In this document: positions 1 to 64,000 of the stretch, one piece after another
How the letters are laid out: every line of letters begins with the position of its first letter
Numbering within the stretch: position 1 is the stretch's first letter
Virus record (IMG/VR): IMGVR_UViG_2852501635_000002
Location: 1-64,000 of that record
Length of the DNA: 64,000 nt
Direction: 5' to 3' (one strand)
Source of the DNA: a virus
Taxonomy: Duplodnaviria > Caudoviricetes
Notes under the pieces: model-generated
Seen by the model: the letters and a program-made list of their open reading frames with translations, nothing else
Told to the model about the DNA's origin: nothing
Databases searched by the model: none
Position numbers and translations under genes: made by a program

Positions 1-1158
1 TCATTTTAAATTCTCTACTTTTCTTAAGTGGGACGTATTTGGGACACAAGTGCCAAAAATACTGTCTATTTGCTTTGCATGTTCAGTTAAATGATTAGGA
101 GCTAGGTGAGCATACCTTCTAACCATATCAACTGATTCCCATCCGCCCATTTCTTGTAATACTGAAAGCGGAACTCCGGACTGAATTAACCAGCTCGCCC
201 ATGTGTGGCGCAGATCATGAAAGCGGAAGTTTTCTATTCCAGCTCTTTTTAGTGCCGTCCTCCATGCCGTGTTAGAATCAACTCGCATTTTTCTAACACT
301 TGGCGTTAATGTTCCATCTGGTCTTTTCTTTGATTCAGTGTGAACAAATACCCATTTGTGATGGTTTCCTATTTGCTCCTTAAGAACCTGACAAGCAGTG
401 TCATTTAAAGCAACACCAATTGCTTGACCTGATTTGCTATCCTCTGGGTTTATCCATGCAACTTTCCTTTGCATATCAATTTGACTCCACTCTAAATTGA
501 TAATATTGGATCGCCTTAATCCAGTGGACAATGCAAATGTAACTACGGATTTCAGTGGTTCAGGGCATTCTTGAATCAGTCTTTTAGCTTCATGATGCTC
601 TAACCACCGTACCCGCTTTTCTCTGATTGTTGGAACTTTGATAACGGGAGATTTTTCTAACCATTTCCAGTCACGCTCAGCGGCTCTTAACAGAGATTTC
701 ATGATGGCGAGATGTTTTGCTTTGGTTGCATTACTGACAGGGACATCAGTAAATGCGGGGATTTCCTTTCCCTTTCTTTTAGCTGAGCCCGCTTGTTTCT
801 CCCATCTTTCTCTTGCTTTTCTGTTTACCATCTTATTGATAACGGAATATATTTTTGCTTCTGTAATATCCTTAAGTCGATATCCTTCAAAGTGGTCTAA
901 CCAAAAAGAAAGCCGACCTTTATCATCATCCAGTGATTTTTTGTCTGCTTTCTCTTCTATCCATCTCACAACAGCTTCTTCAAAAGTAACATCAGGAAAG
1001 TCACCAAGTCGCCCTATGCGCCATAGCTCGACCTTTCTTGTGTCGTGCAACTCCTGCGCGAGCTTCTTGTCCTCTGTGCCAAGAGATTCCTTGATTCTTT
1101 TACCGCTTGGCGTCGTGTAGTTTCCGTACCATATTTTACCTCTTCTGAATAAAGACAT
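1..1158 (-). CDS. int: Tyrosine integrase, DLP12 IntD-like
   Basis: TGLRRS, HDLRH and YAH catalytic motifs; N-terminus [11 protein letters not shown] resembles argU-targeting IntD. Confidence 0.95.
29..46 (+). repeat. Putative integrase arm-type site pair TGGGACGTATTTGGGACA (left end)
   Basis: 17/18 identical to 50140-50157 at the other prophage end. Confidence 0.7.
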
Positions 1159-1382
1159 GATTTTCCCTCTCGTGTCTCACCAGCGTTCACTGGTATATTG
1201 TGAATTGATTTATTAGCTGCCGCAATACACGCAGCTCTCGTAAATAGATATGGTGAGTTTTTCTTTGATGGATCCTTTCTTGTGTATGCAATCAATCCTA
1301 GTTTGCACCATCGAGAAAGCGTGTCTTCTGATATACCAATAAATTCCGCAGCTTCTTTTCTAGGTATAGTTATTCCTTCCAT
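1014..1382 (-). CDS. xis: Excisionase-like HTH protein (ORF overlaps the int 5' end)
   Basis: [25 protein letters not shown] directly upstream of int. Confidence 0.7.
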
Positions 1383-1391
1383 TTTACCCTC

Positions 1392-1586
1392 CTATCCATT
1401 CTTCCTTTTATACTGTTCATGATCATCACCACAATCTTTACTGCAGTATGCGCTATTAGGTGCGACCGGTTCTTCGTGACACCAGATACACATGCCGTTA
1501 TATGATTTAATTGCTACCTTGCGATTTGACAATGACACTTGAATATATAGTTCGTTTATTTCATTTGCTGAGTCGATAATGTCCAT
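1392..1586 (-). CDS. Small C4 zinc-finger protein (TraR/DksA-like)
   Basis: MDIIDSANE N-terminus; CxxC...CxxxC. Confidence 0.6.
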   Translation of the reverse strand: MDIIDSANEINELYIQVSLSNRKVAIKSYNGMCIWCHEEPVAPNSAYCSKDCGDDHEQYKRKNG

Positions 1587-1593
1587 AATTCAC

Positions 1594-2196
1594 CTATATT
1601 AACCGAATACTTTCTTCTGCTTGGTCGCCATATACATCCCAATTACCATATTTCTCACGAGCGAATAATTCGAGTCGAGGAACGTCTCCGTATAATTCCT
1701 CCAAACGATGATGTACCTCTTTTGGCTTTTCGCTGTGTTCACCTAAGCACGAGTAAATAATTTGTCTCACGCTTGCAGATTGACGAGGTAATCCATTTCC
1801 TCGAGTGGCTATTAAACACATTTCGACATTTTGACGGGTGTAATTACCGCAATTAATCTTTGTCTCATTGTTTAATATTTCCATAAAGTCAAAGAAATCT
1901 TCTGGCGGTTTTTTATTTATTCTATCTCCTGCATTTTTATTTAATTTAACCCATGCGAATCCGAACATGTTTTTAACTTTAAAATCCCATGCTTCGGCTA
2001 ATTTAATAGCTTCGAGTGCAAAGTTACCTGTGTACCACATACAGAGTACAGCGTTATTAGAGGAGTGTTTTTCTATTGGTAATTGGGAGAGGGAATATAA
2101 GTCGGTAGTGTTGTAATGATTATCTGCTGCGCCATTTGAAGATTTGTTATTGTAAGACCATGGCGGGTCAGCGAGAATCAAGTCATACTTTTTCAT
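1594..2196 (-). CDS. MT-A70 family adenine methyltransferase
   Basis: YDLILADPPW, HSEKP and RLELFAR motifs. Confidence 0.9.
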   Translation of the reverse strand: MKKYDLILADPPWSYNNKSSNGAADNHYNTTDLYSLSQLPIEKHSSNNAVLCMWYTGNFALEAIKLAEAWDFKVKNMFGFAWVKLNKNAGDRINKKPPEDFFDFMEILNNETKINCGNYTRQNVEMCLIATRGNGLPRQSASVRQIIYSCLGEHSEKPKEVHHRLEELYGDVPRLELFAREKYGNWDVYGDQAEESIRLI

Positions 2197-2539
2197 TCTC
2201 CGCATCCTTCATACACAAGAAAATAATCATTGCAGCTTTTAATGGATTGCTAACGCTGCACTCTATATTTCCGTCATTAGTTGCAAACTGGAACTTCCTA
2301 TCTTGATATACAAGACTAATTCCATATGCATTGATAATTACCCACGCATTATTTACTGTGCAGCAAAAATCCAACTCACACCCTTTTTGGCTTATTATTT
2401 CTCCGTAATTATGGTTTGAGGGAACATTCCAAATCAACTTACCTACATCGCTCGCAATAAATAAATGTGGTAGCAAACCTAACGCTTCAGCAACCTTTTT
2501 ATTAATCTCGAAGTCAGATAGTTCGGTGTATTTATTCAT
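2183..2539 (-). CDS. NinX/DUF2591-like phage protein
   Basis: LSDFEINKKVA and NPLKAAMIIFL motifs. Confidence 0.7.
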   Translation of the reverse strand: MNKYTELSDFEINKKVAEALGLLPHLFIASDVGKLIWNVPSNHNYGEIISQKGCELDFCCTVNNAWVIINAYGISLVYQDRKFQFATNDGNIECSVSNPLKAAMIIFLCMKDAENEKV

Positions 2540-2693
2540 TGATTAACTCCAGCATTTTCTCATTGTACCAATCTCGGTTGTCCCACCAATCGTGCACTAA
2601 GTAAGGCGCGTAAAGTTCTTCTCGAACCAATTCAATAACCCCAATTTTCTCATACCCCTTAACTTTAACCTTATCGCCGACTTTAAATTTCAT
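2532..2693 (-). CDS. 53-aa hypothetical protein (MKFKVGDKVKVKG...)
   Basis: Manual translation; overlaps its neighbours as in a coupled operon. Confidence 0.65.
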   Translation of the reverse strand: MKFKVGDKVKVKGYEKIGVIELVREELYAPYLVHDWWDNRDWYNEKMLELINE

Positions 2694-2844
2694 CGCCATA
2701 CCTCTCCACAAACTATTTCAACATCCCGCACCTGCATTATTTGCATAGCACGACTCTCGCATTCTTGCTGTGTGTATATTTGCTCAGTTACAGGCACAGC
2801 AGACCCTGTATTAGCACTAGTAATACATATCCGATTATTTGCAT
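2690..2844 (-). pseudogene. Small phage gene with a probable 1-nt frameshift
   Basis: MQIIGYVLLVLIQG stops early; the shifted frame continues AVPVTEQIYTQQECESRAM...GEVWR* to a TGA overlapping the next ATG. Confidence 0.5.
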
Positions 2845-2846
2845 GG

Positions 2847-3215
2847 TTATTCTTCGTTTATTTTAATGCCTGAGACAATACCAACAATTGAATCAGTAAT
2901 TGATATGTCATAACCATCATTCAGTATTATATCTGCCATAGTATCTAAATTACCGGCATAGTCTTCGCCATTGATATTGCAATCATATTGATGGAGTATT
3001 GCGTACAATGTTTTCTCAATTGCATGATTAACCATTCCCTTAATTATCATATTTCCGTCATTTCGCATTACGCCGCTAATAATTAAATCATGAGATTTTT
3101 TCTCAACAATTTTTAGTAGGTTTGATATTTTAATTGCCGCTTGCTCATCTTTTGCATTTTTCAGAAAAGAACCATCAGGGAAACCGTTATCATATGTTAT
3201 TGGTATTTTATTCAT
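2847..3215 (-). CDS. Hypothetical protein
   Basis: 122-aa ORF in the early-left operon. Confidence 0.65.
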   Translation of the reverse strand: MNKIPITYDNGFPDGSFLKNAKDEQAAIKISNLLKIVEKKSHDLIISGVMRNDGNMIIKGMVNHAIEKTLYAILHQYDCNINGEDYAGNLDTMADIILNDGYDISITDSIVGIVSGIKINEE

Positions 3216-3224
3216 TTTTTATTT

Positions 3225-3581
3225 TCACTCCCAATCTTCTTTAATTAATTGCTTACCTTTATCAGTTAATTCGAGATTTCGACCAGTATCAATTCCGTAG
3301 CCTAAATCCTCTAAAAATTCGCAAGCATTCTCGCCAGCCGACATAAATAAATGGTCATCATTTGCATATTGCCGGAAAACTAAAATTAAATGTCTGATTG
3401 CTTGGTCGCGTTCTTTTTCCAAACTCTCGCGTGATGCTTGCCAGCTAATCCACATTAAATCTACATATTGGTCAGCGTAATTTAATCCGTTATTTGCACG
3501 TTTAAGTTTTGATTCAAATTCTGACGGGTCGCTAAGTTGCTTTATTGCCTCTTCAAACTGCTGTCTTGATTTATCCATCAC
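3225..3581 (-). CDS. Hypothetical phage protein
   Basis: SRQQFEE...WISWQASR motif common in lambdoid early genes. Confidence 0.7.
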   Translation of the reverse strand: MMDKSRQQFEEAIKQLSDPSEFESKLKRANNGLNYADQYVDLMWISWQASRESLEKERDQAIRHLILVFRQYANDDHLFMSAGENACEFLEDLGYGIDTGRNLELTDKGKQLIKEDWE

Positions 3582-3871
3582 TCCACCTTTTTAATATTTT
3601 CGATTGCCAATTCCATTTTATGACGTGCTGATGAATTAGAAGAATGAACAATAATTTCAGGTGCTTTAAATCCATTTAAATAAACTTGTTCTTCTATCCA
3701 CAATAAAACGTCATAGCCTGTACCTCGTTCATCATCACCTAAATCATGGTCTAGGCTGATTAACTCAACCTCGCCAGTCTCCAGTAATTTAATCGCTTCA
3801 TCAGGCCAGTAAGCGCGAACAAATCCATCTGGCGTTTGGCGCTCGTCGTCGAGATAGACTTTCATATTCAT
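3578..3871 (-). CDS. Stand-alone receiver-like protein (cyclic-phosphate processing REC type)
   Basis: VYLDDER, ISLDHDLG, GYD and IVHSSN motifs. Confidence 0.7.
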   Translation of the reverse strand: MNMKVYLDDERQTPDGFVRAYWPDEAIKLLETGEVELISLDHDLGDDERGTGYDVLLWIEEQVYLNGFKAPEIIVHSSNSSARHKMELAIENIKKVE

Positions 3872-3954
3872 TCCTCTTTATTGCATCCCTGCGAGTTAAA
3901 TTAAGCTGTCCGTAGCTTTCATGGTTATATCCTTTGGTTAAACGGGTAGGGTGG

Positions 3955-4452
3955 TTAGAAGGGTATTTCTTGGTCATCCCAATCTTGAGGCGGCTCACTT
4001 TGTGGCGCTTGATTACTCGATGCTTGTTTTGGCGCTTGCGGTTGCTGTGGTTGGCCCCATCCTTGATTCTGCTGTGGCTTCTAGCTTCCTGCCTGATTAC
4101 CACCGTTACCACCTAACATCTGCATTGTTCCGCCGACATTAACTACCACTTCCGTTGTGTATCGGTCTTGTCCGTTCTGGTCTGTCCATTTTCTGGTTTG
4201 CAGAGAACCTTCTATGTATACCTGACTTCCTTTTCTCAGATATTCACCTGCAATTTCTGCTAATTTGCCGAAGATGCACACTCGATGCCACTCAACCCGA
4301 TCCTTCATTTCACCAGTCTGCTTATCACGCCACGATTCCGATGTGGCTAGTGTGAGATTAGCGACTGCGCCACCTGATGGCATATAACGGATTTCTGGAT
4401 CCTGCCCCAAGTGACCAATGAGAATACATTTATTCACGCCTTTACTTGCCAT
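3955..4452 (-). pseudogene. ssb: Single-stranded DNA-binding protein with an in-frame TAG at 4081-4083
   Basis: OB-fold [16 protein letters not shown]; after the TAG the same frame continues KPQQNQGWGQ...DWDDQEIPF*. Confidence 0.85.
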
Positions 4453-5143
4453 ATACACTCCATTGATTGCCAAATTGAATGCCTAACTTGTTTAATCCCT
4501 GATCCATTACTTCGATAAACTCAGGTACTAACTCGTCAAATTCTTTCATCATTTTTTCGTCACGCTCAACAGGGAAATATGCGATTTCTTTCCCTGCCGG
4601 CATGCGTGGGTCAAAATTTGCAAAGTGCCAGATATCCTTACCTGTAACCCACATGGAATATTGAACTTGAGCCACATATTCCTTTTTCATTGCATCGATT
4701 CCGTTCAATGCTAAGTCGATAAATACGTCCGTGTTATTAGGACATTTAAGCTCTAATCCTGAGCCATCACTGCAAATGCCGTCTGGTGAGCAAGCTATCC
4801 GTAGTTGCTCATCTTTGAATATTATTGGCACTTCCTTTGCCGTTAATCCGGTGTAAAACTCGAATGTCATCCTTGCTTCTAATTCGTAGTTTTTACCCCA
4901 TTCCAGCGTCCTTGCTGATACCTCCTTGTAAACTCCCGTGCAGACTTCACCAATAAGGGTGTTTAAATATGTTTTCTTTGTGTCTGTCCATTTTGTTCCT
5001 GATCTTGGCTTAGAGATAACTTTCCATGCCTCAGAGGCGGTTACTACGCCGAGCCTTGCTTGTAACCAGATATCGCTACCTTGTTCAATGTTGGATATTG
5101 GTCCAAATATATCCTCGAACGCACTTTCCCATGATCTACTCAT
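4442..5143 (-). CDS. exo: Lambda-type exonuclease (YqaJ family)
   Basis: [30 protein letters not shown] and QVQYSMW motifs. Confidence 0.9.
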
Positions 5144-5756
5144 ATTTTGGAACCTTCCTACAGCCATTTCTTGGTGGTACTTTTTTTCCTCTATTTATAT
5201 ATCCGTTACACCATTTATAAATAGTTGCTGGCTTCACCTTGAAATGATTGGATGCTGAATAGCAGCTATCGAACACCAAATCGCCAATATGCCAGTAGAA
5301 TGAGTTAGACCTATTCATTGCTTGCTCTGATACGGTAGCCCATCTGCAATTTTCTTTAGAGTAAGGGCCATTGTTATCTATTCTGTCTAGTTGGTGATTT
5401 CTTGATGGTGGGTTACCCATGTCATTAAAAAAAGCTTTGAAATCAAGCCATTCTTTGCTTATTCCTCTGGCATGGTATTTTTCATAGTCTTTATTATTTT
5501 TGTTTGTGCATCTGTTTTTCATTCCTACCCATATTTTGTATATCCTCGTATTTCTATATCCATGGGTTTTGTTTCTTCCGACTAAGCATCCGCAGCTCTT
5601 AATTCCAGATGACTTTAGTGAGTTAGCCGCTCTTAAGCAGGTGTTTCCGCACTTACATGAGCAAATGTAAACCCGCCTGCCATCTTTCATATGGGAGAAT
5701 TTACACACTGTTAGGAGTCCAAATATTTCTCCTTCTTGTAATTGCTTTGCATACAT
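5136..5756 (-). CDS. Free-standing HNH homing endonuclease
   Basis: CSCKCG, SCGC and [19 protein letters not shown] motifs. Confidence 0.85.
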
Positions 5757-5766
5757 AGAGTCACCT

Positions 5767-5799
5767 TTATTTGCTTAGAATGATGTCATTACTAATCAT
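5767..5799 (-). pseudogene. Orphaned original N-terminus of exo ([10 protein letters not shown])
   Basis: ATG overlaps the recT TGA (ATGA); resembles the lambda Exo start MTPDIILQR. Confidence 0.6.
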
Positions 5800-6722
5800 T
5801 TCCCTTCTGCCTTTTTCCTTAGCATGTCGATAATGGTATTGGCTTCAAATGCGGTTAATTGCTCTGGATGGGATATTTGATGGTTGAATTTTTTACTAAT
5901 GAATGTGAAGAATGCGTCACTCCATTCGCCATTAACTTTAAGCATCAAGTCCGTGATAGCCTTTAATTGATCTTCACTTGCTGGCGTTATGTCCCTTGGT
6001 TCTTGTTGCTCGTTCCCAAAATCAATACCTTCTCCAGCCTCAGTATTAACATAGTCAATAGCCTTATCTAAACGTTCTCTTCGAGGCCAGTATTTGGCTG
6101 CTTGTTTCACTACTGTTTTTAGAATCATCTGCTCTTCGTCAGTTACCCAAGGACACGATTTTTTCTTTGATATCCAAGCTTTCCATGCTGTTGAGCGGTC
6201 ACGTATTGCGTAAATATCAGCAATAGCCATTGTGTGAGTTAGATAGTCTCCATCTTCTGTTTTTACTACTGCGTAAGCGCCAACAATCTCACCTCTCTGC
6301 TCCTGAGTAGCAAAGGCGTTGTATTCGTGGCGAGGTGCGGTATCTATTGATGTAAGTTGGAAATTATCATTTTGTCGAACAATGCTTGATTGACACCACT
6401 TAATAGCCTGTGATTGTTGAGCAATATGCATCAATCCCATGTAACTGATATCGAGACATACTTTCTTGTCTCTAGGAACTAGGTAAGCCAACTTTTGCGC
6501 TGGGTTTAAACTAATTCCGATAGCTGAGACATTCATGATCGCACTACGAACTGACACAAGATTATTAACTGCAACATTTGCCAGATAATCATTGTTCGCG
6601 AATATTTGCATGGCAAATTCAGATTCCCTTTTGAATGCAATGCTTGGCTCGCTACACACTTGTTCGAACTCATTTTTAAGAGGATTTACAACCTCATATA
6701 TTTTTTGAACTGCATTTGTCAC
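5796..6722 (-). CDS. recT: RecT/Red-beta family ssDNA annealing protein
   Basis: GISLNP..AYLVP, ISYMG and PW...EQMILKTV motifs; next to exo. Confidence 0.9.
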
Positions 6723-6940
6723 GACATCCTCCTACGTTCCTGATAGCTCTTTAACTCCTTATAAAGACCATCAATTGTCATATCGAAAACGCTGTCACTC
6801 CATTGACTGGTAATATCCTTTGGTAATCCATCAACCACATTAAATGCGACATTACTTAATTCAGCGTCCTTTGCATCAATCCATGATGCTTCTTCTTGTT
6901 TGCGTTCTTCCCTTGCGTCAAGTTCATGGTAAGGATTCAC
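6719..6940 (-). CDS. Hypothetical protein
   Basis: 73-aa coupled ORF. Confidence 0.7.
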   Translation of the reverse strand: MNPYHELDAREERKQEEASWIDAKDAELSNVAFNVVDGLPKDITSQWSDSVFDMTIDGLYKELKSYQERRRMS

Positions 6941-7197
6941 GCAACCCTCCTTAGCAGAGCCAGCTTAGAAATAGGGGCATCCATGCTTGCTTCATTGACA
7001 ATCCTGTCAATCTCTTCCTTGTCGAACTGCATAATCCATTGCAGAGCTTCCACTGGGTCAATTTCCGTTAATTTAGCCAACTCAGCGAAACTTCCTGTCT
7101 CAATGCTAAGTTTGCTACTTTCGTCAAATTCCATGACTGTTTTGCCGTCTACTACCCGAGTTCCGTTCGAGTAGCTGTATGAAATTTGCATAATCAC
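6937..7197 (-). CDS. Hypothetical protein
   Basis: Coupled ORF with RBS. Confidence 0.7.
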   Translation of the reverse strand: MIMQISYSYSNGTRVVDGKTVMEFDESSKLSIETGSFAELAKLTEIDPVEALQWIMQFDKEEIDRIVNEASMDAPISKLALLRRVA

Positions 7198-7198
7198 C

Positions 7199-7354
7199 TC
7201 AACTTACAAATGTCGGTATTACGCCGACTGTTATCACAATGACCACAGCTAAACTGAATAACCATGGGCTTGTACGTTTATTTTTACGTGCTTGAGGCGT
7301 AGTGATACGCACCGCCATGCAATCACGCATAGCGCTGTAATAGTTAGTTTTCAT
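7199..7354 (-). CDS. 51-aa protein with C-terminal TM segment
   Basis: Manual translation MKTNYYSAMRDC...WLFSLAVVIVITVGVIPTFVS*; GAGG RBS. Confidence 0.55.
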   Translation of the reverse strand: MKTNYYSAMRDCMAVRITTPQARKNKRTSPWLFSLAVVIVITVGVIPTFVS

Positions 7355-7409
7355 TGTTACCTCGCTAGGTGAGCGATAGGGTGGTTATCTGGTGTTGGTG
7401 CGGTGGGTA

Positions 7410-8351
7410 TTAGTAGTTCATTGTCATGTGGGGGATTTTATTACTAGCAACTAACTTAATAAATTCAGTCGCTAATTTTTCATCAAACCCGTGACTTGCC
7501 AAGGCTTGTAAGGTTTCTTGGTTATACTTGCGACGATGTTCCTTATCAGCCTGACGTTTAGCTTCCTCCTGACGCTTACGTTCTTCTTCTGCTAATCGCG
7601 CTTGTTCTGCTTCCTGTGCTTTCTTGCGTTCGGCTTCGATAGCTAATTGTTTCTCACGTTCGGCTCGCTCCTGAGCTTCTTTAGCATCACGTTCAGCCTT
7701 TTCCTTAGCTTCTTTTGCTGCTTGCTCTGCACGTTGAATTGCTTCCTGCTTTTCACGCTCTGCACGTTCAGCGGCTTCTTTTGCTTCACGCTCACGCCGT
7801 GCTGCCGCTTCAATTTCTTGCTGTGCTTTGCGCTCAGCTTCAAGTCTTGCCTGTTCCGCAGCTTGTCGCTTCATTTCTTCTTCACGAGCAATGCGTTTGC
7901 GTTCTTCTTCAGCTTTGCTTAAATCAAACAGCTCGTTCATTTGCAGAGCTTCTTCATGATCAACTTCGATTTGCTTCTTAAGCGCTTCGGCTTCTTCGCG
8001 AGCTTTTTCTTGTGCTTCCCACTCTGTTAGTGGCTTGCGAATTTCTGTGCTCAATGCATCTAATTCGTCACGAAATATCTTACGGCTAGCATCAACTTTT
8101 TTAGGTAGCTCTTTTAGCTTATCGACAACTGCTTTACCTTCCTTGTCGATATACGTTTTTGTTTGAGCAACTTTGTACGCCAGAGATGCAAAAGCCTTTC
8201 GGTTTTTAGCTACTGAGAAATCACTGTCGAGTTCTTTACGCTCTTCTTCTGCAAGAGATTTAATGTGCTCCAGCATCTGATTTACTTTTTCTGGTGCCGT
8301 AAACAAATCTAGCGCCGTAGCTTGTTCAATTACGACTAATTCATTTGCCAT
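7410..8351 (-). CDS. Coiled-coil phage protein (often annotated TolA-like)
   Basis: ASLAYKVAQTKTYID motif and long E/A/K/R-rich helix. Confidence 0.8.
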   Translation of the reverse strand: MANELVVIEQATALDLFTAPEKVNQMLEHIKSLAEEERKELDSDFSVAKNRKAFASLAYKVAQTKTYIDKEGKAVVDKLKELPKKVDASRKIFRDELDALSTEIRKPLTEWEAQEKAREEAEALKKQIEVDHEEALQMNELFDLSKAEEERKRIAREEEMKRQAAEQARLEAERKAQQEIEAAARREREAKEAAERAEREKQEAIQRAEQAAKEAKEKAERDAKEAQERAEREKQLAIEAERKKAQEAEQARLAEEERKRQEEAKRQADKEHRRKYNQETLQALASHGFDEKLATEFIKLVASNKIPHMTMNY

Positions 8352-8433
8352 TCCTATGTTCCTTATGTGCGTATTCCTCACTATTAATAGCGATATGAAT
8401 GATTAAGTGGTGGGTTACTACTGACCGAGGGCT

Positions 8434-8667
8434 TTAGAGTTTTGCTACAACTTCGTCATAATTAACTTCAAAGTATTCGCAGGTTTCTTTCAAGTCGTTA
8501 AAGTTAATTGCGTGATTTAAGGCGCTAACTTCATCCTGAGTTAATTGTTCATCTCGGTAGTCATTAAATCCAACCGATAACAACTTACCGCCTAATATCT
8601 CCGTTCCTGCGTTTACAGACGGCTCCTTGCCATCTTCATACTCAACTACGAATGTCATTTTTCCCAT
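8434..8667 (-). CDS. Hypothetical protein
   Basis: 77-aa ORF with RBS. Confidence 0.65.
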   Translation of the reverse strand: MGKMTFVVEYEDGKEPSVNAGTEILGGKLLSVGFNDYRDEQLTQDEVSALNHAINFNDLKETCEYFEVNYDEVVAKL

Positions 8668-8738
8668 GTCATACCCCCTCCGTTATTAACTAAAGCAACA
8701 GTTTCCAAAATGGAAAAAGTTGCTCTATCTCCTATCTA

Positions 8739-8927
8739 TTAATCACCAAGCCATTCAAGGTATTGCATCTCTTGAATAACTTGCTCGTCTGTTGGCTCTC
8801 TGTTCTCTTTATTGCATTCCTTGCAGTTAGTTGCCGCTACAGGTTGACCCATGCATCCACATTCACGACCAGAGCAACAGGTGATAAACTCAATGCCGTC
8901 TTGGCAATATTTATTGCTACACTTCAT
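8739..8927 (-). CDS. Cys-rich small protein
   Basis: CCSGRECGCMG...CKEC. Confidence 0.65.
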   Translation of the reverse strand: MKCSNKYCQDGIEFITCCSGRECGCMGQPVAATNCKECNKENREPTDEQVIQEMQYLEWLGD

Positions 8928-9092
8928 TGCGGCTCCTATCTATTAATCAACTCACCACAGCCCACAGAATGGACTGTAATTAGTTAACTGTGCCCGTTTA
9001 TTTATCCACTTAGGGCGTCAGTGGTTTCTCTAGTCCCCACCAAAGAAATTGGTTACAATGTGTTCACCCCACCAATGAAAAAGGAAAACAAC

Positions 9093-9608
9093 ATGCACGT
9101 TCTATCTGAGAGGCAAGAAATGATTATTCAAGCATTAAATAATAGAGAATTCTTAATGAAACCAATAAATCAGGATAAATTTAACGAGTTACTGGAAGAA
9201 TTCGGAGAAGACCAACTAGCAAGAGAGTTGGACTACTTGCAAAAAAGAGGGTTAGTACAAGACGGTGCTGTGAGAATCGGCGTTGTCGATGATGAACCCT
9301 ATTCTTTTAATATTCACAAAATGGGGTTAACCGCTGATGGTGTTGACTGCGCTAATGCCGACACTCTTGGTAACAAATTAAACGTTGTGAACATAAAAAT
9401 TCACGAAAGCACCATTAACAATTTAGAAGCAATGATCAGAGCCGTTAACCTACCTGATGAAGATAAAAAAACTCTTCTCGATATGGTAAAGGAAAAGGGC
9501 GCTGAAGCTGTTGTTAGTAGAATGGTTGATTATGCATTTGCTAACGCGAGCATTGCTACTAAGTTATTCCTTGAAGCTACCAAAACAAAACTTGGATTTC
9601 ATGACTAA
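9093..9608 (+). CDS. Counter-oriented moron, wHTH-like protein at the sieB-equivalent position
   Basis: AAGGA RBS; ELDYLQKRGLV...LTADGVD wHTH-like pattern; palindromic terminator at 9608-9625. Confidence 0.7.
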   Translation: MHVLSERQEMIIQALNNREFLMKPINQDKFNELLEEFGEDQLARELDYLQKRGLVQDGAVRIGVVDDEPYSFNIHKMGLTADGVDCANADTLGNKLNVVNIKIHESTINNLEAMIRAVNLPDEDKKTLLDMVKEKGAEAVVSRMVDYAFANASIATKLFLEATKTKLGFHD

Positions 9609-9623
9609 GCCCATCCGTGGGCT

Positions 9624-10214
9624 TTATCTCGCCGTAACCCCGAACTCACTGCTCGGCTGTTTTTTCAGTTTTAATGTTTTGCGTGTATCTGGTGCTGATT
9701 TTTCTGGGAAATTTAACCAAGCAAACTCACCGTGTAATTGTTTTGCTGCTTCGTCGTATGCTTTGGCGGCTTCAATTTTGTTAGCATATAAACCTAAGTG
9801 AGTAACTTTACTGTTACAGCAAATTTGCGCTTGCCATTTTCTTACGGACTTCATCCAACTAACGCCTTTATAGCCGCTTTTGTTGTTGGCTCTGATTCCT
9901 TGGTTGTGCTGGTTTTGGTTGTGAGTGCAAATTCGCAAATTTTCAATTCTGTTATTTAACTTGTCGCCGTCGATATGATCGATGTGCATATTAGGGCAAT
10001 TACCGTGAACTACCGCCCATATTGCCCTATGCTCTATTGCTTGACCTACCATTGACACATTTACTCGCCTGTATCCCCTGTGGTCTATAAAGCAGGATAA
10101 TGGCTCGCCTGTTTTCTCTTTTACTAGGCATCCTTTTTCACTGTCATAACAAATGCCTTTAAAATTTGATTTAACGTATTTGTCGCTGAATCTCATTTGA
10201 AATACACCTCTCAT
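9624..10214 (-). CDS. HNH-AP2 domain endonuclease
   Basis: HIDHIDGDKLNNRIENLR (HNH) and SGYKGVSW...WQAQI...EAAKAYD...HGEFA (AP2). Confidence 0.9.
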   Translation of the reverse strand: MRGVFQMRFSDKYVKSNFKGICYDSEKGCLVKEKTGEPLSCFIDHRGYRRVNVSMVGQAIEHRAIWAVVHGNCPNMHIDHIDGDKLNNRIENLRICTHNQNQHNQGIRANNKSGYKGVSWMKSVRKWQAQICCNSKVTHLGLYANKIEAAKAYDEAAKQLHGEFAWLNFPEKSAPDTRKTLKLKKQPSSEFGVTAR

Positions 10215-10242
10215 ATTTATAAGGAATATTTCTTATGAAATT

Positions 10243-10315
10243 GCATCTCATTGCCGTTCTTACCTGAACCCGCCGAGTGCCCGACGCATGGTTTAAAGTC
10301 GCGCCGTTCGACTAT
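10243..10315 (-). ncRNA. putL: HK022 putL-like cis-acting antiterminator RNA
   Basis: Minus strand ATAGTCGAACGGCGCGACTTTAAACCATGCGTCGGGCACTCGGCGGGTTCAGGTAAGAACGGCAATGAGATGC closely matches HK022 putL as I recall it; ~25 nt downstream of the predicted pL start. Confidence 0.8.
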
Positions 10316-10346
10316 CTTTTATCTCTGGTTGCCCTTCGATGATTAA

Positions 10347-10387
10347 AATATACCTACAGGTAATTTAAAAGTAAATACCCAAAGGTA
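10347..10387 (-). promoter_or_regulatory. pL promoter with OL operators
   Basis: TTTACT-17-TATATT; TACC-N4-GGTA palindromes at 10351-10362 and 10376-10387, same motif as OR. Confidence 0.75.
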
Positions 10388-10492
10388 AACAATTTAACGC
10401 AAAAAGTTTACCTGATTGTTTTTTCAGATAATTTATTTTCAAAAAAATCTCAGATTGGAATGTAGGTCACTTATTTCGAGGGGAGAGGGCAC

Positions 10493-10516
10493 AAAAAAGC
10501 CCTCGCGTGGAGGGCT
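10493..10516 (-). terminator. Intrinsic terminator of the NYN gene
   Basis: AGCCCTC/GAGGGCT stem plus U-tract on the minus strand. Confidence 0.75.
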
Positions 10517-10522
10517 GGGAGA

Positions 10523-11347
10523 TTATCTTCTTTTAGGTTTTGTTCTATGCTTGCTTGTTTTTTTTCTAACTTCTGATCTGGCTACTTTATCTTCCCACCA
10601 ATCTGGCATGGGCTCTGGGGTTACTTGTAGTATGTCTGCAATTGCAGAAATTAAACTATAAGATTGAATCCCATCTATATGTTCAGATAGAGTTGGTGAT
10701 ACATCTTGCCTTAATGGGTCTAAGATGAAGTCTATTCCTTTTGTTCTTGCGTGTTTAGCTGCCGGGACAAAATCTGAGTCACCAGCCACCAAAACCATTA
10801 CATCTACTAATTTTTCATATGCAAGCATGGTTATATCCATGCCTAGCTTAATGTCTACAGCTTTTTGTTTTATGTCGTAATGAAAATCATCATTGGTCAG
10901 TTGTTCCCATTTTTTCCGGCCAGCAAGAAGATCTTTGAGCGTGTGTTCATTTATTTGCCAACGCTTACTATCAACTAGTGTTCCCATTCTAAGGGCTGTT
11001 TTTCTGCTTTTCCTTAACTCTTCATGGAGTTCTGTTCTTAGAATATAAGATGGCTCTAGTTTAAAATTTTTCCTTGGTGGCGACGTGTGCCCTTTTTCGG
11101 CTGGCAACGGGTACCTTGTTTGTATATCAAGAGGTGGGCAATCGTAGAAATAAATTCGGTATAATTCCAGTGGAGATCTATGCTCATGAGAGCCATGTCT
11201 TTTGTTCAAGTGATACTGAACAAGCCCCCATATTAATTTCATTAGATGAGATGCATTTAAATCATGACCTTTAAAATGCTTACGCCTTACAGCGTTAACT
11301 CGTGAGATAAAGAATCCTGCATCAATAAGAATAGCTGTCTTTTTCAT
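10523..11347 (-). CDS. NYN/LabA (PIN-like) domain protein at the rex-equivalent position
   Basis: AILIDAGF, IYFYD, QKAVDIKLGMD and LVAGDSDFVPA motifs. Confidence 0.9.
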   Translation of the reverse strand: MKKTAILIDAGFFISRVNAVRRKHFKGHDLNASHLMKLIWGLVQYHLNKRHGSHEHRSPLELYRIYFYDCPPLDIQTRYPLPAEKGHTSPPRKNFKLEPSYILRTELHEELRKSRKTALRMGTLVDSKRWQINEHTLKDLLAGRKKWEQLTNDDFHYDIKQKAVDIKLGMDITMLAYEKLVDVMVLVAGDSDFVPAAKHARTKGIDFILDPLRQDVSPTLSEHIDGIQSYSLISAIADILQVTPEPMPDWWEDKVARSEVRKKTSKHRTKPKRR

Positions 11348-11362
11348 AATCAAATAAAAAAC

Positions 11363-11454
11363 GCCCAGAGCCGTTATGTAGATATTAACTATTGTCTACG
11401 AACGGGGCTGGGCTTGACGTCCTTAGACTATTCCAGTTGCCAACCCAATGTCAA
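11363..11454 (-). promoter_or_regulatory. NYN gene promoter and 51-nt leader hairpin
   Basis: TTGACA-18-TAGTCT (11454-11425); long imperfect stem 11363-11413. Confidence 0.65.
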
Positions 11455-11497
11455 CAACTTTTTTAATTATTTTATATCAGACTTAGATGCCACACCC

Positions 11498-11669
11498 TAA
11501 AACGTGTCGTCAGGCATTATAGCCACGCTATACTCACAGCGATATAAAGTACAAATACCCAGAATGCACCTTTTACCAATAGGTAAATTAGATTCCAGAT
11601 TGCGGTATCTAAATTCACTAAAGCCTGAAAAAAATCATTTATATGTTTCATTAAAACGTGTCGTCAGGC
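11498..11669. repeat. 18-bp direct repeat TAAAACGTGTCGTCAGGC at 11498-11515 and 11652-11669
   Basis: Exact repeat; minus strand encodes PDDTF*. Confidence 0.85.
11517..11651 (-). CDS. 44-aa hydrophobic peptide
   Basis: MKHINDFFQALVNLDTAIWNLIYLLVKGAFWVFVLYIAVSIAWL* fills the space between the repeats. Confidence 0.55.
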   Translation of the reverse strand: MKHINDFFQALVNLDTAIWNLIYLLVKGAFWVFVLYIAVSIAWL

Positions 11670-11676
11670 CATTGGG

Positions 11677-12375
11677 TTAGCCGTGGAACTTATAGGTAAT
11701 AGACTGGCTAACTAGCACCTTAGCGCATATATAAAGCCCATTAATAGCATCTTCGTCTAGATACCAAGTTTCATATCTAGGGTTGTCAGATATAACTGCT
11801 AGGCGCTTGTACTGTTTCTGCAATCGCTTTATGTAGAGCTGGTTATCCAATACGAACACATAAATCCCGTCACCATCAAAAAAGTTTGTGGTTATATCTA
11901 CGAATATCTGATCCCTAGGTTCGAACGTTTCAGCCATCGAATCACCTTTTACAGTGATCATCTTTATCGTATTTGAAGGTCTGCCACCGAATAATCTTTT
12001 GGCTTCATCCGCTGAATACTCAATAGCCGTGATAGTCTCTATAAAATCATCGATAACCATCACGCCAGCACCTGCGCTCGCTTCTACGTCTAGTATTTCA
12101 ACCTTGAACTTATCATTATGTTGTGGTGGGGTAAATTCTGATTCTGTTATACCATCCATCCATCCAGAAGGGAGTCCCAATGCTTTCTGAATAGCTAAAA
12201 CCATCTTATCCCCGATTCTCTTGTAACCAGCCTTTGTCGGTGGATACAGCATCCTAGATACATATGACTTATCCTTGCCTATAACACGAGAAAACTCTTC
12301 TTGCGTCTCATATCGGGAAACAAGTTCGGCTAGTTTTTGACGTCTTTTTTCATACAAATCATTTTCATCTTTCAT
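11677..12375 (-). CDS. cI: CI-like repressor (HTH plus S24 peptidase)
   Basis: ASAG cleavage site, VKGDSM and YIKRL motifs. Confidence 0.92.
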   Translation of the reverse strand: MKDENDLYEKRRQKLAELVSRYETQEEFSRVIGKDKSYVSRMLYPPTKAGYKRIGDKMVLAIQKALGLPSGWMDGITESEFTPPQHNDKFKVEILDVEASAGAGVMVIDDFIETITAIEYSADEAKRLFGGRPSNTIKMITVKGDSMAETFEPRDQIFVDITTNFFDGDGIYVFVLDNQLYIKRLQKQYKRLAVISDNPRYETWYLDEDAINGLYICAKVLVSQSITYKFHG

Positions 12376-12396
12376 AACTAAATCATCTATCAAAAA

Positions 12397-12452
12397 TACC
12401 TTCTGGTAAATTGCCTATAGGTATTGATATTTAATTTACCTGCGGGTATATT
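12397..12452 (+). promoter_or_regulatory. OR operators and pR
   Basis: TACC-N4-GGTA at 12397 and 12437, variant at 12412; TTGATA-17-TATATT at 12424-12452. Confidence 0.75.
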
Positions 12453-12483
12453 TATTCTATGTTTAGGTAAACAAGGACAACAA

Positions 12484-12711
12484 ATGGAACAATTACGGAT
12501 ATTCCTAAATTCCCTTTCTGTTTCTGAGCAAGAGATGTTTGCTAAAAAATGCGGAACTTCAATTGGTTACCTCAGAAAAGCTTTAGCAAAGGGCTCAAAA
12601 CTAGGAGTTGCCTTATGTGTGGCAATTGAAGTTAACAGTAACTCAAAAGTAACCAGAAAAGACCTCTACCCAGATGATTGGGAAAAGAACTGGCCTGAAC
12701 TGGCAGCTTAA
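12484..12711 (+). CDS. cro: Cro/YdaS-like regulator
   Basis: FAKKCGTSIGYL...VTRKDLYPDDW; divergent from cI. Confidence 0.85.
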   Translation: MEQLRIFLNSLSVSEQEMFAKKCGTSIGYLRKALAKGSKLGVALCVAIEVNSNSKVTRKDLYPDDWEKNWPELAA

Positions 12712-12913
12712 TAAAGATTAAAAACAAAGCAGTAACTGAACGGCACAGTATATTGTCGGCCCCGAGGATCTGCCAAAACGGATGGCTAAAAGTCGGATGA
12801 GGGAGAAAGAGACACTATCCCGACAATTATCAACAATCCGCTCATATGGAATGAGCCACGGATCATTACTGCTGTTCCCAATATGGGAAGTAATCTAAGA
12901 AGGAATTTAACAA

Positions 12914-13246
12914 ATGGAATTATCAAACGAACGCAAATTTCGAGAAATCGAATCAAAAATCATGAAAGGGATACTTGTTACTGGCGCTAGAGAAGTAGCG
13001 AAAAGAACGGGTATTCACGAATCACAAATATCTCGCTGGCAATCTCAACAATCTAAAACGCAATTAAGCTTCATACAACGTTGTGCAAGGCTTTTAGTTG
13101 CTATTGGGTATGAGACACCAGATGACACAGTGATATTGCAAGGTGATGAGGCTAGGGCGTTAATTCAGATGCTTGAACATGTCAAAGCACCAAAAAGAAA
13201 AGCCCCAGCGGTAACTGAGGCTTCTCAACAAATGGACTTAATTTAA
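12914..13246 (+). CDS. cII: CII activator
   Basis: IESKI...GIHESQISRW; position after cro. Confidence 0.85.
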   Translation: MELSNERKFREIESKIMKGILVTGAREVAKRTGIHESQISRWQSQQSKTQLSFIQRCARLLVAIGYETPDDTVILQGDEARALIQMLEHVKAPKRKAPAVTEASQQMDLI

Positions 13247-13267
13247 CAACAACCCAATGAGGTAATT

Positions 13268-13951
13268 ATGAATCAAATAACTACTTTAGTAAACAGTGGT
13301 GAATTAACCATGAGTAGTCGTGAAATTGCAGACCTTACAGGCAAGAGACACGACAATGTGATGGCTGATATCCGTAAGATGTTGGTTGAAATTCAATCTC
13401 CTGAAAAGTTAGGAGATTACATAGACACTAAAAACAGAACACAGCAAATGCTTCTGCTCAACAAAGAAGAATGTTTGTGTCTGATTTCTGGTTACAGCAT
13501 CAAGTTAAGAATGGCAATCATTAAACGCTGGCAAGAACTTGAATCTCAAAAATCCCTCATACCTCAAACGCTGCCAGAAGCTTTACGACTCGCTGCTGAC
13601 TTGGCAGAGCAAAAACAAATCGCAGAACAGAAATTAGCAATTGCAGCGCCTAAAGCTGAATTTGTTGATCGCTATGTTCAAGCTACTGGATTGCTGGGTT
13701 TTAGAGAGACAAGCAAATTACTAAAAGTAAAAGAGAACTTCTTTAGAGAATTTCTACTTTCAAAACGAATTATGTACAAGTTGGCTGGAAAATTAACACC
13801 TTATTCAGAACACCTTGACGCAGGGCGTTTTGATGTAAAAACAGGTGAGAATCAAATCAACGGTCACGCATACACACAAGTTAAATTTACGCCTAAAGGA
13901 ATTCAGTGGATCGCTGGGTTACTGGCTAGAGAGCAATTGGAGGCAGCATGA
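13268..13951 (+). CDS. Rha-domain plus ANT/KilAC antirepressor-like protein
   Basis: MSSREIA...HDNV; PQTLPEALRLAAD; FTPKG. Confidence 0.85.
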   Translation: MNQITTLVNSGELTMSSREIADLTGKRHDNVMADIRKMLVEIQSPEKLGDYIDTKNRTQQMLLLNKEECLCLISGYSIKLRMAIIKRWQELESQKSLIPQTLPEALRLAADLAEQKQIAEQKLAIAAPKAEFVDRYVQATGLLGFRETSKLLKVKENFFREFLLSKRIMYKLAGKLTPYSEHLDAGRFDVKTGENQINGHAYTQVKFTPKGIQWIAGLLAREQLEAA

Positions 13952-14886
13952 CAGATACAGCGGAGGTATTCCAGTTCCCTGCAATCAAGCAGGAGGAAAA
14001 GAGAGTGGCGAGCCTTGATGAAGGTTATTTTCGTCTAGCTACAAGCATAGGAAATTTAAAGCCTAAATTAAAAATGTCTGGACATGAGCACCAAGTGTTT
14101 GATGCTGTAATTATGTGTACGTTCGGATGGAATAAATCAGAAGATAAGGTAACGAACACGTACCTAGCAGAAATGACAGAGCTTGATGATTCAGATATCA
14201 ATAAGGCGCTAAATAAGCTAGCTAATAGACGAATAATAAATTTAAGAAAATCAGGAGGTTTTAAAATTGTTAGCGTCAATAAAAACCTCAATGATTGGGT
14301 TCTAAATAGACAAAAAACATCAACTACTAAAACACCCAAAAAGTCGGGTAAAACCACCCATAATGTTGGGTGTTTTAACCTTTCAAGTTTGGAGATATCA
14401 CCCAACACCAAAGACAGTCTTACCAAAGATAATAATATTAATAATTCTTCGTCCGAGAATTCTAACGAATCCTCTGACAGACCATCTGAAAAAGTTTTAT
14501 CCGTTAAGCCTGATGCGGTTGTTAGTTCACCCAAAGGTAACAAATGGGGTAATGCTGATGACTTGAAAGCTGCTCAATGGATTTACTCGCAAGTCCTGAT
14601 TGTAAGTCCTACGGCTAAAGAGCCTAACTGGTCGTCATGGGCTAACGATATTCGCCTGATGAGGCAACTAGACGGGCATACCCACCAAGATATTTGCAGA
14701 ATATTTAAGTGGGCTAATCGTGACTCGTTCTGGTGTAGCAACGTGTTATCTCCCGCAAAGTTACGTGAGAAATGGGACACATTGACCATACAGAGCCAAC
14801 AACCCAATCGAGGTAAGCGACAGGTTGATCCTGAACCAGCACAGAGCTGGAATACTCGTGAAGCATGGGAGAATGATTTTATATGA
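13948..14886 (+). CDS. O: Lambda O-like replication initiator (origin repeats at about 14325-14410)
   Basis: VASLDEGY, FGWNK, WANDIRLMR and NVLSPAKLR motifs. Confidence 0.9.
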   Translation: MTDTAEVFQFPAIKQEEKRVASLDEGYFRLATSIGNLKPKLKMSGHEHQVFDAVIMCTFGWNKSEDKVTNTYLAEMTELDDSDINKALNKLANRRIINLRKSGGFKIVSVNKNLNDWVLNRQKTSTTKTPKKSGKTTHNVGCFNLSSLEISPNTKDSLTKDNNINNSSSENSNESSDRPSEKVLSVKPDAVVSSPKGNKWGNADDLKAAQWIYSQVLIVSPTAKEPNWSSWANDIRLMRQLDGHTHQDICRIFKWANRDSFWCSNVLSPAKLREKWDTLTIQSQQPNRGKRQVDPEPAQSWNTREAWENDFI

Positions 14887-15569
14887 AGACTAATCTGGCT
14901 ACTGCAATCGCTAATCGTGATGCAGGCACATTGGCTAGAATGGCTCAGGGTAGCACCCCGCAAAAAGTTGTAAATAATCATGCTGAGCAACTAGTCGATG
15001 TATTATTCCGAAATCTGAAACAAATATTCCCAGCCTCAGTAAACACCATTTTCAAAAACGAGTCAGAGGAGCTTACTGCAAAGCGACAATGGATCGCCGC
15101 CTTTGCAGAAAATGGAATTACTACCAGAGAGCAACTTCAAAACGGTATGCGACATGCAAGAGCAAGTGATAACCCTTTCTGGCCTGCTGTTGGTCAATTT
15201 ATCAAGTGGTGCAAGGAAGAAGATTATGTGGCTCTTGGCTTGCCTGACGAGGAACAACTTTACGAACTCTATCGAGAATACTGCAAAATGCGTGGCTGGC
15301 GTGAAATGAAATGGCCCTCAAATGCTTGCTACTGGATGGTTACCAAAATTTATTCTGAGATGCGAAGTAAAAGCCTAACGGATAGTGAGGTTAAAAAGCT
15401 TTGCGCCAAAGAGTTAAGAACCATGACTGTAAGAATCAAATCAGGTGAAACTATTCCAGCGCCAGTTAAACAAATACCTCAGTTACACATTCCAACCAGC
15501 AAAGAAAGATCATTAGAACACCTTGCTTCAATTAGAAAGAAATTAAATATTAACCCTAAATCTATTTAA
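14883..15569 (+). CDS. P: Lambda P-like helicase loader
   Basis: [15 protein letters not shown]; [13 protein letters not shown]. Confidence 0.9.
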
Positions 15570-15579
15570 GGAAATAAAC

Positions 15580-16491
15580 ATGAACTTTTTCAAAAATGCG
15601 ATTGTATATCGTATAACTCGTGACATTCAAATTTCAGCAGAACAACTTGAAGAGGCATTAAAAACTTTAGAATTTACACCATGTAGTAGCCAAGATATGA
15701 GTCGCGCTGGCTGGGTGTCACCACTTGGTAATCACGGTCAGATGTTAACTCATGTTGCTGGCAATCAGATTTTACTCTGCCTCAGAAAAGAAGAAAAAAT
15801 ATTGCCATCGACAGTTATCAAGGAAGCTCTACAAGAAAAAATAGAAAAACTCGAAAATGAGCAAGGTCGCAAGCTGAAAAAGACAGAAAAAGCGACATTA
15901 AAAGATGAGGTTATTCACTCTCTCTTACCTCGCGCATTCAGTAAATATTCTCAAACTCAGATCTGGATTGACTTGGATAAGCAACGAATTATCGTTGATG
16001 CCAGTAGTTATAAACGCGCAGAAGATTCACTTGCGCTACTCCGTAAGACACTAGGCTCACTGCCAGTCATTCCACTTCACACCGAGCAACTAATCGAGCT
16101 AACACTTACCGAATGGGTCCGTAACAATGACACCCCATCAGGATTTATGCTTCATGACGAAGCTGAGTTAAAAGCGGTGTTAGAGGAAGGCGGTATTGCT
16201 AAGTTTAAAAAGCAAGATTTAGCTTCAGACGAAATTGCTACCCATATTGAAGCCGGTAAACATGTTACTCAGTTATCAATGGAGTGGCAAGAGCGCATCA
16301 GCTTCACGATAACCGATAGTCTTATGCTTAAGAAAATCAGCTTATCTGATGTTTTGAAAGAGCATAACGACGACATTCATCATGAAGATTACGCTCAACG
16401 ATTTGATGCTGATTTCATTCTGTTTACTGGTGAATTTTCCGTGCTGATCGATGAATTAGTATCTGCGCTAGGTGGCGAATCTAAGGCTTAA
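15580..16491 (+). CDS. rdgC: Recombination-associated protein RdgC
   Basis: [20 protein letters not shown] and RFDADF motifs. Confidence 0.95.
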
Positions 16492-16510
16492 CACGCAAGA
16501 GGATTTTTAG

Positions 16511-16846
16511 ATGAACATTAAACAATTACAGCAACAAATCCATCAACAAAATAAATCTGCTGGATGGTGGGATAACCCACGCGAAAAAGGAACGTTACTC
16601 TGCCTTATTCATTCTGAAATTAGCGAGGCGATGGAGGGTGAGCGCAAAGACTTAATGGACGATCACTTGCCACATCGAAAAATGGCAGAGGTTGAACTTG
16701 CTGATGCTGTTATTCGTATTTTGGATTATGCCGAAGCTTTTGATTATGACATTGAAAGCGCAATAACTGAAAAGCTCGAATACAACAAACATAGAGCAGA
16801 TCATCAGCGTGAAAATCGCATCAAGAAGGGCGGAAAACAATTCTAA
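16511..16846 (+). CDS. MazG-like nucleotide pyrophosphohydrolase
   Basis: LIHSEISEAMEG; EVELADAVIRILD. Confidence 0.8.
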   Translation: MNIKQLQQQIHQQNKSAGWWDNPREKGTLLCLIHSEISEAMEGERKDLMDDHLPHRKMAEVELADAVIRILDYAEAFDYDIESAITEKLEYNKHRADHQRENRIKKGGKQF

Positions 16847-16859
16847 CAGGAGGCATCTA

Positions 16860-17153
16860 ATGCAGGGAACTAATTCAACCGAAAGAAAAATTAACATACC
16901 AGCCGAACTTAGTGAAAATACAGCAAATCTTGTTGTTAAATTTGCTGAAGCCATGGCAGAAAAATTACATAAGTCTGAGAAAAAATACGGGTATTCAGAC
17001 GAATGGATGGCTAATAGCTGGGGGTTGGATTGTAAGAATCAATTCATGCGACACATACAGAAAGGCGATCCTGTTGATGTGGCTAATTATTGCGCGTTTA
17101 TGTTTTATCACGGCTGGTCAACTATGCTCCCACCAATGCCAGAGGGTGAATGA
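16860..17153 (+). CDS. Hypothetical phage protein
   Basis: KGDPVDVANYCAFM motif. Confidence 0.75.
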   Translation: MQGTNSTERKINIPAELSENTANLVVKFAEAMAEKLHKSEKKYGYSDEWMANSWGLDCKNQFMRHIQKGDPVDVANYCAFMFYHGWSTMLPPMPEGE

Positions 17154-17269
17154 TGAACGAACGCAAATTAAGACTAGAAGCTATAGCAATTTGGCAAAAG
17201 CTAATTTTGCAAGCTAAGCGAAAATACCAATGGTGGGAGTTGTAGCAGCATGGAACAGGAGAGCTAACA

Positions 17270-17488
17270 GTGAGTGACCTAATAACATTGATGTACAAAA
17301 TCAGCATGAACCTATTTTGTGGGTTAGGCTTTGCAATGGCATTTATCATGCTGAAAGTATTTGATGGGGATAATAACTGGTTCGTTATCACGATGAAGGT
17401 TATATCAGCAGCAGCGATAATCCTCTGGTTAATATCTATGGCGTACATTTGTTTTTTCTTATTCAACAACGTGTTTCTGGAAAAATGA
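17270..17488 (+). CDS. Small two-TM membrane protein
   Basis: GGAG RBS; two hydrophobic segments. Confidence 0.55.
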   Translation: MSDLITLMYKISMNLFCGLGFAMAFIMLKVFDGDNNWFVITMKVISAAAIILWLISMAYICFFLFNNVFLEK

Positions 17489-17501
17489 ATAGGAGGCTAA
17501 C

Positions 17502-17945
17502 TTGGAAGCAGATTTTCTCTTCCACGAATCAACCAAAAATACCGCATGGCAACATCTCAAAGAAGTTCTAGCAACAAACCAACCACACCGAATCACTATC
17601 AAGCCTTGGAAAAACAAGCGTTCACTATCTCAGAATTCCACTTTTCATTTGTGGTGCTCAGAGATAAGTAAATACCTATGTAAGAACAAAGCCAATTACA
17701 CACCAGAAACCGTTAAGGAGATGCTTAAGCATACATTCCTAGGTTACGAGGTGGTCGATATGGTTGACGTTACTACACAGCTTACAGAGCGCGTAAGGAC
17801 ACTTCGGAAAACATCAAAACTTGATACTGGTGAAATGTTCCACTTCATGGGGCAGGTTGAGCGCTGGGCGGTAGGTATAGGTTGTTTCGTGACGATACCA
17901 AACAATTCGGAATACATGAAACTCAAGGAGCAGCAAGAGAGATGA
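17502..17945 (+). CDS. NinB/YbcN family protein
   Basis: KRSLSQN..FHLW; TSKLDTGEM. Confidence 0.85.
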   Translation: MEADFLFHESTKNTAWQHLKEVLATNQPHRITIKPWKNKRSLSQNSTFHLWCSEISKYLCKNKANYTPETVKEMLKHTFLGYEVVDMVDVTTQLTERVRTLRKTSKLDTGEMFHFMGQVERWAVGIGCFVTIPNNSEYMKLKEQQER

Positions 17946-18301
17946 AACTTAAAAATATTTTAGATGCCATGCGGTGTGGAGCTAACTGGTTATTTGGAAT
18001 GTATCAGCGTCCATACCTTAAAGAGTGGGATGATTATCTAAATTACCTGATCGACGAATGTAGTATTGCTGATGAGCGTTATCGCGTAATCATATTTAAT
18101 GATGGCGGTGAAAAAGTAGAGGTTTGGAAAGAAAATAAATACTACGGATATGGCAATCAACACAATGTTTCTGGTGGTGAGGCGTATGAGTTCAGGCCGT
18201 CATTCAGAACGATAATTAAATTATCAAACCTAGTTGATAGTCGTGAGAAGAATCGAGTGAGTTCTTTCGCCCGTGAGCTAAAGCAGAAGGTGAGAAAATG
18301 A
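17942..18301 (+). CDS. Hypothetical protein
   Basis: Coupled ORF. Confidence 0.65.
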   Translation: MKLKNILDAMRCGANWLFGMYQRPYLKEWDDYLNYLIDECSIADERYRVIIFNDGGEKVEVWKENKYYGYGNQHNVSGGEAYEFRPSFRTIIKLSNLVDSREKNRVSSFARELKQKVRK

Positions 18302-18522
18302 CAGACAACGTAAATAACCCGCCACACTACGCATCAGGTGATATTGAATGCATAGATGCCATTAAAGCCAGCATGACTAAGGAGGCGTTTCTAGGCTATC
18401 TCAAGGGCAATATTCAAAAGTATGTCTGGCGATACGAAAAGAAAATTAATCCAGTCGAAGATTTGAAAAAGGCTCGTTGGTATATGAGTCGACTCGTTGA
18501 AGAAGTGGAGACTGAAAAATGA
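18298..18522 (+). CDS. DUF3310 family protein
   Basis: VNNPPHY...IECID...GNIQKY.WR...EDLKKA.WY. Confidence 0.9.
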   Translation: MTDNVNNPPHYASGDIECIDAIKASMTKEAFLGYLKGNIQKYVWRYEKKINPVEDLKKARWYMSRLVEEVETEK

Positions 18523-18641
18523 CGCCAGAAGAAAAGTTAAAGCAATATGACGAGAAGTTAGAAGAGGCTCAGAAATTGGTTCGATTTATCGAAGAAAGTC
18601 GCCGTGAGCACATTAACCGCTACAACTTAAACAGGAAGTGA
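18519..18641 (+). CDS. 40-aa hypothetical protein
   Basis: Manual translation MTPEEKLKQY...; overlaps both neighbours. Confidence 0.55.
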   Translation: MTPEEKLKQYDEKLEEAQKLVRFIEESRREHINRYNLNRK

Positions 18642-18643
18642 TC

Positions 18644-19093
18644 ATGACTGAAGAACAATACAGGACTTATGCACAAGTGATAGTGGCTGGTCGTGAGTTT
18701 ATCTCATTTAATCACAACACCATTTCAGCGGTAACAGGATTAACGCCAGCAAGAGTTGGAACTATTTTAAGAAAGTTGCTTGCATTCCAGTGTGTGGAGC
18801 ATGTCGAAACAAAGAGCCGTAAACGCACTCGCCCAATCAATAACTACGCAGTAACAGACGATGCAATTACTCGACTGAGAAGCCAGTTTGAAAAAGAGCG
18901 TCTGGCTAACCTTCCACTCTTCCCTAAAGCTAAAAAGATTGAAGCAAAGAAACCTAGAAAAGTGCTGGATGATTTTATGTGTGGATTGTTATTTGTCGAT
19001 AAAGCCAACGTCTCAGGCATGGGTAATCCGATGTTGATGAAAATAGACTCGTTACTCAAAGGGGTTCGCAATGAACTGCATGTCATGCAATAG
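18644..19093 (+). CDS. Putative HTH protein
   Basis: ISAVTGLTPARVGTILRKL. Confidence 0.6.
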   Translation: MTEEQYRTYAQVIVAGREFISFNHNTISAVTGLTPARVGTILRKLLAFQCVEHVETKSRKRTRPINNYAVTDDAITRLRSQFEKERLANLPLFPKAKKIEAKKPRKVLDDFMCGLLFVDKANVSGMGNPMLMKIDSLLKGVRNELHVMQ

Positions 19094-19193
19094 ATCACTA
19101 ACAGATGATGAAATTTACGTGTGTAGCAAGTGTGCTGATGAATACGCTCATTTGGAAGTGATGGAGAAAATCAAAGGAGAGGGAGATGAGTAG
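19071..19193 (+). CDS. NinF-like zinc-finger peptide
   Basis: CMSC...LTDDEIYVCSKC. Confidence 0.6.
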   Translation: MNCMSCNRSLTDDEIYVCSKCADEYAHLEVMEKIKGEGDE

Positions 19194-19338
19194 CAAGTCA
19201 TTACGAAAAGCACTTAAAGAAAATCCTGAATGGGTAAAGCGATATCTTGGGCTAGATAAACCATCAAAAATACGAACCCGCCACGTAATTCTATTCTTTT
19301 CGATTATCACATTGTTAATGGGGATCGTGTATGGCTAA
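19186..19338 (+). CDS. 50-aa protein with C-terminal TM segment
   Basis: Manual translation; overlaps both neighbours. Confidence 0.5.
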   Translation: MSSKSLRKALKENPEWVKRYLGLDKPSKIRTRHVILFFSIITLLMGIVYG

Positions 19339-19621
19339 CTTACGCAAAGAAGCTAGAGGTCGTGAATGCCAAATTAGAATGCCTGGTGTCTGTAATGGTA
19401 ATTCTGAAACTGTCGTCTTAGCTCATTATCGAATGTCTGGCATTTGCGGTACCGGAATAAAACCTAATGATATTTTTGGTGCTTGGGCATGTAGTGCTTG
19501 TCACGATGAATCAGATAGACGTACCCACTACGTCGATGCTGAATACGCAAAGCAATGTCATTTAGAAGGTGTTATTCGTACTCAGGATATTCTCATCAAG
19601 GAGGGTAAGATTAAGGTATGA
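19331..19621 (+). CDS. DUF1364/YbcO family protein
   Basis: LRKEARGRECQIR...VLAHYR...ACSACHD. Confidence 0.9.
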   Translation: MANLRKEARGRECQIRMPGVCNGNSETVVLAHYRMSGICGTGIKPNDIFGAWACSACHDESDRRTHYVDAEYAKQCHLEGVIRTQDILIKEGKIKV

Positions 19622-19983
19622 ACGAGTATCAATTAAAATTGCCGTGGCCACCTAGCAATAATACATACTGGAGGCATTGTAGAGGACGGCATTATATCTC
19701 ACCCAAAGGCACCAACTACCGAAAGCAAGTAACAGATTACATCAAGCAACATAACCTAGACGTCAAAACCACTTCCCGCATCAAAATAGTCATCACAGCA
19801 AATCCCCCAGATAAACGACAAAGAGACCTCGATAACTTGCCTAAAGCGGTTTTCGATTCGTTAACTCATGCCGAATTTTGGGGCGATGATAGCCAAATTG
19901 ATGATATGCGGATCCGTCGAGGTGAAAAGGTTACTCATGGCTCATTAGATATCACGATATGGGAGATAGATGATGTTCACTGA
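19618..19983 (+). CDS. rusA: Holliday junction resolvase RusA
   Basis: LPWPPSNN; PPDKRQRDLDN.PK; DDSQI. Confidence 0.95.
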   Translation: MNEYQLKLPWPPSNNTYWRHCRGRHYISPKGTNYRKQVTDYIKQHNLDVKTTSRIKIVITANPPDKRQRDLDNLPKAVFDSLTHAEFWGDDSQIDDMRIRRGEKVTHGSLDITIWEIDDVH

Positions 19984-20164
19984 CTTAATCGCAGCTATTG
20001 AAGAAGCAAGATATTTAAAATACAAATCAGGCGGTCGAGTTAACTTCTGTGTAATGCAAGTTATGGACTATATGGAAGTGGTAAGCGGGCTGATGGATGG
20101 TGTCAGGGTTTTATATACAACTGCCAATGATGATTATCACACAGTATTACCGGAGGCGAGATGA
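19970..20164 (+). CDS. Hypothetical protein
   Basis: AAIEEARYL motif; coupled ORF. Confidence 0.65.
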   Translation: MMFTDLIAAIEEARYLKYKSGGRVNFCVMQVMDYMEVVSGLMDGVRVLYTTANDDYHTVLPEAR

Positions 20165-20664
20165 GCTATATCGGAGAAAAGGAATTAACAGATGAGCAGT
20201 TTCGCTGGCTTGATGGTTGGTTAAATCTGTGGGGGGCTTGGGTATATTCTGGTCGTATCGATATTCGCATGATCAATATGATTTATAAATTCATGCAAAC
20301 AGTTGAGCCAAGTAAAAACCCATCAAGACCTATGTGCAATGACGATGAAGGAATGTTGATTTCTCAGGTCGTAGATTCAGTCATCGCCACTGACACACAG
20401 GCTTATGGAATATTACTAAGTTATTACGCTCACGGATCATCTAAGTTGTCGATTGCATCTTACTATCACCGAGTTGCAAAACCACGCAAAATGCAAACAA
20501 GAGGGGGGAATAAATACGCCAAGCCATCTCATAGAACTTGCAGGAGAGAAGTCGATGAAAAACTCAAAGCTGCTCAGTGGTTATTGTACGAACCTCTGCG
20601 AAATGCAATGAATAATCGTAAACGTGTAGCTAAAGTAAAGAAAATAGCTGAACTTTGCTATTGA
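20161..20664 (+). CDS. Q: Late antiterminator Q (phage 21-type)
   Basis: WLNLWGAWVYSG; RPMCNDDEGMLI; last gene before the late region. Confidence 0.88.
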   Translation: MSYIGEKELTDEQFRWLDGWLNLWGAWVYSGRIDIRMINMIYKFMQTVEPSKNPSRPMCNDDEGMLISQVVDSVIATDTQAYGILLSYYAHGSSKLSIASYYHRVAKPRKMQTRGGNKYAKPSHRTCRREVDEKLKAAQWLLYEPLRNAMNNRKRVAKVKKIAELCY

Positions 20665-20762
20665 CATTAATGGACAAATGGACAACAATTATAAGGTAAG
20701 TTGCTTTACGTGACTCTTAAGTTTGCTTACCTCATTCAAGACCTCGCTACGGCGGGGTTTTA
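20661..20762 (+). promoter_or_regulatory. pR' with tandem Q-binding repeats, and tR'
   Basis: TTGACA followed by AATGGACA x2 (20669-20684); CCTCGCTACGGCGGGGTTTT terminator. Confidence 0.65.
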
Positions 20763-20808
20763 GCTTATAAACATTGAAAATAATGCATATTTCCCATATT
20801 GTACTTGT

Positions 20809-20917
20809 GTGTTAAGTAAGTACGGTCGTGGGGTGCTGACATCCCCGATCTGAGCACAATCCTCGGCAAGGGATTATGCTTAATGAAAGCCTGATAGAGA
20901 TATCGGGCTTTTTTTTT
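20809..20917 (+). ncRNA. Candidate small RNA
   Basis: TTGAAA-17-TATTGT promoter (20774-20802), two hairpins, strong terminator ending in T9. Confidence 0.4.
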
Positions 20918-21205
20918 GTATCTAAAATCCGAACAGTGCCCCTCATAACCTCTACGCAGAACGGAGAAATCTGGTTTGCGATACGTTTGGGGCTTTCTAT
21001 TTTAATTCCCCGAATTCGAGGGAATAAGTTTTTGATATTTATCCAGAGTGCTTATTTGCATTGTGGTAATCCAACTCTCCGGAAATTCCGGATAGTTCAC
21101 ATTCAGAAGATCGCTTAGGCGGTCTTTTTTCGTATATATTAATTTGCCTTTAGCTTTATATCTTCTTGTCATAAAATGTAATTTGGATTTTTGCAAGGAG
21201 ATGTA

Positions 21206-21973
21206 ATGAGCCAATTAGAATTGCCATTAATTTCTAGGCAGGAAAACAATGTAGTTATTTCACAAAGAGCTCATGATGGATACATAAATGCTACTGCAAT
21301 GTGTAAAGCGGCTGGCAAGTTGTTAGGGCATTATTTGGAAAATTCAACAGCTAAATCATTTCTATCTGAGTTGTCAGCCGATATCGGAATTCCGATATCG
21401 GAACTAATTCAAACAGTTAGAGGTGGATTTCCTCAAATGCAAGGCACTTGGGTTCATCCGCAGGTAGCCATCAACTTAGGTCAATGGGCTTCACCTAAGT
21501 TTGCTGTTCTTGTTTCAAAATGGGTATTCGATTGGATGTCTGGTGCAAAACAGCATCAATCAGCGATGCCATATCATGTAAGGCGTTACTTAATTAATCG
21601 GGAAAAAATACCGCCAACTCACTTTTCTATGCTGGATCAAATGACTTTAAAGTTATTAGCTCCATTAGAATCTAGAGGGTATATGCTCCCACAAAAACTT
21701 ATGCCTGACATATCTTTAGGTAGATTCTTTAGCGATATTCTCAGGGCTAGAGGTTATGATCCTGATTCATTTCCTGTTTATGAGCATGAATTTGATGATG
21801 GAAGAAGACCAGTTGTTGAGGCAAGGCTTTATCCAAATGAGTTAATGACAATGTTTAATTTTGAAATTAACAACTGGATAAAGAATAAATCAATAACTTA
21901 CTTTAAGGGTAAAGATAAAGAAGCATTACCTCATCTGAATGATATAATATTAGCCTTACCAGCCCCAGAGTAA
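21206..21973 (+). CDS. KilA-N domain protein (moron)
   Basis: DGYINATAMCKA; GTWVHPQVAI. Confidence 0.9.
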   Translation: MSQLELPLISRQENNVVISQRAHDGYINATAMCKAAGKLLGHYLENSTAKSFLSELSADIGIPISELIQTVRGGFPQMQGTWVHPQVAINLGQWASPKFAVLVSKWVFDWMSGAKQHQSAMPYHVRRYLINREKIPPTHFSMLDQMTLKLLAPLESRGYMLPQKLMPDISLGRFFSDILRARGYDPDSFPVYEHEFDDGRRPVVEARLYPNELMTMFNFEINNWIKNKSITYFKGKDKEALPHLNDIILALPAPE

Positions 21974-22108
21974 TTATGAATCACTTATAGCAAGCCTCAC
22001 TTTTAGTGGGGCTTTTTCGTATATGCCGACCACAGAATCAATCACAACACCTCACGTTCACACAAGAGCTGTGAGTCGGCGTTCTATTAACTAATCAGGA
22101 CTACATAT

Positions 22109-22498
22109 ATGCAAGAGCCGTTAACAGGCACAGCAACCGCCTCGTTAGCGGGTGTCTCTATTGTAGGTCTCTATTCAGGTATGGACGCAGGCGTTGTTAT
22201 CGGTGCGTTCGCAGGGGCGGTGATATTTGTATTGTCTGCTCATGATATCCGACTGTTAAAACGATGGGCGTATTTCACGGTTGCATTTGCGATTGGGATA
22301 TTAGGCGCTGATTTCATGTCGTCACTACTAAGTGGCATTGTTGGAGATAGAGAGGTTGATCGCTCTGTTGGTGCAATGTTCTCATCGGCTGGTTTGGTTG
22401 GTGTTTTGGTAACAATATCTAAACCCGGTGCGCTCACGGACAGTATCAACAACGTTATTAATAACCTGATAGATAAATTCAGAGGAGGTGGGAGATGA
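22109..22498 (+). CDS. Putative holin
   Basis: Several TM segments; first gene of the lysis cassette. Confidence 0.8.
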   Translation: MQEPLTGTATASLAGVSIVGLYSGMDAGVVIGAFAGAVIFVLSAHDIRLLKRWAYFTVAFAIGILGADFMSSLLSGIVGDREVDRSVGAMFSSAGLVGVLVTISKPGALTDSINNVINNLIDKFRGGGR

Positions 22499-22788
22499 CC
22501 ATCTCAATGTTTTGGATTTACGTCAATTTTTTCTCATGCTTATTCGCTGTTATTCGTCTTGTTAACTATGAGCGTAACGGCGCTAAATACAAATTTTTTC
22601 CGTCACTTATAGCATGGGTTCTCATTGTTATGCTGGGTTCTATCCCACTACGCATATTAACGAATGACTACGCCCATGCAGATCCATTTGAAGTCGGAAT
22701 CAATATCACACTATGCGCGCTAATAATTCTTAGTCGTGGGAATGTGATGCAAATATTTAGAGGGGTTAGTAAAAATGACACTCGGTGA
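22495..22788 (+). CDS. Holin-like membrane protein (DUF754-like)
   Basis: Three TM segments; RGNV motif. Confidence 0.75.
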   Translation: MTISMFWIYVNFFSCLFAVIRLVNYERNGAKYKFFPSLIAWVLIVMLGSIPLRILTNDYAHADPFEVGINITLCALIILSRGNVMQIFRGVSKNDTR

Positions 22789-23107
22789 GAAGCAACGAAA
22801 GTTCACTCGCATGATTGCGGACTTAATTATCTTTGCCTACGACAACGGCTATGAGCTGACGTTTTCAGAAGCATACCGAACGCCTGAGCAAGCACAGTTA
22901 AATGCCAAATCAGGTGCTGGTATTAAAAACAGCTTACACACACAACGCCTAGCTGTGGATTTCAACCTATTTAAAGACGGTAAATATCTAACAGCATCAA
23001 GTGACCATAAATTACTTGGCGAATACTGGGAATCTATCGGCGGTACGTGGGGCGGTCGATTCAATGACGGCAATCACTACTCGTTAGAGCACAATGGCGT
23101 TAAGTAA
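22775..23107 (+). CDS. Endolysin, M15 peptidase
   Basis: YRT..Q, SLH...LAVD, WGG and DGNH motifs. Confidence 0.9.
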   Translation: MTLGEKQRKFTRMIADLIIFAYDNGYELTFSEAYRTPEQAQLNAKSGAGIKNSLHTQRLAVDFNLFKDGKYLTASSDHKLLGEYWESIGGTWGGRFNDGNHYSLEHNGVK

Positions 23108-23108
23108 T

Positions 23109-23561
23109 ATGAATACGCTAACTAAGGTATTAGCCGGACTACTGGCAATATCTGCATTCTGGCTATGGTGGGTGATAGATGACTACGACAAATTAAGCAA
23201 AGATTACAACATAGCAACCAATCAGTTATCTCAACAAGTCGAAATCAACAAAGACTACCAAGCCCGTATCACTCGATTAAATCAACTCGATATTAAATAC
23301 ACTCAGGAGTTAGCCAGTGCAAAGAATGAAATTGACACTCTTCGTGATGCTGTTAACTCTGGTTCTAAGCGGGTGTATGTCAAAGCCGAGTGTCCAGCAG
23401 TCACCAAGAATCCCACCGAAAGCGGAAGCAATGAAGCCACCGCACGACTTAACAAAGCAGTTGAACAAGATTATCTACGTCTCAGAGAAATGATAGTCGA
23501 GAACGAACAGCAAACTTTGTATTTGCAGAATTACATTAACACTGAATGCCTCGCTCAATAG
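23109..23561 (+). CDS. Rz: Rz i-spanin
   Basis: N-terminal TM; LD.KYTQELA; YLQNYI. Confidence 0.9.
   Translation: MNTLTKVLAGLLAISAFWLWWVIDDYDKLSKDYNIATNQLSQQVEINKDYQARITRLNQLDIKYTQELASAKNEIDTLRDAVNSGSKRVYVKAECPAVTKNPTESGSNEATARLNKAVEQDYLRLREMIVENEQQTLYLQNYINTECLAQ
23317..23493 (+). CDS. Rz1: Rz1 o-spanin lipoprotein embedded in Rz
   Basis: +1 frame MKLTLFVMLLTLVLSGC lipobox; Pro-rich; AGGAG RBS. Confidence 0.8.
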   Translation: MQRMKLTLFVMLLTLVLSGCMSKPSVQQSPRIPPKAEAMKPPHDLTKQLNKIIYVSEK

Positions 23562-24001
23562 CGGGGCTTTTTAATGGAGAAATATCATGGCAGCACAAGG
23601 TTTCGATACCCCAACTCAATTCCGTGAAGAGCTGGATAAAAGCATTCCAAAAGAATAAAAAAAGCCCAGCATGGGGGCTGGGCAAACTAACAAGATATCA
23701 ATCAAAGTGTAGCGATAGCTACTTAGTATAGCTTAAGTAAATATATATATCAGCAATTAGATAAGTCGTTTATCCATTAAGGAGAGTGATCATATCTTGA
23801 CTGCTAGGAACAGACTAGAAGTGGCTTAGCAGTGTATCGCTAAGCTGCGAACTCTACGCATTTCACCGGCGCATTCACCGCGCAATTAAAACACTCACAG
23901 AACCTTACAGAAAGTCGAACCTGAGAAAAACCGTTAATGGTGTTTTCTGTGGGGCGGTTATTTCTGGTGAACAGGTTCGCTTTTCTATAAGGAAATACAC
24001 C

Positions 24002-24688
24002 ATGTCTTTAGTGGAAATTAAAAAGTTTGATTTGTTAACTAGCTCTTCTGCAATTGCTGATGGAGTTAAAAAGAAACACAAAACAGTCATTCAGCTTGTT
24101 CGTCACTATGTCGATGACCTTAATGAATTTGGAAGGGTAGCATTTGAAATGCGATCCTTTGATACCGATGGTGGACGACAGAAACAACAGGTGGCGTTAC
24201 TTAATGAGCAGCAGGCAACGTTGTTAATTACATATATGCGTAATAATGATGTTGTTAGGGCATTCAAGAAAAAGCTTGTTTCTGAATTCTTTAAAATGCG
24301 ATCGGCTTTGGCTGCTAAGAAATTAGATAGAAACACATCAAGATTGGAATATAAGCCAATGACTGATGCAGTTAAAAAGTCGAGAGAAGAGCAAGGTAAA
24401 ACTATTTCACCTCATCACTTCAGTAACGAGGCAGACTTAATTAATCGTATTGTGCTTGGTATGACATCTGCTAAGTTTCGTGTTCATAACGAAATAGGAA
24501 AGAAAGAACCTATTCGTGATTACCTAACTCCAGAGCAAATACATTGCGTAACCGAATTGCAAAGAGCCAACACAGTGTTTATCTCAATGGGATGGAGCTT
24601 TGAACAACGAAAGGATGAATTAACTAAGTTGTTTAATAAAAACCATAAGCAACCATTACTCGATGAGATGCATAGATTGGCGGCGTAA
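24002..24688 (+). CDS. Rha family regulator
   Basis: HKTVIQLV; LNEQQATLLITYMRN. Confidence 0.85.
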   Translation: MSLVEIKKFDLLTSSSAIADGVKKKHKTVIQLVRHYVDDLNEFGRVAFEMRSFDTDGGRQKQQVALLNEQQATLLITYMRNNDVVRAFKKKLVSEFFKMRSALAAKKLDRNTSRLEYKPMTDAVKKSREEQGKTISPHHFSNEADLINRIVLGMTSAKFRVHNEIGKKEPIRDYLTPEQIHCVTELQRANTVFISMGWSFEQRKDELTKLFNKNHKQPLLDEMHRLAA

Positions 24689-24785
24689 AATTGCGCTTTG
24701 CTTGTAAATCAATAAATTACCGATGCACTAAAAGTTGCATCACATGAATAGGCCCTAGTGGCCTTTTTTATTGGGTGGAATATGT

Positions 24786-24998
24786 ATGCAAAAGAAACCT
24801 GCTTTTATCGATCGAATTGAAGTGATAGTGACAATGAAAACTGGTGAGTTAATTTATGGATACACAACCTTACCATGCGACATTAAAGATGAAGGTAAAT
24901 TCATTGAGCTAAGCGCTGATAAATGCGGATTAGATGTGATCTATGTGAACAAAGATGAAATAAGTTACGTGAAGTTTAGTTTCATCACCAAGGAATAG
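24786..24998 (+). CDS. Hypothetical protein
   Basis: ORF upstream of terS. Confidence 0.6.
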   Translation: MQKKPAFIDRIEVIVTMKTGELIYGYTTLPCDIKDEGKFIELSADKCGLDVIYVNKDEISYVKFSFITKE

Positions 24999-25000
24999 CT

Positions 25001-25186
25001 ATGTCAGAAAAATATCACGTAATAGCAACTAAGAAAGACGGCACAACCTATGAAGGCATGATGACTACTAAAGAGCCTCGGGTGACTAACGGGTTAATTG
25101 GCATCGCATCACTAGATGGCTCATGGGTATACATATCACCTGATGAGATTAGTGATATTAAATATGTGCCAGTAGTTGAACAGTAA
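25001..25186 (+). CDS. Hypothetical protein
   Basis: ORF with RBS. Confidence 0.65.
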   Translation: MSEKYHVIATKKDGTTYEGMMTTKEPRVTNGLIGIASLDGSWVYISPDEISDIKYVPVVEQ

Positions 25187-25333
25187 ATGATTATTCATTT
25201 TAGAAAATTCTACAAATGTCATTCTTTGAGTGGCATTGATAGAGTTTTATATAGGTTTATATCCTTAACGGTGTCATTGATTGCCGGAGGTATATAAACG
25301 AAACCAGTTAATTATTCTAAAAGAGGCTGATTA

Positions 25334-25774
25334 ATGGCGACTGAAAAGAAAATGGGTCGCCCTTCTGATTACTTACCAGAGGTGGCGGACGATGTATGCG
25401 CTCTAATTGCCGATGGTGAAAGTTTGCGTTCTGTATGCAAGCGACCAGGAATGCCAAACACAACTAAAGTCATGCGTTGGTTGCGAGAATACCCTGACTT
25501 TCGTGAACAGTACGCGAAAGCGATGGAATCAAGAGCTGATGCCGTGTTTGAAGAGTTGTTTGATATTGCTGATGATGTAACAGAAGAACCATCGGCAGTT
25601 GCTAAGGCAAGGTTAAGGATAGATACCAGAAAGTGGGCTTTAGCAAGAATGAGCCCTAAAAAGTATGGGGACAAGGTAACTCAGGATATTGATTTGAAAT
25701 CATCTGACGGATCAATGTCACCGACAAAAATAGTTCTTGTTGCCGGAGGTAGCAATGACGGTAGCGAGGATTGA
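25334..25774 (+). CDS. terS: Terminase small subunit
   Basis: GRPSDY; GESLRSVC; RIDTRKW; PKKYGD. Confidence 0.9.
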   Translation: MATEKKMGRPSDYLPEVADDVCALIADGESLRSVCKRPGMPNTTKVMRWLREYPDFREQYAKAMESRADAVFEELFDIADDVTEEPSAVAKARLRIDTRKWALARMSPKKYGDKVTQDIDLKSSDGSMSPTKIVLVAGGSNDGSED

Positions 25775-26999
25775 AATACCACCTAAATTAATTCCGGTTT
25801 TTGAAGGTAACTATCGCTATCGATGTTCACACGGCGGGCGAGGATCTGCAAAGACAAGAACATTTGCATTAATGACAGCGATTCGTGGCTACATGGCCGC
25901 AATGAATGGTCAATCAGGTGTAATACTTTGTGCTCGTGAGTACATGAACTCGTTAGAAGAATCATCAATGGAAGAGGTAAAGCAGGCAATACGCTCTGTG
26001 CCTTGGTTAAATGATTTCTATGAACTTGGTGAGAAGTATATCCGCACAAAATGTCGCTCTGTTAGTTATGTGTTTGCAGGGTTGCGACATAACTTAGATA
26101 GCATTAAATCTAAGGCGAGAATATTAATCGCCTGGGTTGACGAGGCTGAATCAGTATCAGAAATAGCATGGACTAAATTAACGCCCACTGTTCGTGAAGC
26201 TGGTTCTGAAATATGGGTGACATGGAACCCAGAAAGAGACGGAAGTGCTACGGATAAACGTTTTAGAAAGAATCCCCCTGATAATTCTGTTGTTGTTGAG
26301 ATGAACTACGGAGATAACCCGTGGTTTCCATCAGTGCTTGAAGAAGAACGATTAAGCGATCAGGAAAGATTGGACTCTGCTACTTACGCATGGATTTGGG
26401 AAGGGGCTTATCTTGAAAACTCCGATAAGCAGGTATTAGCAAATAAATACGTTGTTAAATCATTCCCTGATGACTTATGGCAGAAAGCAGACAGATTACT
26501 ATTCGGTGCTGACTTCGGCTTTGCGAAAGACCCTAACACGCTATTGCGCCAATTCATTCTAAACGACTGCCTGTACATCGAGTACGAGGCATACGGAATA
26601 GGTGTTGAGCTTGACCATATGCCAGCGTTTTACGACAAGATACCTGAATCTCGCAAGTGGCCAATTAAAGCAGACTCCGCACGACCCGAAACAATCAGCT
26701 ATTTAAAACGCCAAGGCTTCAATATCTCTGCCGCTAAAAAATGGCAAGGTAGCGTAGAAGATGGCATTACACATCTGCGCGGATTCAAGCAAATAATCAT
26801 CCATCCTCGCTGTAAAGAAACAGCAAAAGAAGCTCGTCTTTACTCATACAAAACAGACCGGATCACTGGTGAGGTTCTTCCCGTTATTGAGGATAAGAAT
26901 AACCATTGCTGGGATGCGGTTAGATATGGGCTTGATGGGTATATCACACAAAAATCAAATGCAGGCCTATTGGTTCCAAAACGATTACTGAGGCGATAA
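25755..26999 (+). CDS. terL: Terminase large subunit, PBSX family
   Basis: GGRGSAKT Walker A; WVDEAE; GADFG; HCWDAVRY. Confidence 0.95.
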   Translation: MTVARIEIPPKLIPVFEGNYRYRCSHGGRGSAKTRTFALMTAIRGYMAAMNGQSGVILCAREYMNSLEESSMEEVKQAIRSVPWLNDFYELGEKYIRTKCRSVSYVFAGLRHNLDSIKSKARILIAWVDEAESVSEIAWTKLTPTVREAGSEIWVTWNPERDGSATDKRFRKNPPDNSVVVEMNYGDNPWFPSVLEEERLSDQERLDSATYAWIWEGAYLENSDKQVLANKYVVKSFPDDLWQKADRLLFGADFGFAKDPNTLLRQFILNDCLYIEYEAYGIGVELDHMPAFYDKIPESRKWPIKADSARPETISYLKRQGFNISAAKKWQGSVEDGITHLRGFKQIIIHPRCKETAKEARLYSYKTDRITGEVLPVIEDKNNHCWDAVRYGLDGYITQKSNAGLLVPKRLLRR

Positions 27000-28354
27000 T
27001 GCAAGAAAACATGAAACTAGCCGTCAATCACATGGTGAGTGACGCGATAGCTCGTGCCCGTATGGCTTTGGTTAATCCAACCATGGGGCTTGATGCGAAG
27101 CGATCATCTGCTTGGTGTGAATACGGATTCAAACAAGATTTAACCTTTGAGGATTTATATAAACTATTTCGCCGTGGTGGGATTGCCTTTGGTGGGGTAA
27201 CAAAACTCGTAGGTAATTGCTGGAAAACATCACCTCAAGTGATTGAGGGTGACAAAGCAGATAAATACAAGAAAGAAACAACTTGGGAAGCTTCATTTAA
27301 AAAGTACGTGAATAAACGTATCTGGAAAGCATTCAAAGAAGCAGACCAGAAGCGACTTGTCGGTCGTTATGCAGGTTTAATTCTTCATATCAATGATAGT
27401 GGGAAGTGGCATGAGCCCGTCACGAAATCAAAGCTACTTAAAAAAGCAACGCCAGCATGGGCGAATGCAATTAAGCCTACTGATTGGGTGACGGATATTA
27501 ACTCTCCTAATTACGGTCAACCTAGCATGTGGCAGTACACGGAGACGCTACCGAATGGTGGGACTAGAAATATCAATATCCATCCGGATCGGGTTTTTAT
27601 TCTCGGTGATTATTCAGTTGACGCTATCGGTTTTCTTGAGCCTGCCTATAACGCCTTTGTAAGCCTTGAAAAGGTTGAAGGCGGATCTGGTGAATCATTT
27701 CTTAAAAACGCAGCAAGACAGCTAAATATTAACTACGAAAAGGAAGCTAGTCTTGATGAAATGGCAAGAATGTATGGTGTTGACATTGCTGGGTTGCAGG
27801 AAATTTATAATGAAGTAGCAAGAGAAATCAACGCAGGTAATGATTCGGTTCTTGTTACGAAGGGCGCAAATGTCAGCCCTATGGTCACTGCCGTATCTGA
27901 TCCGACACCAACCTATATGGTTAACCTACAAACCGCATCAGCCGCAATGGATATTCCATCCAAAATACTTGTTGGTATGCAAACGGGCGAAAGAGCCAGC
28001 ACCGAAGATCAGAAGTATTTCAACGCTCGATGTCAGTCACGCAGAGAAAGCGAGCTCTCATTTGAGATAGAGGACTTCATCGATCATCTAATTAACATCA
28101 AGGTACTAGATCCTATCGGTGAGAAAACAGTTATTTGGGATGATTTAAACGAGCAATCAGCTATTGAGAAGCTCGACAGCGCTGAGAAGATGAGCAGAAT
28201 TAATCAAGCAGCTCTCTCTACTGGTGAGCCAGTGTTTAGCGTCGAAGAAATTAGGACGGCAGCTGGCTATGAAAATGATAGTGAAGAGCCATTAGGTGAA
28301 ACTGATGAAGATACAGAAGATAAGGACGGCGATAAGACCCGGAACGAAAGCTGA
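26999..28354 (+). CDS. Portal protein (DUF1073-like)
   Basis: Position after terL; IPSKILVGMQTG. Confidence 0.85.
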   Translation: MQENMKLAVNHMVSDAIARARMALVNPTMGLDAKRSSAWCEYGFKQDLTFEDLYKLFRRGGIAFGGVTKLVGNCWKTSPQVIEGDKADKYKKETTWEASFKKYVNKRIWKAFKEADQKRLVGRYAGLILHINDSGKWHEPVTKSKLLKKATPAWANAIKPTDWVTDINSPNYGQPSMWQYTETLPNGGTRNINIHPDRVFILGDYSVDAIGFLEPAYNAFVSLEKVEGGSGESFLKNAARQLNINYEKEASLDEMARMYGVDIAGLQEIYNEVAREINAGNDSVLVTKGANVSPMVTAVSDPTPTYMVNLQTASAAMDIPSKILVGMQTGERASTEDQKYFNARCQSRRESELSFEIEDFIDHLINIKVLDPIGEKTVIWDDLNEQSAIEKLDSAEKMSRINQAALSTGEPVFSVEEIRTAAGYENDSEEPLGETDEDTEDKDGDKTRNES

Positions 28355-29234
28355 TCCAACATCAGTCGATAAACTAGAACGTGGCGCAATGAGAGAGTTT
28401 GCGAAACGCATTAGAAGAATATCAAAAGGCTATATTCAACTTCTTAATAGAATCCCCTCTGAGCCAGTCGTCAATAGAAAATACCAATTCGATTTAGATC
28501 CTAACTATCTATCAATACTGTTGAGAGATGGTGAACTAATGGTTGATGAGGTGCTTTTGAATGGTGGCGAGTTTGGTAACTTTCTTTTCCTTGAGTATGT
28601 GAGCACAGCATACGAAAGAGGAACAGCACAGCAGTATGCAAACTTAGCACAGCAATCAACTGTCTACGCAGCAACTCAACAAAGTATTGCAACGATACTG
28701 ATGAGTGAGCCATATCAACTAAGAATGGCTCTAGTTCGCTCTCGTGTGTTCGAGGAAATGAAAGGGTTGTCTGGTCAGGTTAAAGCTGACATGGCTCGCA
28801 TTCTTACGGATGGTATCGCGAGAGGTTTAAACCCTCGTGAAGTAGCGAGAAACCTAACCAATCAAGCTGGCATTGAAACTCGCCGAGCTAAGCGGATAGC
28901 AAGGACAGAGATACCAAGCGCATTGCGTAGGGCACGATTAGATGAAGCTGACGAAGCCAAGGAAATGCTTAACCTTGAAACTCGTGAGATTCATGTTTCA
29001 GCACTAAGCCCAACAACAAGAGCTAATCATGCAGCTAGACACGGGAAGATGTTTACGTCTGATGAACAACGTGATTGGTGGGCTCGTGACGCTAATTCAA
29101 TTAACTGTAAATGCTCAACTGTAACCGTTCTTGTTGATAAAGACGGCAAGCCTTACAACAAGACTCTCATCAATAAACTATTAGAGGAAAAAGAAGCCAT
29201 GAAAGAACGTGGTTATCAATGGGCGGAGGAATAA
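28305..29234 (+). CDS. Head morphogenesis protein (Mu gpF/SPP1 gp7-like)
   Basis: RAKRIARTE; TR..HA.RHG; INCKC. Confidence 0.85.
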   Translation: MKIQKIRTAIRPGTKADPTSVDKLERGAMREFAKRIRRISKGYIQLLNRIPSEPVVNRKYQFDLDPNYLSILLRDGELMVDEVLLNGGEFGNFLFLEYVSTAYERGTAQQYANLAQQSTVYAATQQSIATILMSEPYQLRMALVRSRVFEEMKGLSGQVKADMARILTDGIARGLNPREVARNLTNQAGIETRRAKRIARTEIPSALRRARLDEADEAKEMLNLETREIHVSALSPTTRANHAARHGKMFTSDEQRDWWARDANSINCKCSTVTVLVDKDGKPYNKTLINKLLEEKEAMKERGYQWAEE

Positions 29235-29237
29235 CTG

Positions 29238-30512
29238 ATGCCAATTCAAGTAAATGTCACGACAAAAGTTAATAGCGCCTCTATTCGGCGTGAAACATAC
29301 AACGGTCGTGAACACATTATTATCCCAAGTTATACGCTTCCAGCAAACGTCATTATGAATGGTGGATTATATCCAGCAAGTGAGATTGACGCCCATTACC
29401 GAGAGTTAGAAGGCACTCCTGCGCCATTAGGCCACCCTACGCTTGATGGTCAGTTTGTATCAGCGCTTTCTTTCGAAGGTCTTAATGTTGGGTATATCGG
29501 CGCAGCAAACAGAAATGTTTCCAAGGTTGGTAATCGCATCTATTTAGAAAAGTGGATAGATGTAGATAAGGCTAAAGAGTCAGAAGGCGGCAAAGAAGTT
29601 CTTCAGCGCGTAGAAGCGATTGAAAACGGTGAAAGCTCAGAGCCAATTCATACGAGCGTCGCAGTCTTTCTTGAGCAGATTGAAGCAAGCGAAGAGCAGA
29701 AAGCGCAGGGTTATAACTGGATTGCAAAGATACACAGCATGGATCATGACGCAATTCTGCTCTATGAATCAGGAGCAGCAACACCAGATCAAGGTGTTGG
29801 AATGATGGTTAATGCTGACCAAGCCACAGAGGTTAAAACCAACAGTGGCGCTCTAGTTGGTGAAACTTATCGTGAAAAATCACATCGCCTTGAAATGGCC
29901 GCAAAGAAACAGTTCGTTGCTGGTGATGGTTACGTGTGGGTATCGGACTTCACAGACACTCATGCAGTAATCGTTATCGATGGAGGTAATGCAAAACTAC
30001 ATTCCTACACAAATGAAAATGGCAACATCACCTTTGATGCGCAAGGCGAAGAAGTTGAGCGTCAAGAGTCATGGGTGAAGGTTATAACAAACAAACTTAA
30101 ATCAGCTTTCAGTAAACCGCAGGCAAGCCCTGCAATCAATAACAGCACGGAGGGCGACATGCCTTTAACTCAAGAAGAAAAAACAGAGCTTTATTCAGAA
30201 ATCGGCAATCAAATTGCTGCGAATGTAACAAAAGCATTGGAAGGTATCACGTCAAAAATTGATACGTTACAAGCCAATCAAGATCAGTTAAAAGAAACTT
30301 TAACCGCAAATCAACGCGCAGAAGAAACCGAAATGCGCAAAGTAATTGCCGAAAAATACGGTGAAGTGGTGGCTAACTCACTGCAAGGTCAAGCACTGAT
30401 CGACATGCATAAACAAATTGGTGACGCAGCAAGTTTGGCCGGCAACTCAGGCGCACAGCAAGAGCAAACTGGCGCACCAGACTATGCGGAATACTTTGGA
30501 GGTGCTAAATAA
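29238..30512 (+). CDS. Prohead protease/scaffold
   Basis: PLGHP and DHDAIL motifs; coiled C-terminus; position. Confidence 0.75.
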   Translation: MPIQVNVTTKVNSASIRRETYNGREHIIIPSYTLPANVIMNGGLYPASEIDAHYRELEGTPAPLGHPTLDGQFVSALSFEGLNVGYIGAANRNVSKVGNRIYLEKWIDVDKAKESEGGKEVLQRVEAIENGESSEPIHTSVAVFLEQIEASEEQKAQGYNWIAKIHSMDHDAILLYESGAATPDQGVGMMVNADQATEVKTNSGALVGETYREKSHRLEMAAKKQFVAGDGYVWVSDFTDTHAVIVIDGGNAKLHSYTNENGNITFDAQGEEVERQESWVKVITNKLKSAFSKPQASPAINNSTEGDMPLTQEEKTELYSEIGNQIAANVTKALEGITSKIDTLQANQDQLKETLTANQRAEETEMRKVIAEKYGEVVANSLQGQALIDMHKQIGDAASLAGNSGAQQEQTGAPDYAEYFGGAK

Positions 30513-30961
30513 TGGCTATTAGTCGCTATCGCCGTGTAAACCTTGACGGTAAATCAATCACAGAAACTCGCGCAGCAAAAGCGGTTACGTTGCCGGGCAC
30601 TTTTGTTGTTATTAACGCAGACAATGAGTTTTCTCAAGCTACTGCATTATCCGGACGCATTTATGTAGCTAATCCAGCATATCACCAAGGGCTATCTATT
30701 CGTGATGGCGTTCCGGTTGGTGATTCTCTAGTTGGTGAGTATGTAGAAGAAGGTCGAGAGCTGGCTGTGTTGGTTCCTGCTGGAACTTATAAAAAAGACT
30801 CACCGATCAAGCTTGGTGCTGATGGTAAAGGCGCTCTTGCATCTGCTGATACAGAATCAGTAATTGGCTACTCTCAAGATGAAGTGACGCTAAAAGCTGA
30901 TGATTTCATTCGTGTTCGCTTTCGTGTTGGCACTGTGGCTACTGCAACTACTGATCAATAA
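30512..30961 (+). CDS. Head decoration/cement protein
   Basis: 149 aa, between scaffold and capsid genes. Confidence 0.65.
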   Translation: MAISRYRRVNLDGKSITETRAAKAVTLPGTFVVINADNEFSQATALSGRIYVANPAYHQGLSIRDGVPVGDSLVGEYVEEGRELAVLVPAGTYKKDSPIKLGADGKGALASADTESVIGYSQDEVTLKADDFIRVRFRVGTVATATTDQ

Positions 30962-30973
30962 AAAGGAAAAAAC

Positions 30974-32068
30974 ATGTTTTATACTGCTGAAACTTTAGCA
31001 ACAAATAGCCGACTGCAACGTCAGTGGGATAGCCTATGGGCTACACGTAATATCTATAACACGCAACATAACCTGATGATAAACCAGTATCGGAATGTTA
31101 TGGATGGTGAGACTTTAGCGGCAAACCAGTCAGGCGGTTTCTCTAAGGACTTTTGGAAAGAAGTAGATAACAATATTATTCAGTTGCGCGACCAAGAAAC
31201 AGGCATGGAAATCGTCAATGATTTAATGGGCCTGCAAACAGTGTTACCAATTGGCAAAACAGCGAAACTGTATAACGTGGTTGGCGATATTGCTGATGAC
31301 GTATCAATCAGCATCGATGGTCAAGCACCATACTCTCATGATCACACCGATTATGATTCTGATGGTGACCCAATCCCAGTATTTACCGCTGGCTTTGGTG
31401 TTAACTGGCGTCATGCGGCGGGTTTAAGCACAGTTGGCATTGATCTTGTTCTTGATTCTCAAACTGCAAAAATGCGTCAATTCAATAAGAAAGTAGTTAA
31501 CTACTTCTTAAATGGTGATGCATCTATTAGTGTTGAGGGATACAAAGGCCAAGGCCTGAAAAATCACCGCAACACAGCGAAAATCGACTTAGGAGCTTCT
31601 GGTGCTAATATCGATTTAACCACAGCTGACTTGCCTGCATTGTTAGCGTTCTTTGGTTTTGGTGGTGCGTTCGGTCAGACTGCATTCAACAACAAAGTGG
31701 ACGCTTACGATGTTATGTGGGTGAGTTACGAAACATGGGGTAACTTAATCAAGCCTGTGGTTGTTTCTGTTGGTGCTGGTGCAGGTAACAGCGTGGTAAA
31801 TGGTCGCATTATCGATACATTACTACCGTATGCTGGCGTGAAAGAAATTCGCCCTACTTATGCGCTTAAAGGCTCTGAGTTTATCGCTTATCAACGTCGT
31901 AAAGATGTAGTGACTCCGTTAGTTGGTATGGCAACAGGTGTTGTTCCTAAACCTCGCTTTATGCCACAGGAAAACTACAACTTCCAAATCATGAGCGCAG
32001 CAGGTCTGCAAATTACTCGTGACGGTGACGGCAAGTCTGGTGTGGTTTACGGTGCTAAACTGAGCTAA
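30974..32068 (+). CDS. Major capsid protein
   Basis: 364 aa; position; YFLNGD...GLKNH. Confidence 0.85.
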   Translation: MFYTAETLATNSRLQRQWDSLWATRNIYNTQHNLMINQYRNVMDGETLAANQSGGFSKDFWKEVDNNIIQLRDQETGMEIVNDLMGLQTVLPIGKTAKLYNVVGDIADDVSISIDGQAPYSHDHTDYDSDGDPIPVFTAGFGVNWRHAAGLSTVGIDLVLDSQTAKMRQFNKKVVNYFLNGDASISVEGYKGQGLKNHRNTAKIDLGASGANIDLTTADLPALLAFFGFGGAFGQTAFNNKVDAYDVMWVSYETWGNLIKPVVVSVGAGAGNSVVNGRIIDTLLPYAGVKEIRPTYALKGSEFIAYQRRKDVVTPLVGMATGVVPKPRFMPQENYNFQIMSAAGLQITRDGDGKSGVVYGAKLS

Positions 32069-32077
32069 GGATCTGCA

Positions 32078-32251
32078 ATGACAAAGTACGAGGTTATTAT
32101 CCCTTGGCATGGTGTCGAAAAGGGTCAGGTGGTTGAGTTAGAAAATCTTCATCCAGCCTTTAAGGCTAATGTTAGAGCATTATCTAATGATGCCGCTGAG
32201 TTGGTCCCAGCCACACCAAAAGCCAAGTCTAAAAAAGACAAAGATGAATAG
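32078..32251 (+). CDS. 57-aa head-associated protein
   Basis: Manual translation MTKYEVIIPWHGVEKG...; AAGGA RBS; followed by a terminator. Confidence 0.7.
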   Translation: MTKYEVIIPWHGVEKGQVVELENLHPAFKANVRALSNDAAELVPATPKAKSKKDKDE

Positions 32252-32308
32252 CCGCGAAAGCGGTTTTTTTTATGCCCTCGAAAGGGGGCTTTGCTTTGTG
32301 AGGTAATC

Positions 32309-32707
32309 ATGATCACAAAAGAGCAAGCCAAAGAGTACCTGACAGGGCAGGGAATAGAATTACCTGATTTTATTCTCGATGCGCTTATTGAGCAGGTAGG
32401 CAGTATTCAAGAATGCCTTGATAAACACTATCCATCAGCAACTGCACTATTAATCCAGATGTATCTGCTTTCACTTATGGCGCTTGGTCAAGGTGATAAG
32501 TATATAAGCTCACAAACAGCACCTAACGGCGCTTCACGCTCATTTCGATATCAATCGTTTGGTGATAGATGGAAAGCGGCCGCATCCCTACTGCGTGGTT
32601 TAGATAAGCACGGTTGTGCTAATGATTTAATACCAGCCGATCCGACTCAAACTGCTCATGCTGGTTTGTGGATAGCGAAAGGTGGCTGTATGTGTAGGGG
32701 GGTGTAA
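32309..32707 (+). CDS. Head-tail adaptor
   Basis: Position in the neck module. Confidence 0.7.
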   Translation: MITKEQAKEYLTGQGIELPDFILDALIEQVGSIQECLDKHYPSATALLIQMYLLSLMALGQGDKYISSQTAPNGASRSFRYQSFGDRWKAAASLLRGLDKHGCANDLIPADPTQTAHAGLWIAKGGCMCRGV

Positions 32708-33048
32708 TGAGTTCAGTTGCAAATTGGGCTTACACCTCGTGGGCTACTTTATGGGAAGCAAACGGAAAAGATAAATACGGCAAAGTTACATTCTCTGAGC
32801 CGGTTCATTTTCTTTGTGGTTATGGTAGCGAGCTTAAATCTGGAAAGTTGGATGTTGGCTCTGAAATTACCATTAAGTTGGTTTTCTGGACTGAGTATGC
32901 TGATGCTAAAAAAGGTGACTTTATCGCTATTGGTAAGCACTCAGGCGATCCGTTATCTGTCGGTGCTGATGAAATCAAATTCATCAAACGCGATGAAGAC
33001 CTATTTGAGCATATTGCAGATGACTACACTCTGATAACGGCGGTGTGA
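32707..33048 (+). CDS. Head closure protein
   Basis: Position; DKYG motif. Confidence 0.65.
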   Translation: MSSVANWAYTSWATLWEANGKDKYGKVTFSEPVHFLCGYGSELKSGKLDVGSEITIKLVFWTEYADAKKGDFIAIGKHSGDPLSVGADEIKFIKRDEDLFEHIADDYTLITAV

Positions 33049-33049
33049 T

Positions 33050-33421
33050 ATGGGAGTAAAAGTAAGGGGTATTTCTCAAGCTAATGCAAACCTTAGAGCA
33101 CTTGTTGGTGACATACAAGGTAAGAAAGTGATGAGAGCTATTCAGTCAGCTTTGTTGATTGGTAGTGAGCTATCATTCTTATACACGCCGATTGGTGACA
33201 CATCAACCCTGATAAACTCACAATTCAGAGAGGTCAAGATTAACGGAACATTAGTTACTGGCAGGGTTGGTTACTCCGCTAACTATGCAGTTTACGTTCA
33301 TGATCCTAGAGTTAAGCAAAAATTCAGACGCTCAACGGCAAAGAAAGAGTTTCTAAAATTGTCCTTCGAGGAGGCGAGAGCTGATATAGACAGAGCACTT
33401 AAACGGGAGCTTCAAATATGA
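33050..33421 (+). CDS. Tail completion protein (HK97 gp10-like)
   Basis: TPIGDTSTL; YAVYVH. Confidence 0.7.
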   Translation: MGVKVRGISQANANLRALVGDIQGKKVMRAIQSALLIGSELSFLYTPIGDTSTLINSQFREVKINGTLVTGRVGYSANYAVYVHDPRVKQKFRRSTAKKEFLKLSFEEARADIDRALKRELQI

Positions 33422-33786
33422 TACACGAGAAGTTTGAGCGCTACTTAAACAGAGGTAATCTGCTCGATGGTTTCATCGTTCAATATCTGACGTGGAATGA
33501 GCAACCAGACGAAAAGACTCAGCAATATGCTGTTATTCAGCCTGATGATGGTAGCGGTCGATTTGCTGATTTGGGTGCTGATGATTTCGTGACGCTTGTT
33601 CTAGTATCTGCACAGTGTGATCCCGAGCCTGCATTGATAAGAGCTAATGAAATTCTAAATTACGTCGCTAACAACTCGTTAGATTGCGAACTCAATTCAA
33701 TCTACAACTTAGGCGGTCTACCAAGACCTATACCGACAGAAGAAGGGCGGTTTATCCTTAAGCTTTCTTTCCGCTGCACATCTTAA
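33418..33786 (+). CDS. Tail terminator
   Basis: Position before the tail tube gene. Confidence 0.65.
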   Translation: MIHEKFERYLNRGNLLDGFIVQYLTWNEQPDEKTQQYAVIQPDDGSGRFADLGADDFVTLVLVSAQCDPEPALIRANEILNYVANNSLDCELNSIYNLGGLPRPIPTEEGRFILKLSFRCTS

Positions 33787-33850
33787 ATTAAACACATCTC
33801 AACAGGTCGCTTATGCGGCCTTTTTTATTTGTAAATAAAGAGGTTATAAC

Positions 33851-34606
33851 ATGTCACAATGTCCTGACAAAAAAGGGTTGGTGATGGGTAATGCGGGAAT
33901 TATCCGTATTGCAAAAGGCTGTCCTGACCAAGTACCAGCACAAGATCAATTCTTGCGCTTAGGTGCGCTAACAAGCAAGTCATTCGATTTCGGTATGGAG
34001 ACAGTGACATCTAATGCTGATGACACCAAAGGCTTAACTGAGTCAATTGTTACTGGTGCTGACTTCACCATTAGTTTTGATGGTGAATTAAAGAAAGCTG
34101 GTGTAACCGGTTCTACTTCCGCGTTTGATATTGCCAAAGAAATCCTTGATGAAATCAAAGCAAGTCGCCAACCGTCATATTGGGTTCAACTTGATATGAA
34201 AGGCGATGGCTCTGATGTTGTTCAGGGTTATATGGCTTTCACATCTTGGTCAATGGAGTTTCCAACAAAAGAAATTTCCACTTATTCAGGTGAATTGAAA
34301 GTCTATGACTCAGACACCGTTGAATGGCTACAAGAAGAAATCGTTGTTGAAAGCGTTGCCGTTGAGCCATCCACCCTGTCTGTAAAAGTGGGTGAAACCA
34401 AGACATTTACTGTCAAATTTACCCCAACCGATGCGACGAACAAAAACTATACTGCTGTGAGCGATAAGCCGAACTTTGCAACAGTTACTCAGCTTGTGAA
34501 TGTAGTCACCGTGCGTGGTGTTGCTGAAGGTACTGCAAATATCACTGTCACATCTGAAGATGGTAGTAAAACAGCAAAATGCGTGGTCACTGTTACCGCT
34601 GCTTAA
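33851..34606 (+). CDS. Tail tube protein with C-terminal Ig-like domain
   Basis: C-terminal LSVKVGET...PTDATNK...GTANITVT...CVVTV. Confidence 0.85.
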   Translation: MSQCPDKKGLVMGNAGIIRIAKGCPDQVPAQDQFLRLGALTSKSFDFGMETVTSNADDTKGLTESIVTGADFTISFDGELKKAGVTGSTSAFDIAKEILDEIKASRQPSYWVQLDMKGDGSDVVQGYMAFTSWSMEFPTKEISTYSGELKVYDSDTVEWLQEEIVVESVAVEPSTLSVKVGETKTFTVKFTPTDATNKNYTAVSDKPNFATVTQLVNVVTVRGVAEGTANITVTSEDGSKTAKCVVTVTAA

Positions 34607-34655
34607 TATTACAAAGGGTGCTTTCGAGTACCCTTGATAATATTCAGGAGGGATT

Positions 34656-35345
34656 ATGACGCCTATTTTAGAAATCGGTGAGATGGTTATCTCTACTGAT
34701 AAAAATGATTACTTATTTAGACCATCGTTCATCAATATGACAAGAATCGGTGAGCCTAAACAGATTGTGAAAGCCTACGGTCAATTAAATGGCGCTGAGG
34801 TGCAAGAGTTAATTGCACGCGCCGTAATAAGCTACAGGGTTATTCCTGAGTGGTTAATAAAAGCCATTAGCAAGCCAACATATGGGCGTAATATCCTACA
34901 AACTGCAATGATAGTGATGCAGGCGTGTTGTGATGATGATTGTTCAGAAATTATTGGTGAATGGAGATCGGGTAAGCGAGGTATTGTCTATAAAAACGGT
35001 AAGATGCCAATCGCTGACATTATCGTCATTGCTCGAGAATTATTCACTCACGGAATTATCGGTAAAGCGAAGATCCGCAAACTTCAACGCAATGAGGGCA
35101 AAAACGAATTCTCAGATGAGTTTATGGCAATTGACTACATTAGCTCAGCTCGTGCTCATTTTGGTATGAATCGTGATGAAGCCGAACAGTTAACTATGAC
35201 TGAATTTCAGATGATGCTCAAAGCTAAATATCCAGATGAGAAAGGATTTACTAAAGAAGAATATGACAACATCATGAAGCAAGATGATAAACGCAATGAT
35301 GAGCTGATCAGTGGTAAGCGTCGATTGGTGAGCAGGAAGAGATAA
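34656..35345 (+). CDS. Tail assembly chaperone
   Basis: Position after tail tube; LTMTEF motif. Confidence 0.75.
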   Translation: MTPILEIGEMVISTDKNDYLFRPSFINMTRIGEPKQIVKAYGQLNGAEVQELIARAVISYRVIPEWLIKAISKPTYGRNILQTAMIVMQACCDDDCSEIIGEWRSGKRGIVYKNGKMPIADIIVIARELFTHGIIGKAKIRKLQRNEGKNEFSDEFMAIDYISSARAHFGMNRDEAEQLTMTEFQMMLKAKYPDEKGFTKEEYDNIMKQDDKRNDELISGKRRLVSRKR

Positions 35346-35427
35346 GTTCGTTTTTTGAAAGCGCCAATCCCAACCTTGTCCGAAGATAGCCGAACTGTAA
35401 ATTTGAGTCGTTTTTAGGGTGGTGATA

Positions 35428-35443
35428 CTGTGTTTATATACAG
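35428..35443. promoter_or_regulatory. LexA (SOS) box-like site
   Basis: CTGTGTTTATATACAG = CTGT-N8-ACAG. Confidence 0.6.
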
Positions 35444-35595
35444 TTTAAGTCTCCTCTAAATAGAGATTTATCTCTTGTGATAGATAGTGATACTCCTCTC
35501 GGAGGCACAAACTTTTATTGAAGTTAACTAAATGTTGTTTTACGATAGCCTCAGTTATTTTTATCAAATTGCGTAACTAGGCAGATAAATAAAGT

Positions 35596-36378
35596 ATGCA
35601 ACCTATACACAAGTCTGAAGAATTACTTTCCAAAATGGCCTCGATGCTTCAGTCTGGACAGACAATCGATGATATGTCGCTAATGAGATACATTAATGAT
35701 ATTAACAAGTATTTTTCTGGGCTTGAAAAGAATTACGCACTTGGTATTGCTTATGGACTAAATAAAAATATCCAAAAATCAATTTATTATTTTGAATTAG
35801 CTTTACAGGTTCCTAACGGTGATTATGCTCTTGGATATCTATCAATCATTTGCAATTTAGGATCGACAAGGCAGGCAAGAGAGCTATCTGCGAGACTTGC
35901 CACGGAATACGAATCAAAAATATTTGCTAAATTTGCATTCCAATATAGCTTGTTTTTTGCTGATTTAAAAATGATGGGTGTTTTCATGACACAGTGGATA
36001 AAATTATCTCTAAATGAGGAGCGCATGAAATTACAGGAAGAGTTAAAAAAAGCTAGCTCAGCCCTGTCTAAATTTAGAGATATGGCTGGATTCTCTCAGC
36101 CAGAAACTGAGATGTTGTCAGGGATTATCATGGATCTAATAGATGACAATAACTATCAGGTGCTAAGTGTCGAGTACATTAGTGACAATAGATTCGATGA
36201 GCCTATAAATTCATACATGGTAACAACAAACTGCTCAACGGCATCAACTTTAGCAGATATGAACATGGATTTAGCTTTTAAGTTCGCAGATCATGAGGAA
36301 TTTTTAGGTAAAAAGTTTAGCGTTTATATTAAAGGCTCTGATAGCGATGCAGGATCGGAGGCTTCGTCATGCCAATAA
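35596..36378 (+). CDS. Moron protein with TPR-like N-terminus
   Basis: YALGIAYG...KSIYYFELAL helical repeat; AT-rich. Confidence 0.7.
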   Translation: MQPIHKSEELLSKMASMLQSGQTIDDMSLMRYINDINKYFSGLEKNYALGIAYGLNKNIQKSIYYFELALQVPNGDYALGYLSIICNLGSTRQARELSARLATEYESKIFAKFAFQYSLFFADLKMMGVFMTQWIKLSLNEERMKLQEELKKASSALSKFRDMAGFSQPETEMLSGIIMDLIDDNNYQVLSVEYISDNRFDEPINSYMVTTNCSTASTLADMNMDLAFKFADHEEFLGKKFSVYIKGSDSDAGSEASSCQ

Positions 36379-36776
36379 CATGCAGTGAGTTGCTGGATTT
36401 TGCTAGAGACTGTCTAGATAGGAACGATGAAGTAGGGTATAGAAACGCCATATCAAGAGCCTACTATGCCGCATATCATTGTGTTTATCCAGCACTTAGA
36501 CATGGACCAAAAGATAATCATCAGGGATTAATAGATTATTTACTTGGTGACGGCTCAAAGGGTAGTGAAAAATACGATCCTAAAGCATTGAGAGCAATAG
36601 GATTTATGTTGCAAACACTGAAAGATAACAGGATCATAGCAGACTATAGGCTAGATAATAAGTTTGCTTCTGGTAAGAGAGATGCGGAAACTGCTATCCA
36701 CCTCAGCTCTAATGTTCAAAATAAAATAATAGAAATTATAAGTAAAAAGCAAGCATCGATACCAAATTCCAACTAA
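36369..36776 (+). CDS. HEPN domain protein
   Basis: AISRAYYAAYH and RIIADY motifs. Confidence 0.8.
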   Translation: MPITCSELLDFARDCLDRNDEVGYRNAISRAYYAAYHCVYPALRHGPKDNHQGLIDYLLGDGSKGSEKYDPKALRAIGFMLQTLKDNRIIADYRLDNKFASGKRDAETAIHLSSNVQNKIIEIISKKQASIPNSN

Positions 36777-36892
36777 CCCACTCCGGTGGGTTTTTTATTG
36801 CCCAAATTTCACCACGCCTCTTAATTGAGGCTTTTTGCTTTTCTTTGCATCGCTGTCTATATAACATAAGTGCCCGTCCTTGGGCGTTATGT

Positions 36893-37711
36893 TTACTTGA
36901 TTAATACAGGATGTTTTCCGTTTAAGCTTTCCTGTAACCGAATAAGAATTGAATATCCATCTTGGAGTCGGTCACGCAATCTGTAAGCAATTGGCGAATC
37001 GACACTGCATAATGCTGGATATAATTCAACTTTCCATGCGGTGTATATGGCTTCGTAATGTTTAGCTAGCGCATTTACGTGGTGAGCATCCATATTACGA
37101 TTAGCTCTCTCTTGAGTAACGTCTCGCGGGGTTTCTTTAGGAATGTATTCACCTTCCAAAGCATCAAGATAAGAGATTGCCAGCGGTATCTGCTCTGGTA
37201 ACAGTTCATTGATATGTTCAACGCCGAACTCTTTGTGAATATGTTTCCATATATCGGGGTAAATATTACCAACGCCATGAGCAATTAAGCGCTCTGCTGT
37301 TTGGCGTAAAGGGATCAGTTCTTTGGCTGTTGATTGGCGAAAGTTGGTTTTTTGCTTAGCATCTTCTTTCTTAGTAAAGTAAAAATCCTCTAACGCTTCG
37401 AACACATCCCATGCTTTGTCTGTATCTAACATTTTCGCATGACGAGCTGCGCCTCGCTCAGTCCAAAGTATAAGGCTTCTAACCTTGGTTGATATTTGTA
37501 ACTGACTCATTGTCAGTCGCAAATTATTAAGAGCATCACCGACAATCTTGAAGTAATGCTTGCCTTCGATAAAGCGTTTTTTATTACGTTTAAAATTTTG
37601 CTGAATATTATTAATTTCAGTTTCATAAACGTTAGCTAAGAGCTCGGTAGTAATTACGCGAAACCCGTTATGTTGAACAGGTGGTAAATTTTGAACAGTT
37701 AATGTGCTCAT
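36893..37711 (-). CDS. ORF6N plus P22AR-C-like antirepressor-family protein
   Basis: RVITTELLA.VY; RFIEGKHYF; LWTERGA. Confidence 0.85.
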   Translation of the reverse strand: MSTLTVQNLPPVQHNGFRVITTELLANVYETEINNIQQNFKRNKKRFIEGKHYFKIVGDALNNLRLTMSQLQISTKVRSLILWTERGAARHAKMLDTDKAWDVFEALEDFYFTKKEDAKQKTNFRQSTAKELIPLRQTAERLIAHGVGNIYPDIWKHIHKEFGVEHINELLPEQIPLAISYLDALEGEYIPKETPRDVTQERANRNMDAHHVNALAKHYEAIYTAWKVELYPALCSVDSPIAYRLRDRLQDGYSILIRLQESLNGKHPVLIK

Positions 37712-38463
37712 GCCGCTACCTCCGTGTTTAATAATTTAGCTAGTTTAGATAAACCTTTTGCTGTGACACGAACTTGTGATACTTGCTTATCTTCACCAGT
37801 AGAACTTTTAACAACGGTAACTTTGTGCTCAAGCAATCCTTGTTGGATTTTATCTTGATACGCAATCCAAGCTGTTCCAATACGGCGATAGATCCATTTG
37901 CTATGACTCATTAAGTCAAACAGTGATTTAGGTTTAACTTGCAATTGCTTGGCTGCATCAGTAATACATAGAGAACCTTCTGCTTTAGCGATACGAGTTA
38001 AAGCGTCAACATCAGGCTTCATTTCTTCGACTTGGTGCTCAAGATGCATAACTTTTTCGGTGTAAGAAATTAAAGCATCACGTAAGAAAGCAGGGTCATT
38101 AAGCGCGACCATTGGATCAATAGATGGTTTAGCTTTGCCAGTTTCAAGGTCGTACCAGCGCTTAATTACTGCAGCACGGCGCTTTAAGTCGTAACCAGTG
38201 ATAAGAACTTCAGTATGGTAACGGTCAAGGTTAAATTCTGAAACGTAACCACGAGAATCAATGGTTATAGAGATGCCGCTAGATAATGTAACTTTATGAT
38301 TTTTATAATGGTCGAAATCACGACCATCTTTTTTGATACCGTAAAGTTGCTCTGTCATATTCCAGATATCAACGTGAATATGTTTGACTTGCTTGTTTGT
38401 GAGCTCAGCAATCTCACGGCTAGACATGGTGACAACTTGGTTAGTAGTTGTTAAAGTATTCAT
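37708..38463 (-). CDS. Rha plus ANT antirepressor
   Basis: MSSREIAEL; ITDAAK; VTAKGL. Confidence 0.85.
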   Translation of the reverse strand: MNTLTTTNQVVTMSSREIAELTNKQVKHIHVDIWNMTEQLYGIKKDGRDFDHYKNHKVTLSSGISITIDSRGYVSEFNLDRYHTEVLITGYDLKRRAAVIKRWYDLETGKAKPSIDPMVALNDPAFLRDALISYTEKVMHLEHQVEEMKPDVDALTRIAKAEGSLCITDAAKQLQVKPKSLFDLMSHSKWIYRRIGTAWIAYQDKIQQGLLEHKVTVVKSSTGEDKQVSQVRVTAKGLSKLAKLLNTEVAA

Positions 38464-38536
38464 GACGTTATTTCCTATGTGTGGCGTGACGTTATCAGAA
38501 GCTCCGAAGGGTGCGACCGACGGGGCTTCATCTTTA

Positions 38537-38704
38537 TTAATTAATGCGTTCGTCATTTTTTAAACTCCAAACTAATCGCTGAAGAATTGCAGAGTTCAAG
38601 GATAATCCTTCTTCTCTGGCTTTTTTCTCTAAACTATCTTTGATTCTTTTAGGCATTCTTAAGTTATATCTCTCTGTTGCTCTTTGGGTGTAAAGTTCAT
38701 CCAT
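38537..38704 (-). CDS. arc: Arc-like ribbon-helix-helix repressor
   Basis: Manual translation YNLRMPKRIKDSLEKKAREEGLSLNSAILQRL. Confidence 0.8.
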   Translation of the reverse strand: MDELYTQRATERYNLRMPKRIKDSLEKKAREEGLSLNSAILQRLVWSLKNDERIN

Positions 38705-38823
38705 TTTAGATCTCCTATTTAGTTTTGGGATTAAATTAATATCATGGGATTAATTTAACACCATTGCGCGTGGTGTCAAGTTAATCCTACAATAGAATTC
38801 AATTTATTTTATTGGTGATTAAA

Positions 38824-39156
38824 ATGGCTAAATATCCAAGTCAATTACAAGACAAGTTCAATTTACGGCTACCTGATGGCATGAAGGATATTATTGCTGA
38901 AAGAGCAAAAGCCAATGGACGCTCTATGAACTCTGAAATAATTCAAATGCTACAGGATGTTTTAGATAGCGATAGTAGAGGTGACGTTACTACAGATGTG
39001 GCTGATAAAAACTATATTGAAGATGATTGGGTGGCAGGGATCAGGGCATATATGGAGTTTAAGAAAGGGGAAAAAGGGCAGACTTTACTAACAATGGATC
39101 TTGATAAGATAAAAAAACTGAGTGATACGAGACAGAAAAAAGACAATAAAAAATAG
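38824..39156 (+). CDS. mnt: Mnt/Arc-family repressor
   Basis: KFNLRLPDGMKDIIAERAKANGRSMNSEI; divergent from arc. Confidence 0.8.
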   Translation: MAKYPSQLQDKFNLRLPDGMKDIIAERAKANGRSMNSEIIQMLQDVLDSDSRGDVTTDVADKNYIEDDWVAGIRAYMEFKKGEKGQTLLTMDLDKIKKLSDTRQKKDNKK

Positions 39157-39211
39157 CACTTAAGTTAAAATTTATTAAACTAATAACAAATTAACTAACG
39201 AGGATGGTGTT

Positions 39212-39622
39212 GTGAAAAGATTATTAATTACATCTATTTTATCATTATCAGCTTTATCATTAACAGGGTGCGCTAGTGTTTCACCGCCAACACAACAGCA
39301 AATTGAAAGTGCCAGTTATGGGGCATTGCCTGACGACTATCAAGCTCAAATAAAAAATACAATGAGCGCTATGCTAAAGGATCCGTATTCAGCTCAATAT
39401 ACATTTCTTCAACCATTTAAAGGATATTCTCAAGATGGCGCTTGGGCACCATCTAAGGGGGGCGTGACTTATGGATGGGTAGCACCAGTTATGGTGAACG
39501 CAAAAAATAGTTATGGTGGATATACTGGCGCTAAAAGGTATGTGTTTATGTTCTCTAACAGCATACTATATGATGTGACTGGAAATGATGTTTTTGGCCG
39601 AGTTGTGCCAGTAAATCAATAG
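39212..39622 (+). CDS. Lipoprotein (moron)
   Basis: LTGC lipobox; LKDPYSA...VNAKNSYGGYTG. Confidence 0.85.
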   Translation: MKRLLITSILSLSALSLTGCASVSPPTQQQIESASYGALPDDYQAQIKNTMSAMLKDPYSAQYTFLQPFKGYSQDGAWAPSKGGVTYGWVAPVMVNAKNSYGGYTGAKRYVFMFSNSILYDVTGNDVFGRVVPVNQ

Positions 39623-39648
39623 TAAATCAACATTGAGGTAGCGGTGCC

Positions 39649-40194
39649 ATGGGGAAGATTAAGGTTATTTCTGGAATTTTAGGCGGCGTTGCGATTATTG
39701 CAGCGGTTGCAGCTTTGTCAGTAAATCTTGTTCCTGATGATAAGGCTAATGATAAACATCTAGCTGATTACTGCGCTGAAATGACAAGGTCGCTAATGAA
39801 GTCACCATCATCATATAAATTAGATGAATACTATATACGAGAATTACCACTAACTAGAAATGAGCTTGCAGAGATAGTGCAAATGGCTCCATTTAATAAT
39901 ATTGATGATGCAATAGACAATGATAAGCGCGAGAGATCAAAAATTGAGATAATAGAAACATATATGGCTAAAAATGCCATGGGCGTTGAATTGGTTGGTA
40001 ATGCAATATGTACTCTAAACAAAACAAACTATGGAAGCGCTGGAAGTAGCTATTCAATAATGAGCTTATCAATAAATGATGAAAATATTGGTGATATAAA
40101 TTTAATAACAGCTGAATTAGCGGCTGATAAAAAAACTGGAAGATTGAACAGTAAGTCTGATTACATGAAAAAATTAAATTATATTTTCAATTGA
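39649..40194 (+). CDS. Membrane-anchored protein (moron)
   Basis: N-terminal TM; MKSPSSY...AKNAMG. Confidence 0.75.
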   Translation: MGKIKVISGILGGVAIIAAVAALSVNLVPDDKANDKHLADYCAEMTRSLMKSPSSYKLDEYYIRELPLTRNELAEIVQMAPFNNIDDAIDNDKRERSKIEIIETYMAKNAMGVELVGNAICTLNKTNYGSAGSSYSIMSLSINDENIGDINLITAELAADKKTGRLNSKSDYMKKLNYIFN

Positions 40195-40262
40195 TAATAT
40201 ACATTAATTACACATTACAACCCTGCCATTCGGCGGGGTTTTTCATTTTAAGGAGCCGATAA

Positions 40263-43200
40263 ATGGCACAAGTAGGCGAAATTGTTTATCAAGTTCAAAT
40301 GGATGTTCGGCAATTGCTTGCATCGCAACAGCAGTTAGAGCAACGCCTTAATCGTATGGATAGTAGCTTTAACCGAACGTCTCAGTCAGTAAATAACACA
40401 GAGCGTTCAATGCAGTCTCTATCCAAAGTTGCGGCTGCTCTAACTGGTTATTTATCGGTTTCAATGGTTGCTAGTTATTCAGAGGCATGGACTGAATTAA
40501 ACAACAAGCTATCTAACTCAGTTCGCGCAAGTGAGTCACTTATTGATGTCACTCAACGAGTATTTGATATCTCTCAAGCAACGCGATCTAGCCTCGATGC
40601 CACAGCAACACTCTATGCGCGACTTGAACGAGGAACGAGAGAATACAACACATCAGCGGAAGACTTAGCAAAATTAACATCCATCATCAACCAAGGTTTT
40701 ATCGTTTCTGGTGCTACTGCACAGGAAGCAGAAAACGCAATTATTCAGTTATCACAGGGTATCGCTTCTGGTGTTCTCCGTGGTGAAGAATTTAATTCAG
40801 TAGCAGAACAGGGTAGTCGCTTAATGGTTGCATTGGCTGATTCACTAGGAGTAAGTATAGGTCAGCTTCGTAAAATGGCAGCAGAAGGCAAGTTGACCAC
40901 TGATGTTGTTGTAAAAGGGTTATTGTCTCAGGGGGATGCTATTGGTAAAGAGTTCGCTAAAACCACTCGAACAATGTCGCAGGCATTTCAAGAAGCAGGG
41001 AATAACTTAACTAAGTTCCTTGGTGAGAATACAACAATAAAGGCATCTATTAACGTATTCAGCGATGCTGTAATTACTGCAAGTAAGAGTCTCGATGAAA
41101 TGGTTTTAGCGGTTAGTCTAGTTGCCTCCGTTGTTGGCGGTAGATACATTGCCGCAATGGGGTTGGCTATCAAAGCTAAAATGCAATCAGCAGTTGCAGC
41201 AAGGCAAGAAGCGATAGCAAACCTTCAAGCTGCTAGAGTAGCTGAACACAATGCAATAATGACGGCAAGAAAGACCGCTTTAGATTTAGCAGCAGCCAGA
41301 GCGTTAGTTGAGAAAGCGAAAACTGAATTTGCGGCCGCAAGAGGAACAAACGCAGAAGCAACCGCGCTGGCAAATTTAATTGCCGTTAGATCTGCCGCAA
41401 CAACCGCGGCGATAAATCATAAGCAAGCAACGCAAGCGCAGACAGCAGCAATGGCTAACTCAGCCGCAGCAGCAAGAGCCGCTTCTGTATCTATCGGTTT
41501 AGCTAATAAAGCTCTAGGTTTTGTTGGTGGCCCAGCAGGTATAGCAATGGCCGCGGGTGCTGCGATCATGTATTTCTACCAGCAGGCAAAAGAAGCAAGA
41601 GAAGAAGCAGTAAAACTTGCAGAGGGAGTAAATCAATTAACTGCTGAAATGAAAAACATGACAAGGGAACAAAAGAGGGCTGAATCTGCCAAGTTAAAAG
41701 AAGCGCTCCCTGAGTTAAAAAATGAAGTTCTAAACACCACTGTCGCTATGAAGCAAGCTGCGGAAAAAGTAAGAGAATTAGAGGCTGATTTGGCTTTAGC
41801 TAAAGTTGGAACAAGTAAATATGAATCCATAACAAAACAGCTAGCCGATGCTCAAGATAAGTTAGCAATTGCAACTGACAACGCAACAAAGGCGTCAAAT
41901 AACTACAGTCGCACAAAAAATACCATATCTTTTATTCAAGCTGATCTTAATGGTGAGTTAAAAGAGGGAATTGATTTACTAAAAAGGGAAATATCTGTTC
42001 TACCAAGTGGCGCAAAGGGATGGGATTCTTATGGTTTTTCTATTGATAGGGCGCTGCAAAAAAAGAAAGAGTTTAATGGTGAAAAAATATCTTTCGAATG
42101 GTCTAAGGAGGGGATGGATTTAAGAAAATCACTAGAGCGTGAAATGAAGCTAGCTAACGCCAAAAGTGAAGTTGATAAGAGATTATTGCAAGTTGATTTT
42201 TACATTGAAGATAAAGGGATAACAGACGAAAGGGAAATATATCAACTAAAGCAAATAGCAATAGCAACTCAAAAAGCTCAAGATGCAGCCGCTGAGCGTA
42301 ACAAAACAACCAAGGAATCAACCAAAGCCACAGATGCTGCTTATGAAGCACTAAAGCGCCAGAGAGAAGAAATTGAGCTTTTAAACAAAGGTTACAAAGA
42401 CGGATCTCTTGAAATGGCTAAGTATGATGCAGTTAAGGCGTTGGGTGATACGGCATCCCCTAAGCAGATTGAAAAAGCGGAGCAGCTCGCAGAAGAAAAA
42501 TACAACATTGAACGTAATCTAGCAGATAAGAAAGCCGCGCTTGAGCTTGATTTGGTTGCTAAAGCTAAGGAATCTCACGATAAGCAGTTGGCAGACTTAG
42601 AGCGGATAACAAAAGATGATGTATCTCTAACTGAACAGGCAGCAAGGCGTAAAGCTGAAATTGAGGCGGAATATCAGCAAAAGATAGCTGAAATAAAGGC
42701 TAATAACGCTGTATCACCGCAAGATGACATCAAAGGGAAAGTAGATCCTGTTCAGCAACTCAAAAACGAACACGAGCGTAAACTTGCACTTATTCGTGAG
42801 TTTGAAACAGAAAAAGGCGCTATTACTCAGCGTGGCTTAGAGTTAATGAATGCTGCTAATACTCAATATGAGCAAGCTAGAACTGATGCTATGTATGAGC
42901 TTTGGAGAAATCAATCATTAGGAAACGAAGCTGCCGCGGCTGCACTAGATGCATTCTCTGGTAGCGCATCAAATGCACTTACAGGAATAATCACTGGATC
43001 AATGGAGGCTTCTGACGCATTAAGATCAATTGGTAATACAGTTTTGAATAGCCTAATTAACACCTTTGTTCAGGCTGGAATTGAGCAAGCTAAAGCTGCT
43101 TGGTTTGGCGCAGCAGCACAGCAAAGCGCCATTGCAGCAACAACGGCGGTGCAAACGGCTGCTATCGGAACGCAAACGGCAGTGAGCACGGCAGCAGCTG

Positions 43201-43655
43201 CCACAACAACAGCCGCTTGGACACCTGCGGCAATTATGGCATCAATCGCGTCAATGGGGACAGCGGCGAAAATAGGTTTAGCCGCAATCGCTGTACTTGG
43301 CGTTGGTGCAATTGCTGGTGCTCGTAAAAATGGCGGCCCTGTTGACGCTGGTTCAATGTATCGAGTTGGTGAGGGCGGTAAACCTGAGATATTTAAGGCT
43401 AACAACGGCCGACAATACATGATACCCGGTGACAATGGAAAGGTTATTTCTAATAAAGATATGCAGGGTGGTGGTATGAATGTGAATGTTGTCTTTAATG
43501 ACTATTCATCTGGTGGCCACAAGTTTGATGCACAGGCATCACAAGATGGAAATACGCTAACTATTCAGGCGTTCATTATGGATATGGATAACAAAGGCCC
43601 TATGCTTCAATCCATCACAAGAAACACATCGGCAACAGCGAGAGCAAGAGGTTGA
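40263..43655 (+). CDS. Tape measure protein
   Basis: 1130 aa; QLSQGIASGVLRGEEFNSV; GGPV...YRVGEGGKPE. Confidence 0.95.
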   Translation: MAQVGEIVYQVQMDVRQLLASQQQLEQRLNRMDSSFNRTSQSVNNTERSMQSLSKVAAALTGYLSVSMVASYSEAWTELNNKLSNSVRASESLIDVTQRVFDISQATRSSLDATATLYARLERGTREYNTSAEDLAKLTSIINQGFIVSGATAQEAENAIIQLSQGIASGVLRGEEFNSVAEQGSRLMVALADSLGVSIGQLRKMAAEGKLTTDVVVKGLLSQGDAIGKEFAKTTRTMSQAFQEAGNNLTKFLGENTTIKASINVFSDAVITASKSLDEMVLAVSLVASVVGGRYIAAMGLAIKAKMQSAVAARQEAIANLQAARVAEHNAIMTARKTALDLAAARALVEKAKTEFAAARGTNAEATALANLIAVRSAATTAAINHKQATQAQTAAMANSAAAARAASVSIGLANKALGFVGGPAGIAMAAGAAIMYFYQQAKEAREEAVKLAEGVNQLTAEMKNMTREQKRAESAKLKEALPELKNEVLNTTVAMKQAAEKVRELEADLALAKVGTSKYESITKQLADAQDKLAIATDNATKASNNYSRTKNTISFIQADLNGELKEGIDLLKREISVLPSGAKGWDSYGFSIDRALQKKKEFNGEKISFEWSKEGMDLRKSLEREMKLANAKSEVDKRLLQVDFYIEDKGITDEREIYQLKQIAIATQKAQDAAAERNKTTKESTKATDAAYEALKRQREEIELLNKGYKDGSLEMAKYDAVKALGDTASPKQIEKAEQLAEEKYNIERNLADKKAALELDLVAKAKESHDKQLADLERITKDDVSLTEQAARRKAEIEAEYQQKIAEIKANNAVSPQDDIKGKVDPVQQLKNEHERKLALIREFETEKGAITQRGLELMNAANTQYEQARTDAMYELWRNQSLGNEAAAAALDAFSGSASNALTGIITGSMEASDALRSIGNTVLNSLINTFVQAGIEQAKAAWFGAAAQQSAIAATTAVQTAAIGTQTAVSTAAAATTTAAWTPAAIMASIASMGTAAKIGLAAIAVLGVGAIAGARKNGGPVDAGSMYRVGEGGKPEIFKANNGRQYMIPGDNGKVISNKDMQGGGMNVNVVFNDYSSGGHKFDAQASQDGNTLTIQAFIMDMDNKGPMLQSITRNTSATARARG

Positions 43656-43658
43656 TAT

Positions 43659-44135
43659 ATGGTTATTGATTACCCTGATTGGCTTCCTCTGGCACAGAAA
43701 GCCGATAAAAGCATGACGCTAGATACTGGCTTCTTGACAGATCAACCACAGGTAGGCGCACCGATATTTCAGAAGCTAACTGATGACTTAAAAACTGTAT
43801 GGAGTGTGAATTGGATATTTACACTTCAACAGGAGCGTGCGTTTGCCCAATGGTTGCGAAGTCCTAACTATCTTGATAATTGCAATCGCTGGTTCAAGAT
43901 GAAAATTAATCTTGGTGGTAGTGGACTGCAGGAGCAGGAATTACATTTTGTTTCCTATCCAGTGCAAACCAGTATTAATGGATCTTCTGTAACATGGACT
44001 GGTCAAGTCATTAGTAAGAAACTTTATAATTCAGATGATGAATTCGACGATATTATCGTTGAGTTTCCGCCATCATTTGGAAGTTGGCTTGATATTATCG
44101 TTACTGAGACTCTACCTAAGTATAAGGAGTTGTAA
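43659..44135 (+). CDS. Distal tail protein
   Basis: Position after TMP. Confidence 0.7.
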   Translation: MVIDYPDWLPLAQKADKSMTLDTGFLTDQPQVGAPIFQKLTDDLKTVWSVNWIFTLQQERAFAQWLRSPNYLDNCNRWFKMKINLGGSGLQEQELHFVSYPVQTSINGSSVTWTGQVISKKLYNSDDEFDDIIVEFPPSFGSWLDIIVTETLPKYKEL

Positions 44136-44605
44136 TGCCTACACTAAGAGAGTATCGGGCACAAAGGCCAAACAGAATACTTTATGAGACACTGCAATTT
44201 AGTCATCCGTCATTTGGTGATATCTATCTTGTTTCTTATCAAATATTCCCAAAGGTTCTAGGTGGGGTTGAATATCAGCCGTGTAATTTCGAACTATCTG
44301 ACAGCCAGCAAAGCAGAACTCCCATCATCGACGCTAGTGTTAAATTCAGCCGTGTCGCACAAGACTTTAAACAGAAACTTAAACTATGGAAATCGTTCAA
44401 TAGAATGACACCCATAGAGGCCACTTATCGCTTATTTGATGAGAAAGACAAAGGTACGGCCATTACTCGATGGAAATTATTTGTGAAAGATGTGTCGATG
44501 GATCATGAAAGTGTCACTGTCACGCTATCTATGAGTAACCCATTGAATAAAAATATCGGACGCATTTATGAGCCACAAGAATGGCCTGGCTTGGAGGCTG
44601 TATGA
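44135..44605 (+). CDS. Minor tail protein (DUF1833-like)
   Basis: TLQFSHP; WPGL C-terminus. Confidence 0.7.
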   Translation: MPTLREYRAQRPNRILYETLQFSHPSFGDIYLVSYQIFPKVLGGVEYQPCNFELSDSQQSRTPIIDASVKFSRVAQDFKQKLKLWKSFNRMTPIEATYRLFDEKDKGTAITRWKLFVKDVSMDHESVTVTLSMSNPLNKNIGRIYEPQEWPGLEAV

Positions 44606-44994
44606 CAACTCAGGATTTCATCGATAAAACTATCGGTAAACCATGGAAAAACAGGTCTTGTACATTTGATGCTATGGATTGTTGGGGTCTCGTCGTTCTC
44701 TATTATCGTCACGCTCTAGGCATTGAGATCCACCATGACGCAGGCTATGAGTCGGAAACTGATTTTGTGACTTGCTATAAAAATGAAGTTGAGTTTTGGG
44801 AGAAAGTAAATCAACCAGAAAATAACGGAATATTTATAGGTTATATAGGCTCAAAACCCGCTCACATTGGCTTGATTATCGATGGTAACGCATTACATAG
44901 TCGAGGTGAAAACGGCTCTGTGAGAATGGATAGGTTGATTGTGCTCGAGAGAAAATTCACTAAGTTGGAGTTTATGAAATATGCCAATAATTGA
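44602..44994 (+). CDS. NlpC/P60 tail-tip protein
   Basis: DCWGLV; HIG; LHS. Confidence 0.85.
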   Translation: MTTQDFIDKTIGKPWKNRSCTFDAMDCWGLVVLYYRHALGIEIHHDAGYESETDFVTCYKNEVEFWEKVNQPENNGIFIGYIGSKPAHIGLIIDGNALHSRGENGSVRMDRLIVLERKFTKLEFMKYANN

Positions 44995-47449
44995 AATTCA
45001 GCGTGTCGCTGGAATACCGAAAGAGAGAGTCGAGATAAAAGCCGGCTCTCTTTTTTTTGATTGGTTAAAAGAGCAAAATTTTCATCATGACGTTGATATC
45101 TATGTTAACGGCGTAAAGCTTAACGACGATGATCACCTTGACTTTATTATTAGTGAATTTCATCACATTCAAATATTTGACCAACCGAAAGGGATTATTG
45201 GCGATATTCTTAATCCAGTATTTAAGTTTGTTTCCAAGATATTTTCATTCTTAGCTCCCAAGGCACCATCATTTAGCGCCGCTGATGTGAATGCAAAGGA
45301 AAGCCCTAATAATCGATTAACAGGTCAAACTAATATAGCGAGAACATATCAAGCCAGACCTGAAATTCACGGACAAGTGAGAGCCTTCCCAGATCTCATT
45401 CAGCAATCAATGTTTGAATACATAGACAATAAAAAGATGGTTACTGAATGGATGAACTTTGGCATCGGTTACTACACGATTGAGAATGTGAAATATTCAG
45501 AGTCTGAGCTGATCGCCCTTGATGGTGCCAGTTATCAGATATTCCAACCAGGTGAAGTGATCCCACAGATATTCGAGGGGTTTGAGTTCCCTGATGTTGA
45601 CGGACAAGAAATACCGGGCCCGAATGAAAGTGACGAAATTCCACAATATAAGGCTACTGCTAACAATGTTATTTCTGGTGAAATTAAAGGTGGTGAGGCG
45701 GCCATAAAGATAGAGAAACAAGATGAGTTTCGATATTTTATGGATATCGTAAAGCCTAGATCAGTAAGCCTTGTTGTTAATGTGACTTATGATACTCCGC
45801 AGGGTTCGGTTACAAAGGATATTAAGGTTGATGCTTATCTATCTGATGCGAAAGAAAGTGATGATGGCGCTATTATTTCACCAAAATATTACTATGAATT
45901 CTTTTTCACTAATTTAACTGGTGGTGATTTGGCAACTCTACCGCCTAATGCAATAGTCAACACATCAAAGTTTATTCTCTATGACAACCAATTCCTGACA
46001 GTAGGGCCTTTCTTCTCTCCACTTGATGGTGGTGAGTTATGGGTGCATTTAAATGCCCAACTTGGTGATGGCGATTATGCTAATGCAAGAATTGAATTCT
46101 GGAAAGTTGATGAGAATAACAATGAAGTAGCTGGAACAAGAGAGTCATTCAATAGAGGGTTTCCATCTGCACCAAAAACAAAAACATACTATCTGACGGA
46201 AAAATTCAAGCCGTTAGCTGGATATGGAAGATATGCGCTTCAACTAACTAGATTAGAAAACAGTAATGAACACAGCATTCTTAAGCTAGAGGAAGTCTTT
46301 ATTGTTAGAGAGAGAATTAACGAAGTACATGAAGAAGATACACTTGTTAAGGTAGCAGTGAGGGCAACAGAGGCACCAACGGGAACAAGAGAGCGTAAAT
46401 ACAACGCACTGGCTACACGTCATGTTATTAGTTACGACATGAATAGCCGTAGCGTTGATTATACATTAAGACCATCACGATCATTTGCTGATGCGGTCGC
46501 TCACACTTGGCTAGTTACCGCAGGGCAGCCAGAAAGCACCATAGATTTATATGGTTTGTATTCAATCTATGAATCACTTCCAGATAAGCGCTTAGGATAT
46601 TTTGATTACACGTTTGATGATGAAGATGTATCACTGGGTCAGCGTATAGAAACAATATGCAACGTTGCTCGTGTTATTTCATTTTGGGATAACGGCGTGC
46701 TTACATTTACTCGTGAGGAGGAAAAGAAATATCCATCTGGTACATTTAACAGGGCTAACACGACAGGAAATGGATTCTCGCTGTCTTATGATATGACAAT
46801 GCCGAGTGGTAATGATGGTGTTGAAATTGAATATGTAAACCCTAAAACCAACAAAAAGACCTACCTTAAATATCGTATTGAAGATAACAAAATAGTTAAC
46901 AAGCCAGCTAAGAACCCTAACAAAATAACCATTCACGGTTGTCGTAATGAGTATCAGGCGACAGATAGGGCGCTATTAGAAATGGATAGGTTAATACATC
47001 AGCGCATGAGTATCAGTGTGCAAACTCTCGCAGATGGTGATTATGTTTATCCTGGTGACTTAATTATTGTTGCTGACACATACGATAAGAATCAACAGGC
47101 AGGTTATATAGTTGAGAGGATCGGAAATCAATTTTCAACAAATGAAAAAGTTTTCTTTGATGGTGAGATGTTTGTTTGTATTACTGATCATTTAGGTAAT
47201 ACGACGGAAAGGTTTAAGGCTACACCAAGAATCGATACCGCTTACGGATTTATCGCTGATATACCTGACATCCAGATAAACATCTATGACGGTATGAATA
47301 TTCAATCCCCGTCACGTTACGTTATATCCAATATCGTTGAAATGGACTCAATGAGATGGATTGTAAGCGACAAAAAGCCTAATTCGGACGGAACTTATAG
47401 CATTACAGCAAGTGAGTATTTTTCTGCAAAGAAAGATTACAACGTTTAA
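44981..47449 (+). CDS. Central tail fibre/tip protein (TipJ-like)
   Basis: 822 aa; N.AR...ARPEIHGQVRAFPDL; position. Confidence 0.85.
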   Translation: MPIIEIQRVAGIPKERVEIKAGSLFFDWLKEQNFHHDVDIYVNGVKLNDDDHLDFIISEFHHIQIFDQPKGIIGDILNPVFKFVSKIFSFLAPKAPSFSAADVNAKESPNNRLTGQTNIARTYQARPEIHGQVRAFPDLIQQSMFEYIDNKKMVTEWMNFGIGYYTIENVKYSESELIALDGASYQIFQPGEVIPQIFEGFEFPDVDGQEIPGPNESDEIPQYKATANNVISGEIKGGEAAIKIEKQDEFRYFMDIVKPRSVSLVVNVTYDTPQGSVTKDIKVDAYLSDAKESDDGAIISPKYYYEFFFTNLTGGDLATLPPNAIVNTSKFILYDNQFLTVGPFFSPLDGGELWVHLNAQLGDGDYANARIEFWKVDENNNEVAGTRESFNRGFPSAPKTKTYYLTEKFKPLAGYGRYALQLTRLENSNEHSILKLEEVFIVRERINEVHEEDTLVKVAVRATEAPTGTRERKYNALATRHVISYDMNSRSVDYTLRPSRSFADAVAHTWLVTAGQPESTIDLYGLYSIYESLPDKRLGYFDYTFDDEDVSLGQRIETICNVARVISFWDNGVLTFTREEEKKYPSGTFNRANTTGNGFSLSYDMTMPSGNDGVEIEYVNPKTNKKTYLKYRIEDNKIVNKPAKNPNKITIHGCRNEYQATDRALLEMDRLIHQRMSISVQTLADGDYVYPGDLIIVADTYDKNQQAGYIVERIGNQFSTNEKVFFDGEMFVCITDHLGNTTERFKATPRIDTAYGFIADIPDIQINIYDGMNIQSPSRYVISNIVEMDSMRWIVSDKKPNSDGTYSITASEYFSAKKDYNV

Positions 47450-47507
47450 TTAAATTCATTTCAACCATAGCCAGCCTAAGTGCTGGCTTTTTTTATTGGG
47501 AAATATT

Positions 47508-49796
47508 ATGTCTACAATTCCAACACAAAATCCAGTTCCAAGTGAAGCACCGCGCGACCTGAAATTTAACTCAGGTAAAATTGACGAGTTTGTTACGTCA
47601 AATAATCACTTTTACACTGACCGTTTTGGTGAAAAGCACTATACAATAGATGGTATTAACTATTTATCAAAACAGGCAATACTTAATTATGGCTATATCA
47701 CGAAGAGGTCTTTTGAGTCGGGTAATACCATCATCAATCCTAACGATGTTCTTCTCTGGGAAAGTAATGGCGAGTACTACAGATGGGATGGTGAACTCCC
47801 CAAAGTAGTTAGCGCTACCTCAACCCCTGATTCAGCTGGAGGTGTTGGTAAAGGAAAATGGGTGGGAGTAGGGGATGCTACTCTAAGATCTTCACTGAAA
47901 GATAGTGAAGGTGCTTCCTTAGTTGGAGTTAAAGATGGTGGAACCATTCAGGGTAAACTGGACGAAATAGTAGATGAATTAAATAACCCGTCTTTTATAA
48001 AGCACACCTTTATGGAAGGAATAAAAAATATATCTGCAAGAATGGCCTCTGGAGAGGTAATCAAGATTGCATGCTTCGGTGATTCAACCACAGATGGAGA
48101 CACCACAACGGAATTTATTAAAAACCCAACGGATGCGTCTGGCAACGCTATTGGTAACACAGATCACAATATGACCGCACCTAATGCATGGCCTAATATT
48201 CTTCAGGGGATACTTAGGGAAGCGTATGGGAATAATAATATTCATGTTTTTAATGCTGGCTATTCAGGCAAAAAAATTCACGATGGGTGGGCTGTTCGTA
48301 ACTATGATAAGGCCATTACAAATAACCCTTATTATGGGAAGCCAGATATTACAATAATTGATTTTGGTTTAAATGACATTAAAGATGGGGTTGGTATACT
48401 TAATGATTACTTGGATCAAACTCAAATATTAATAGATAAAATAAAAGAGCAGGGAACTATACCAATTCTATTGACATCTGGCCCTTGCATTTGGAGTAAT
48501 GATGATGGTAGTCAGATTGACAACAAACAAATATCACAACAAATTAATGAAGCGAAAAAATCAATAGCGAAGAAAAATCTTATTGAGATAATCAATAAAG
48601 CTGATGCATTAAAAGAGGTTATTGAAAATAACTCAGATAACATTAAATGGATTGAAATAATGAAAGATGGACTTCATTTTTCAGACACTGGACACCGAAT
48701 TCAAGCGGGATTTTTATTTTCTATATTTTATGGTGATATTGTAAAATATAATAGAGGCAGGTTAGACATATCATCATTTGACTCAAGGTCTAATTCTCCG
48801 TGTGGAGTAAATTGGAAATATTCATTTATCGGTTCTAAGTTTGGTGGTTATTCAAGAGTTCCTGAAAGCTATCTTGAAAATGGTAATGATTTAATAAAAT
48901 TATTTGTATATTGCACATCTCCTTCAGCAAGCCTGTACTATATTAATGCAGATAATGACGGACAGGGGGTTATAGGGAATAACTCTACAATCAATGTACT
49001 TGCGTTTAATAAAAATAGCATTGAATACAACAAATCACCAAATGGCGTTGGGTTTAATTATGACGCAAACCCTCATAGAAGATTTGCTGATAAACCAGAT
49101 TATGTATGTAAATTAAATTATGGGTTAAACGTAGTTACCTTAAAAAAACCATCTGTAAATACTATTACAGACCCATTTGGTTGTTTTTATGGTTATTTTT
49201 CTATTTCTGATTCATATGATGCAAATAACACAAATAATTTATTGAAAAGCAATGGATGTATATTTTCATCAGAGAAAATTTCTTCAGATAGAATTAAAAT
49301 AGAACAACCAGCAAGAGATATTGGTGCAAATTCGATATCTTTCATTAAGGATAAAACTGTTTCTTTGTATTTAGACTTAACTATAAGCAAAGGGTTTGGG
49401 TTAGGTTTAATGGGTGGTGTTTCAGATCTATCAAATTCAACTGATAACTATTCTGTTGATAAATGTTTAATGTTGTATCAAATAGATGAATCTAGAAAAG
49501 GGCTTTATGTTTACAGGGTCAGCAATAAAGGAGTGGTAGCGTTCGATAAATTGGTGGAGTTTTCAGCCAGTGAAGATAAATTACTAATTGATTTTTCTTT
49601 GAAAGAAAACAATATATACATAAGCGTTTCAACATGGGATAAAAAAACAAATCACACCACTTTTACAATAAGTAGCGGTGATGTGTTAACAATACCAACT
49701 TCTGGATATTTTGGAGGACTGTATCTAAACGGAAGCGCTCAGGGTGATAGTGGGAGTATATTAATAAATAAAGCGTTTACTGTAGTTAGTAACTAA
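47508..49796 (+). CDS. Tailspike with SGNH/GDSL esterase domain
   Basis: Virion-anchor N-terminus (YYRWDGELPK); FGDS, NAGYSG, FGLND and DGLH blocks. Confidence 0.85.
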   Translation: MSTIPTQNPVPSEAPRDLKFNSGKIDEFVTSNNHFYTDRFGEKHYTIDGINYLSKQAILNYGYITKRSFESGNTIINPNDVLLWESNGEYYRWDGELPKVVSATSTPDSAGGVGKGKWVGVGDATLRSSLKDSEGASLVGVKDGGTIQGKLDEIVDELNNPSFIKHTFMEGIKNISARMASGEVIKIACFGDSTTDGDTTTEFIKNPTDASGNAIGNTDHNMTAPNAWPNILQGILREAYGNNNIHVFNAGYSGKKIHDGWAVRNYDKAITNNPYYGKPDITIIDFGLNDIKDGVGILNDYLDQTQILIDKIKEQGTIPILLTSGPCIWSNDDGSQIDNKQISQQINEAKKSIAKKNLIEIINKADALKEVIENNSDNIKWIEIMKDGLHFSDTGHRIQAGFLFSIFYGDIVKYNRGRLDISSFDSRSNSPCGVNWKYSFIGSKFGGYSRVPESYLENGNDLIKLFVYCTSPSASLYYINADNDGQGVIGNNSTINVLAFNKNSIEYNKSPNGVGFNYDANPHRRFADKPDYVCKLNYGLNVVTLKKPSVNTITDPFGCFYGYFSISDSYDANNTNNLLKSNGCIFSSEKISSDRIKIEQPARDIGANSISFIKDKTVSLYLDLTISKGFGLGLMGGVSDLSNSTDNYSVDKCLMLYQIDESRKGLYVYRVSNKGVVAFDKLVEFSASEDKLLIDFSLKENNIYISVSTWDKKTNHTTFTISSGDVLTIPTSGYFGGLYLNGSAQGDSGSILINKAFTVVSN

Positions 49797-49860
49797 ATGC
49801 AACAGACACATATACTCGCTAGGATTCATCAAAAAATAATGAAATGTGGGTGATAGCTAA

Positions 49861-50091
49861 TCACTCACTCTTCAAATACTGCACTGATTTTCCATCCGGC
49901 AACTTCTTACTTCTCTCACGATAAAACGTTAATCGTTCATTAAAGTACGCTCGTAAATGTGCTGGTTGTTGTCTTTCAACTTCTGAGGCAACAACTGGCA
50001 TATTGAGGCGTTCTTTATATGCGACACCACTTGCGGCCAAATCGACATTAATCTTGTCTTTTTCTTCTTGAGTTAGGTTTGCGAGGTTCAT
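49861..50091 (-). CDS. holE: DNA polymerase III theta-subunit homologue (HolE/Hot)
   Basis: 76 aa; [22 protein letters not shown]. Confidence 0.92.
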
Positions 50092-50139
50092 AACAGATCC
50101 AGTTAGTTTTTGGAGAGTATAGCAGGGTGGGAGAATTGA

Positions 50140-50213
50140 TGGGACGAATTTGGGACAAGCAACATGAAGTAGCATAAGGCAACTTCAAGTAACTTTAGGT
50201 AAGGTGGGACGTG
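50140..50213 (+). repeat. Putative prophage integrase arm-type sites (TGGGAC x3)
   Basis: TGGGACGAATTTGGGACA matches 29-46; third copy at 50205. Confidence 0.7.
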
Positions 50214-50265
50214 TGAACGCTTGGTGAGACTGTATTTAGTTGATATTAAAGCATAATTCTACGCT

Positions 50266-50310
50266 CTTCTAAGCCGTAGGTCACAGGTTCGAATCCTGTA
50301 GGGCGTACCA
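50266..50310 (+). repeat. att core: 3' half of tRNA-Arg(UCU); prophage attR and probable satellite left boundary
   Basis: CTTCTAA anticodon loop, GGTTCGAATCC T-arm, CCA end; no D-arm or 5' acceptor strand. Confidence 0.88.
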
Positions 50311-50423
50311 TTCTCAAGTATTTTAACGTCTACAACAGTCCATAAAATCCTTATAAAATCAGCTATTACAAGAATTCCTAGTGTTTCAAGGTCTAGTTAC
50401 GTCTATTGAAATCTACATATATG

Positions 50424-50474
50424 TGGGGGCATAATTGGGGGCATTATCCCGTTCAATGAAAATTGGTGCCCCCA
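50424..50474. repeat. Putative arm-type sites of the satellite integrase
   Basis: TGGGGGCAT x2 plus inverted TGCCCCCA. Confidence 0.65.
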
Positions 50475-50475
50475 G

Positions 50476-51687
50476 ATGAAGCTAACAGCCAGACAAGTAG
50501 AGACTTCCAAGCCAAAAGAGAAAGCTTATAAACTTTCTGACGGAGGGGGCATGTATTTAGAAGTTGCTCCGAATGGTTCTAAGTATTGGCGTATGAAATA
50601 TAGATATGCTGGTAAAGAGAAAAGGCTGGCTTTAGGTGTATACCCATCAATATCACTCGCACAAGCTAGGGCGAAGAGAGAAGAAGCCAAGCGCATATTA
50701 GCGTTAGGTGATGATCCATCTTTAGTGAAGAAAGCAGAAAAGAGAGAGAAAGAATCTCAAGTAAATAATAGCTTTGAAAAAATTACGCTTGAATGGCATG
50801 ACTATAAAAAGCCGAATTGGTCAAAAGGTTATGCGGATGATTTACTAGAAGCCTTCCAGAAAGATATCTTTCCTTATATTGGTAAAGTTAGCATTACAGA
50901 AATTAAACCGTTAGATATGTTAGAAGTGCTTCGGAAGTTAGAAAAACGCGGTGTGTTGGATAAGCTTAAAAAGATAAGGCAGGCATGTAACCAAGTATTC
51001 CGCTATGCAATTGTGACAGGACGGGCTGAGTATAATCCCGCATCAGAATTAGCCGGCGCACTGTCTACTCCAAAAGCTAAGCATTTTCCTCACTTAAATG
51101 TGAATGAGTTACCTGAGTTTTTACAGGCACTATCTGTATGTAGTGGAAGTAAGATCACTCAGATTGCGACAAAGCTATTAATGATAACAGGCGTTCGTAC
51201 TATTGAGCTTAGAGCTGCTGAATGGTCAGAAATTGATTTTGATAAAGCTATTTGGGAAATTCCAAAAGAACGTATGAAAATGCGTCGCCCTCACATGGTG
51301 CCATTATCTACACAGGCCTTAGAATTATTCAAAGAAATACAAACCATAACAGGAAAGTTTAAGTATATCTTTCATGGTAGGAATGATGCTTCTAAACCAA
51401 TGAGTGAAGCGGCCATAAATCAGGTTATCAAGCGTATTGGTTATGATGGTAGAGCCACAGGTCACGGATTCAGACATACAATGAGCACCATCCTGCACGA
51501 ACAAGGCTATAACACTGCATGGATTGAGACTCAACTTGCACACGTTGATAAAAACTCTATTCGTGGAACGTATAACCATGCTCAGTATATTGATGGCCGT
51601 AGAGAAATGCTTCAATGGTACGCTGATTATATGGATACTTTAGAGAGCGGGGATAATGTTGTCCACGGTAACTTTAAACGTGCTTAA
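50476..51687 (+). CDS. int: P4/IntA-family tyrosine integrase
   Basis: YKLSDGGGMYL; LALGVYP; HGFRH; QLAH; YNHA. Confidence 0.95.
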   Translation: MKLTARQVETSKPKEKAYKLSDGGGMYLEVAPNGSKYWRMKYRYAGKEKRLALGVYPSISLAQARAKREEAKRILALGDDPSLVKKAEKREKESQVNNSFEKITLEWHDYKKPNWSKGYADDLLEAFQKDIFPYIGKVSITEIKPLDMLEVLRKLEKRGVLDKLKKIRQACNQVFRYAIVTGRAEYNPASELAGALSTPKAKHFPHLNVNELPEFLQALSVCSGSKITQIATKLLMITGVRTIELRAAEWSEIDFDKAIWEIPKERMKMRRPHMVPLSTQALELFKEIQTITGKFKYIFHGRNDASKPMSEAAINQVIKRIGYDGRATGHGFRHTMSTILHEQGYNTAWIETQLAHVDKNSIRGTYNHAQYIDGRREMLQWYADYMDTLESGDNVVHGNFKRA

Positions 51688-51708
51688 CCCACCAGCAGAC
51701 ACATACAG

Positions 51709-51738
51709 AACCAGACAATAAAAGGTCTGGTTTTTTTG
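51709..51738 (+). terminator. Terminator after the satellite int
   Basis: ACCAGAC/GTCTGGT stem plus U-tract. Confidence 0.75.
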
Positions 51739-51899
51739 TACCGAGAAAGGGCATTAATAATATTTAATCATTAAATGTATGATGTGGCTGAATTCTAACT
51801 AAGATGAGAAAAATCTTAATATACGCTTAAGAGTACACCCTAGTAGACGACAATAGACTATGCGAAGATGTGATAAATAAAACTGTTCGTTTCTTAAGC

Positions 51900-51928
51900 T
51901 TGACTGTTCATTATTACAGTATAATATA
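51900..51928 (+). promoter_or_regulatory. Sigma70 promoter upstream of the boxA array
   Basis: TTGACT-17-TAATAT. Confidence 0.6.
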
Positions 51929-51961
51929 CCTAGTAGTACCGCAGTAGATCATTGTGGACTT

Positions 51962-52710
51962 CGCTCTTTAACACCTCTGCGCTGAAAAACGCGATATGTT
52001 CTTTAACAACGATGATGGCGAGCTGTGTGTTAGTCATCAGAACGGTGGCGCTGATAAAGCGACCAATGCTCTTTTACAAATTCGGGTATGCCCAGAGTAA
52101 ATTCTCAGGGACAATCTGTCACGGTGGCGCTCTTGAAGCGCTGATATATGAATTTTTATCTGATTAGTAGCAGAACCAGCTTGTAACAAATAAGGAACGC
52201 TCAGAGCAATTTCTCCGAGCATATAAGTTTTATTGATAATCTTTATATTAGATTATCAGCTCTTTAAAATATGGATTCCCCCTTGGGTTGTCTTGAGGGG
52301 GCTAATGATAACCTCATTAGCATGTTGATGACTTCTCAACATAAATAATATTTGTAGCAAAATATGTACTGATAGCTACTTGTTCTTTAAAAACTGACCT
52401 GCGCTCCTTGCAAATGGGAGCTTTTAGTAAACAACTTAATGATTTTGTTCTGTTTACTAAATATATGTAGTTCAGGTCGTTAATGGCAATCAGCTAAATT
52501 GAATAATATAATTGTAACTATTCAAATTAGTAAATTGTTCTTTGAAATTTAAGTCTCCGCCTTTGTGGAGTGTAGTTCTGTTCTTTAAAACTTATTTCGC
52601 TCCTGCATCAGGAGCAAAGCTCATATCTATATCAATGGAAATATTATCTTATCAAATATTCATTAATTATAGTTATGTTCTTTTCAAGGCTCTATGCACA
52701 GGCAGTGAGC
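51962..52710 (+). ncRNA. Structured non-coding leader with an array of boxA motifs and hairpins (nut-like sites)
   Basis: boxA-like 12-mers at 51962, 51997, 52067, 52258, 52381, 52536, 52579 and 52676, all on + strand, interleaved with stem-loops. Confidence 0.7.
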
Positions 52711-52802
52711 ACAAATCAGTTTATTATTGAGATTGTTTTATTTTAAACAACAAGCCCCCACTCAAAAAACACCTTAAAATATAAACCATAATATGCGTTA
52801 TT

Positions 52803-52832
52803 AACCTTATACATTTATGTATAGGGTTTTTT
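52803..52832 (+). terminator. Terminator-like hairpin just upstream of alpA
   Basis: AACCTTATACA-TTTA-TGTATAGGGTT followed by TTTT. Confidence 0.55.
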
Positions 52833-52867
52833 CGCATGTCTTTTCATATCACATTAAGGAAAATACT

Positions 52868-53065
52868 ATGAATAATCTGATTAGGCTTTCAGAGGTTTTG
52901 CGACGCACAGGTTACAGCAAAGCTTGGATTTATAGACTAATTAAAGAAAATGACTTTCCTAAACAAGTCAAAATAGGAGCTCGTTCTATTGCTTTTGTTG
53001 AATCAGAAGTAGATGAATGGATTGCTAATAAGATTGCTGAATCACGTTCTGGTGAGGTGGCATAA
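52868..53065 (+). CDS. alpA: AlpA family regulator
   Basis: LIRLSEVLRRTGYSKAWIY...FPKQVKIG...ESEVDEWI. Confidence 0.95.
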   Translation: MNNLIRLSEVLRRTGYSKAWIYRLIKENDFPKQVKIGARSIAFVESEVDEWIANKIAESRSGEVA

Positions 53066-53460
53066 TGAAAAAGAAAAACCACCCATCACAGGTGGCTTCT
53101 CAGAATAACGTAGCGTCGTCTATTCTATCAAAGAACCCACCTAAAAAACACCGTGCCCGTTTATATATGTTAGGTACTGGCATTAATGGCTTTACCGAGA
53201 ATGAAATATTAATTCATTGCCGTTTATCGTCAGGCCGTAATTACCCAAATGAATTAGAGCGTTTATTGAATATCGAACTAGAACGCATTGATGAGCCTAA
53301 TCCTGATGGTATCGGATCACATTATCGTTACCGCTTTAAAACGGCTCAAGATGTGCAGAAGGTTATTAACTTAATAAATAAACGTGCTGAACAAGGTAAT
53401 TACCAACCCATAGATAACGCACTCATAAATAATATTTTAAGCCTGTACCCGACAAAATAA
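53065..53460 (+). CDS. Hypothetical protein (possible wHTH)
   Basis: Coupled to alpA; LSSGRNY. Confidence 0.7.
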   Translation: MKKKNHPSQVASQNNVASSILSKNPPKKHRARLYMLGTGINGFTENEILIHCRLSSGRNYPNELERLLNIELERIDEPNPDGIGSHYRYRFKTAQDVQKVINLINKRAEQGNYQPIDNALINNILSLYPTK

Positions 53461-53472
53461 CGGAATAAAAAA

Positions 53473-54306
53473 ATGAAACTAAAAAATAACAGCTTAAATG
53501 CTGGTGGATTCGCTCACCCTGAAAACCACTCTAGCGATATTAAGGAATTATCTTTTGCTGAAATGCTGCCAGTAATTCAGGGAAATATTAACGGGCAGAT
53601 TATTAATGCAGTAAGTGCCAAAGCATTACACGAAGCATTAAGTGTAGGTCGTGATTTTTCTACTTGGATTATTGGCCGTGTTAATGAATACGCTTTTGTG
53701 GAAGGAACGGATTATCAATCAGATGATGACTTTAATATTCGCTGCTTACTTAATGAACAATATTCCCCCGTTTTGGGGAATAATACAAAACGTGGTCGCC
53801 CTGAAAAGGATTACTTATTAACGCTAGGCATGGCTAAAGAATTGGCAATGGTTGAACGTACCGAAAAAGGGCGCTTAATCCGGCAATACTTTATCAAGTG
53901 TGAGGAAGCTCTACACAAAGTCGCGCCAACAATCACTAAGCAGTTACGGCATCAACTTAAATCACGCCTCAAAGTGGCTAGTTACTTTAAGCCGATGTGT
54001 TCAGCGTTAGAGCTAGCACGTATGGAGCAAGGCAAAAGCACACTACCGCACCACTACACAACTGAGTCAAACATGCTTAACCGAATTGTGTTAGGTGGAC
54101 TCACTGCCAAAGCATGGGCGAAGCAGAACGGCATTATTGGCAATCCCCGTGATGCTATGAGCGAAACCCAATTAGAGCACCTTTCATACCTTGAGCAGAC
54201 GAATACAACGCTAATTGAATTAGGCATGGACTATCACGCACGCAAGGACAAGTTAATCAGTCTATCTCAAAAGTGGTTAGCGCAACGTGTAGAGGTGGCG
54301 CAATGA
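53473..54306 (+). CDS. AntA/AntB-domain antirepressor-like protein
   Basis: VSAKALHEAL..GRDFSTWI; MAKELAMVE...IRQYFI. Confidence 0.85.
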   Translation: MKLKNNSLNAGGFAHPENHSSDIKELSFAEMLPVIQGNINGQIINAVSAKALHEALSVGRDFSTWIIGRVNEYAFVEGTDYQSDDDFNIRCLLNEQYSPVLGNNTKRGRPEKDYLLTLGMAKELAMVERTEKGRLIRQYFIKCEEALHKVAPTITKQLRHQLKSRLKVASYFKPMCSALELARMEQGKSTLPHHYTTESNMLNRIVLGGLTAKAWAKQNGIIGNPRDAMSETQLEHLSYLEQTNTTLIELGMDYHARKDKLISLSQKWLAQRVEVAQ

Positions 54307-55028
54307 TTACCCTATGTTCAATAAAGGATATTGCCTACCAAGTGAATAATTCTCTACTGGCAGGTAATAACGTAAGTTCAACTTACACCACGACTAATAC
54401 GGTAGCTTTAAACTATGGTATTACGGGCAGTCAATCAGCGAAAATTTACGCCAATCAATCAATCCTAACCACCGTTGGAGGATGGGATAACAGCGATAAC
54501 CTAAAACGTGGAGAATTTACACCATTTATTAAAGGTGATTTTTCTCACCTTTCTAAAGTCGGGAAATCTCGCTATTTATCGAGTGAAATTGAGTTTTTAC
54601 AGTCCATAAAAAAGGGCGGCCAATCGGCTACCCTTGGGAACGTCGATATTAAATACCGAGCAAGTGAGAACTATAAGAATAGTATTCATCTTGTTATCGG
54701 TAAAGATGACAACCTTGAGTTAATACAAAAATGTGCAATACATCACTTGCACTTATGGGTAATTGTTGGCTATAGTGATCAGGCACTAGCAAAATCTAGT
54801 GTCAGGATTGGCGTTCTGAATTTGTACAAGGCGACACATGACGCGCCTAGCGTCTTTTTTTGTGTCAATGCCTACGCACACCTATTAAATGCGGTATTAT
54901 ATCGCACCGAATCTATGGTGGCGGCAGCAGAGCAACCGAAAGGTTGGCTGGTTTCCTTGTACGCCAGTAACGCCAACTCTACTGTCGTCACCACCCCGAA
55001 ATTGGCGTTTCTGGTGGTGACTCCTTAG
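54303..55028 (+). CDS. Ash-family ORF overlapping the C4 RNA module
   Basis: APSVFF...SMVAAAEQPKGW pattern; may not be a real protein. Confidence 0.45.
   Translation: MITLCSIKDIAYQVNNSLLAGNNVSSTYTTTNTVALNYGITGSQSAKIYANQSILTTVGGWDNSDNLKRGEFTPFIKGDFSHLSKVGKSRYLSSEIEFLQSIKKGGQSATLGNVDIKYRASENYKNSIHLVIGKDDNLELIQKCAIHHLHLWVIVGYSDQALAKSSVRIGVLNLYKATHDAPSVFFCVNAYAHLLNAVLYRTESMVAAAEQPKGWLVSLYASNANSTVVTTPKLAFLVVTP
54915..54994 (+). ncRNA. c4: C4/P4-CI-like antisense RNA
   Basis: CCTTGTAC and AACGCCAA are complementary to GTACAAGG and TTGGCGTT, found both upstream (54808, 54824) and downstream (55002, 55033); promoter TTGCAC-18-TATAGT. Confidence 0.8.
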
Positions 55029-55051
55029 TATTGTACAAGGAGATCATCGTT

Positions 55052-55243
55052 ATGATGGCAACCCCTACCCAAACTCAATTCAAATTTTTGTTTCTGAGTA
55101 TTAAACGTTCAGATACAACTGCTAAGCCTTGCCGTATCACTATTACCGCACCGAATGAACACGATGCAAGACTGATGCTTGTACGTGATTATATCCTGTC
55201 ATTCGCTGGTCGCTTACCTGTTAAGGAGGTGGCTCATGCGTAA
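55052..55243 (+). CDS. icd: Icd-like host cell division inhibitor
   Basis: FLFL...A.NEHDAR..LVRDYILSFAGRLP. Confidence 0.85.
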   Translation: MMATPTQTQFKFLFLSIKRSDTTAKPCRITITAPNEHDARLMLVRDYILSFAGRLPVKEVAHA

Positions 55244-55409
55244 TCCTCAACCTAACGATTTCTACACGCATAAAAATAATAGCGAAACCGCCAAAGTTCT
55301 ATCGGTTCAATTCAACCGTGTGACCTTTCAGCGAGACGGCTTTGATAGTCCTGTCATTGTTCCATTAAGCCAGTTCAGCAACGAATACACCTATGCAGGG
55401 AGGGCTTAA
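55236..55409 (+). CDS. DUF4222-like protein
   Basis: RVTFQRDGF..P...PLSQF. Confidence 0.7.
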   Translation: MRNPQPNDFYTHKNNSETAKVLSVQFNRVTFQRDGFDSPVIVPLSQFSNEYTYAGRA

Positions 55410-55411
55410 TT

Positions 55412-55669
55412 ATGGGGCGTTATCCAGAAAACTATAAGCGTATTCAAGCCGAAATTTCGAACATGTTAGGCAATGACCTCCTTTTATCTTCAGAAGAACG
55501 TAGCCGTGACCGATTACTTAGGGTTCGAAAAGGTATGGCTCATATTCTTAGTGAAGTATTTCCTCTAATTGATGATCCCAAAAAACAAGAACTCTATTAC
55601 TGGTTGGAAGCCATTAGCCGTATCAGTGGCGCAGAAGCCGTAGACGCTAAATCGAAGGGGGAAGCATGA
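55412..55669 (+). CDS. Hypothetical protein
   Basis: Coupled ORF. Confidence 0.7.
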   Translation: MGRYPENYKRIQAEISNMLGNDLLLSSEERSRDRLLRVRKGMAHILSEVFPLIDDPKKQELYYWLEAISRISGAEAVDAKSKGEA

Positions 55670-55845
55670 GCAAACCTATTCCATTGGACATAGCTGCATA
55701 CAAGGCGCAGCAAAATAATTCATTACTTGCCGTTATCTTAGAGTTAGCAAGTAAAGATTGTTCGCGGGAGTTAATCGACCTCGTTTCTATTGCGTATGAC
55801 TTTAATGCGGAAATATGTGAATCCCTCGAGGAGGCGACCAAATGA
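55666..55845 (+). CDS. 59-aa hypothetical protein
   Basis: Manual translation; ATGA overlaps on both sides. Confidence 0.7.
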   Translation: MSKPIPLDIAAYKAQQNNSLLAVILELASKDCSRELIDLVSIAYDFNAEICESLEEATK

Positions 55846-56051
55846 AAACAATCAAATTAAATGTTGGTCACTTATCTACCTTGGAAGAAGTCGAACACAT
55901 CAACGAAGAACTTCAAGCGTTGTTAATCCCGCTGTTAACAGCTGTAGAGAATGAAGCTGAGACGGATACGCATTTTATGCTGAGAGCAGTCAACCGCTTA
56001 GTGTGTGCTCAAGGAAAAGAAATCACAAAGTTGGTGGAGGTGATGAAATGA
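55842..56051 (+). CDS. Hypothetical protein
   Basis: Coupled ORF. Confidence 0.7.
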   Translation: MKTIKLNVGHLSTLEEVEHINEELQALLIPLLTAVENEAETDTHFMLRAVNRLVCAQGKEITKLVEVMK

Positions 56052-56659
56052 GACAAGTCACTATCAATGCCACCAGCTTAAGTCCATTCATGTATCAAGG
56101 TAAGCGAGTTGTCACCTTTGCCATGATTGACGAGGTACACCAACGCCCAACAGGTGCGGCTAGAAAATCATTCAATGCTCACCGTCAATATTTTACTGAG
56201 GGTAAGGATTTTTACCGCCTAACTGGACAGGATTTAGAACTGTTTAAACTTTGCGCGTCCATAAAACGGACGCACAAATATTCACCCATTAGTGATAAAG
56301 CCCGAGAAGTAACACTGATTACTGAATCGGGATACTTGCTAACCGTGAAGCCATTTAATGATCCACTTTCTTGGCAGGTACAAAACCAGCTTATCGATGC
56401 ATATTTTCGACTGTCTGAATTCCCTGAATTACAGCACATCAACATACCCACACTGGCAGAACTTGAAGCCATGCCAATTGGTGAGGCTCAGAACTTGATT
56501 AGCCGCTTAGAGGCTGATTCTTATCAAGGGCACGGTAGGCGTGGCAGCTATGCCATGAACCTACGTCGCAAAGAGAAGAAAGCACTTAAACCAATGGTAA
56601 TCGCCATTGAGCAAGCCTCGCAGCTACACATTCAGGATATGGGAGATTATCGCTCATGA
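56048..56659 (+). CDS. ORF6N-domain protein
   Basis: RVVTFAMIDEVHQRP; FTEGKDFY; LITESGY. Confidence 0.85.
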   Translation: MRQVTINATSLSPFMYQGKRVVTFAMIDEVHQRPTGAARKSFNAHRQYFTEGKDFYRLTGQDLELFKLCASIKRTHKYSPISDKAREVTLITESGYLLTVKPFNDPLSWQVQNQLIDAYFRLSEFPELQHINIPTLAELEAMPIGEAQNLISRLEADSYQGHGRRGSYAMNLRRKEKKALKPMVIAIEQASQLHIQDMGDYRS

Positions 56660-56829
56660 GAACGTTTCTAATTGCAGGTTATGGCACAACACTAAAAGGC
56701 CTAACACTAGGCATTAACAAGCAAGTGATATCTGCCAGCCTAAAAGATGCTCAGTCACAAGTGGTGCGAGAGGCGCAACGTGACGGTTTAATTGATATCC
56801 GAATCAACTATGCGCGTGAGGTGAAGTAA
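56656..56829 (+). CDS. 57-aa hypothetical protein
   Basis: Manual translation; overlaps both neighbours. Confidence 0.65.
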   Translation: MRTFLIAGYGTTLKGLTLGINKQVISASLKDAQSQVVREAQRDGLIDIRINYAREVK

Positions 56830-57023
56830 TGACGCAAGAACAGAAACGTGAAATAGAGCAATTACTAGAACCGCACCAGTTAAAAGTATTAATGCTAATC
56901 ACCTTACTTTCTACGTGGTTGGAAGCAGAGGAATGCGATGAAACCAGAAACATGATCTGGGCTGTATTGACTGTTGTTTATTCAATTAGGGATGAAATGA
57001 ACGAAGCAGTAGAGGGTAAGTAA
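56829..57023 (+). CDS. Hypothetical protein
   Basis: Coupled ORF. Confidence 0.65.
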   Translation: MTQEQKREIEQLLEPHQLKVLMLITLLSTWLEAEECDETRNMIWAVLTVVYSIRDEMNEAVEGK

Positions 57024-57619
57024 TGAATATTTCTAATATTAACGCATTCGAACACAGTGAACAGGGTGTGATCCTCATTACTGAAGCAGCCAACCAAGAG
57101 GCTATCAGCTATACCGAAGCATTAGAGGTATTAAACGATGGTAGCTTTGATGGTGATCTGATTTTTGGCTTTGAATTGGTTTTAGCTATCTGCAAGGGAG
57201 AGTGTGACGGCTTTTTTAATCCAACTAATCAGCAGCGTGTGATCTTGTGGCGTTGGATTGTAGCCGCTTCGTTTGTCGCAGAGCAAGCAGACAATAACGG
57301 GACGCATCAAGTTGACAACGGCAGAGGTAAAACCATTACCGCCGCTATTTATCGCAACAAACATGCAACGTTAACCGTCTATGCCGCAAGCGAACGTATG
57401 TTACTAGCTAATCACATTGAGGGCGCTGCTTATGAGCACTATGGGGCAGAGAATGGCGCAATTATGGCAGTAAAGATATATAGGGATTTTATCAATCTTG
57501 AGCCTAAACGCGGTTGCCGACTATCAGAACGAGGGCGTGAGGGGTTATCTGTTCTTCATGATGATCTAATTAGGGCGATAGAAGATGGTGAATTTAGCGA
57601 CACCGTAACCATTCATTAA
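57023..57619 (+). CDS. Satellite hypothetical protein
   Basis: 198 aa; LSERGREGLSVLHD motif. Confidence 0.7.
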   Translation: MNISNINAFEHSEQGVILITEAANQEAISYTEALEVLNDGSFDGDLIFGFELVLAICKGECDGFFNPTNQQRVILWRWIVAASFVAEQADNNGTHQVDNGRGKTITAAIYRNKHATLTVYAASERMLLANHIEGAAYEHYGAENGAIMAVKIYRDFINLEPKRGCRLSERGREGLSVLHDDLIRAIEDGEFSDTVTIH

Positions 57620-57633
57620 AAGGACGCAATGAC

Positions 57634-57978
57634 ATGATAACGAAGAATTTTAAAGTTAATTCACTAGCGAATAGCTACGCAGCTGCTATTTACCACGATA
57701 TTACCACACGTAATGGCGGTGATTGGTTTTCGATGAAGGTAGGCAACAAAACGATTGAAGTTGCCATTATTGACGGTGTGAAAGGTATTCGAATGCTCGT
57801 TGATAGCTATTTGCTGAAAGCCTTAAAAGGGCAATATCCCACATGGGAGGCAGTTGCTATTGGCTTGATAGAGCAATGTGTCATTAATGGATATGTCACA
57901 GGTTATGGTCGAGAGGTGTGGCAAAGCATGATTAATGATATGGGCGACTCTTTCGCTGATAAGGGGGCGTTTCAATGA
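57634..57978 (+). CDS. Hypothetical protein upstream of the primase
   Basis: Coupled ORF. Confidence 0.7.
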   Translation: MITKNFKVNSLANSYAAAIYHDITTRNGGDWFSMKVGNKTIEVAIIDGVKGIRMLVDSYLLKALKGQYPTWEAVAIGLIEQCVINGYVTGYGREVWQSMINDMGDSFADKGAFQ

Positions 57979-60695
57979 AGCCGATTGATGTTATCCGTGA
58001 GGTGAAGCTGAAAGCTAACGGACAATGGCAAGCTATATTATCTCACCTTGGGGCAGAAGTGCCCCTAAACACGCACACGGCTTGCCCTCATTGTGGTGGT
58101 AAAGACCGGTTTAGATTTGATAACAAGGACGGTAATGGCACGTTTATTTGTAATCAGTGCGGTTCTGGTGATGGATTAGATCTCGTTCAGCGTGTGTTAG
58201 GTGTCAGTGTAACCGAAGCTGCAAAAGAAGTTGCTAACATAATTGGTATTGATACCCGTTCAGCGTGTCCACCAGCCTACCGTCGTTCTGAGATAAAAGC
58301 ACAACAAGACGAACTGAAAGCGCAGCAAGCCGAAAAACAAGCTAACGAGAAGAGAGAGAAGCATAAACGCTTTATTGAACGGTATAACCGCACTATTGCC
58401 AATGTTCAACGTGGGAGATCTGACTATCTCAAGGCTAAGGGGCTGCATGGTTTTGAAATGGATTTATTACAGGACGGTTCTCTTATCATTCCATTATTGG
58501 ACGCTGGTGGCGTTATTACTGGCGCACAAACTATTAAGCCTAATGGTGATAAGCGTTTGCTGTCAGATAGCGCAAAGTCAGGCAGTTATTACCCCATCAA
58601 TGAGCCTGTAAACGTCTCTACGGTGATTATCGCTGAAGGATTAGCAACCGCCCTAACGTGTCACTTAATCCAACCAGAAGCGCACACAGTTGCGGCAATT
58701 GATGCGGGAAACCTCATTCATGTAGCTAAGGTAATGCGAGTTAAGTATCCAGAGAGCAAGATTATTATTGCTGGGGATAACGATATTAAGCCAGGCCAAG
58801 ACAATACAGGGAAATTAGCGGCAGAAAAGGCAGCTAAGGTGGTTAATGGTGTCGCTGTTTTACCCCCTACTGATGATAAAGCCGATTGGGATGACTACCG
58901 CCTATCACACGGTATTGATGCGGCAAGACAGGCATTTAATGAAATATTAGAGCAGCAAGGAGGCAAGGTGATGATAGAAACTAGGGTAAGCAATGAAGTC
59001 GTTAAACCTGACCCAATGAAGCCACGCATTGAATCACGTAAAGAGGGGGTATTTCTTGTTACACCGAAAGCCGACAAGGAAACAGGGGAAATCATCAATC
59101 ATGAGCAGTGGTTATCAAATGCTATCAAGCGGATCACTAAAGGTGTTAATGACCTCAATCAAGAGTATTTGATTATTGAGTGGGGGAATAACAATGTTCA
59201 GGCAATACCGACAGGCGATATAGGAGAGCGTGAAGGATGGCGCACATTAAAAAACGCGGGGTTATTTGTCACTACCAAATCAGGATTAAGACAGTCGTTT
59301 TCTGATTGGCTGTTACGTCAACCATTCAAAGAGGACTGGAGTATTACGAATAAATCAGGTTGGCACAAAGGCGCATATATCATGCCCGATGGTTCAATTA
59401 TCGGCACACCTGAACAACCGATATTTTTTAACGGACAAAGCGCAGCAGCAACTGCCTACAAAGCAAGTGGAACGGTGGAAAGCTGGCGAAATGATGTAGC
59501 GCGATTGGCTAACGGTAATAGTTTTATGATGTTTACGATTGGCGCCGCATTATCTGCACCGATGACGAGTCTTACGGGGGCTGACAGCTTTGGTATTCAC
59601 ATTTACGCTCAATCGACAGCAGGGAAAAGTACCACGGCAGATATGGCCGTGAGTTTATACGGTGATCCTGATTTACAGCGCTTAACATGGTATGGCACTG
59701 AATACGGTATGACTAACGAAGCTGTAGCGCACAATGACGGACTTTTGTATTTGGATGAAGTCGGACAAGGGGCAGACCCTAAACACGTCTACAAATCGGC
59801 TTACACGCTGTTTAATGGTAAAGGTAAGATCCAAGGTGCGAAGGAGGGCGGCAATAGGCAAGTTCAAAGCTGGCGGACAGTGGCCATTAGTACAGGAGAA
59901 AAGGATATTGAGACCTTTTTATTAAGTTCGGGTGTGAAAGTCAATGCAGGGCAGCTAGTACGATTACTCAACATCCCTATTGAACGCGCCACTGAACTAC
60001 ATGAATGTGAAACAGGGAAAGCCCACGCAGATTTAATTAAGATAAATTGCCGTTCTAGCTATGGGGCCGCAGGACGTTATTGGATTGAATATCTATCAAA
60101 TCATAAAGATGAAGCTAAAGAAGCCTATAGAACTGCACAACAACGCTGGAGTAAATTAATTCCGAGCAGTTACGGAGAACAAGTTCATCGAGCCAGTGAT
60201 CGATTCGCTACTATAGAAGCGGCTTTGATAATGGGCCGTGTGATTACTGGCTGGAATGAACAAGATTGTAAGGATGCTGTTCAAGCCGCGTTTAACGCTT
60301 GGATTGCTGAGTTCGGCACAGGTAATAAAGAGATTGAACAGATTAAAGATCAGACGATCGCTTTTTTAAGTACGTATGGAATGAGTCGATTTGCTCCATT
60401 GCCTTATGATGAGCAATCTTTACCTATCAGAGAACTTGCAGGGTACAGAGTTAAATCAAACACGCAGGATGAAGCGCCCATATTATTTTATACATTGCCA
60501 ACAGTATTTAAGAACGAGATAGCCAAAACGTTCAATACGGACACTTTCGCTGATGCCCTGCATAAACTAGGTATTTTAAAAAAGCCTTCCAATGGGAAAG
60601 GATATCAAGGCAGAACACCGCGTTTGAAACATTTAGGCAACATTCAGCAACGCGCCTATATTTTGATGCTTGTTCCTGATGAAGAGGAGGAGTGA
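57975..60695 (+). CDS. Primase-helicase (Zn ribbon, TOPRIM, DUF927)
   Basis: CPHCGGKDRFRFD; IAEGLATA; AGDND; STAGKST; LDEVG; STGE. Confidence 0.92.
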   Translation: MKPIDVIREVKLKANGQWQAILSHLGAEVPLNTHTACPHCGGKDRFRFDNKDGNGTFICNQCGSGDGLDLVQRVLGVSVTEAAKEVANIIGIDTRSACPPAYRRSEIKAQQDELKAQQAEKQANEKREKHKRFIERYNRTIANVQRGRSDYLKAKGLHGFEMDLLQDGSLIIPLLDAGGVITGAQTIKPNGDKRLLSDSAKSGSYYPINEPVNVSTVIIAEGLATALTCHLIQPEAHTVAAIDAGNLIHVAKVMRVKYPESKIIIAGDNDIKPGQDNTGKLAAEKAAKVVNGVAVLPPTDDKADWDDYRLSHGIDAARQAFNEILEQQGGKVMIETRVSNEVVKPDPMKPRIESRKEGVFLVTPKADKETGEIINHEQWLSNAIKRITKGVNDLNQEYLIIEWGNNNVQAIPTGDIGEREGWRTLKNAGLFVTTKSGLRQSFSDWLLRQPFKEDWSITNKSGWHKGAYIMPDGSIIGTPEQPIFFNGQSAAATAYKASGTVESWRNDVARLANGNSFMMFTIGAALSAPMTSLTGADSFGIHIYAQSTAGKSTTADMAVSLYGDPDLQRLTWYGTEYGMTNEAVAHNDGLLYLDEVGQGADPKHVYKSAYTLFNGKGKIQGAKEGGNRQVQSWRTVAISTGEKDIETFLLSSGVKVNAGQLVRLLNIPIERATELHECETGKAHADLIKINCRSSYGAAGRYWIEYLSNHKDEAKEAYRTAQQRWSKLIPSSYGEQVHRASDRFATIEAALIMGRVITGWNEQDCKDAVQAAFNAWIAEFGTGNKEIEQIKDQTIAFLSTYGMSRFAPLPYDEQSLPIRELAGYRVKSNTQDEAPILFYTLPTVFKNEIAKTFNTDTFADALHKLGILKKPSNGKGYQGRTPRLKHLGNIQQRAYILMLVPDEEEE

Positions 60696-60728
60696 TTTCT
60701 TTCACGTCAGGAAAAAACGCTAATTATG

Positions 60729-61104
60729 GTTGTCTCAGTTGTCTCAATAAGAGAATAGAAAAGATAACTTATTAATATTTATAGTTATTATGATTATTTT
60801 CTGAGACAACCCTGAGACAACATAAGCCCGTTTTGAGACAACCTAAGGCGTTTTTGAGACAACGCTGAAAAGTTTAGGTTAGCCCTTGGTTGGTTAAAAA
60901 AGTGGGTGAGACAACCGAATCAAAGGCTGAGACAACACGGTAATGAGAAAATAACCCTTAAAAATCAATTTATTGTAAAAATAAGGCGTGGGTAATCATG
61001 AGATTGAGACAACTCAAAATCATCAAGTTGTCTCAGAAAAAATATTTAATATAGCTTAATCAATAGGTTGTAAGTATTGAGACAACTGAGACAACTGAGA
61101 CAAC
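60729..61104. repeat. Iteron cluster, 13 x TGAGACAAC (10 forward, 3 inverted); putative satellite origin
   Basis: Exact 9-mers with irregular AT-rich spacers directly after the primase gene. Confidence 0.85.
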
Positions 61105-61150
61105 CCCTGATCGCGTATCTAATAAAAAGTTTTTTGAGGAAAAAGAAATA

Positions 61151-61605
61151 ATGGTCAGAGTGACTTTCTTATTAAGAAAAGATAACAATAATGTAACCCC
61201 CCCCCACCAGCAACGAACACACCAAAAAGCGCACGGACTAAAAGGTCACAGGAAGCCTCAAAGCAATCGAAGAAGAAAAATAAGGCAGATGCTCACGCTA
61301 AAAAGAAACAATACCGTATCGACCGTATAGCGAAGCACTGGACGATATTTAATGAACCAGAGGCTAAACCACTGATGATAGGCATCAAGGAAGTCATGAT
61401 TGCTGAGGTTAAAGATAAAGGGTTGGATATTCCAGAGAGCCATATTAAACAGGGATTACGATCATACATTAGTCGTAAAACCTATCTAAAAGCTCTTACT
61501 CTGGGCGGTAATCGTTTTGATATGAACGGGCGTCCTAAAGGAGAAATCACACCTCAACAACAAGCATTAGCAAAACAAATGCTGGTGGAATGGGCTAAAA
61601 AATAG
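61151..61605 (+). pseudogene. ProQ/FinO-domain gene frameshifted at a C9 tract (61197-61205)
   Basis: PLMIGI...YLKAL..GGNRFDMNG..GEIT; ATG with GAGG RBS is out of frame by 1 nt at the poly-C. Confidence 0.75.
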
Positions 61606-61679
61606 CAATGTAACAACCGCCAAAGCATAAACTGAGGTGATTATGTATAATTTGCCTTATCAACTAAAAGGATCACTAA

Positions 61680-62192
61680 ATGAAAAAAATCATGATAACG
61701 GCTCTATTGGCTTTATTTTTATCGGGATGTGATAACAACCCGCCAGCACCCTACGGGTTTAAGTGGGGGCAGACTGTGGCGGATATACAAAAATTAAATA
61801 TTGCTGGCGCTAGCGAGTGCAAAGACCCAGCTTGCTCTATTATGGTAACACCTAGCGGAGCACATGGATTAACAACATTAATTTTCTATAAAGATTCAGG
61901 ATTGGCACAAGTGGTACACTCAGAGCCACTGAACGAAACCAACAAAGATGATGTAATGGCAAGGTTTAATCATATTAGTAATGAGTTGAAATCAATTTAT
62001 GGTAATCCAACCAGTGAAATAATACGTATTGATGATGAGAATAACTTTATTGACTGTTTAAAACAAATTAGCTGTAGAGATATCAAGGCAGAATATAACA
62101 AAGATGGTTATCGGGCATTTATCTCAATAGGAACGAGAAAAAAAGACGGGAGATTATTCATTTTCACCGATCACCAAAGACCTCTAAAATAA
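61680..62192 (+). CDS. Lipoprotein
   Basis: LSGC lipobox; own terminator at about 62204-62228. Confidence 0.85.
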   Translation: MKKIMITALLALFLSGCDNNPPAPYGFKWGQTVADIQKLNIAGASECKDPACSIMVTPSGAHGLTTLIFYKDSGLAQVVHSEPLNETNKDDVMARFNHISNELKSIYGNPTSEIIRIDDENNFIDCLKQISCRDIKAEYNKDGYRAFISIGTRKKDGRLFIFTDHQRPLK

Positions 62193-62363
62193 GCTATACA
62201 AACAAGCCGACCTTGAGTCGGTTTTTTGTTCTTATAGCCCCTATCATATTAATTTTTATAGAAATCTCCCTGTTTTATAGTCGTTTGTATTAATCAATTA
62301 TTGATTATTTTTTAATCCATTATATAATTGTATTGTATATAATTACAGGTTGGATAAATAAAC

Positions 62364-62537
62364 ATGAGTAAGCAAAAAAGAACCTTCAAGCCAGTGTCAA
62401 TTGATAGTGAAATAATAGAACGCGTCAAAAAGTTTAAAGAAAAACAGGGTGAAAAAGATTTTTTCATTCAACGAGCACCTATTAGTCAATTAATTCAAGG
62501 GTTACTAATTAATGCCTTACATAACGAGGGATTCTAA
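62364..62537 (+). CDS. 57-aa possible ribbon-helix-helix protein
   Basis: Manual translation MSKQKRTFKPVSIDSEIIERVKKF...; stop overlaps the next ATG. Confidence 0.6.
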   Translation: MSKQKRTFKPVSIDSEIIERVKKFKEKQGEKDFFIQRAPISQLIQGLLINALHNEGF

Positions 62538-62878
62538 TGGAAAAATTACAACGGTTAGCAAGCACTATAGCCCAGATTTATGTTGATAATTTAAAAGCTG
62601 AAACAGGAGAAACATTAGTAACTTATAACGGTATCACAGGTAAAGTTACCCCTGAATTACTGGCCGCTGGATTGTTTGATAATGCGGTATTTGCGGTTAA
62701 AGCGGATGGAGAAGAGATTGACGTTGAAGGTAAGGCGTATGATTTACTATCCCCGTTAATTAACTTATCAACAAAGCCTTACTCCCTAACGGGACAGGCA
62801 TATAAATTGATTAATTTTCTCAATGTGCAGGCACTAAAAGCAGGAAGCACTTTATCAACCTTATCAGTTGTACATTAA
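62537..62878 (+). CDS. Hypothetical protein upstream of the TMP-like gene
   Basis: 113-aa coupled ORF. Confidence 0.7.
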   Translation: MEKLQRLASTIAQIYVDNLKAETGETLVTYNGITGKVTPELLAAGLFDNAVFAVKADGEEIDVEGKAYDLLSPLINLSTKPYSLTGQAYKLINFLNVQALKAGSTLSTLSVVH

Positions 62879-62894
62879 TCACAGGGAGAAAATT

Positions 62895-64000
62895 ATGTAT
62901 CATGGCGAAGGTTACACAGTATATGTAGATGCCGATACGGCCGGCCTTCTTGAGGCTAACCGTGAAATCGAAAAAGCAAGAAGAAAAATAAATGATTTAG
63001 GCAACGAAGCAAACACCACAAGCAAATCATTTACTCAATTCAATAAATCAGCAATCGCGGTTTCCAGTGCGTTAAAAATGCCTGAAATAAACCGCTTATC
63101 ACGTCAAATGAGTGAATTGGCGGGGCAAATTGGCGCTGCTTCAATGGCAACAGATAAGGCAACGACTGTTAACGCGCGTTTTACAGGTGTGATTAGCAAT
63201 GTGTCTGGGCTACTAGGGGCGGGATATGTTTCTAATATTGGTAGCGCTACTGTTTCGCTCTTGCAACATACTCAAGGGGCAATTAATGCCACACAAGCCG
63301 AGGTTTTACATACTCGCGCTATTCAAATGAAGGCTCAGGCATTGCAAGCTGCTGCCTCCCAAGAAGTGATTAACGCCAAAAATCTTAAAGCATCAACACA
63401 AGCAGAGCTAAAAGCAGCTCAGGCAGCGTTAGAACACGTTTATTCATTAGAAGGCTCTAATGATATCAAGCAGCGTAATTTAGAGTCACTTAGGGCACGA
63501 CAGGCAGCAGTGCTCAAGGATGCTGAAATAACTTATCAAATGACTGCGAGTGAAGAAAATTTGCAGCGAGTGACTAAAGCCAGTAATGCGCTACATGCTA
63601 CGGAAACTAAAATAAAAACGCATTTAGCTACAACCGGAAAAGAAATTGCGCTTGTTGAGGCTAGAGTCGCTAAAGCAAAAGAAGCAGAAACACTAGCAAC
63701 TCAAAAATTAAATGCGGCATTAGCATTAGAGCAAAAAGCGAAAGCCACACTAGCCACTACAACAGACGCGGTGACCGTAGCTAATGGTCGCGCAGCCCAA
63801 GCGGCTAGAAGTCAATCCATTGCTATGCAAGGATTGCGAGGTGTTGTGGGGTTATTAGGTGGCCCAACGGGTGTTTTTATGTTGGCTACTGCTGGCGTGT
63901 ATGCGCTATATAACGCGATGAATGATGACACCGCAACGAAAGAGTTTAATGACAGAGTAGATCAGTGGATTGATAAAATTGACGAACTGTCAGCCAAACA
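62895..64000 (+). CDS. Tape-measure-like protein (5' part; open to the window end)
   Basis: 368 codons without a stop; GGGAGA RBS; Ala-rich helical; GLLGGPTGVFMLATAGVYALY resembles the prophage TMP segment GFVGGPAGIAMAAGAAIMYFY. Confidence 0.75.
   Translation, partial: MYHGEGYTVYVDADTAGLLEANREIEKARRKINDLGNEANTTSKSFTQFNKSAIAVSSALKMPEINRLSRQMSELAGQIGAASMATDKATTVNARFTGVISNVSGLLGAGYVSNIGSATVSLLQHTQGAINATQAEVLHTRAIQMKAQALQAAASQEVINAKNLKASTQAELKAAQAALEHVYSLEGSNDIKQRNLESLRARQAAVLKDAEITYQMTASEENLQRVTKASNALHATETKIKTHLATTGKEIALVEARVAKAKEAETLATQKLNAALALEQKAKATLATTTDAVTVANGRAAQAARSQSIAMQGLRGVVGLLGGPTGVFMLATAGVYALYNAMNDDTATKEFNDRVDQWIDKIDELSAK

What the first reader, a model, noticed from the sequence alone, without database searches (positions are those of the whole stretch)
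51900..52867. Satellite leader with a tandem array of boxA/nut-like sites upstream of alpA: candidate N/Nus sensing or decoy system
Seen: the ~1.1 kb between the satellite int terminator and alpA has no credible ORF. It contains a promoter (TTGACT-17-TAATAT, 51900-51928) followed by co-oriented boxA motifs: CGCTCTTTAACA (51962), TGTTCTTTAACA (51997), TGCTCTTTTACA (52067), AGCTCTTTAAAA (52258), TGTTCTTTAAAA (52381), TGTTCTTTGAAA (52536), TGTTCTTTAAAA (52579) and TGTTCTTTTCAA (52676). Five match GYTCTTTAANA exactly, all are on the + strand, and each is followed by a different stem-loop. Established: boxA binds NusB/NusE; lambdoid nut sites are boxA plus a phage-specific boxB hairpin bound by N; rrn and CRISPR leaders use a single boxA; AlpA activates Gram-negative PICIs. 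Inference: the array is a library of nut sites. Either N proteins from many lambdoid helpers antiterminate into alpA and induce the island, or the RNA titrates N/NusB and blocks phage early transcription. I know of no described satellite with this architecture.
Basis: partly seen in the sequence, partly recalled or inferred. Interest (0 to 1): 0.93.

Follow-up and report, generated by a model that had tools for sequence, protein, structure and literature searches.

The report
Phage nut-site array guarding satellite alpA
The untranslated leader in front of a phage satellite's master switch gene (alpA) is a row of RNA sites copied from the antitermination (nut) sites of several different lambda-like phages, so the satellite probably wakes up by borrowing a helper phage's own N protein.

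Summary
All eight boxA motifs are at the stated coordinates on the + strand. The strict motif matches 5 times in 64 kb, all inside 630 bases (shuffles: mean 0.67).

Four of the eight units (1, 2, 6, 7) match boxA-plus-hairpin sites of four different Morganellaceae lambdoid (pro)phages. There they sit at nut positions: after cro, or between pL and an N-like gene.

The array starts about 40 nt after a conserved promoter carrying a LexA-type box. Two terminator-like hairpins lie on the + strand, one 35 nt before alpA. P4-type isrK/C4 immunity RNAs lie downstream.

The same layout (LexA-like box, nut array, hairpin, alpA) occurs in 12 of 153 alpA loci, in four sequence families. One is E. coli EcCIMP1. 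Its published alpA reporter covers this leader and needs both mitomycin C and the helper Kapi1, which encodes an N-like protein.

Best reading (about 0.6): a multi-specificity N-antitermination sensor, gated by SOS. A decoy role is not excluded. Four units have no phage counterpart, and N-dependence is untested.

This scan found the same architecture before in E. coli satellites. Eight of my nine literature searches were aimed at such an array and found none; the ninth asked about the int-alpA RNA.

The parts
50476..51687 (+). Satellite tyrosine integrase
   Evidence: Pfam Phage_int_M, Phage_integrase and Arm-DNA-bind_3. 68% identical to the EcCIMP1 integrase.
51708..51740 (+). Terminator-like hairpin plus U-tract after int
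   Evidence: Hairpin of -11.9 kcal/mol followed by a U run.
51900..51927 (+). Predicted sigma-70 promoter (TTGACT, 16 nt, TAATAT) overlapped by a LexA-type box CTGT-N8-ACAG at 51904-51919
   Evidence: (9 of 12 hexamer matches). Both hexamers and the CTGT and ACAG halves of the box are the same in all 5 aligned relatives except one -10 change in L004; L003 differs at one base of the spacer. A CTG[GT]-N8-ACAG box precedes the first boxA in 12 of 12 array-bearing loci. The consensus is recalled and LexA binding is untested.
51935..51961 (+). 5' leader conserved across relatives, with its predicted start near 51935
   Evidence: Nearly invariant in alignment A1. A metatranscriptome contig of a relative begins at 51947.
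51962..51995 (+). Unit 1: boxA CGCTCTTTAACA plus a GAAAA-loop hairpin region
   Evidence: 26 of 28 identical to the site just after cro in Providencia phage PSTNGR2lys. The same phage has a second copy before its N-like gene. The satellite copy's stem is weakened.
51997..52066 (+). Unit 2: boxA TGTTCTTTAACA, a spacer hairpin, and a boxB-like GAUAA-loop hairpin
   Evidence: 62 nt are 85.5% identical (E 7e-10) to the pL-to-N spacer of Morganella phage IME1369_01. A 7.7-kb contig in run X1 joins an IME1369_01-like pL leader to 51996-52053 with 1 difference. The unit is absent from L003.
52067..52143 (+). Unit 3: boxA TGCTCTTTTACA, a long spacer, and the hairpin GCGCU-CUUGA-AGCGC (52127-52141)
   Evidence: L012 has GCACU-GUUGA-AGUGC after a boxA, a change on both sides of the stem. 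No phage counterpart was found; the scans were truncated.
52258..52301 (+). Unit 4: boxA AGCTCTTTAAAA plus a C5/G5 hairpin
   Evidence: The AAAA form equals the host-type rrn spacer boxA. No phage counterpart: 9 of 104 matches had a loose boxA-like string and none was in a nut context.
52381..52428 (+). Unit 5: boxA TGTTCTTTAAAA plus a hairpin at 52403-52421 followed by UUUU (internal terminator-like site)
   Evidence: Conserved in L003, L084 and L085, absent in L004. This hairpin was found only in satellites.
52536..52570 (+). Unit 6: boxA-like TGTTCTTTGAAA plus the hairpin CTCCGCCTTTGTGGAG
   Evidence: The identical 16-nt hairpin lies 13 nt after CGCTCTTTAACA in four IMG/VR prophage contigs: L190, L192, L197 and L199. 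Only in L190 did I check the context, where it lies directly after cro.
52579..52615 (+). Unit 7: boxA TGTTCTTTAAAA plus the hairpin GCTCCTGCATCAGGAGC
   Evidence: The identical 17-nt hairpin lies 12 nt after CGCTCTTTAACA, directly after cro, in prophage L169.
52676..52710 (+). Unit 8: degenerate boxA-like TGTTCTTTTCAA plus a weak hairpin
   Evidence: Present only in the window and L085. This is the least convincing unit.
52803..52834 (+). Terminator-like hairpin (12-nt arms, 2-nt loop) plus U-tract, ending about 35 nt before the alpA ATG
   Evidence: (I14). The stem is conserved in all 5 aligned relatives. Positional equivalents with different stem sequences exist in L012, L138 and the E. coli family.
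52868..53065 (+). alpA (AlpA/Vis-family regulator)
   Evidence: Pfam PF05930, E 4.4e-21.
54783..54998 (+). isrK (54783-54860) and C4 (54911-54998) RNAs inside the ash gene: P4-type immunity based on termination, downstream in the same orientation
   Evidence: Rfam RF01394 at 65.7 bits and RF01695 at 71.2 bits, both above gathering score.

Best explanation
The int-alpA leader of this EcCIMP1-like, P4-related satellite is a sensor for helper-phage N proteins.

Shown by sequence:
- A predicted promoter overlapped by a LexA-type box starts an untranslated RNA of about 930 nt.
- That RNA carries eight co-oriented boxA-plus-hairpin units.
- At least four units are copies of nut sites of four different lambdoid phages.
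- Two terminator-like hairpins follow, one inside the array and one just before alpA.

Inferred:
- In a quiet cell LexA keeps the promoter down.
- After DNA damage alone, transcripts stop at the terminators.
- If a lambdoid helper is growing, its N protein binds its cognate hairpin on the nascent leader.
- N then assembles with NusA/B/E/G on the neighbouring boxA and makes RNA polymerase termination-resistant.
- The polymerase reads into alpA and probably on through the P4-type immunity region (isrK/C4) into the replication genes.
- Different hairpins give one satellite several possible helpers.
- Units are gained and lost as cassettes.
For: 1. Motif enrichment and strand bias. Across 153 alpA loci the strict motif occurs 33 times on the alpA strand and once on the other, in the 1200 nt upstream.

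2. Homology to phage nut positions:
- Unit 1 matches PSTNGR2lys after cro, and again before its N-like gene.
- Unit 2 matches IME1369_01 between pL and its N-like gene.
- Both N-like ORFs hit phrog_271, E 2.4e-23 and 5.4e-19.
- Unit 7 matches L169 after cro.
- Unit 6 matches L190 after cro; the same boxA-plus-hairpin is in L192, L197 and L199, whose context I did not check.
- A module of the sister satellites L003 and L084 is preceded by boxA in 14 of 19 IMG/VR matches.
- Of the 10 phage loci scanned, 7 hold two divergent boxA, two hold one, and one holds a third match away from the immunity region. The satellite has eight in 0.75 kb.

3. The boxA forms equal the host-type rrn leader and spacer boxA.

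4. Conservation: boxA cores are 43 of 47 identical against 565 of 739 for the rest (L003), and 37 of 41 against 428 of 561 (L004).

5. Terminators.

6. A LexA-type box precedes the array in 12 of 12 array loci.

7. The same architecture occurs in three other families, with matches to annotated nutL or nutR.

8. Experiment on a homologue. The EcCIMP1 leader is of this type. From the passages I read of PMC11773190, its -449..+50 alpA-lux fusion is induced by mitomycin C only in Kapi1 lysogens. Kapi1 encodes an N-like protein (E 3.7e-32) with boxA sites at nutL and nutR positions.

9. A metatranscriptome contig of a relative spans 51947-53075, at depth 105. Depth is 0 just upstream and 2.6 downstream.
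Against: - No experiment shows N or Nus dependence for any of these leaders.
- Units 3, 4, 5 and 8 have no phage counterpart in the collections searched.
- The unit 1 hairpin is weaker than the phage's (-3.3 kcal/mol), and its match is short (E 0.2).
- The promoter is only a 9-of-12 consensus match, and no transcription start is mapped.
- CTGT-N8-ACAG occurs twice in the window against 0.7 expected, so alone it is not significant.
- EcCICFT073, the best-studied alpA island induced by lambda and phi80, has no such array. This cannot be the general alpA trigger.
- Only 12 of 153 alpA loci have an array.
- My terminator scan found a hairpin before alpA in only 5 of the 12 array loci. The others have a hairpin with a weaker U-tract.
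- The prophage next to the satellite in the window has no boxA or N-like signal.
- The genome holding L003 has no resident prophage with the L003 module.
- Contigs cannot prove transcript ends.
Confidence: 0.6

Rival explanations
1. Decoy or sponge. The leader RNA's main job is to titrate helper N, or NusB/NusE, and so slow the helper's early transcription. This would be satellite interference rather than sensing.
For: Eight N/Nus-binding units sit on one RNA. Satellites commonly interfere with helpers (general knowledge). The model is compatible with all the homology data.
Against: Each hairpin type is present once, not many times. The promoter carries a LexA-type box and is not an obviously strong constitutive promoter. 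Terminators and alpA lie directly downstream in the same orientation. The homologous EcCIMP1 leader drives helper-dependent reporter expression, and that paper's title says the island aids helper replication (PMC11773190, title and passages).
Confidence: 0.12
2. N-independent, rrn-like antitermination. The repeated boxA recruit NusB/NusE (with SuhB and NusG) to protect a long untranslated leader from Rho. The hairpins are incidental.
For: The boxA variants equal the rrn leader and spacer boxA of a Providencia genome. The leader is about 930 nt long and untranslated.
Against: Whole units, including spacer and hairpin, match phage nut sites rather than rrn leaders. The homologous EcCIMP1 leader is silent without the helper even with mitomycin C (PMC11773190). 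The terminator-like sites are of the intrinsic type.
Confidence: 0.1
3. DNA-level protein sites. The direct repeats are binding sites for AlpA, for a helper Cox/Xis-type protein, or for integrase arm binding, as with the Cox boxes through which P2 activates P4.
For: AlpA appears to auto-activate in EcCIMP1 (PMC11773190). The repeats are direct. As I recall it, the P2 Cox-box consensus resembles the reverse complement of the motif but is one base shorter.
Against: In phages the same motif with the same flanks lies at nut positions, and most of the 10 phage loci scanned hold just two, one per early transcript. Two motif variants equal rrn boxA. The matches extend through spacer and hairpin.
Confidence: 0.05
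4. Non-functional recombination scars. These would be fragments picked up from phages by illegitimate or homologous recombination, with no role.
For: Units come and go between close relatives. One unit is nearly identical to the nutL of a co-resident prophage.
Against: The array always has the same orientation and the same place between a LexA-type box and alpA, in four families with unrelated unit sequences. BoxA cores are more conserved than their surroundings.
Confidence: 0.05

Closest known systems
nutL/nutR sites of lambdoid phages with N protein (lambda, P22, phage 21, H-19B/933W, HK97)
   Same: BoxA followed by a phage-specific hairpin on the transcribed strand, upstream of terminators. 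Four units match hairpins at phage nut positions. E. coli relatives match annotated nutL and nutR.
   Different: A phage has one nut per early operon, and most phage loci scanned here hold two divergent boxA, with N encoded in cis. Here eight heterologous units stand in tandem on a satellite. None of the satellite proteins I scanned is N-like, though not every ORF was scanned. The gene served is alpA.
Helper-dependent alpA induction in Gram-negative PICIs (EcCICFT073; EcCIMP1 with helper Kapi1)
   Same: int followed by a co-oriented alpA. alpA expression needs the helper, not DNA damage alone (PMC6092414 and PMC11773190, passages). The window's satellite shares gene order with EcCIMP1, with int 68% and AntA 52% identical.
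   Different: PMC6092414 (2018) says the phage inducer was still under study. In PMC11773190 (2025), of which I read only matched passages, the words 'inducer' and 'antiterminat' do not occur. EcCICFT073 has no boxA array. So the array explains only one subset of these islands.
P4 derepression by P2 (Cox/Ogr acting at the late promoter) and P4 immunity through CI RNA-directed termination
   Same: A satellite whose left operon begins with an AlpA/Vis-family gene, is held off by premature termination (isrK/C4 present) and is switched on by a helper product.
   Different: P2 acts through DNA-binding activators (recalled). Here the proposed signal is an RNA-binding processive antiterminator acting on the satellite's own transcript.
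Helper-embedded PICIs (PMC10111431)
   Same: The abstract describes satellite control wired in cis to helper transcription: the satellite sits inside, and co-oriented with, a helper late gene.
   Different: That case relies on physical insertion into the helper. Here the coupling would be in trans through N. I read only the abstract and some matched passages.
Rfam int-alpA RNA (RF02996)
   Same: It occupies the same int-alpA spacer in other satellites (L052, L092, L099) and is preceded by the same LexA-like box.
   Different: It is a single structured motif of about 70 nt with no known function. It does not match this window.
rrn operon antitermination leader
   Same: The same boxA sequences.
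   Different: The rrn operon checked has one boxA before 16S and one in the 16S-23S spacer, it is N-independent (recalled), and it is followed by rRNA.

Membership tests
Lambdoid nut (N-utilisation) site | BoxA consensus on the transcribed strand | tested here: met
   Five exact and three near matches, all on the + strand. The variants equal host-type rrn boxA and phage nutL/nutR boxA.
Lambdoid nut (N-utilisation) site | BoxB hairpin downstream of boxA that is the cognate of a phage N protein | tested here: inconclusive
   Units 1, 2, 6 and 7 carry hairpins identical or near-identical to those at phage nut positions. Units 3, 4, 5 and 8 have hairpins without a known phage counterpart. No binding data exist.
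Lambdoid nut (N-utilisation) site | Lies on a transcript between a promoter and terminators | tested here: met
   Predicted promoter at 51900-51927. Terminator-like hairpins at 52403-52428 and 52803-52834. All are predictions. A metatranscriptome contig spans 51947-53075.
Lambdoid nut (N-utilisation) site | Terminator read-through that depends on N and on NusA/B/E/G | not testable with these tools
   This needs reporter and genetic tests.
LexA (SOS) operator | CTGT-N8-ACAG palindrome (consensus recalled) overlapping a promoter | tested here: met
   At 51904-51919, between the -35 and -10 hexamers. Two such patterns occur in the window against 0.7 expected, so the sequence alone is weak evidence.
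LexA (SOS) operator | Conserved at the same place in relatives | tested here: met
   Both half-sites are invariant in 5 of 5 aligned leaders. The box is present upstream of the first boxA in 12 of 12 array loci and in 32 of 153 alpA loci overall.
LexA (SOS) operator | LexA binding and SOS induction | not testable with these tools
   Published reporters for EcCICFT073 and EcCIMP1 are not induced by mitomycin C alone. That fits a box followed by terminators but does not show binding.
EcCIMP1-like Gram-negative PICI / P4-related satellite | int followed by a co-oriented AlpA-family gene, with a primase-helicase | tested here: met
   Pfam hits. All listed genes from 50476 to 60695 are on the + strand.
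EcCIMP1-like Gram-negative PICI / P4-related satellite | P4-type isrK and C4 (CI-like) RNAs | tested here: met
   RF01394 and RF01695 score above gathering.
EcCIMP1-like Gram-negative PICI / P4-related satellite | Synteny and similarity with EcCIMP1 | tested here: met
   The order int, leader, alpA, orf, antA, ash is the same. int is 68% and AntA 52% identical.
EcCIMP1-like Gram-negative PICI / P4-related satellite | Helper-dependent excision, replication and packaging | not testable with these tools
   This needs experiments.
Rfam int-alpA RNA (RF02996) | Match to the covariance model | tested here: not met
   No match in 49500-54000 at E up to 5, nor in the whole window at gathering score. 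Other satellites do match.
rrn-type N-independent antitermination leader | One boxA before 16S and one in the 16S-23S spacer, followed by rRNA | tested here: not met
   Here eight units are followed by alpA. The genuine rrn arrangement is seen in L453.
Cox-box type DNA repeat array (P2/P4) | Direct 9-bp repeats bound by a Cox/Xis-family protein | not tested
   This is only a recalled resemblance. The same motifs sitting at phage nut positions argues for an RNA role.

The most novel reading that the evidence does not exclude
The array is an evolving, cassette-built record of helper phages. Each captured nut unit adds one N specificity. The satellite computes 'SOS AND any one of several N proteins'. 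The N-modified polymerase overrides not only the leader terminators but also the P4-type immunity that works through RNA-directed termination further downstream. The helper's very first early protein would then be a universal derepressor for this class of satellites. By the same token the leader would compete with the phage for N.
Probability: 0.3. Interest if true: 0.9.

Novelty: new variant of a known kind. Interest (0 to 1): 0.8.

Why it matters
How helper phages switch on alpA in Gram-negative phage-inducible islands is an open question. PMC6092414 (2018) says the inducer was under study. In PMC11773190 (2025), of which I read only matched passages, the words 'inducer' and 'antiterminat' do not occur.

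This leader offers a concrete and cheap test for one island family: N protein acting on captured nut sites.

If true, three things follow.
- A satellite reads a helper's earliest gene product through the helper's own RNA signal.
- Helper range could be predicted from sequence by matching hairpin types with N types.
- There would be a natural multi-input RNA switch: SOS plus several alternative antiterminators.

It also extends the pattern from E. coli to Proteus, Providencia and Morganella, with a different set of phage sites.

Tried and rejected
- **Rfam.** No family matches the leader at E up to 5 or at gathering score.
- **Coding potential.** The longest frames, 71 and 62 aa, are not conserved.
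- **Whole-leader folding.** It does not tell the strands apart: z is -6.0 on + and -6.4 on -.
- **Unit 3 hairpin.** Of 117 IMG/VR matches examined, 1 had a boxA-like string upstream, and it was not in a nut context. In the metagenome scan, 14 of 118 loci had G[CT]TCTTT and none was convincing. I checked L458 and it has no phage genes. That scan was also truncated.
- **Unit 4 hairpin.** 9 of 104 matches had a loose boxA-like string. None was in a nut context.
- **Unit 5 hairpin.** It occurs only in the satellites.
- **Unit 6 hairpin without boxA.** There were 43 matches. 4 are true boxA-plus-hairpin sites. 2 more were flagged by my loose pattern but are not boxA. The rest are chance.
- **Phages at low stringency.** Apart from the two relevant hits, the other 22 of 24 records were chance-level matches in unrelated phages.
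- **Adjacent prophage as helper.** It has no N-like tblastn hit and no boxA at its early leaders.
- **Resident prophage with the L003 module.** The genome holding L003 has none.
- **EcCICFT073.** It has no array, so I dropped the idea that this is the general alpA trigger.
- **Terminator scan.** 38 of 153 loci have a + strand hairpin before alpA, against 16 of 153 on the - strand. This is only a modest bias, and the scan missed 7 of the 12 array loci.
- **RNA runs.** X24 raw reads laid nothing, so it was no test. X1 has flat depth across int, leader and alpA, so it says nothing about expression. X4 gives two short fragments (51874-52130 and 52609-52769), which I do not count as evidence.
- **Not done.** I did not build a covariance model, because the units share only boxA. 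I ran no structure or complex prediction.
- **Literature searches.** Eight searches looked for a nut or antitermination array on a satellite and found none (and by its listing). One search, on 'int-alpA', found only two unrelated papers. Supplements were not opened.
Full report
**The observation.** The strict motif GYTCTTTAANA matches 5 times in the 64-kb window, counting both strands. All 5 matches lie within 51963-52590 on the + strand. In 100 dinucleotide-preserving shuffles the mean was 0.67 and the largest count 3. A looser pattern gives 8 matches, 7 of them in the leader. Each motif is followed by a different predicted hairpin. The spacer has no frame longer than 71 aa, and that frame is broken by a 70-nt absence in a relative. 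The promoter spacing is 16, not 17.

**Context.**
- The window comes from a provirus record.
- Positions 50476-60695 are a satellite, all on the + strand. In order: integrase, AlpA (PF05930), an AntA-domain gene, an Ash-family gene, and a Toprim/DUF927 primase-helicase.
- Rfam isrK and C4 RNAs lie inside the ash gene. These are the hallmark of P4-type immunity by premature termination.
- Gene order is the same as in the E. coli island EcCIMP1, with int 68% and AntA 52% identical.
- The neighbouring prophage (cI 11677-12393, cro, cII) has no boxA at its early leaders and no N-like hit.

**What the units are.** Blastn of the leader against phage records gave one significant hit and one weak one. 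Both are at textbook nut positions.
- **Unit 2** (62 nt, 85.5% identical, E 7e-10) matches Morganella phage IME1369_01. There it lies between a pL-like promoter with a palindromic operator and an ORF that hits PHROG 271, 'anti-termination protein N-like', at E 2.4e-23.
- **Unit 1** (26 of 28 identical, E 0.2) matches Providencia phage PSTNGR2lys directly after cro and before a cII-like gene. The same boxA and hairpin recur on the other strand before that phage's N-like ORF (E 5.4e-19).
- **Unit 7.** A pattern scan of IMG/VR found its 17-nt hairpin only in a close relative of this satellite and in prophage L169. In L169 it lies 12 nt after CGCTCTTTAACA, immediately downstream of cro.
- **Unit 6.** Its 16-nt hairpin lies 13 nt after the same boxA in four prophage contigs. 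I checked the context in one, L190, where it is directly after cro.
- **A sister-satellite module.** A hairpin module that replaces units in L003 and L084 is preceded by boxA in 14 of 19 IMG/VR matches. Its downstream context is the same as in L169 and PSTNGR2lys.

In every case the satellite's + strand corresponds to the transcribed strand of the phage site. Of the 10 phage loci scanned for boxA, 7 hold two in divergent orientation, two hold one, and one holds a third match away from the immunity region. The satellite holds eight in 0.75 kb. The two boxA endings used in the array (AACA and AAAA) are also the rrn leader and 16S-23S spacer boxA of a Providencia genome.

Units 3, 4, 5 and 8 have no phage counterpart in the scans I could run, and two of those scans were truncated.

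**Conservation and spread.**
- I examined 153 alpA loci that had at least 600 nt upstream, out of 160 fetched. In the 1200 nt before alpA the strict motif occurs 33 times on the alpA strand and once on the other strand.
- Twelve of the 153 loci hold two or more boxA. They fall into four sequence families:
  - the window's own group (L085, L084, Proteus myxofaciens L004, Providencia alcalifaciens L003);
  - six near-identical E. coli-type loci (L123 to L133);
  - L138;
  - an Enterobacter MAG, L012.
- Within the window's group the units behave as cassettes. Unit 2 is missing in L003, unit 5 is missing in L004, and units 7-8 are replaced in L084 and L004.
- BoxA cores are better conserved than the rest: 43 of 47 against 565 of 739 in L003, and 37 of 41 against 428 of 561 in L004. 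In the closer L084 there is no difference (43 of 49 against 599 of 689).
- The E. coli-type leader L129 contains a 48-nt stretch that is 81-96% identical to 106 phage records. Two of those records annotate the site as nutL: 933W and phage 27deltatox.
- L012 and L138 match the annotated nutR boxA/boxB of mEp234 and HK106 more weakly, at E about 1e-2 to 0.2.
- In E. coli complete genomes, 32 of 5426 hold at least 80% of the L129 leader. Others hold shorter versions.
- EcCICFT073, the classic island, has no such array.

**Gate elements.**
- A predicted promoter lies at 51900-51927. It is overlapped by CTGT-N8-ACAG at 51904-51919, a LexA-type box (consensus recalled).
- That pattern occurs twice in the window against 0.7 expected, so on its own it is weak.
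- Both half-sites are invariant in the five aligned leaders.
- A CTG[GT]-N8-ACAG box stands within about 100 nt upstream of the first boxA in 12 of 12 array loci, although their sequences are otherwise unrelated.
- The same box also heads the int-alpA spacer of many satellites that carry the Rfam int-alpA RNA instead of an array.
- On the + strand there is a terminator-like hairpin with a U run inside the array (52403-52428). A second one (52803-52834) ends about 35 nt before alpA, and its stem is conserved in all five relatives.
- Positional equivalents with other stem sequences occur in the other families. My automatic scan scored only 5 of the 12.

**Expression data.**
- A metatranscriptome contig of a 90-95% relative (run X5) covers 51947-51989 and 52065-53075. 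Unit 2 is replaced there by 74 other letters.
- Its depth is 105, against 0 just upstream and 2.6 downstream of alpA. That fits a leader-alpA transcription unit starting at the predicted promoter. Contigs cannot prove transcript ends.
- Run X1 holds a 7.7-kb contig in which an IME1369_01-like pL leader runs into 51996-52053 with one difference. A prophage with the same nutL as unit 2 therefore seems to share a genome with the satellite. X1 may be the window's own strain.

**Link to published experiments.**
- The EcCIMP1 int-alpA spacer is of the array type: LexA-like box, boxB-like and boxA units, then a hairpin.
- In the passages I read of PMC11773190, a fusion of -449 to +50 of alpA to lux is strongly induced by mitomycin C in Kapi1 lysogens but not in a non-lysogen.
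- By my count the spacer is 427 nt, so that fragment contains the whole leader.
- Kapi1 has an N-like gene (phrog_271, E 3.7e-32), with boxA-plus-hairpin sites after cro and before N.
- This is the behaviour the model predicts. It does not show that N is the inducer.
- PMC6092414 (passages) likewise reports helper-dependent, SOS-independent alpA expression for EcCICFT073, with the inducer unknown.

**Mechanism.** I think the most likely mechanism is a sensor.
- Shown by sequence: a promoter with a LexA-type box, nut-derived units, terminator-like hairpins, then alpA.
- Inferred: LexA holds the promoter down. Transcripts stop at the terminators unless a helper's N binds its cognate hairpin and, with the Nus factors on boxA, makes the polymerase termination-resistant. 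That polymerase then reads alpA and perhaps crosses the termination-based immunity region.
- The rivals are a decoy role, rrn-like Rho protection, DNA-level repeats and recombination scars. They are set out with their evidence in the Rival explanations section.
- The decoy role is compatible with the sensor and is not excluded.

**Novelty.** Nut sites and N antitermination are textbook. A tandem, multi-specificity set of them placed on a satellite before alpA is, as far as my searches reach, not in print. The library lacks most subscription journals, and supplements were closed.

Earlier agents of this scan reported the same architecture in E. coli satellites. Their mention of EcCIMP1 and Kapi1 gave me that lead, which I then checked myself.

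This window adds three things:
- a Morganellaceae version built from a different set of phage sites;
- the LexA-type box shared by all four families;
- the P4-type immunity context.

Noticed in passing
window 10215-10340 (- strand) and 12712-12913 (+ strand): The leaders after pL and after cro of the adjacent prophage have no boxA. Instead they hold GC-rich paired stretches. The first gene after pL is an HNH endonuclease, not an N-like gene. This could be an HK022-type, put-like, factor-independent antitermination system, but that is only an idea.
   Followed up: no
L052 3062-3130, L092 1291-1359, L099 1920-1988, L012 4298-4366: The Rfam int-alpA RNA (RF02996) occupies the int-alpA spacer in satellites that lack a nut array. 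In L012 the match lies just after alpA. In L052, L092 and L099 it is preceded by the same CTG[GT]-N8-ACAG box and by TAGAC repeats right after the int stop codon. The alpA leader may generally be an RNA-level control region.
   Followed up: partly
L167 11190-11250 (EcCICFT073) and L012 3270-3320: Five (EcCICFT073) and three (L012) direct repeats of a GGAACAAC-like octamer lie just downstream of int. They may be arm-type or regulator sites. I have no explanation.
   Followed up: no
L455 6804-7142 (- strand), phage Kapi1: The gene next to Kapi1's N-like gene hits 'Nun-like transcription termination factor' (phrog_5632, E 2.3e-70). This helper may both use and attack nut sites, which could also bear on satellite leaders.
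   Followed up: no
window 50230-50307: Only a sub-threshold tRNA-like match (18.7 bits against a gathering score of 29) lies just upstream of int, and ARAGORN finds no tRNA in the window. It is probably a partial tRNA at the attachment site between prophage and satellite.
   Followed up: no
L002 1980-2049 (- strand) against L002 3999-4062: The second boxA site of IME1369_01, on the other strand, carries a hairpin with the same GAUAA loop as its nutL but a different stem (GUCAC/GUGAC against GACGC/GCGUC). This is natural covariation that supports the hairpin as the recognised element.
   Followed up: partly
window 52042-52061 and 52121-52140: Units 2 and 3 share a 20-nt repeat (85% identical) that runs into their hairpins. 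The two units look like paralogues that differ mainly in the loop (GAUAA against CUUGA).
   Followed up: partly
window 62364-64000: Earlier first-reader notes report a tape-measure-like gene at the far end of the satellite. I did not look at it.
   Followed up: no

Follow-up and report, generated by a model that had tools for sequence, protein, structure and literature searches.

The island at the right-hand end of the analysed window (the whole 64,000-nucleotide stretch, positions 1 to 64,000 of the 73,492-bp viral record IMGVR_UViG_2852501635_000002) carries a tail tape measure protein (TMP) gene, located on the plus strand at 62895..64000 within the window and continuing to record position 66125, which is genuine, intact and under selection. 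To judge from its gene content, the element that bears it is an integrative island related to P4 and PICIs, more than 23 kb long, with the TMP as a conserved core gene. The reading favoured here, with moderate confidence, is that the core TMP of a satellite island is built into chimeric tails on the parts of a helper siphophage.

Tape measure gene and its mosaic structure

The frame opens at TTG 62868 or at ATG 62895, the latter preceded by AGGGAG, and encodes 1085 aa from the TTG or 1076 aa from the ATG. An earlier sequence-only reading of this DNA had described an open frame of at least 368 codons for a tape-measure-like protein; the frame is real, runs to the end of the window and is completed downstream, at record position 66125. 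The product matches the TMP profiles phrog_1107 (E 2.7e-131), phrog_1538 (2.4e-70) and phrog_339 (6e-28), together with other TMP PHROGs. Against Pfam it matches no family, its sole NCBIfam match is sub-threshold and unrelated, and no TMP_3, TMP_2 or HK97_TLTM domain is found with Pfam or NCBIfam. The missing domains are no argument against membership among the TMPs, and the lack of TMP_3 is not satellite-specific, because a bona fide prophage TMP from Proteus myxofaciens (L007, 1066 aa), which is 57% identical to the island protein end to end over 1081 aa and whose locus contains head, neck, major tail and tip genes, also has no such domain, TMP_3 included.

Like the lambda gpH/HK97-type TMPs, the island protein matches TMP profiles and is homologous over its full length to siphophage TMPs, and its 1076 aa compare with 1066-1130 aa in related phage TMPs. 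Unlike them, it lacks TMP_3, its N-terminal 630 aa belong to an island-specific lineage, and its gene lies outside a tail operon, between p113 and a Neck1 homologue and not between tail chaperone and tail-tip genes. An intact TMP is kept by 12 of 14 islands, the gene being split into two ORFs in G004 and truncated in L029, and its dN/dS of 0.13-0.24 in four pairwise comparisons denotes purifying selection. None of 50,697 phage records spans at least 80% of the island TMP.

The adjacent complete siphovirus-type prophage encodes its own TMP of 1130 aa (40263..43655, plus strand), with Pfam TMP_3 at residues 69-255. Alignment between the two is confined to the C-terminal third, in which residues 631-1034 of the island protein are 41.5% identical to residues 670-1076 of the prophage protein (BLASTP, E 4e-79) and a GGPV...YRVGEGGKPE motif is common to both. 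This strong homology falls past the end of the window, beyond the view of the sequence-only reading, which had drawn two parallels, one of them between the N-termini. Those parallels are real but weak: BLASTP returns no alignment of the N-termini at E<=10, and the Smith-Waterman scores exceed all of 300 composition shuffles (z=6.1 for the N-terminal 120 aa and z=7.8 for the GGPxG/hydrophobic segment), a lenient control for coiled-coil-like sequence. The absence of the GVLRGEEFNSV segment from the island TMP was confirmed.

According to identities along its length, the island TMP is a mosaic, the first ~630 aa being island-specific and the last ~290 aa tracking phage TMPs. Residues 1-630 share 64-94% identity among islands, and at most 35% per segment with five of six prophage TMPs (15-21% over residues 1-600); L007 is the exception, with 42% over residues 1-600. 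Over the last 290 aa, the P. myxofaciens island TMP is 93% identical to the TMP of its co-resident prophage, and the studied island TMP is 82-86% identical to the Proteus prophage TMPs L007 and L008 versus 50% to that of the adjacent prophage, which consequently is not its nearest counterpart. These values make it clear that exchange with phage TMPs has taken place in the 3' third of the gene. In the type of its tail-tip genes, too, the adjacent prophage differs from L007 and L008. P. myxofaciens ATCC 19692 has both an island of this family and an L007/L008-type prophage.

The island and its relatives

The left end of the island is marked by a 3' tRNA-gene fragment (50270..50310), comprising the T-arm and the acceptor stem ending in CCA, which is taken as attL. 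ARAGORN finds no whole tRNA in the window, nor in L002, and a 29-mer of the attL region also adjoins the closest integrase homologue in G002. The right end is placed beyond the record, because no direct repeat of at least 12 nt links the attL region to the 66-73.5 kb interval, with which the record closes at 73492. Next to attL lies a tyrosine integrase gene (50476..51687, plus strand; Pfam Arm-DNA-bind_3, Phage_int_M and Phage_integrase; phrog_1, E 7e-76), followed by an AlpA-family regulator or excisionase (52817..53065, plus strand; PF05930, E 7e-21). Two plus-strand RNAs score above the Rfam gathering threshold, isrK (54783-54860; RF01394, 65.7 bits) and a C4 antisense RNA (54911-54998; RF01695, 71.2 bits), and make up an RNA immunity module (54783..54998) flanked by an AntA-like (53473-54306) and an ORF6N (56003-56659) antirepressor-like gene, as indicated by Pfam and PHROG scans. 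The primase/replication protein of 906 aa (57975..60695, plus strand) carries Zn_Ribbon_Prim, Toprim_3 and DUF927 domains (phrog_1139, E 5e-159).

Beyond the window, variable cargo occupies record positions ~66600-69100, with an Abi_2 gene (66981-68021; PF07751, E 2e-50) and a 223-aa protein of unknown function; it is replaced or absent in three of six near-identical IMG/VR islands, partly present in one (L061) and absent from G001-G004. The last core gene is SSB-like (70962-71327, plus strand; PF00436, E 0.0019, below the cut-off), and in G002 an att repeat follows it by ~380 bp. A second AlpA-like gene (71639-71824) and a Beta_protein gene (PF14350, 72380-73492) complete the record, the latter presumably matching the beta gene of P4.

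Integration and replication genes are accompanied in the island by small ORFs without matches, and head, packaging and tail-tube genes are absent. Scans of the island ORFs against Pfam, PHROG and NCBIfam found no capsid, terminase, portal, major tail/tail-tube or lysis genes, and no tail assembly chaperone or baseplate hub was recognised; neither a cos or pac site nor a small terminase was found in the island, and a blastn comparison of island and prophage gave no segment in common near the terminase genes. Neither of the outcomes named as refuting in the sequence-only reading came about: the TMP profile match is strong, and no third complete prophage was found downstream, where there is only the small island devoid of capsid, terminase, portal and major tail genes. 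The island adjoins a complete siphovirus-like prophage of Proteus/Providencia type.

Four other Proteus/Providencia genomes keep the gene order that begins with the primase, has the TMP at its centre and ends with the SSB-like gene, and in two of them att repeats bound the island. The G002 island is complete, with 22 kb between 28-nt direct repeats, and among its scanned ORFs no further virion gene was recognised. In a 60-kb IMG/VR record, a near-identical island stands without another phrog_1107 TMP beside it, a point against the chimeric-tail reading. More widely, half of the loci sampled (10 of 20) have, downstream of a homologous primase, a TMP of another type, a P22-type DNA-transfer protein, a phrog_1044 protein or a baseplate hub; primase-positive genomes number ~84. 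Baseplate hub genes (phrog_196) occur in two related islands, and in L054, whose backbone is closely related, a phrog_2276-type TMP fills the same slot, the whole module having been swapped.

P4-like elements share a core set of int, alpA, alpha, epsilon, sid, delta and psu. The studied island resembles P4 in its arm-binding-domain integrase, AlpA, C4-clan antisense RNA, large primase and cargo hotspot; it differs in the Zn-ribbon, Toprim and DUF927 make-up of its primase, in its size of more than 23 kb, in its TMP operon and in a helper that would not be P2-like, and no sid, delta or psu homologues were found among the island ORFs scanned with PHROG and Pfam. TMPs have been reported in the EPIP satellites of Mycolicibacterium (bioRxiv 2025, PMC12822802), and putative tmp genes in cf-PICIs and PLE-like elements (Extended Data Fig. 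10 legend, PMC12987554). As far as the accessible parts of these sources describe them, EPIPs and cf-PICIs have capsid or packaging genes, in contrast to the studied island family, in which none was recognised; some overlap of this family with these elements is possible. A full-text literature search of partial coverage retrieved no description of this island family and no report that elements like P4 have a slot for delivery proteins.

The operon around the tape measure gene

The TMP gene is predicted to belong to an operon consisting of p57, p113, TMP and gp10/Neck1 behind its own promoter. Alignment across islands delimits, at 62203..62348 on the plus strand, an intrinsic terminator followed by a region resembling a promoter, which contains TATAAT and a dyad similar to a LexA box. 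In the studied island the dyad is TTGT-N8-ACAG (~62333-62348), in which the conserved first C is missing. By reading of the sequences, a CTGTAT...CAG-type dyad stands at the matching place in 12 of 13 islands. LexA control of the promoter is kept as a hint only, since the canonical CTGT-N8-ACAG is found at the conserved position in just two of the 13 (L031 and L036) and the studied island has TTGT.

The first gene of the operon, p57 (62364..62537, plus strand), is a small ORF conserved at 45-96% identity in related islands and matches nothing in Pfam, PHROG or NCBIfam; that it might encode a DNA-binding protein is only a guess. Immediately 5' of the TMP gene lies the island-specific p113 (62537..62878, plus strand; phrog_19131, of unknown function), whose 113-aa product is present in 10 of 401 sampled genomes, a phrog_1107 ORF following directly each time. 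The p113-TMP pair recurs in 14 islands, with a primase homologue upstream of p113 in all nine further loci retrieved and p113 identities of 33-49% across deeply diverged islands. The p113 family is tiny, with six clusters in a word search and, out of 1.84 billion, 27 representatives at E<=0.001; the protein atlas offered no usable match. AF2 models reached a pLDDT of 71 with 6 sequences and 88 with 23, and matched nothing in PDB or BFVD at E<=0.001 (Foldseek); in a wide VIA-align search the best Z was 6.0, to small helical domains, which is within noise for helical models. A tail-chaperone fold for p113 is compatible with these results without being favoured by them. A frameshift extension of p113 like that of lambda G/GT was ruled out, because the TMP begins 17 nt past the p113 stop.

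Directly downstream of the TMP, a gp10/Neck1-like gene (66192-66560 of the record, plus strand; HK97-gp10; phrog_5, E 1.2e-11) is 80-98% identical among close islands. In keeping with a relationship to lambda gpZ and HK97 gp10 (Neck1), it is 59% identical to the gp10/Neck1-type gene of the adjacent prophage's neck module (33050..33421, plus strand; phrog_5, E 7.5e-14), which lies between the head-completion genes and the major tail gene and is 98% identical to its L007 counterpart. Neck1 is not universal, having been detected in six of the 14 islands (G000-G004 and L030). The earlier statement that no other structural genes occur in the visible part of the island holds within the window, but the island as a whole is not devoid of other virion genes.

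Upstream of the operon, a variable slot for exported proteins holds a lipoprotein gene in the studied island (61680..62192, plus strand; lipobox LSGC), with no family match in Pfam, PHROG or NCBIfam. The ORF in this slot looks exported, as judged by eye, in all ten islands inspected (G000 and L028-L036), and candidate exclusion factors, exported proteins or lipoproteins, are encoded beside the TMP gene in islands and prophages alike, those of the adjacent prophage being exported proteins at 39212 and 39649. Two wastewater metatranscriptome runs from one study contain contigs from the lipoprotein gene to gp10 at a word depth of ~60-75, versus 3-8 over the primase 3' end, word depth being a poor measure of expression and DNA carry-over being possible in RNA libraries. 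In run X16 the deep stretch starts from a ProQ-like gene. The branch point of the contigs in these runs has 30 nt identical to the TMP of the window's prophage. No raw reads of a further run, X23, fell on the stretch, and that run carries no weight either way.

Chimeric tails, rival explanations and significance

Until 2025-26, satellites were viewed as stealing whole tails; with the PLEs it became clear that a satellite can substitute a tape measure of its own, a swap which to our knowledge has so far been proven by experiment only in these cholera-phage satellites. According to the available text of the study, the PLEs of Vibrio cholerae supply a TMP, a chaperone and a baseplate hub themselves and form chimeric tails on ICP1 parts (Nature 2026, PMC12987554). 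Their TMPs, reported there as ~20% identical to that of ICP1, are built into PLE virions and required for transduction (PMC12987554). The idea of chimeric tails put forward in the sequence-only reading is exactly this mechanism, as far as that text sets it out. With the PLEs so described the studied island shares, at the level of its genes, the absence of tail-tube and head genes and a family-conserved TMP that differs from the helper's. Nevertheless, its backbone (P4/PICI-like integrase, AlpA, C4 RNA and DUF927 primase) is unrelated, its presumed helper is a temperate siphophage instead of a lytic myophage, the C-terminal parts of its TMPs are 82-93% identical to phage TMPs versus the ~20% given for PLE and ICP1, and the partners of its TMP are p113, which has no recognisable fold, and a Neck1 homologue, in place of a recognised chaperone or hub.

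By analogy with the PLEs, chimeric tails are probably the best reading for the studied island as well. Living as a satellite, the island would act during the multiplication of its helper, presumably a Proteus siphophage of the L007/L008 type. The TMP of the island would dock into the tail-tip initiator complex of the helper via its C-terminal ~290 residues, the part repeatedly exchanged with phage TMPs, and the island-specific N-terminal ~630 residues, possibly together with p113 and the island Neck1, would yield tails in which the satellite's TMP replaces that of the helper. The adjacent prophage makes a poor candidate for the helper, with a C-terminal TMP match of only 50% and tail-tip genes of another type.

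A phage-matched C-terminus joined to a divergent N-terminus would equally suit a poison subunit. The island TMP could be a dominant-negative decoy or defence protein, binding the tail tip of a helper or invader by its C-terminus while its foreign N-terminus poisons tube polymerisation, so that tailless phage would be made and the bacterial population protected or the burst biased. Interference with tail assembly is known for satellites and prophages, as described in the accessible text on Tai systems (PMC11364771) and on Rta of PLE11, and the island has other defence cargo in Abi_2 and Beta_protein. This explanation is nonetheless unlikely: the full length of a phage TMP is kept, homology to the TMP of a working prophage (L007) extends over the whole protein, a Neck1 homologue sits in the same predicted operon, and a satellite that destroyed tails would block its own spread too. 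In the PLEs, moreover, the satellite TMP is structural and the blocking is done by the separate protein Rta, according to the part of the report available (PMC12987554).

The exchange of the gene's 3' third and the whole-module swap seen in L054 would also be expected of a captured mobile tail-gene cassette with no role in island transfer, serving for example as recombination material for resident phages. Such a role as spare part or cargo is quite improbable given the p113-TMP pair kept over deep divergence, the predominance of intact TMPs, purifying selection and an own promoter with predicted regulation. The gp10-like gene after the TMP, and the delimitation of the entire 73-kb stretch as one provirus by IMG/VR, could instead point to the remnant of a degraded third prophage beside an unrelated primase island. 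We give this next to no credence, as it is contradicted by the recurrent primase-TMP-SSB-like order in four other genomes, by the att repeats bounding two of these islands and by an ORF that is intact and selected; other tail, head and lysis genes are absent, and a TMP followed by gp10 is not the phage order.

Beyond the chimeric tails favoured for this island, a broader reading is conceivable, though rather doubtful at present, in which one slot in a large superfamily of enterobacterial P4-related primase islands holds an exchangeable, helper-matched genome-delivery cassette that replaces the envelope-opening parts of the virion. What the slot contains, be it a tape measure, ejection proteins of P22 type, proteins of internal-virion type or a baseplate hub, may then follow the morphotype of the helper. 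In the TMP lineage, swaps may adapt the C-terminus to the tail tip of the helper and leave the N-terminal two thirds specific to the satellite. This arrangement may let the DNA of satellite particles enter cells past exported or lipoprotein exclusion factors, and may also ensure, through p113, that the TMP of the satellite is used selectively.

The island suggests that a PLE-like strategy exists in a different and widespread satellite backbone of the Enterobacterales, with temperate siphophages as helpers. Its helper-matched C-terminus, satellite-specific N-terminus and constant partner p113 offer a structural clue to a point that the PLE work did not settle, namely the way in which a satellite TMP is selected and made to fit. 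Should DNA-delivery proteins be the general content of the slot, the satellite itself may set host range and resistance to superinfection exclusion, which, if true, would be relevant to gene transfer in Proteus and Providencia and to the design of transducing particles.

Gene content and limits of the island

The whole IMG/VR 'provirus' record spans 73,492 bp, the window being its bases 1-64000. The sequence-only reading had proposed that a satellite encodes its own tape-measure-like protein, and this observation is confirmed: the flagged gene is a real tail tape measure protein (TMP) gene inside a satellite-like island. Its frame opens at TTG 62868 and closes at 66125; the product has 1085 aa if counted from the TTG and 1076 aa from ATG 62895, which is the likely start, lying eight bases 3' of AGGGAG; the preceding gene, p113, stops at 62878. 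The protein matched six PHROG families, all annotated as tail length tape measure protein, with phrog_1107 as the best (E 2.7e-131, residues 200-1081), while the Pfam and NCBIfam search returned no family over the cut-off.

The left end of the island is the 3' part of a tRNA gene (50270-50310), after which come an integrase (arm-binding, central and catalytic domains), AlpA, an AntA-like protein, the isrK and C4 antisense RNAs (54783-54998, both over Rfam gathering scores), an ORF6N antirepressor-like protein, two conserved proteins of unassigned function, a 906-aa primase (Zn-ribbon/Toprim/DUF927), a ProQ/FinO-like protein and a lipoprotein. The operon p57-p113-TMP-gp10 lies 3' of the lipoprotein gene, and its HK97-gp10/Neck1-type product (66192-66560; phrog_5, E 1.2e-11) directly follows TMP. 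Downstream come an Abi_2 gene, a 223-aa protein without assignment, several small conserved genes, an SSB-like gene, a second AlpA-like gene (71639-71824) and a PF14350 'Beta protein' gene (72380-73492) that stops exactly where the record stops. Capsid, portal, terminase, tail tube and lysis families had no match among island ORFs of at least 100 aa. Since the left-end repeat has no second copy up to 73492, the island exceeds 23 kb and the record breaks off within it. The last two genes could belong to a distal cargo zone or form a second small element; in the related island of Providencia huashanensis (G004), the homologous stretch continues with other cargo, a truncated integrase-like ORF and then attR. 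ORF 54273-55028, whose C-terminal part matches the Pfam 'Ash protein family', contains the isrK and C4 genes, so that this match may partly be translated RNA genes.

The gap between the lipoprotein gene and p57 contains, in this order, a conserved intrinsic terminator, a promoter-like region with TATAAT and, just 5' of the p57 ribosome-binding site, a CTGTAT...CAG-type dyad. In two of 13 islands this dyad is a canonical LexA box; in most of the rest, this island included, it deviates by a single base or by one position in the spacer, a hint that the TMP operon could be under SOS control. A lipoprotein or other exported-protein gene, of varying family, precedes the promoter in all ten islands inspected (this one and L028-L036, more distant p113 islands), export being judged by eye. 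The TP-J34 protein Ltp is a lipoprotein exclusion factor aimed at a TMP, and is mentioned as a lead only.

Two non-coding stretches of 75 and 44 bp are shared with the adjacent prophage, where they lie 22 bp apart after a terminator (20927-21067), downstream of the gene at 20161-20664. The island copies (66921-66995 and 70609-70652; 96-100% identity) are split apart, the second inverted, and flank the cargo region with Abi_2. Rfam has no family for them; they could represent a shared regulatory element or the trace of an inversion or cassette exchange.

Conservation of the element

Screening one genome per species gave matches to the island TMP at seven loci, three of which (L007-L009) are ordinary prophage tail regions. 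The other four are islands, in Proteus myxofaciens, two Providencia sp. and P. huashanensis, and are syntenic from a 131-aa gene through primase, lipoprotein, p57, p113, TMP and gp10 to the SSB-like gene. One of them, G002, has a 28-nt direct repeat at its ends, measures ~22 kb and carries a different integrase (29% identity); G004 has 24-nt and 29-nt repeats at its ends and measures ~26.6 kb. Those ORFs of the complete G002 island that have no counterpart in this record matched no virion family. Six IMG/VR records carry islands of 93-99% DNA identity, in which 66.6-69.1 kb is variable cargo.

With p113 as an island-specific marker, ten of 401 sampled genomes from the GTDB family of P. myxofaciens were positive, adding nine new loci. 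All nine have a primase homologue upstream (41-75% identity) and a phrog_1107 ORF directly after p113, which is full length in eight (903-1245 aa) and a 210-aa fragment in L029. TMP is thus intact in 12 of 14 islands, being truncated in L029 and split into two ORFs in G004. Pairwise dN/dS among four island TMPs is 0.13-0.24 (0.09-0.16 over the N-terminal 380 codons), and TMP is a core gene of a conserved element. The two G004 ORFs encode 395 and 736 aa, and the queries used found no prophage TMP or gp10 homologue elsewhere in the P. huashanensis genome; the gene may have decayed where no helper is present, or the assembly may be wrong at this point.

A mosaic TMP and its probable helper

Residues 1-630 of the island TMP are 64-94% identical among five close islands, against at most 35% in any segment, and 15-21% over residues 1-600, with five of six prophage TMPs; the sixth, from the P. 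myxofaciens prophage L007, stands apart with 42% over residues 1-600. The final ~290 residues differ between islands and follow phage TMPs. In the P. myxofaciens island they share 93% identity with the co-resident prophage's TMP (DNA 86% over 1.3 kb), in the three Providencia islands they are closest to the Providencia prophage L017 (54-56%), and in this record they match L007 at 82%, the P. vulgaris prophage L008 at 86% and the adjacent prophage at 50%. Among 50,697 deposited phage genomes there is no match over 80% of the island TMP, and the matches begin at residue 403 or later. In published structures, the C-terminus of siphophage TMPs is located in the tail-tip complex. Because of this location and the pattern of C-terminal identity, the island TMP is read as a satellite-specific body whose C-terminal plug is fitted to the helper. 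A 30-base stretch common to island and prophage TMPs (record 65313-65342, or 5314-5343 of locus L002, which covers record 60000-73492; protein FETEKGAITQRGLELMNAANTQYEQ) is a likely recombination point for C-terminal swaps.

On this reading the adjacent prophage is at best a partial match as helper, and a Proteus siphophage of the L007/L008 type is more likely to be the helper. The adjacent prophage (window 1 to ~50,000) is a complete siphovirus-type prophage, with a major capsid-type protein, neck genes, major tail protein (phrog_853), tail-tip and J-like proteins and a 1130-aa TMP (40263-43655) with Pfam TMP_3. This prophage is a mosaic, too: the neck and major tail genes (32707-35345) share 89-98% identity with their L007 and L008 counterparts, while its tail-tip genes (43659-47449) are unlike these and 64-76% identical to those of the Providencia prophages L016 and L017. 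A DUF6246 protein (34656-35345) comes after its major tail gene. An insertion at 35400-40200, between tail genes and TMP, holds minus-strand genes, an Arc-like regulator, a weak HEPN-like protein and two exported proteins directly 5' of TMP (39212, a lipoprotein, and 39649, membrane-anchored); no G/GT chaperone pair of the usual kind could be recognised. Both exported proteins have homologues in four islands.

Two wastewater metatranscriptome runs from one study gave contigs whose word depth is ~60-75 from the lipoprotein gene (from the ProQ-like gene in run X16) through gp10 and 3-8 over the primase 3' end, these depths being a poor measure of expression that may include DNA carry-over. The contigs stop 27 bases past gp10, where a cargo variant starts, and branch at the stretch common to island and phage TMPs, 30 bases of the branch being prophage TMP 42774-42803. 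The branching points to the presence of both TMPs in these RNA libraries. From a pure-culture RNA library came a single flat contig, which is uninformative.

Proposed chimeric tails and a possible delivery-protein slot

The island TMP had been interpreted as serving either to build chimeric tails or as a dominant-negative decoy of helper tail assembly. The missing GVLRGEEFNSV segment does correspond to TMP_3, which is present in the adjacent prophage TMP and four more distant island TMPs and absent from this island lineage, L028 and the real prophage L007. Its absence is therefore ruled out as a decoy signature, and was inherited from an L007-type phage TMP, as the L007 TMP lacks it too. Two N-terminal parallels with the prophage TMP stand out from shuffled sequences (z of 6-8), but amount to a weak positional similarity without a BLAST match.

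Like P4, the island has an integrase of this type, AlpA, a C4-clan RNA and a large primase; unlike P4, it has no sid, delta or psu among the ORFs scanned, and is therefore not classed as P4-like in the strict sense. The literature search found no description of this TMP-bearing primase island family. In V. cholerae, PLE satellites bring a TMP, a chaperone and a hub of their own; PLE virions contain the PLE TMP in place of that of ICP1, and transduction requires it (PMC12987554). A figure legend in that paper states putative tmp genes for PLE-like elements and cf-PICIs. EPIP satellites of Mycolicibacterium are further carriers of a TMP (PMC12822802).

Primase homologues occur in 84 of the 401 genomes. 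Twelve kb were sampled downstream of 20 high-scoring primases without p113, one large ORF being scanned per locus. The slot held other TMP or lytic-tail-protein types in four loci, P22-type DNA-transfer proteins, phrog_1044 proteins and baseplate hubs in two each, a large terminase in one, and a non-virion or unassigned ORF in nine. Among the four is L054 (G240:C1:3057842-3069850), whose ProQ-like, 139-aa, 62-aa and SSB-like genes share 85-92% identity with those of this island, and in which a 792-aa TMP from another family (phrog_2276, with a transglycosylase region) replaces p57-p113-TMP-gp10. An exchangeable delivery-protein slot downstream of the primase is thus borne out in part by this sample of one ORF per locus. 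For the island TMP itself, the building of chimeric tails is the best supported reading and is moderately favoured.
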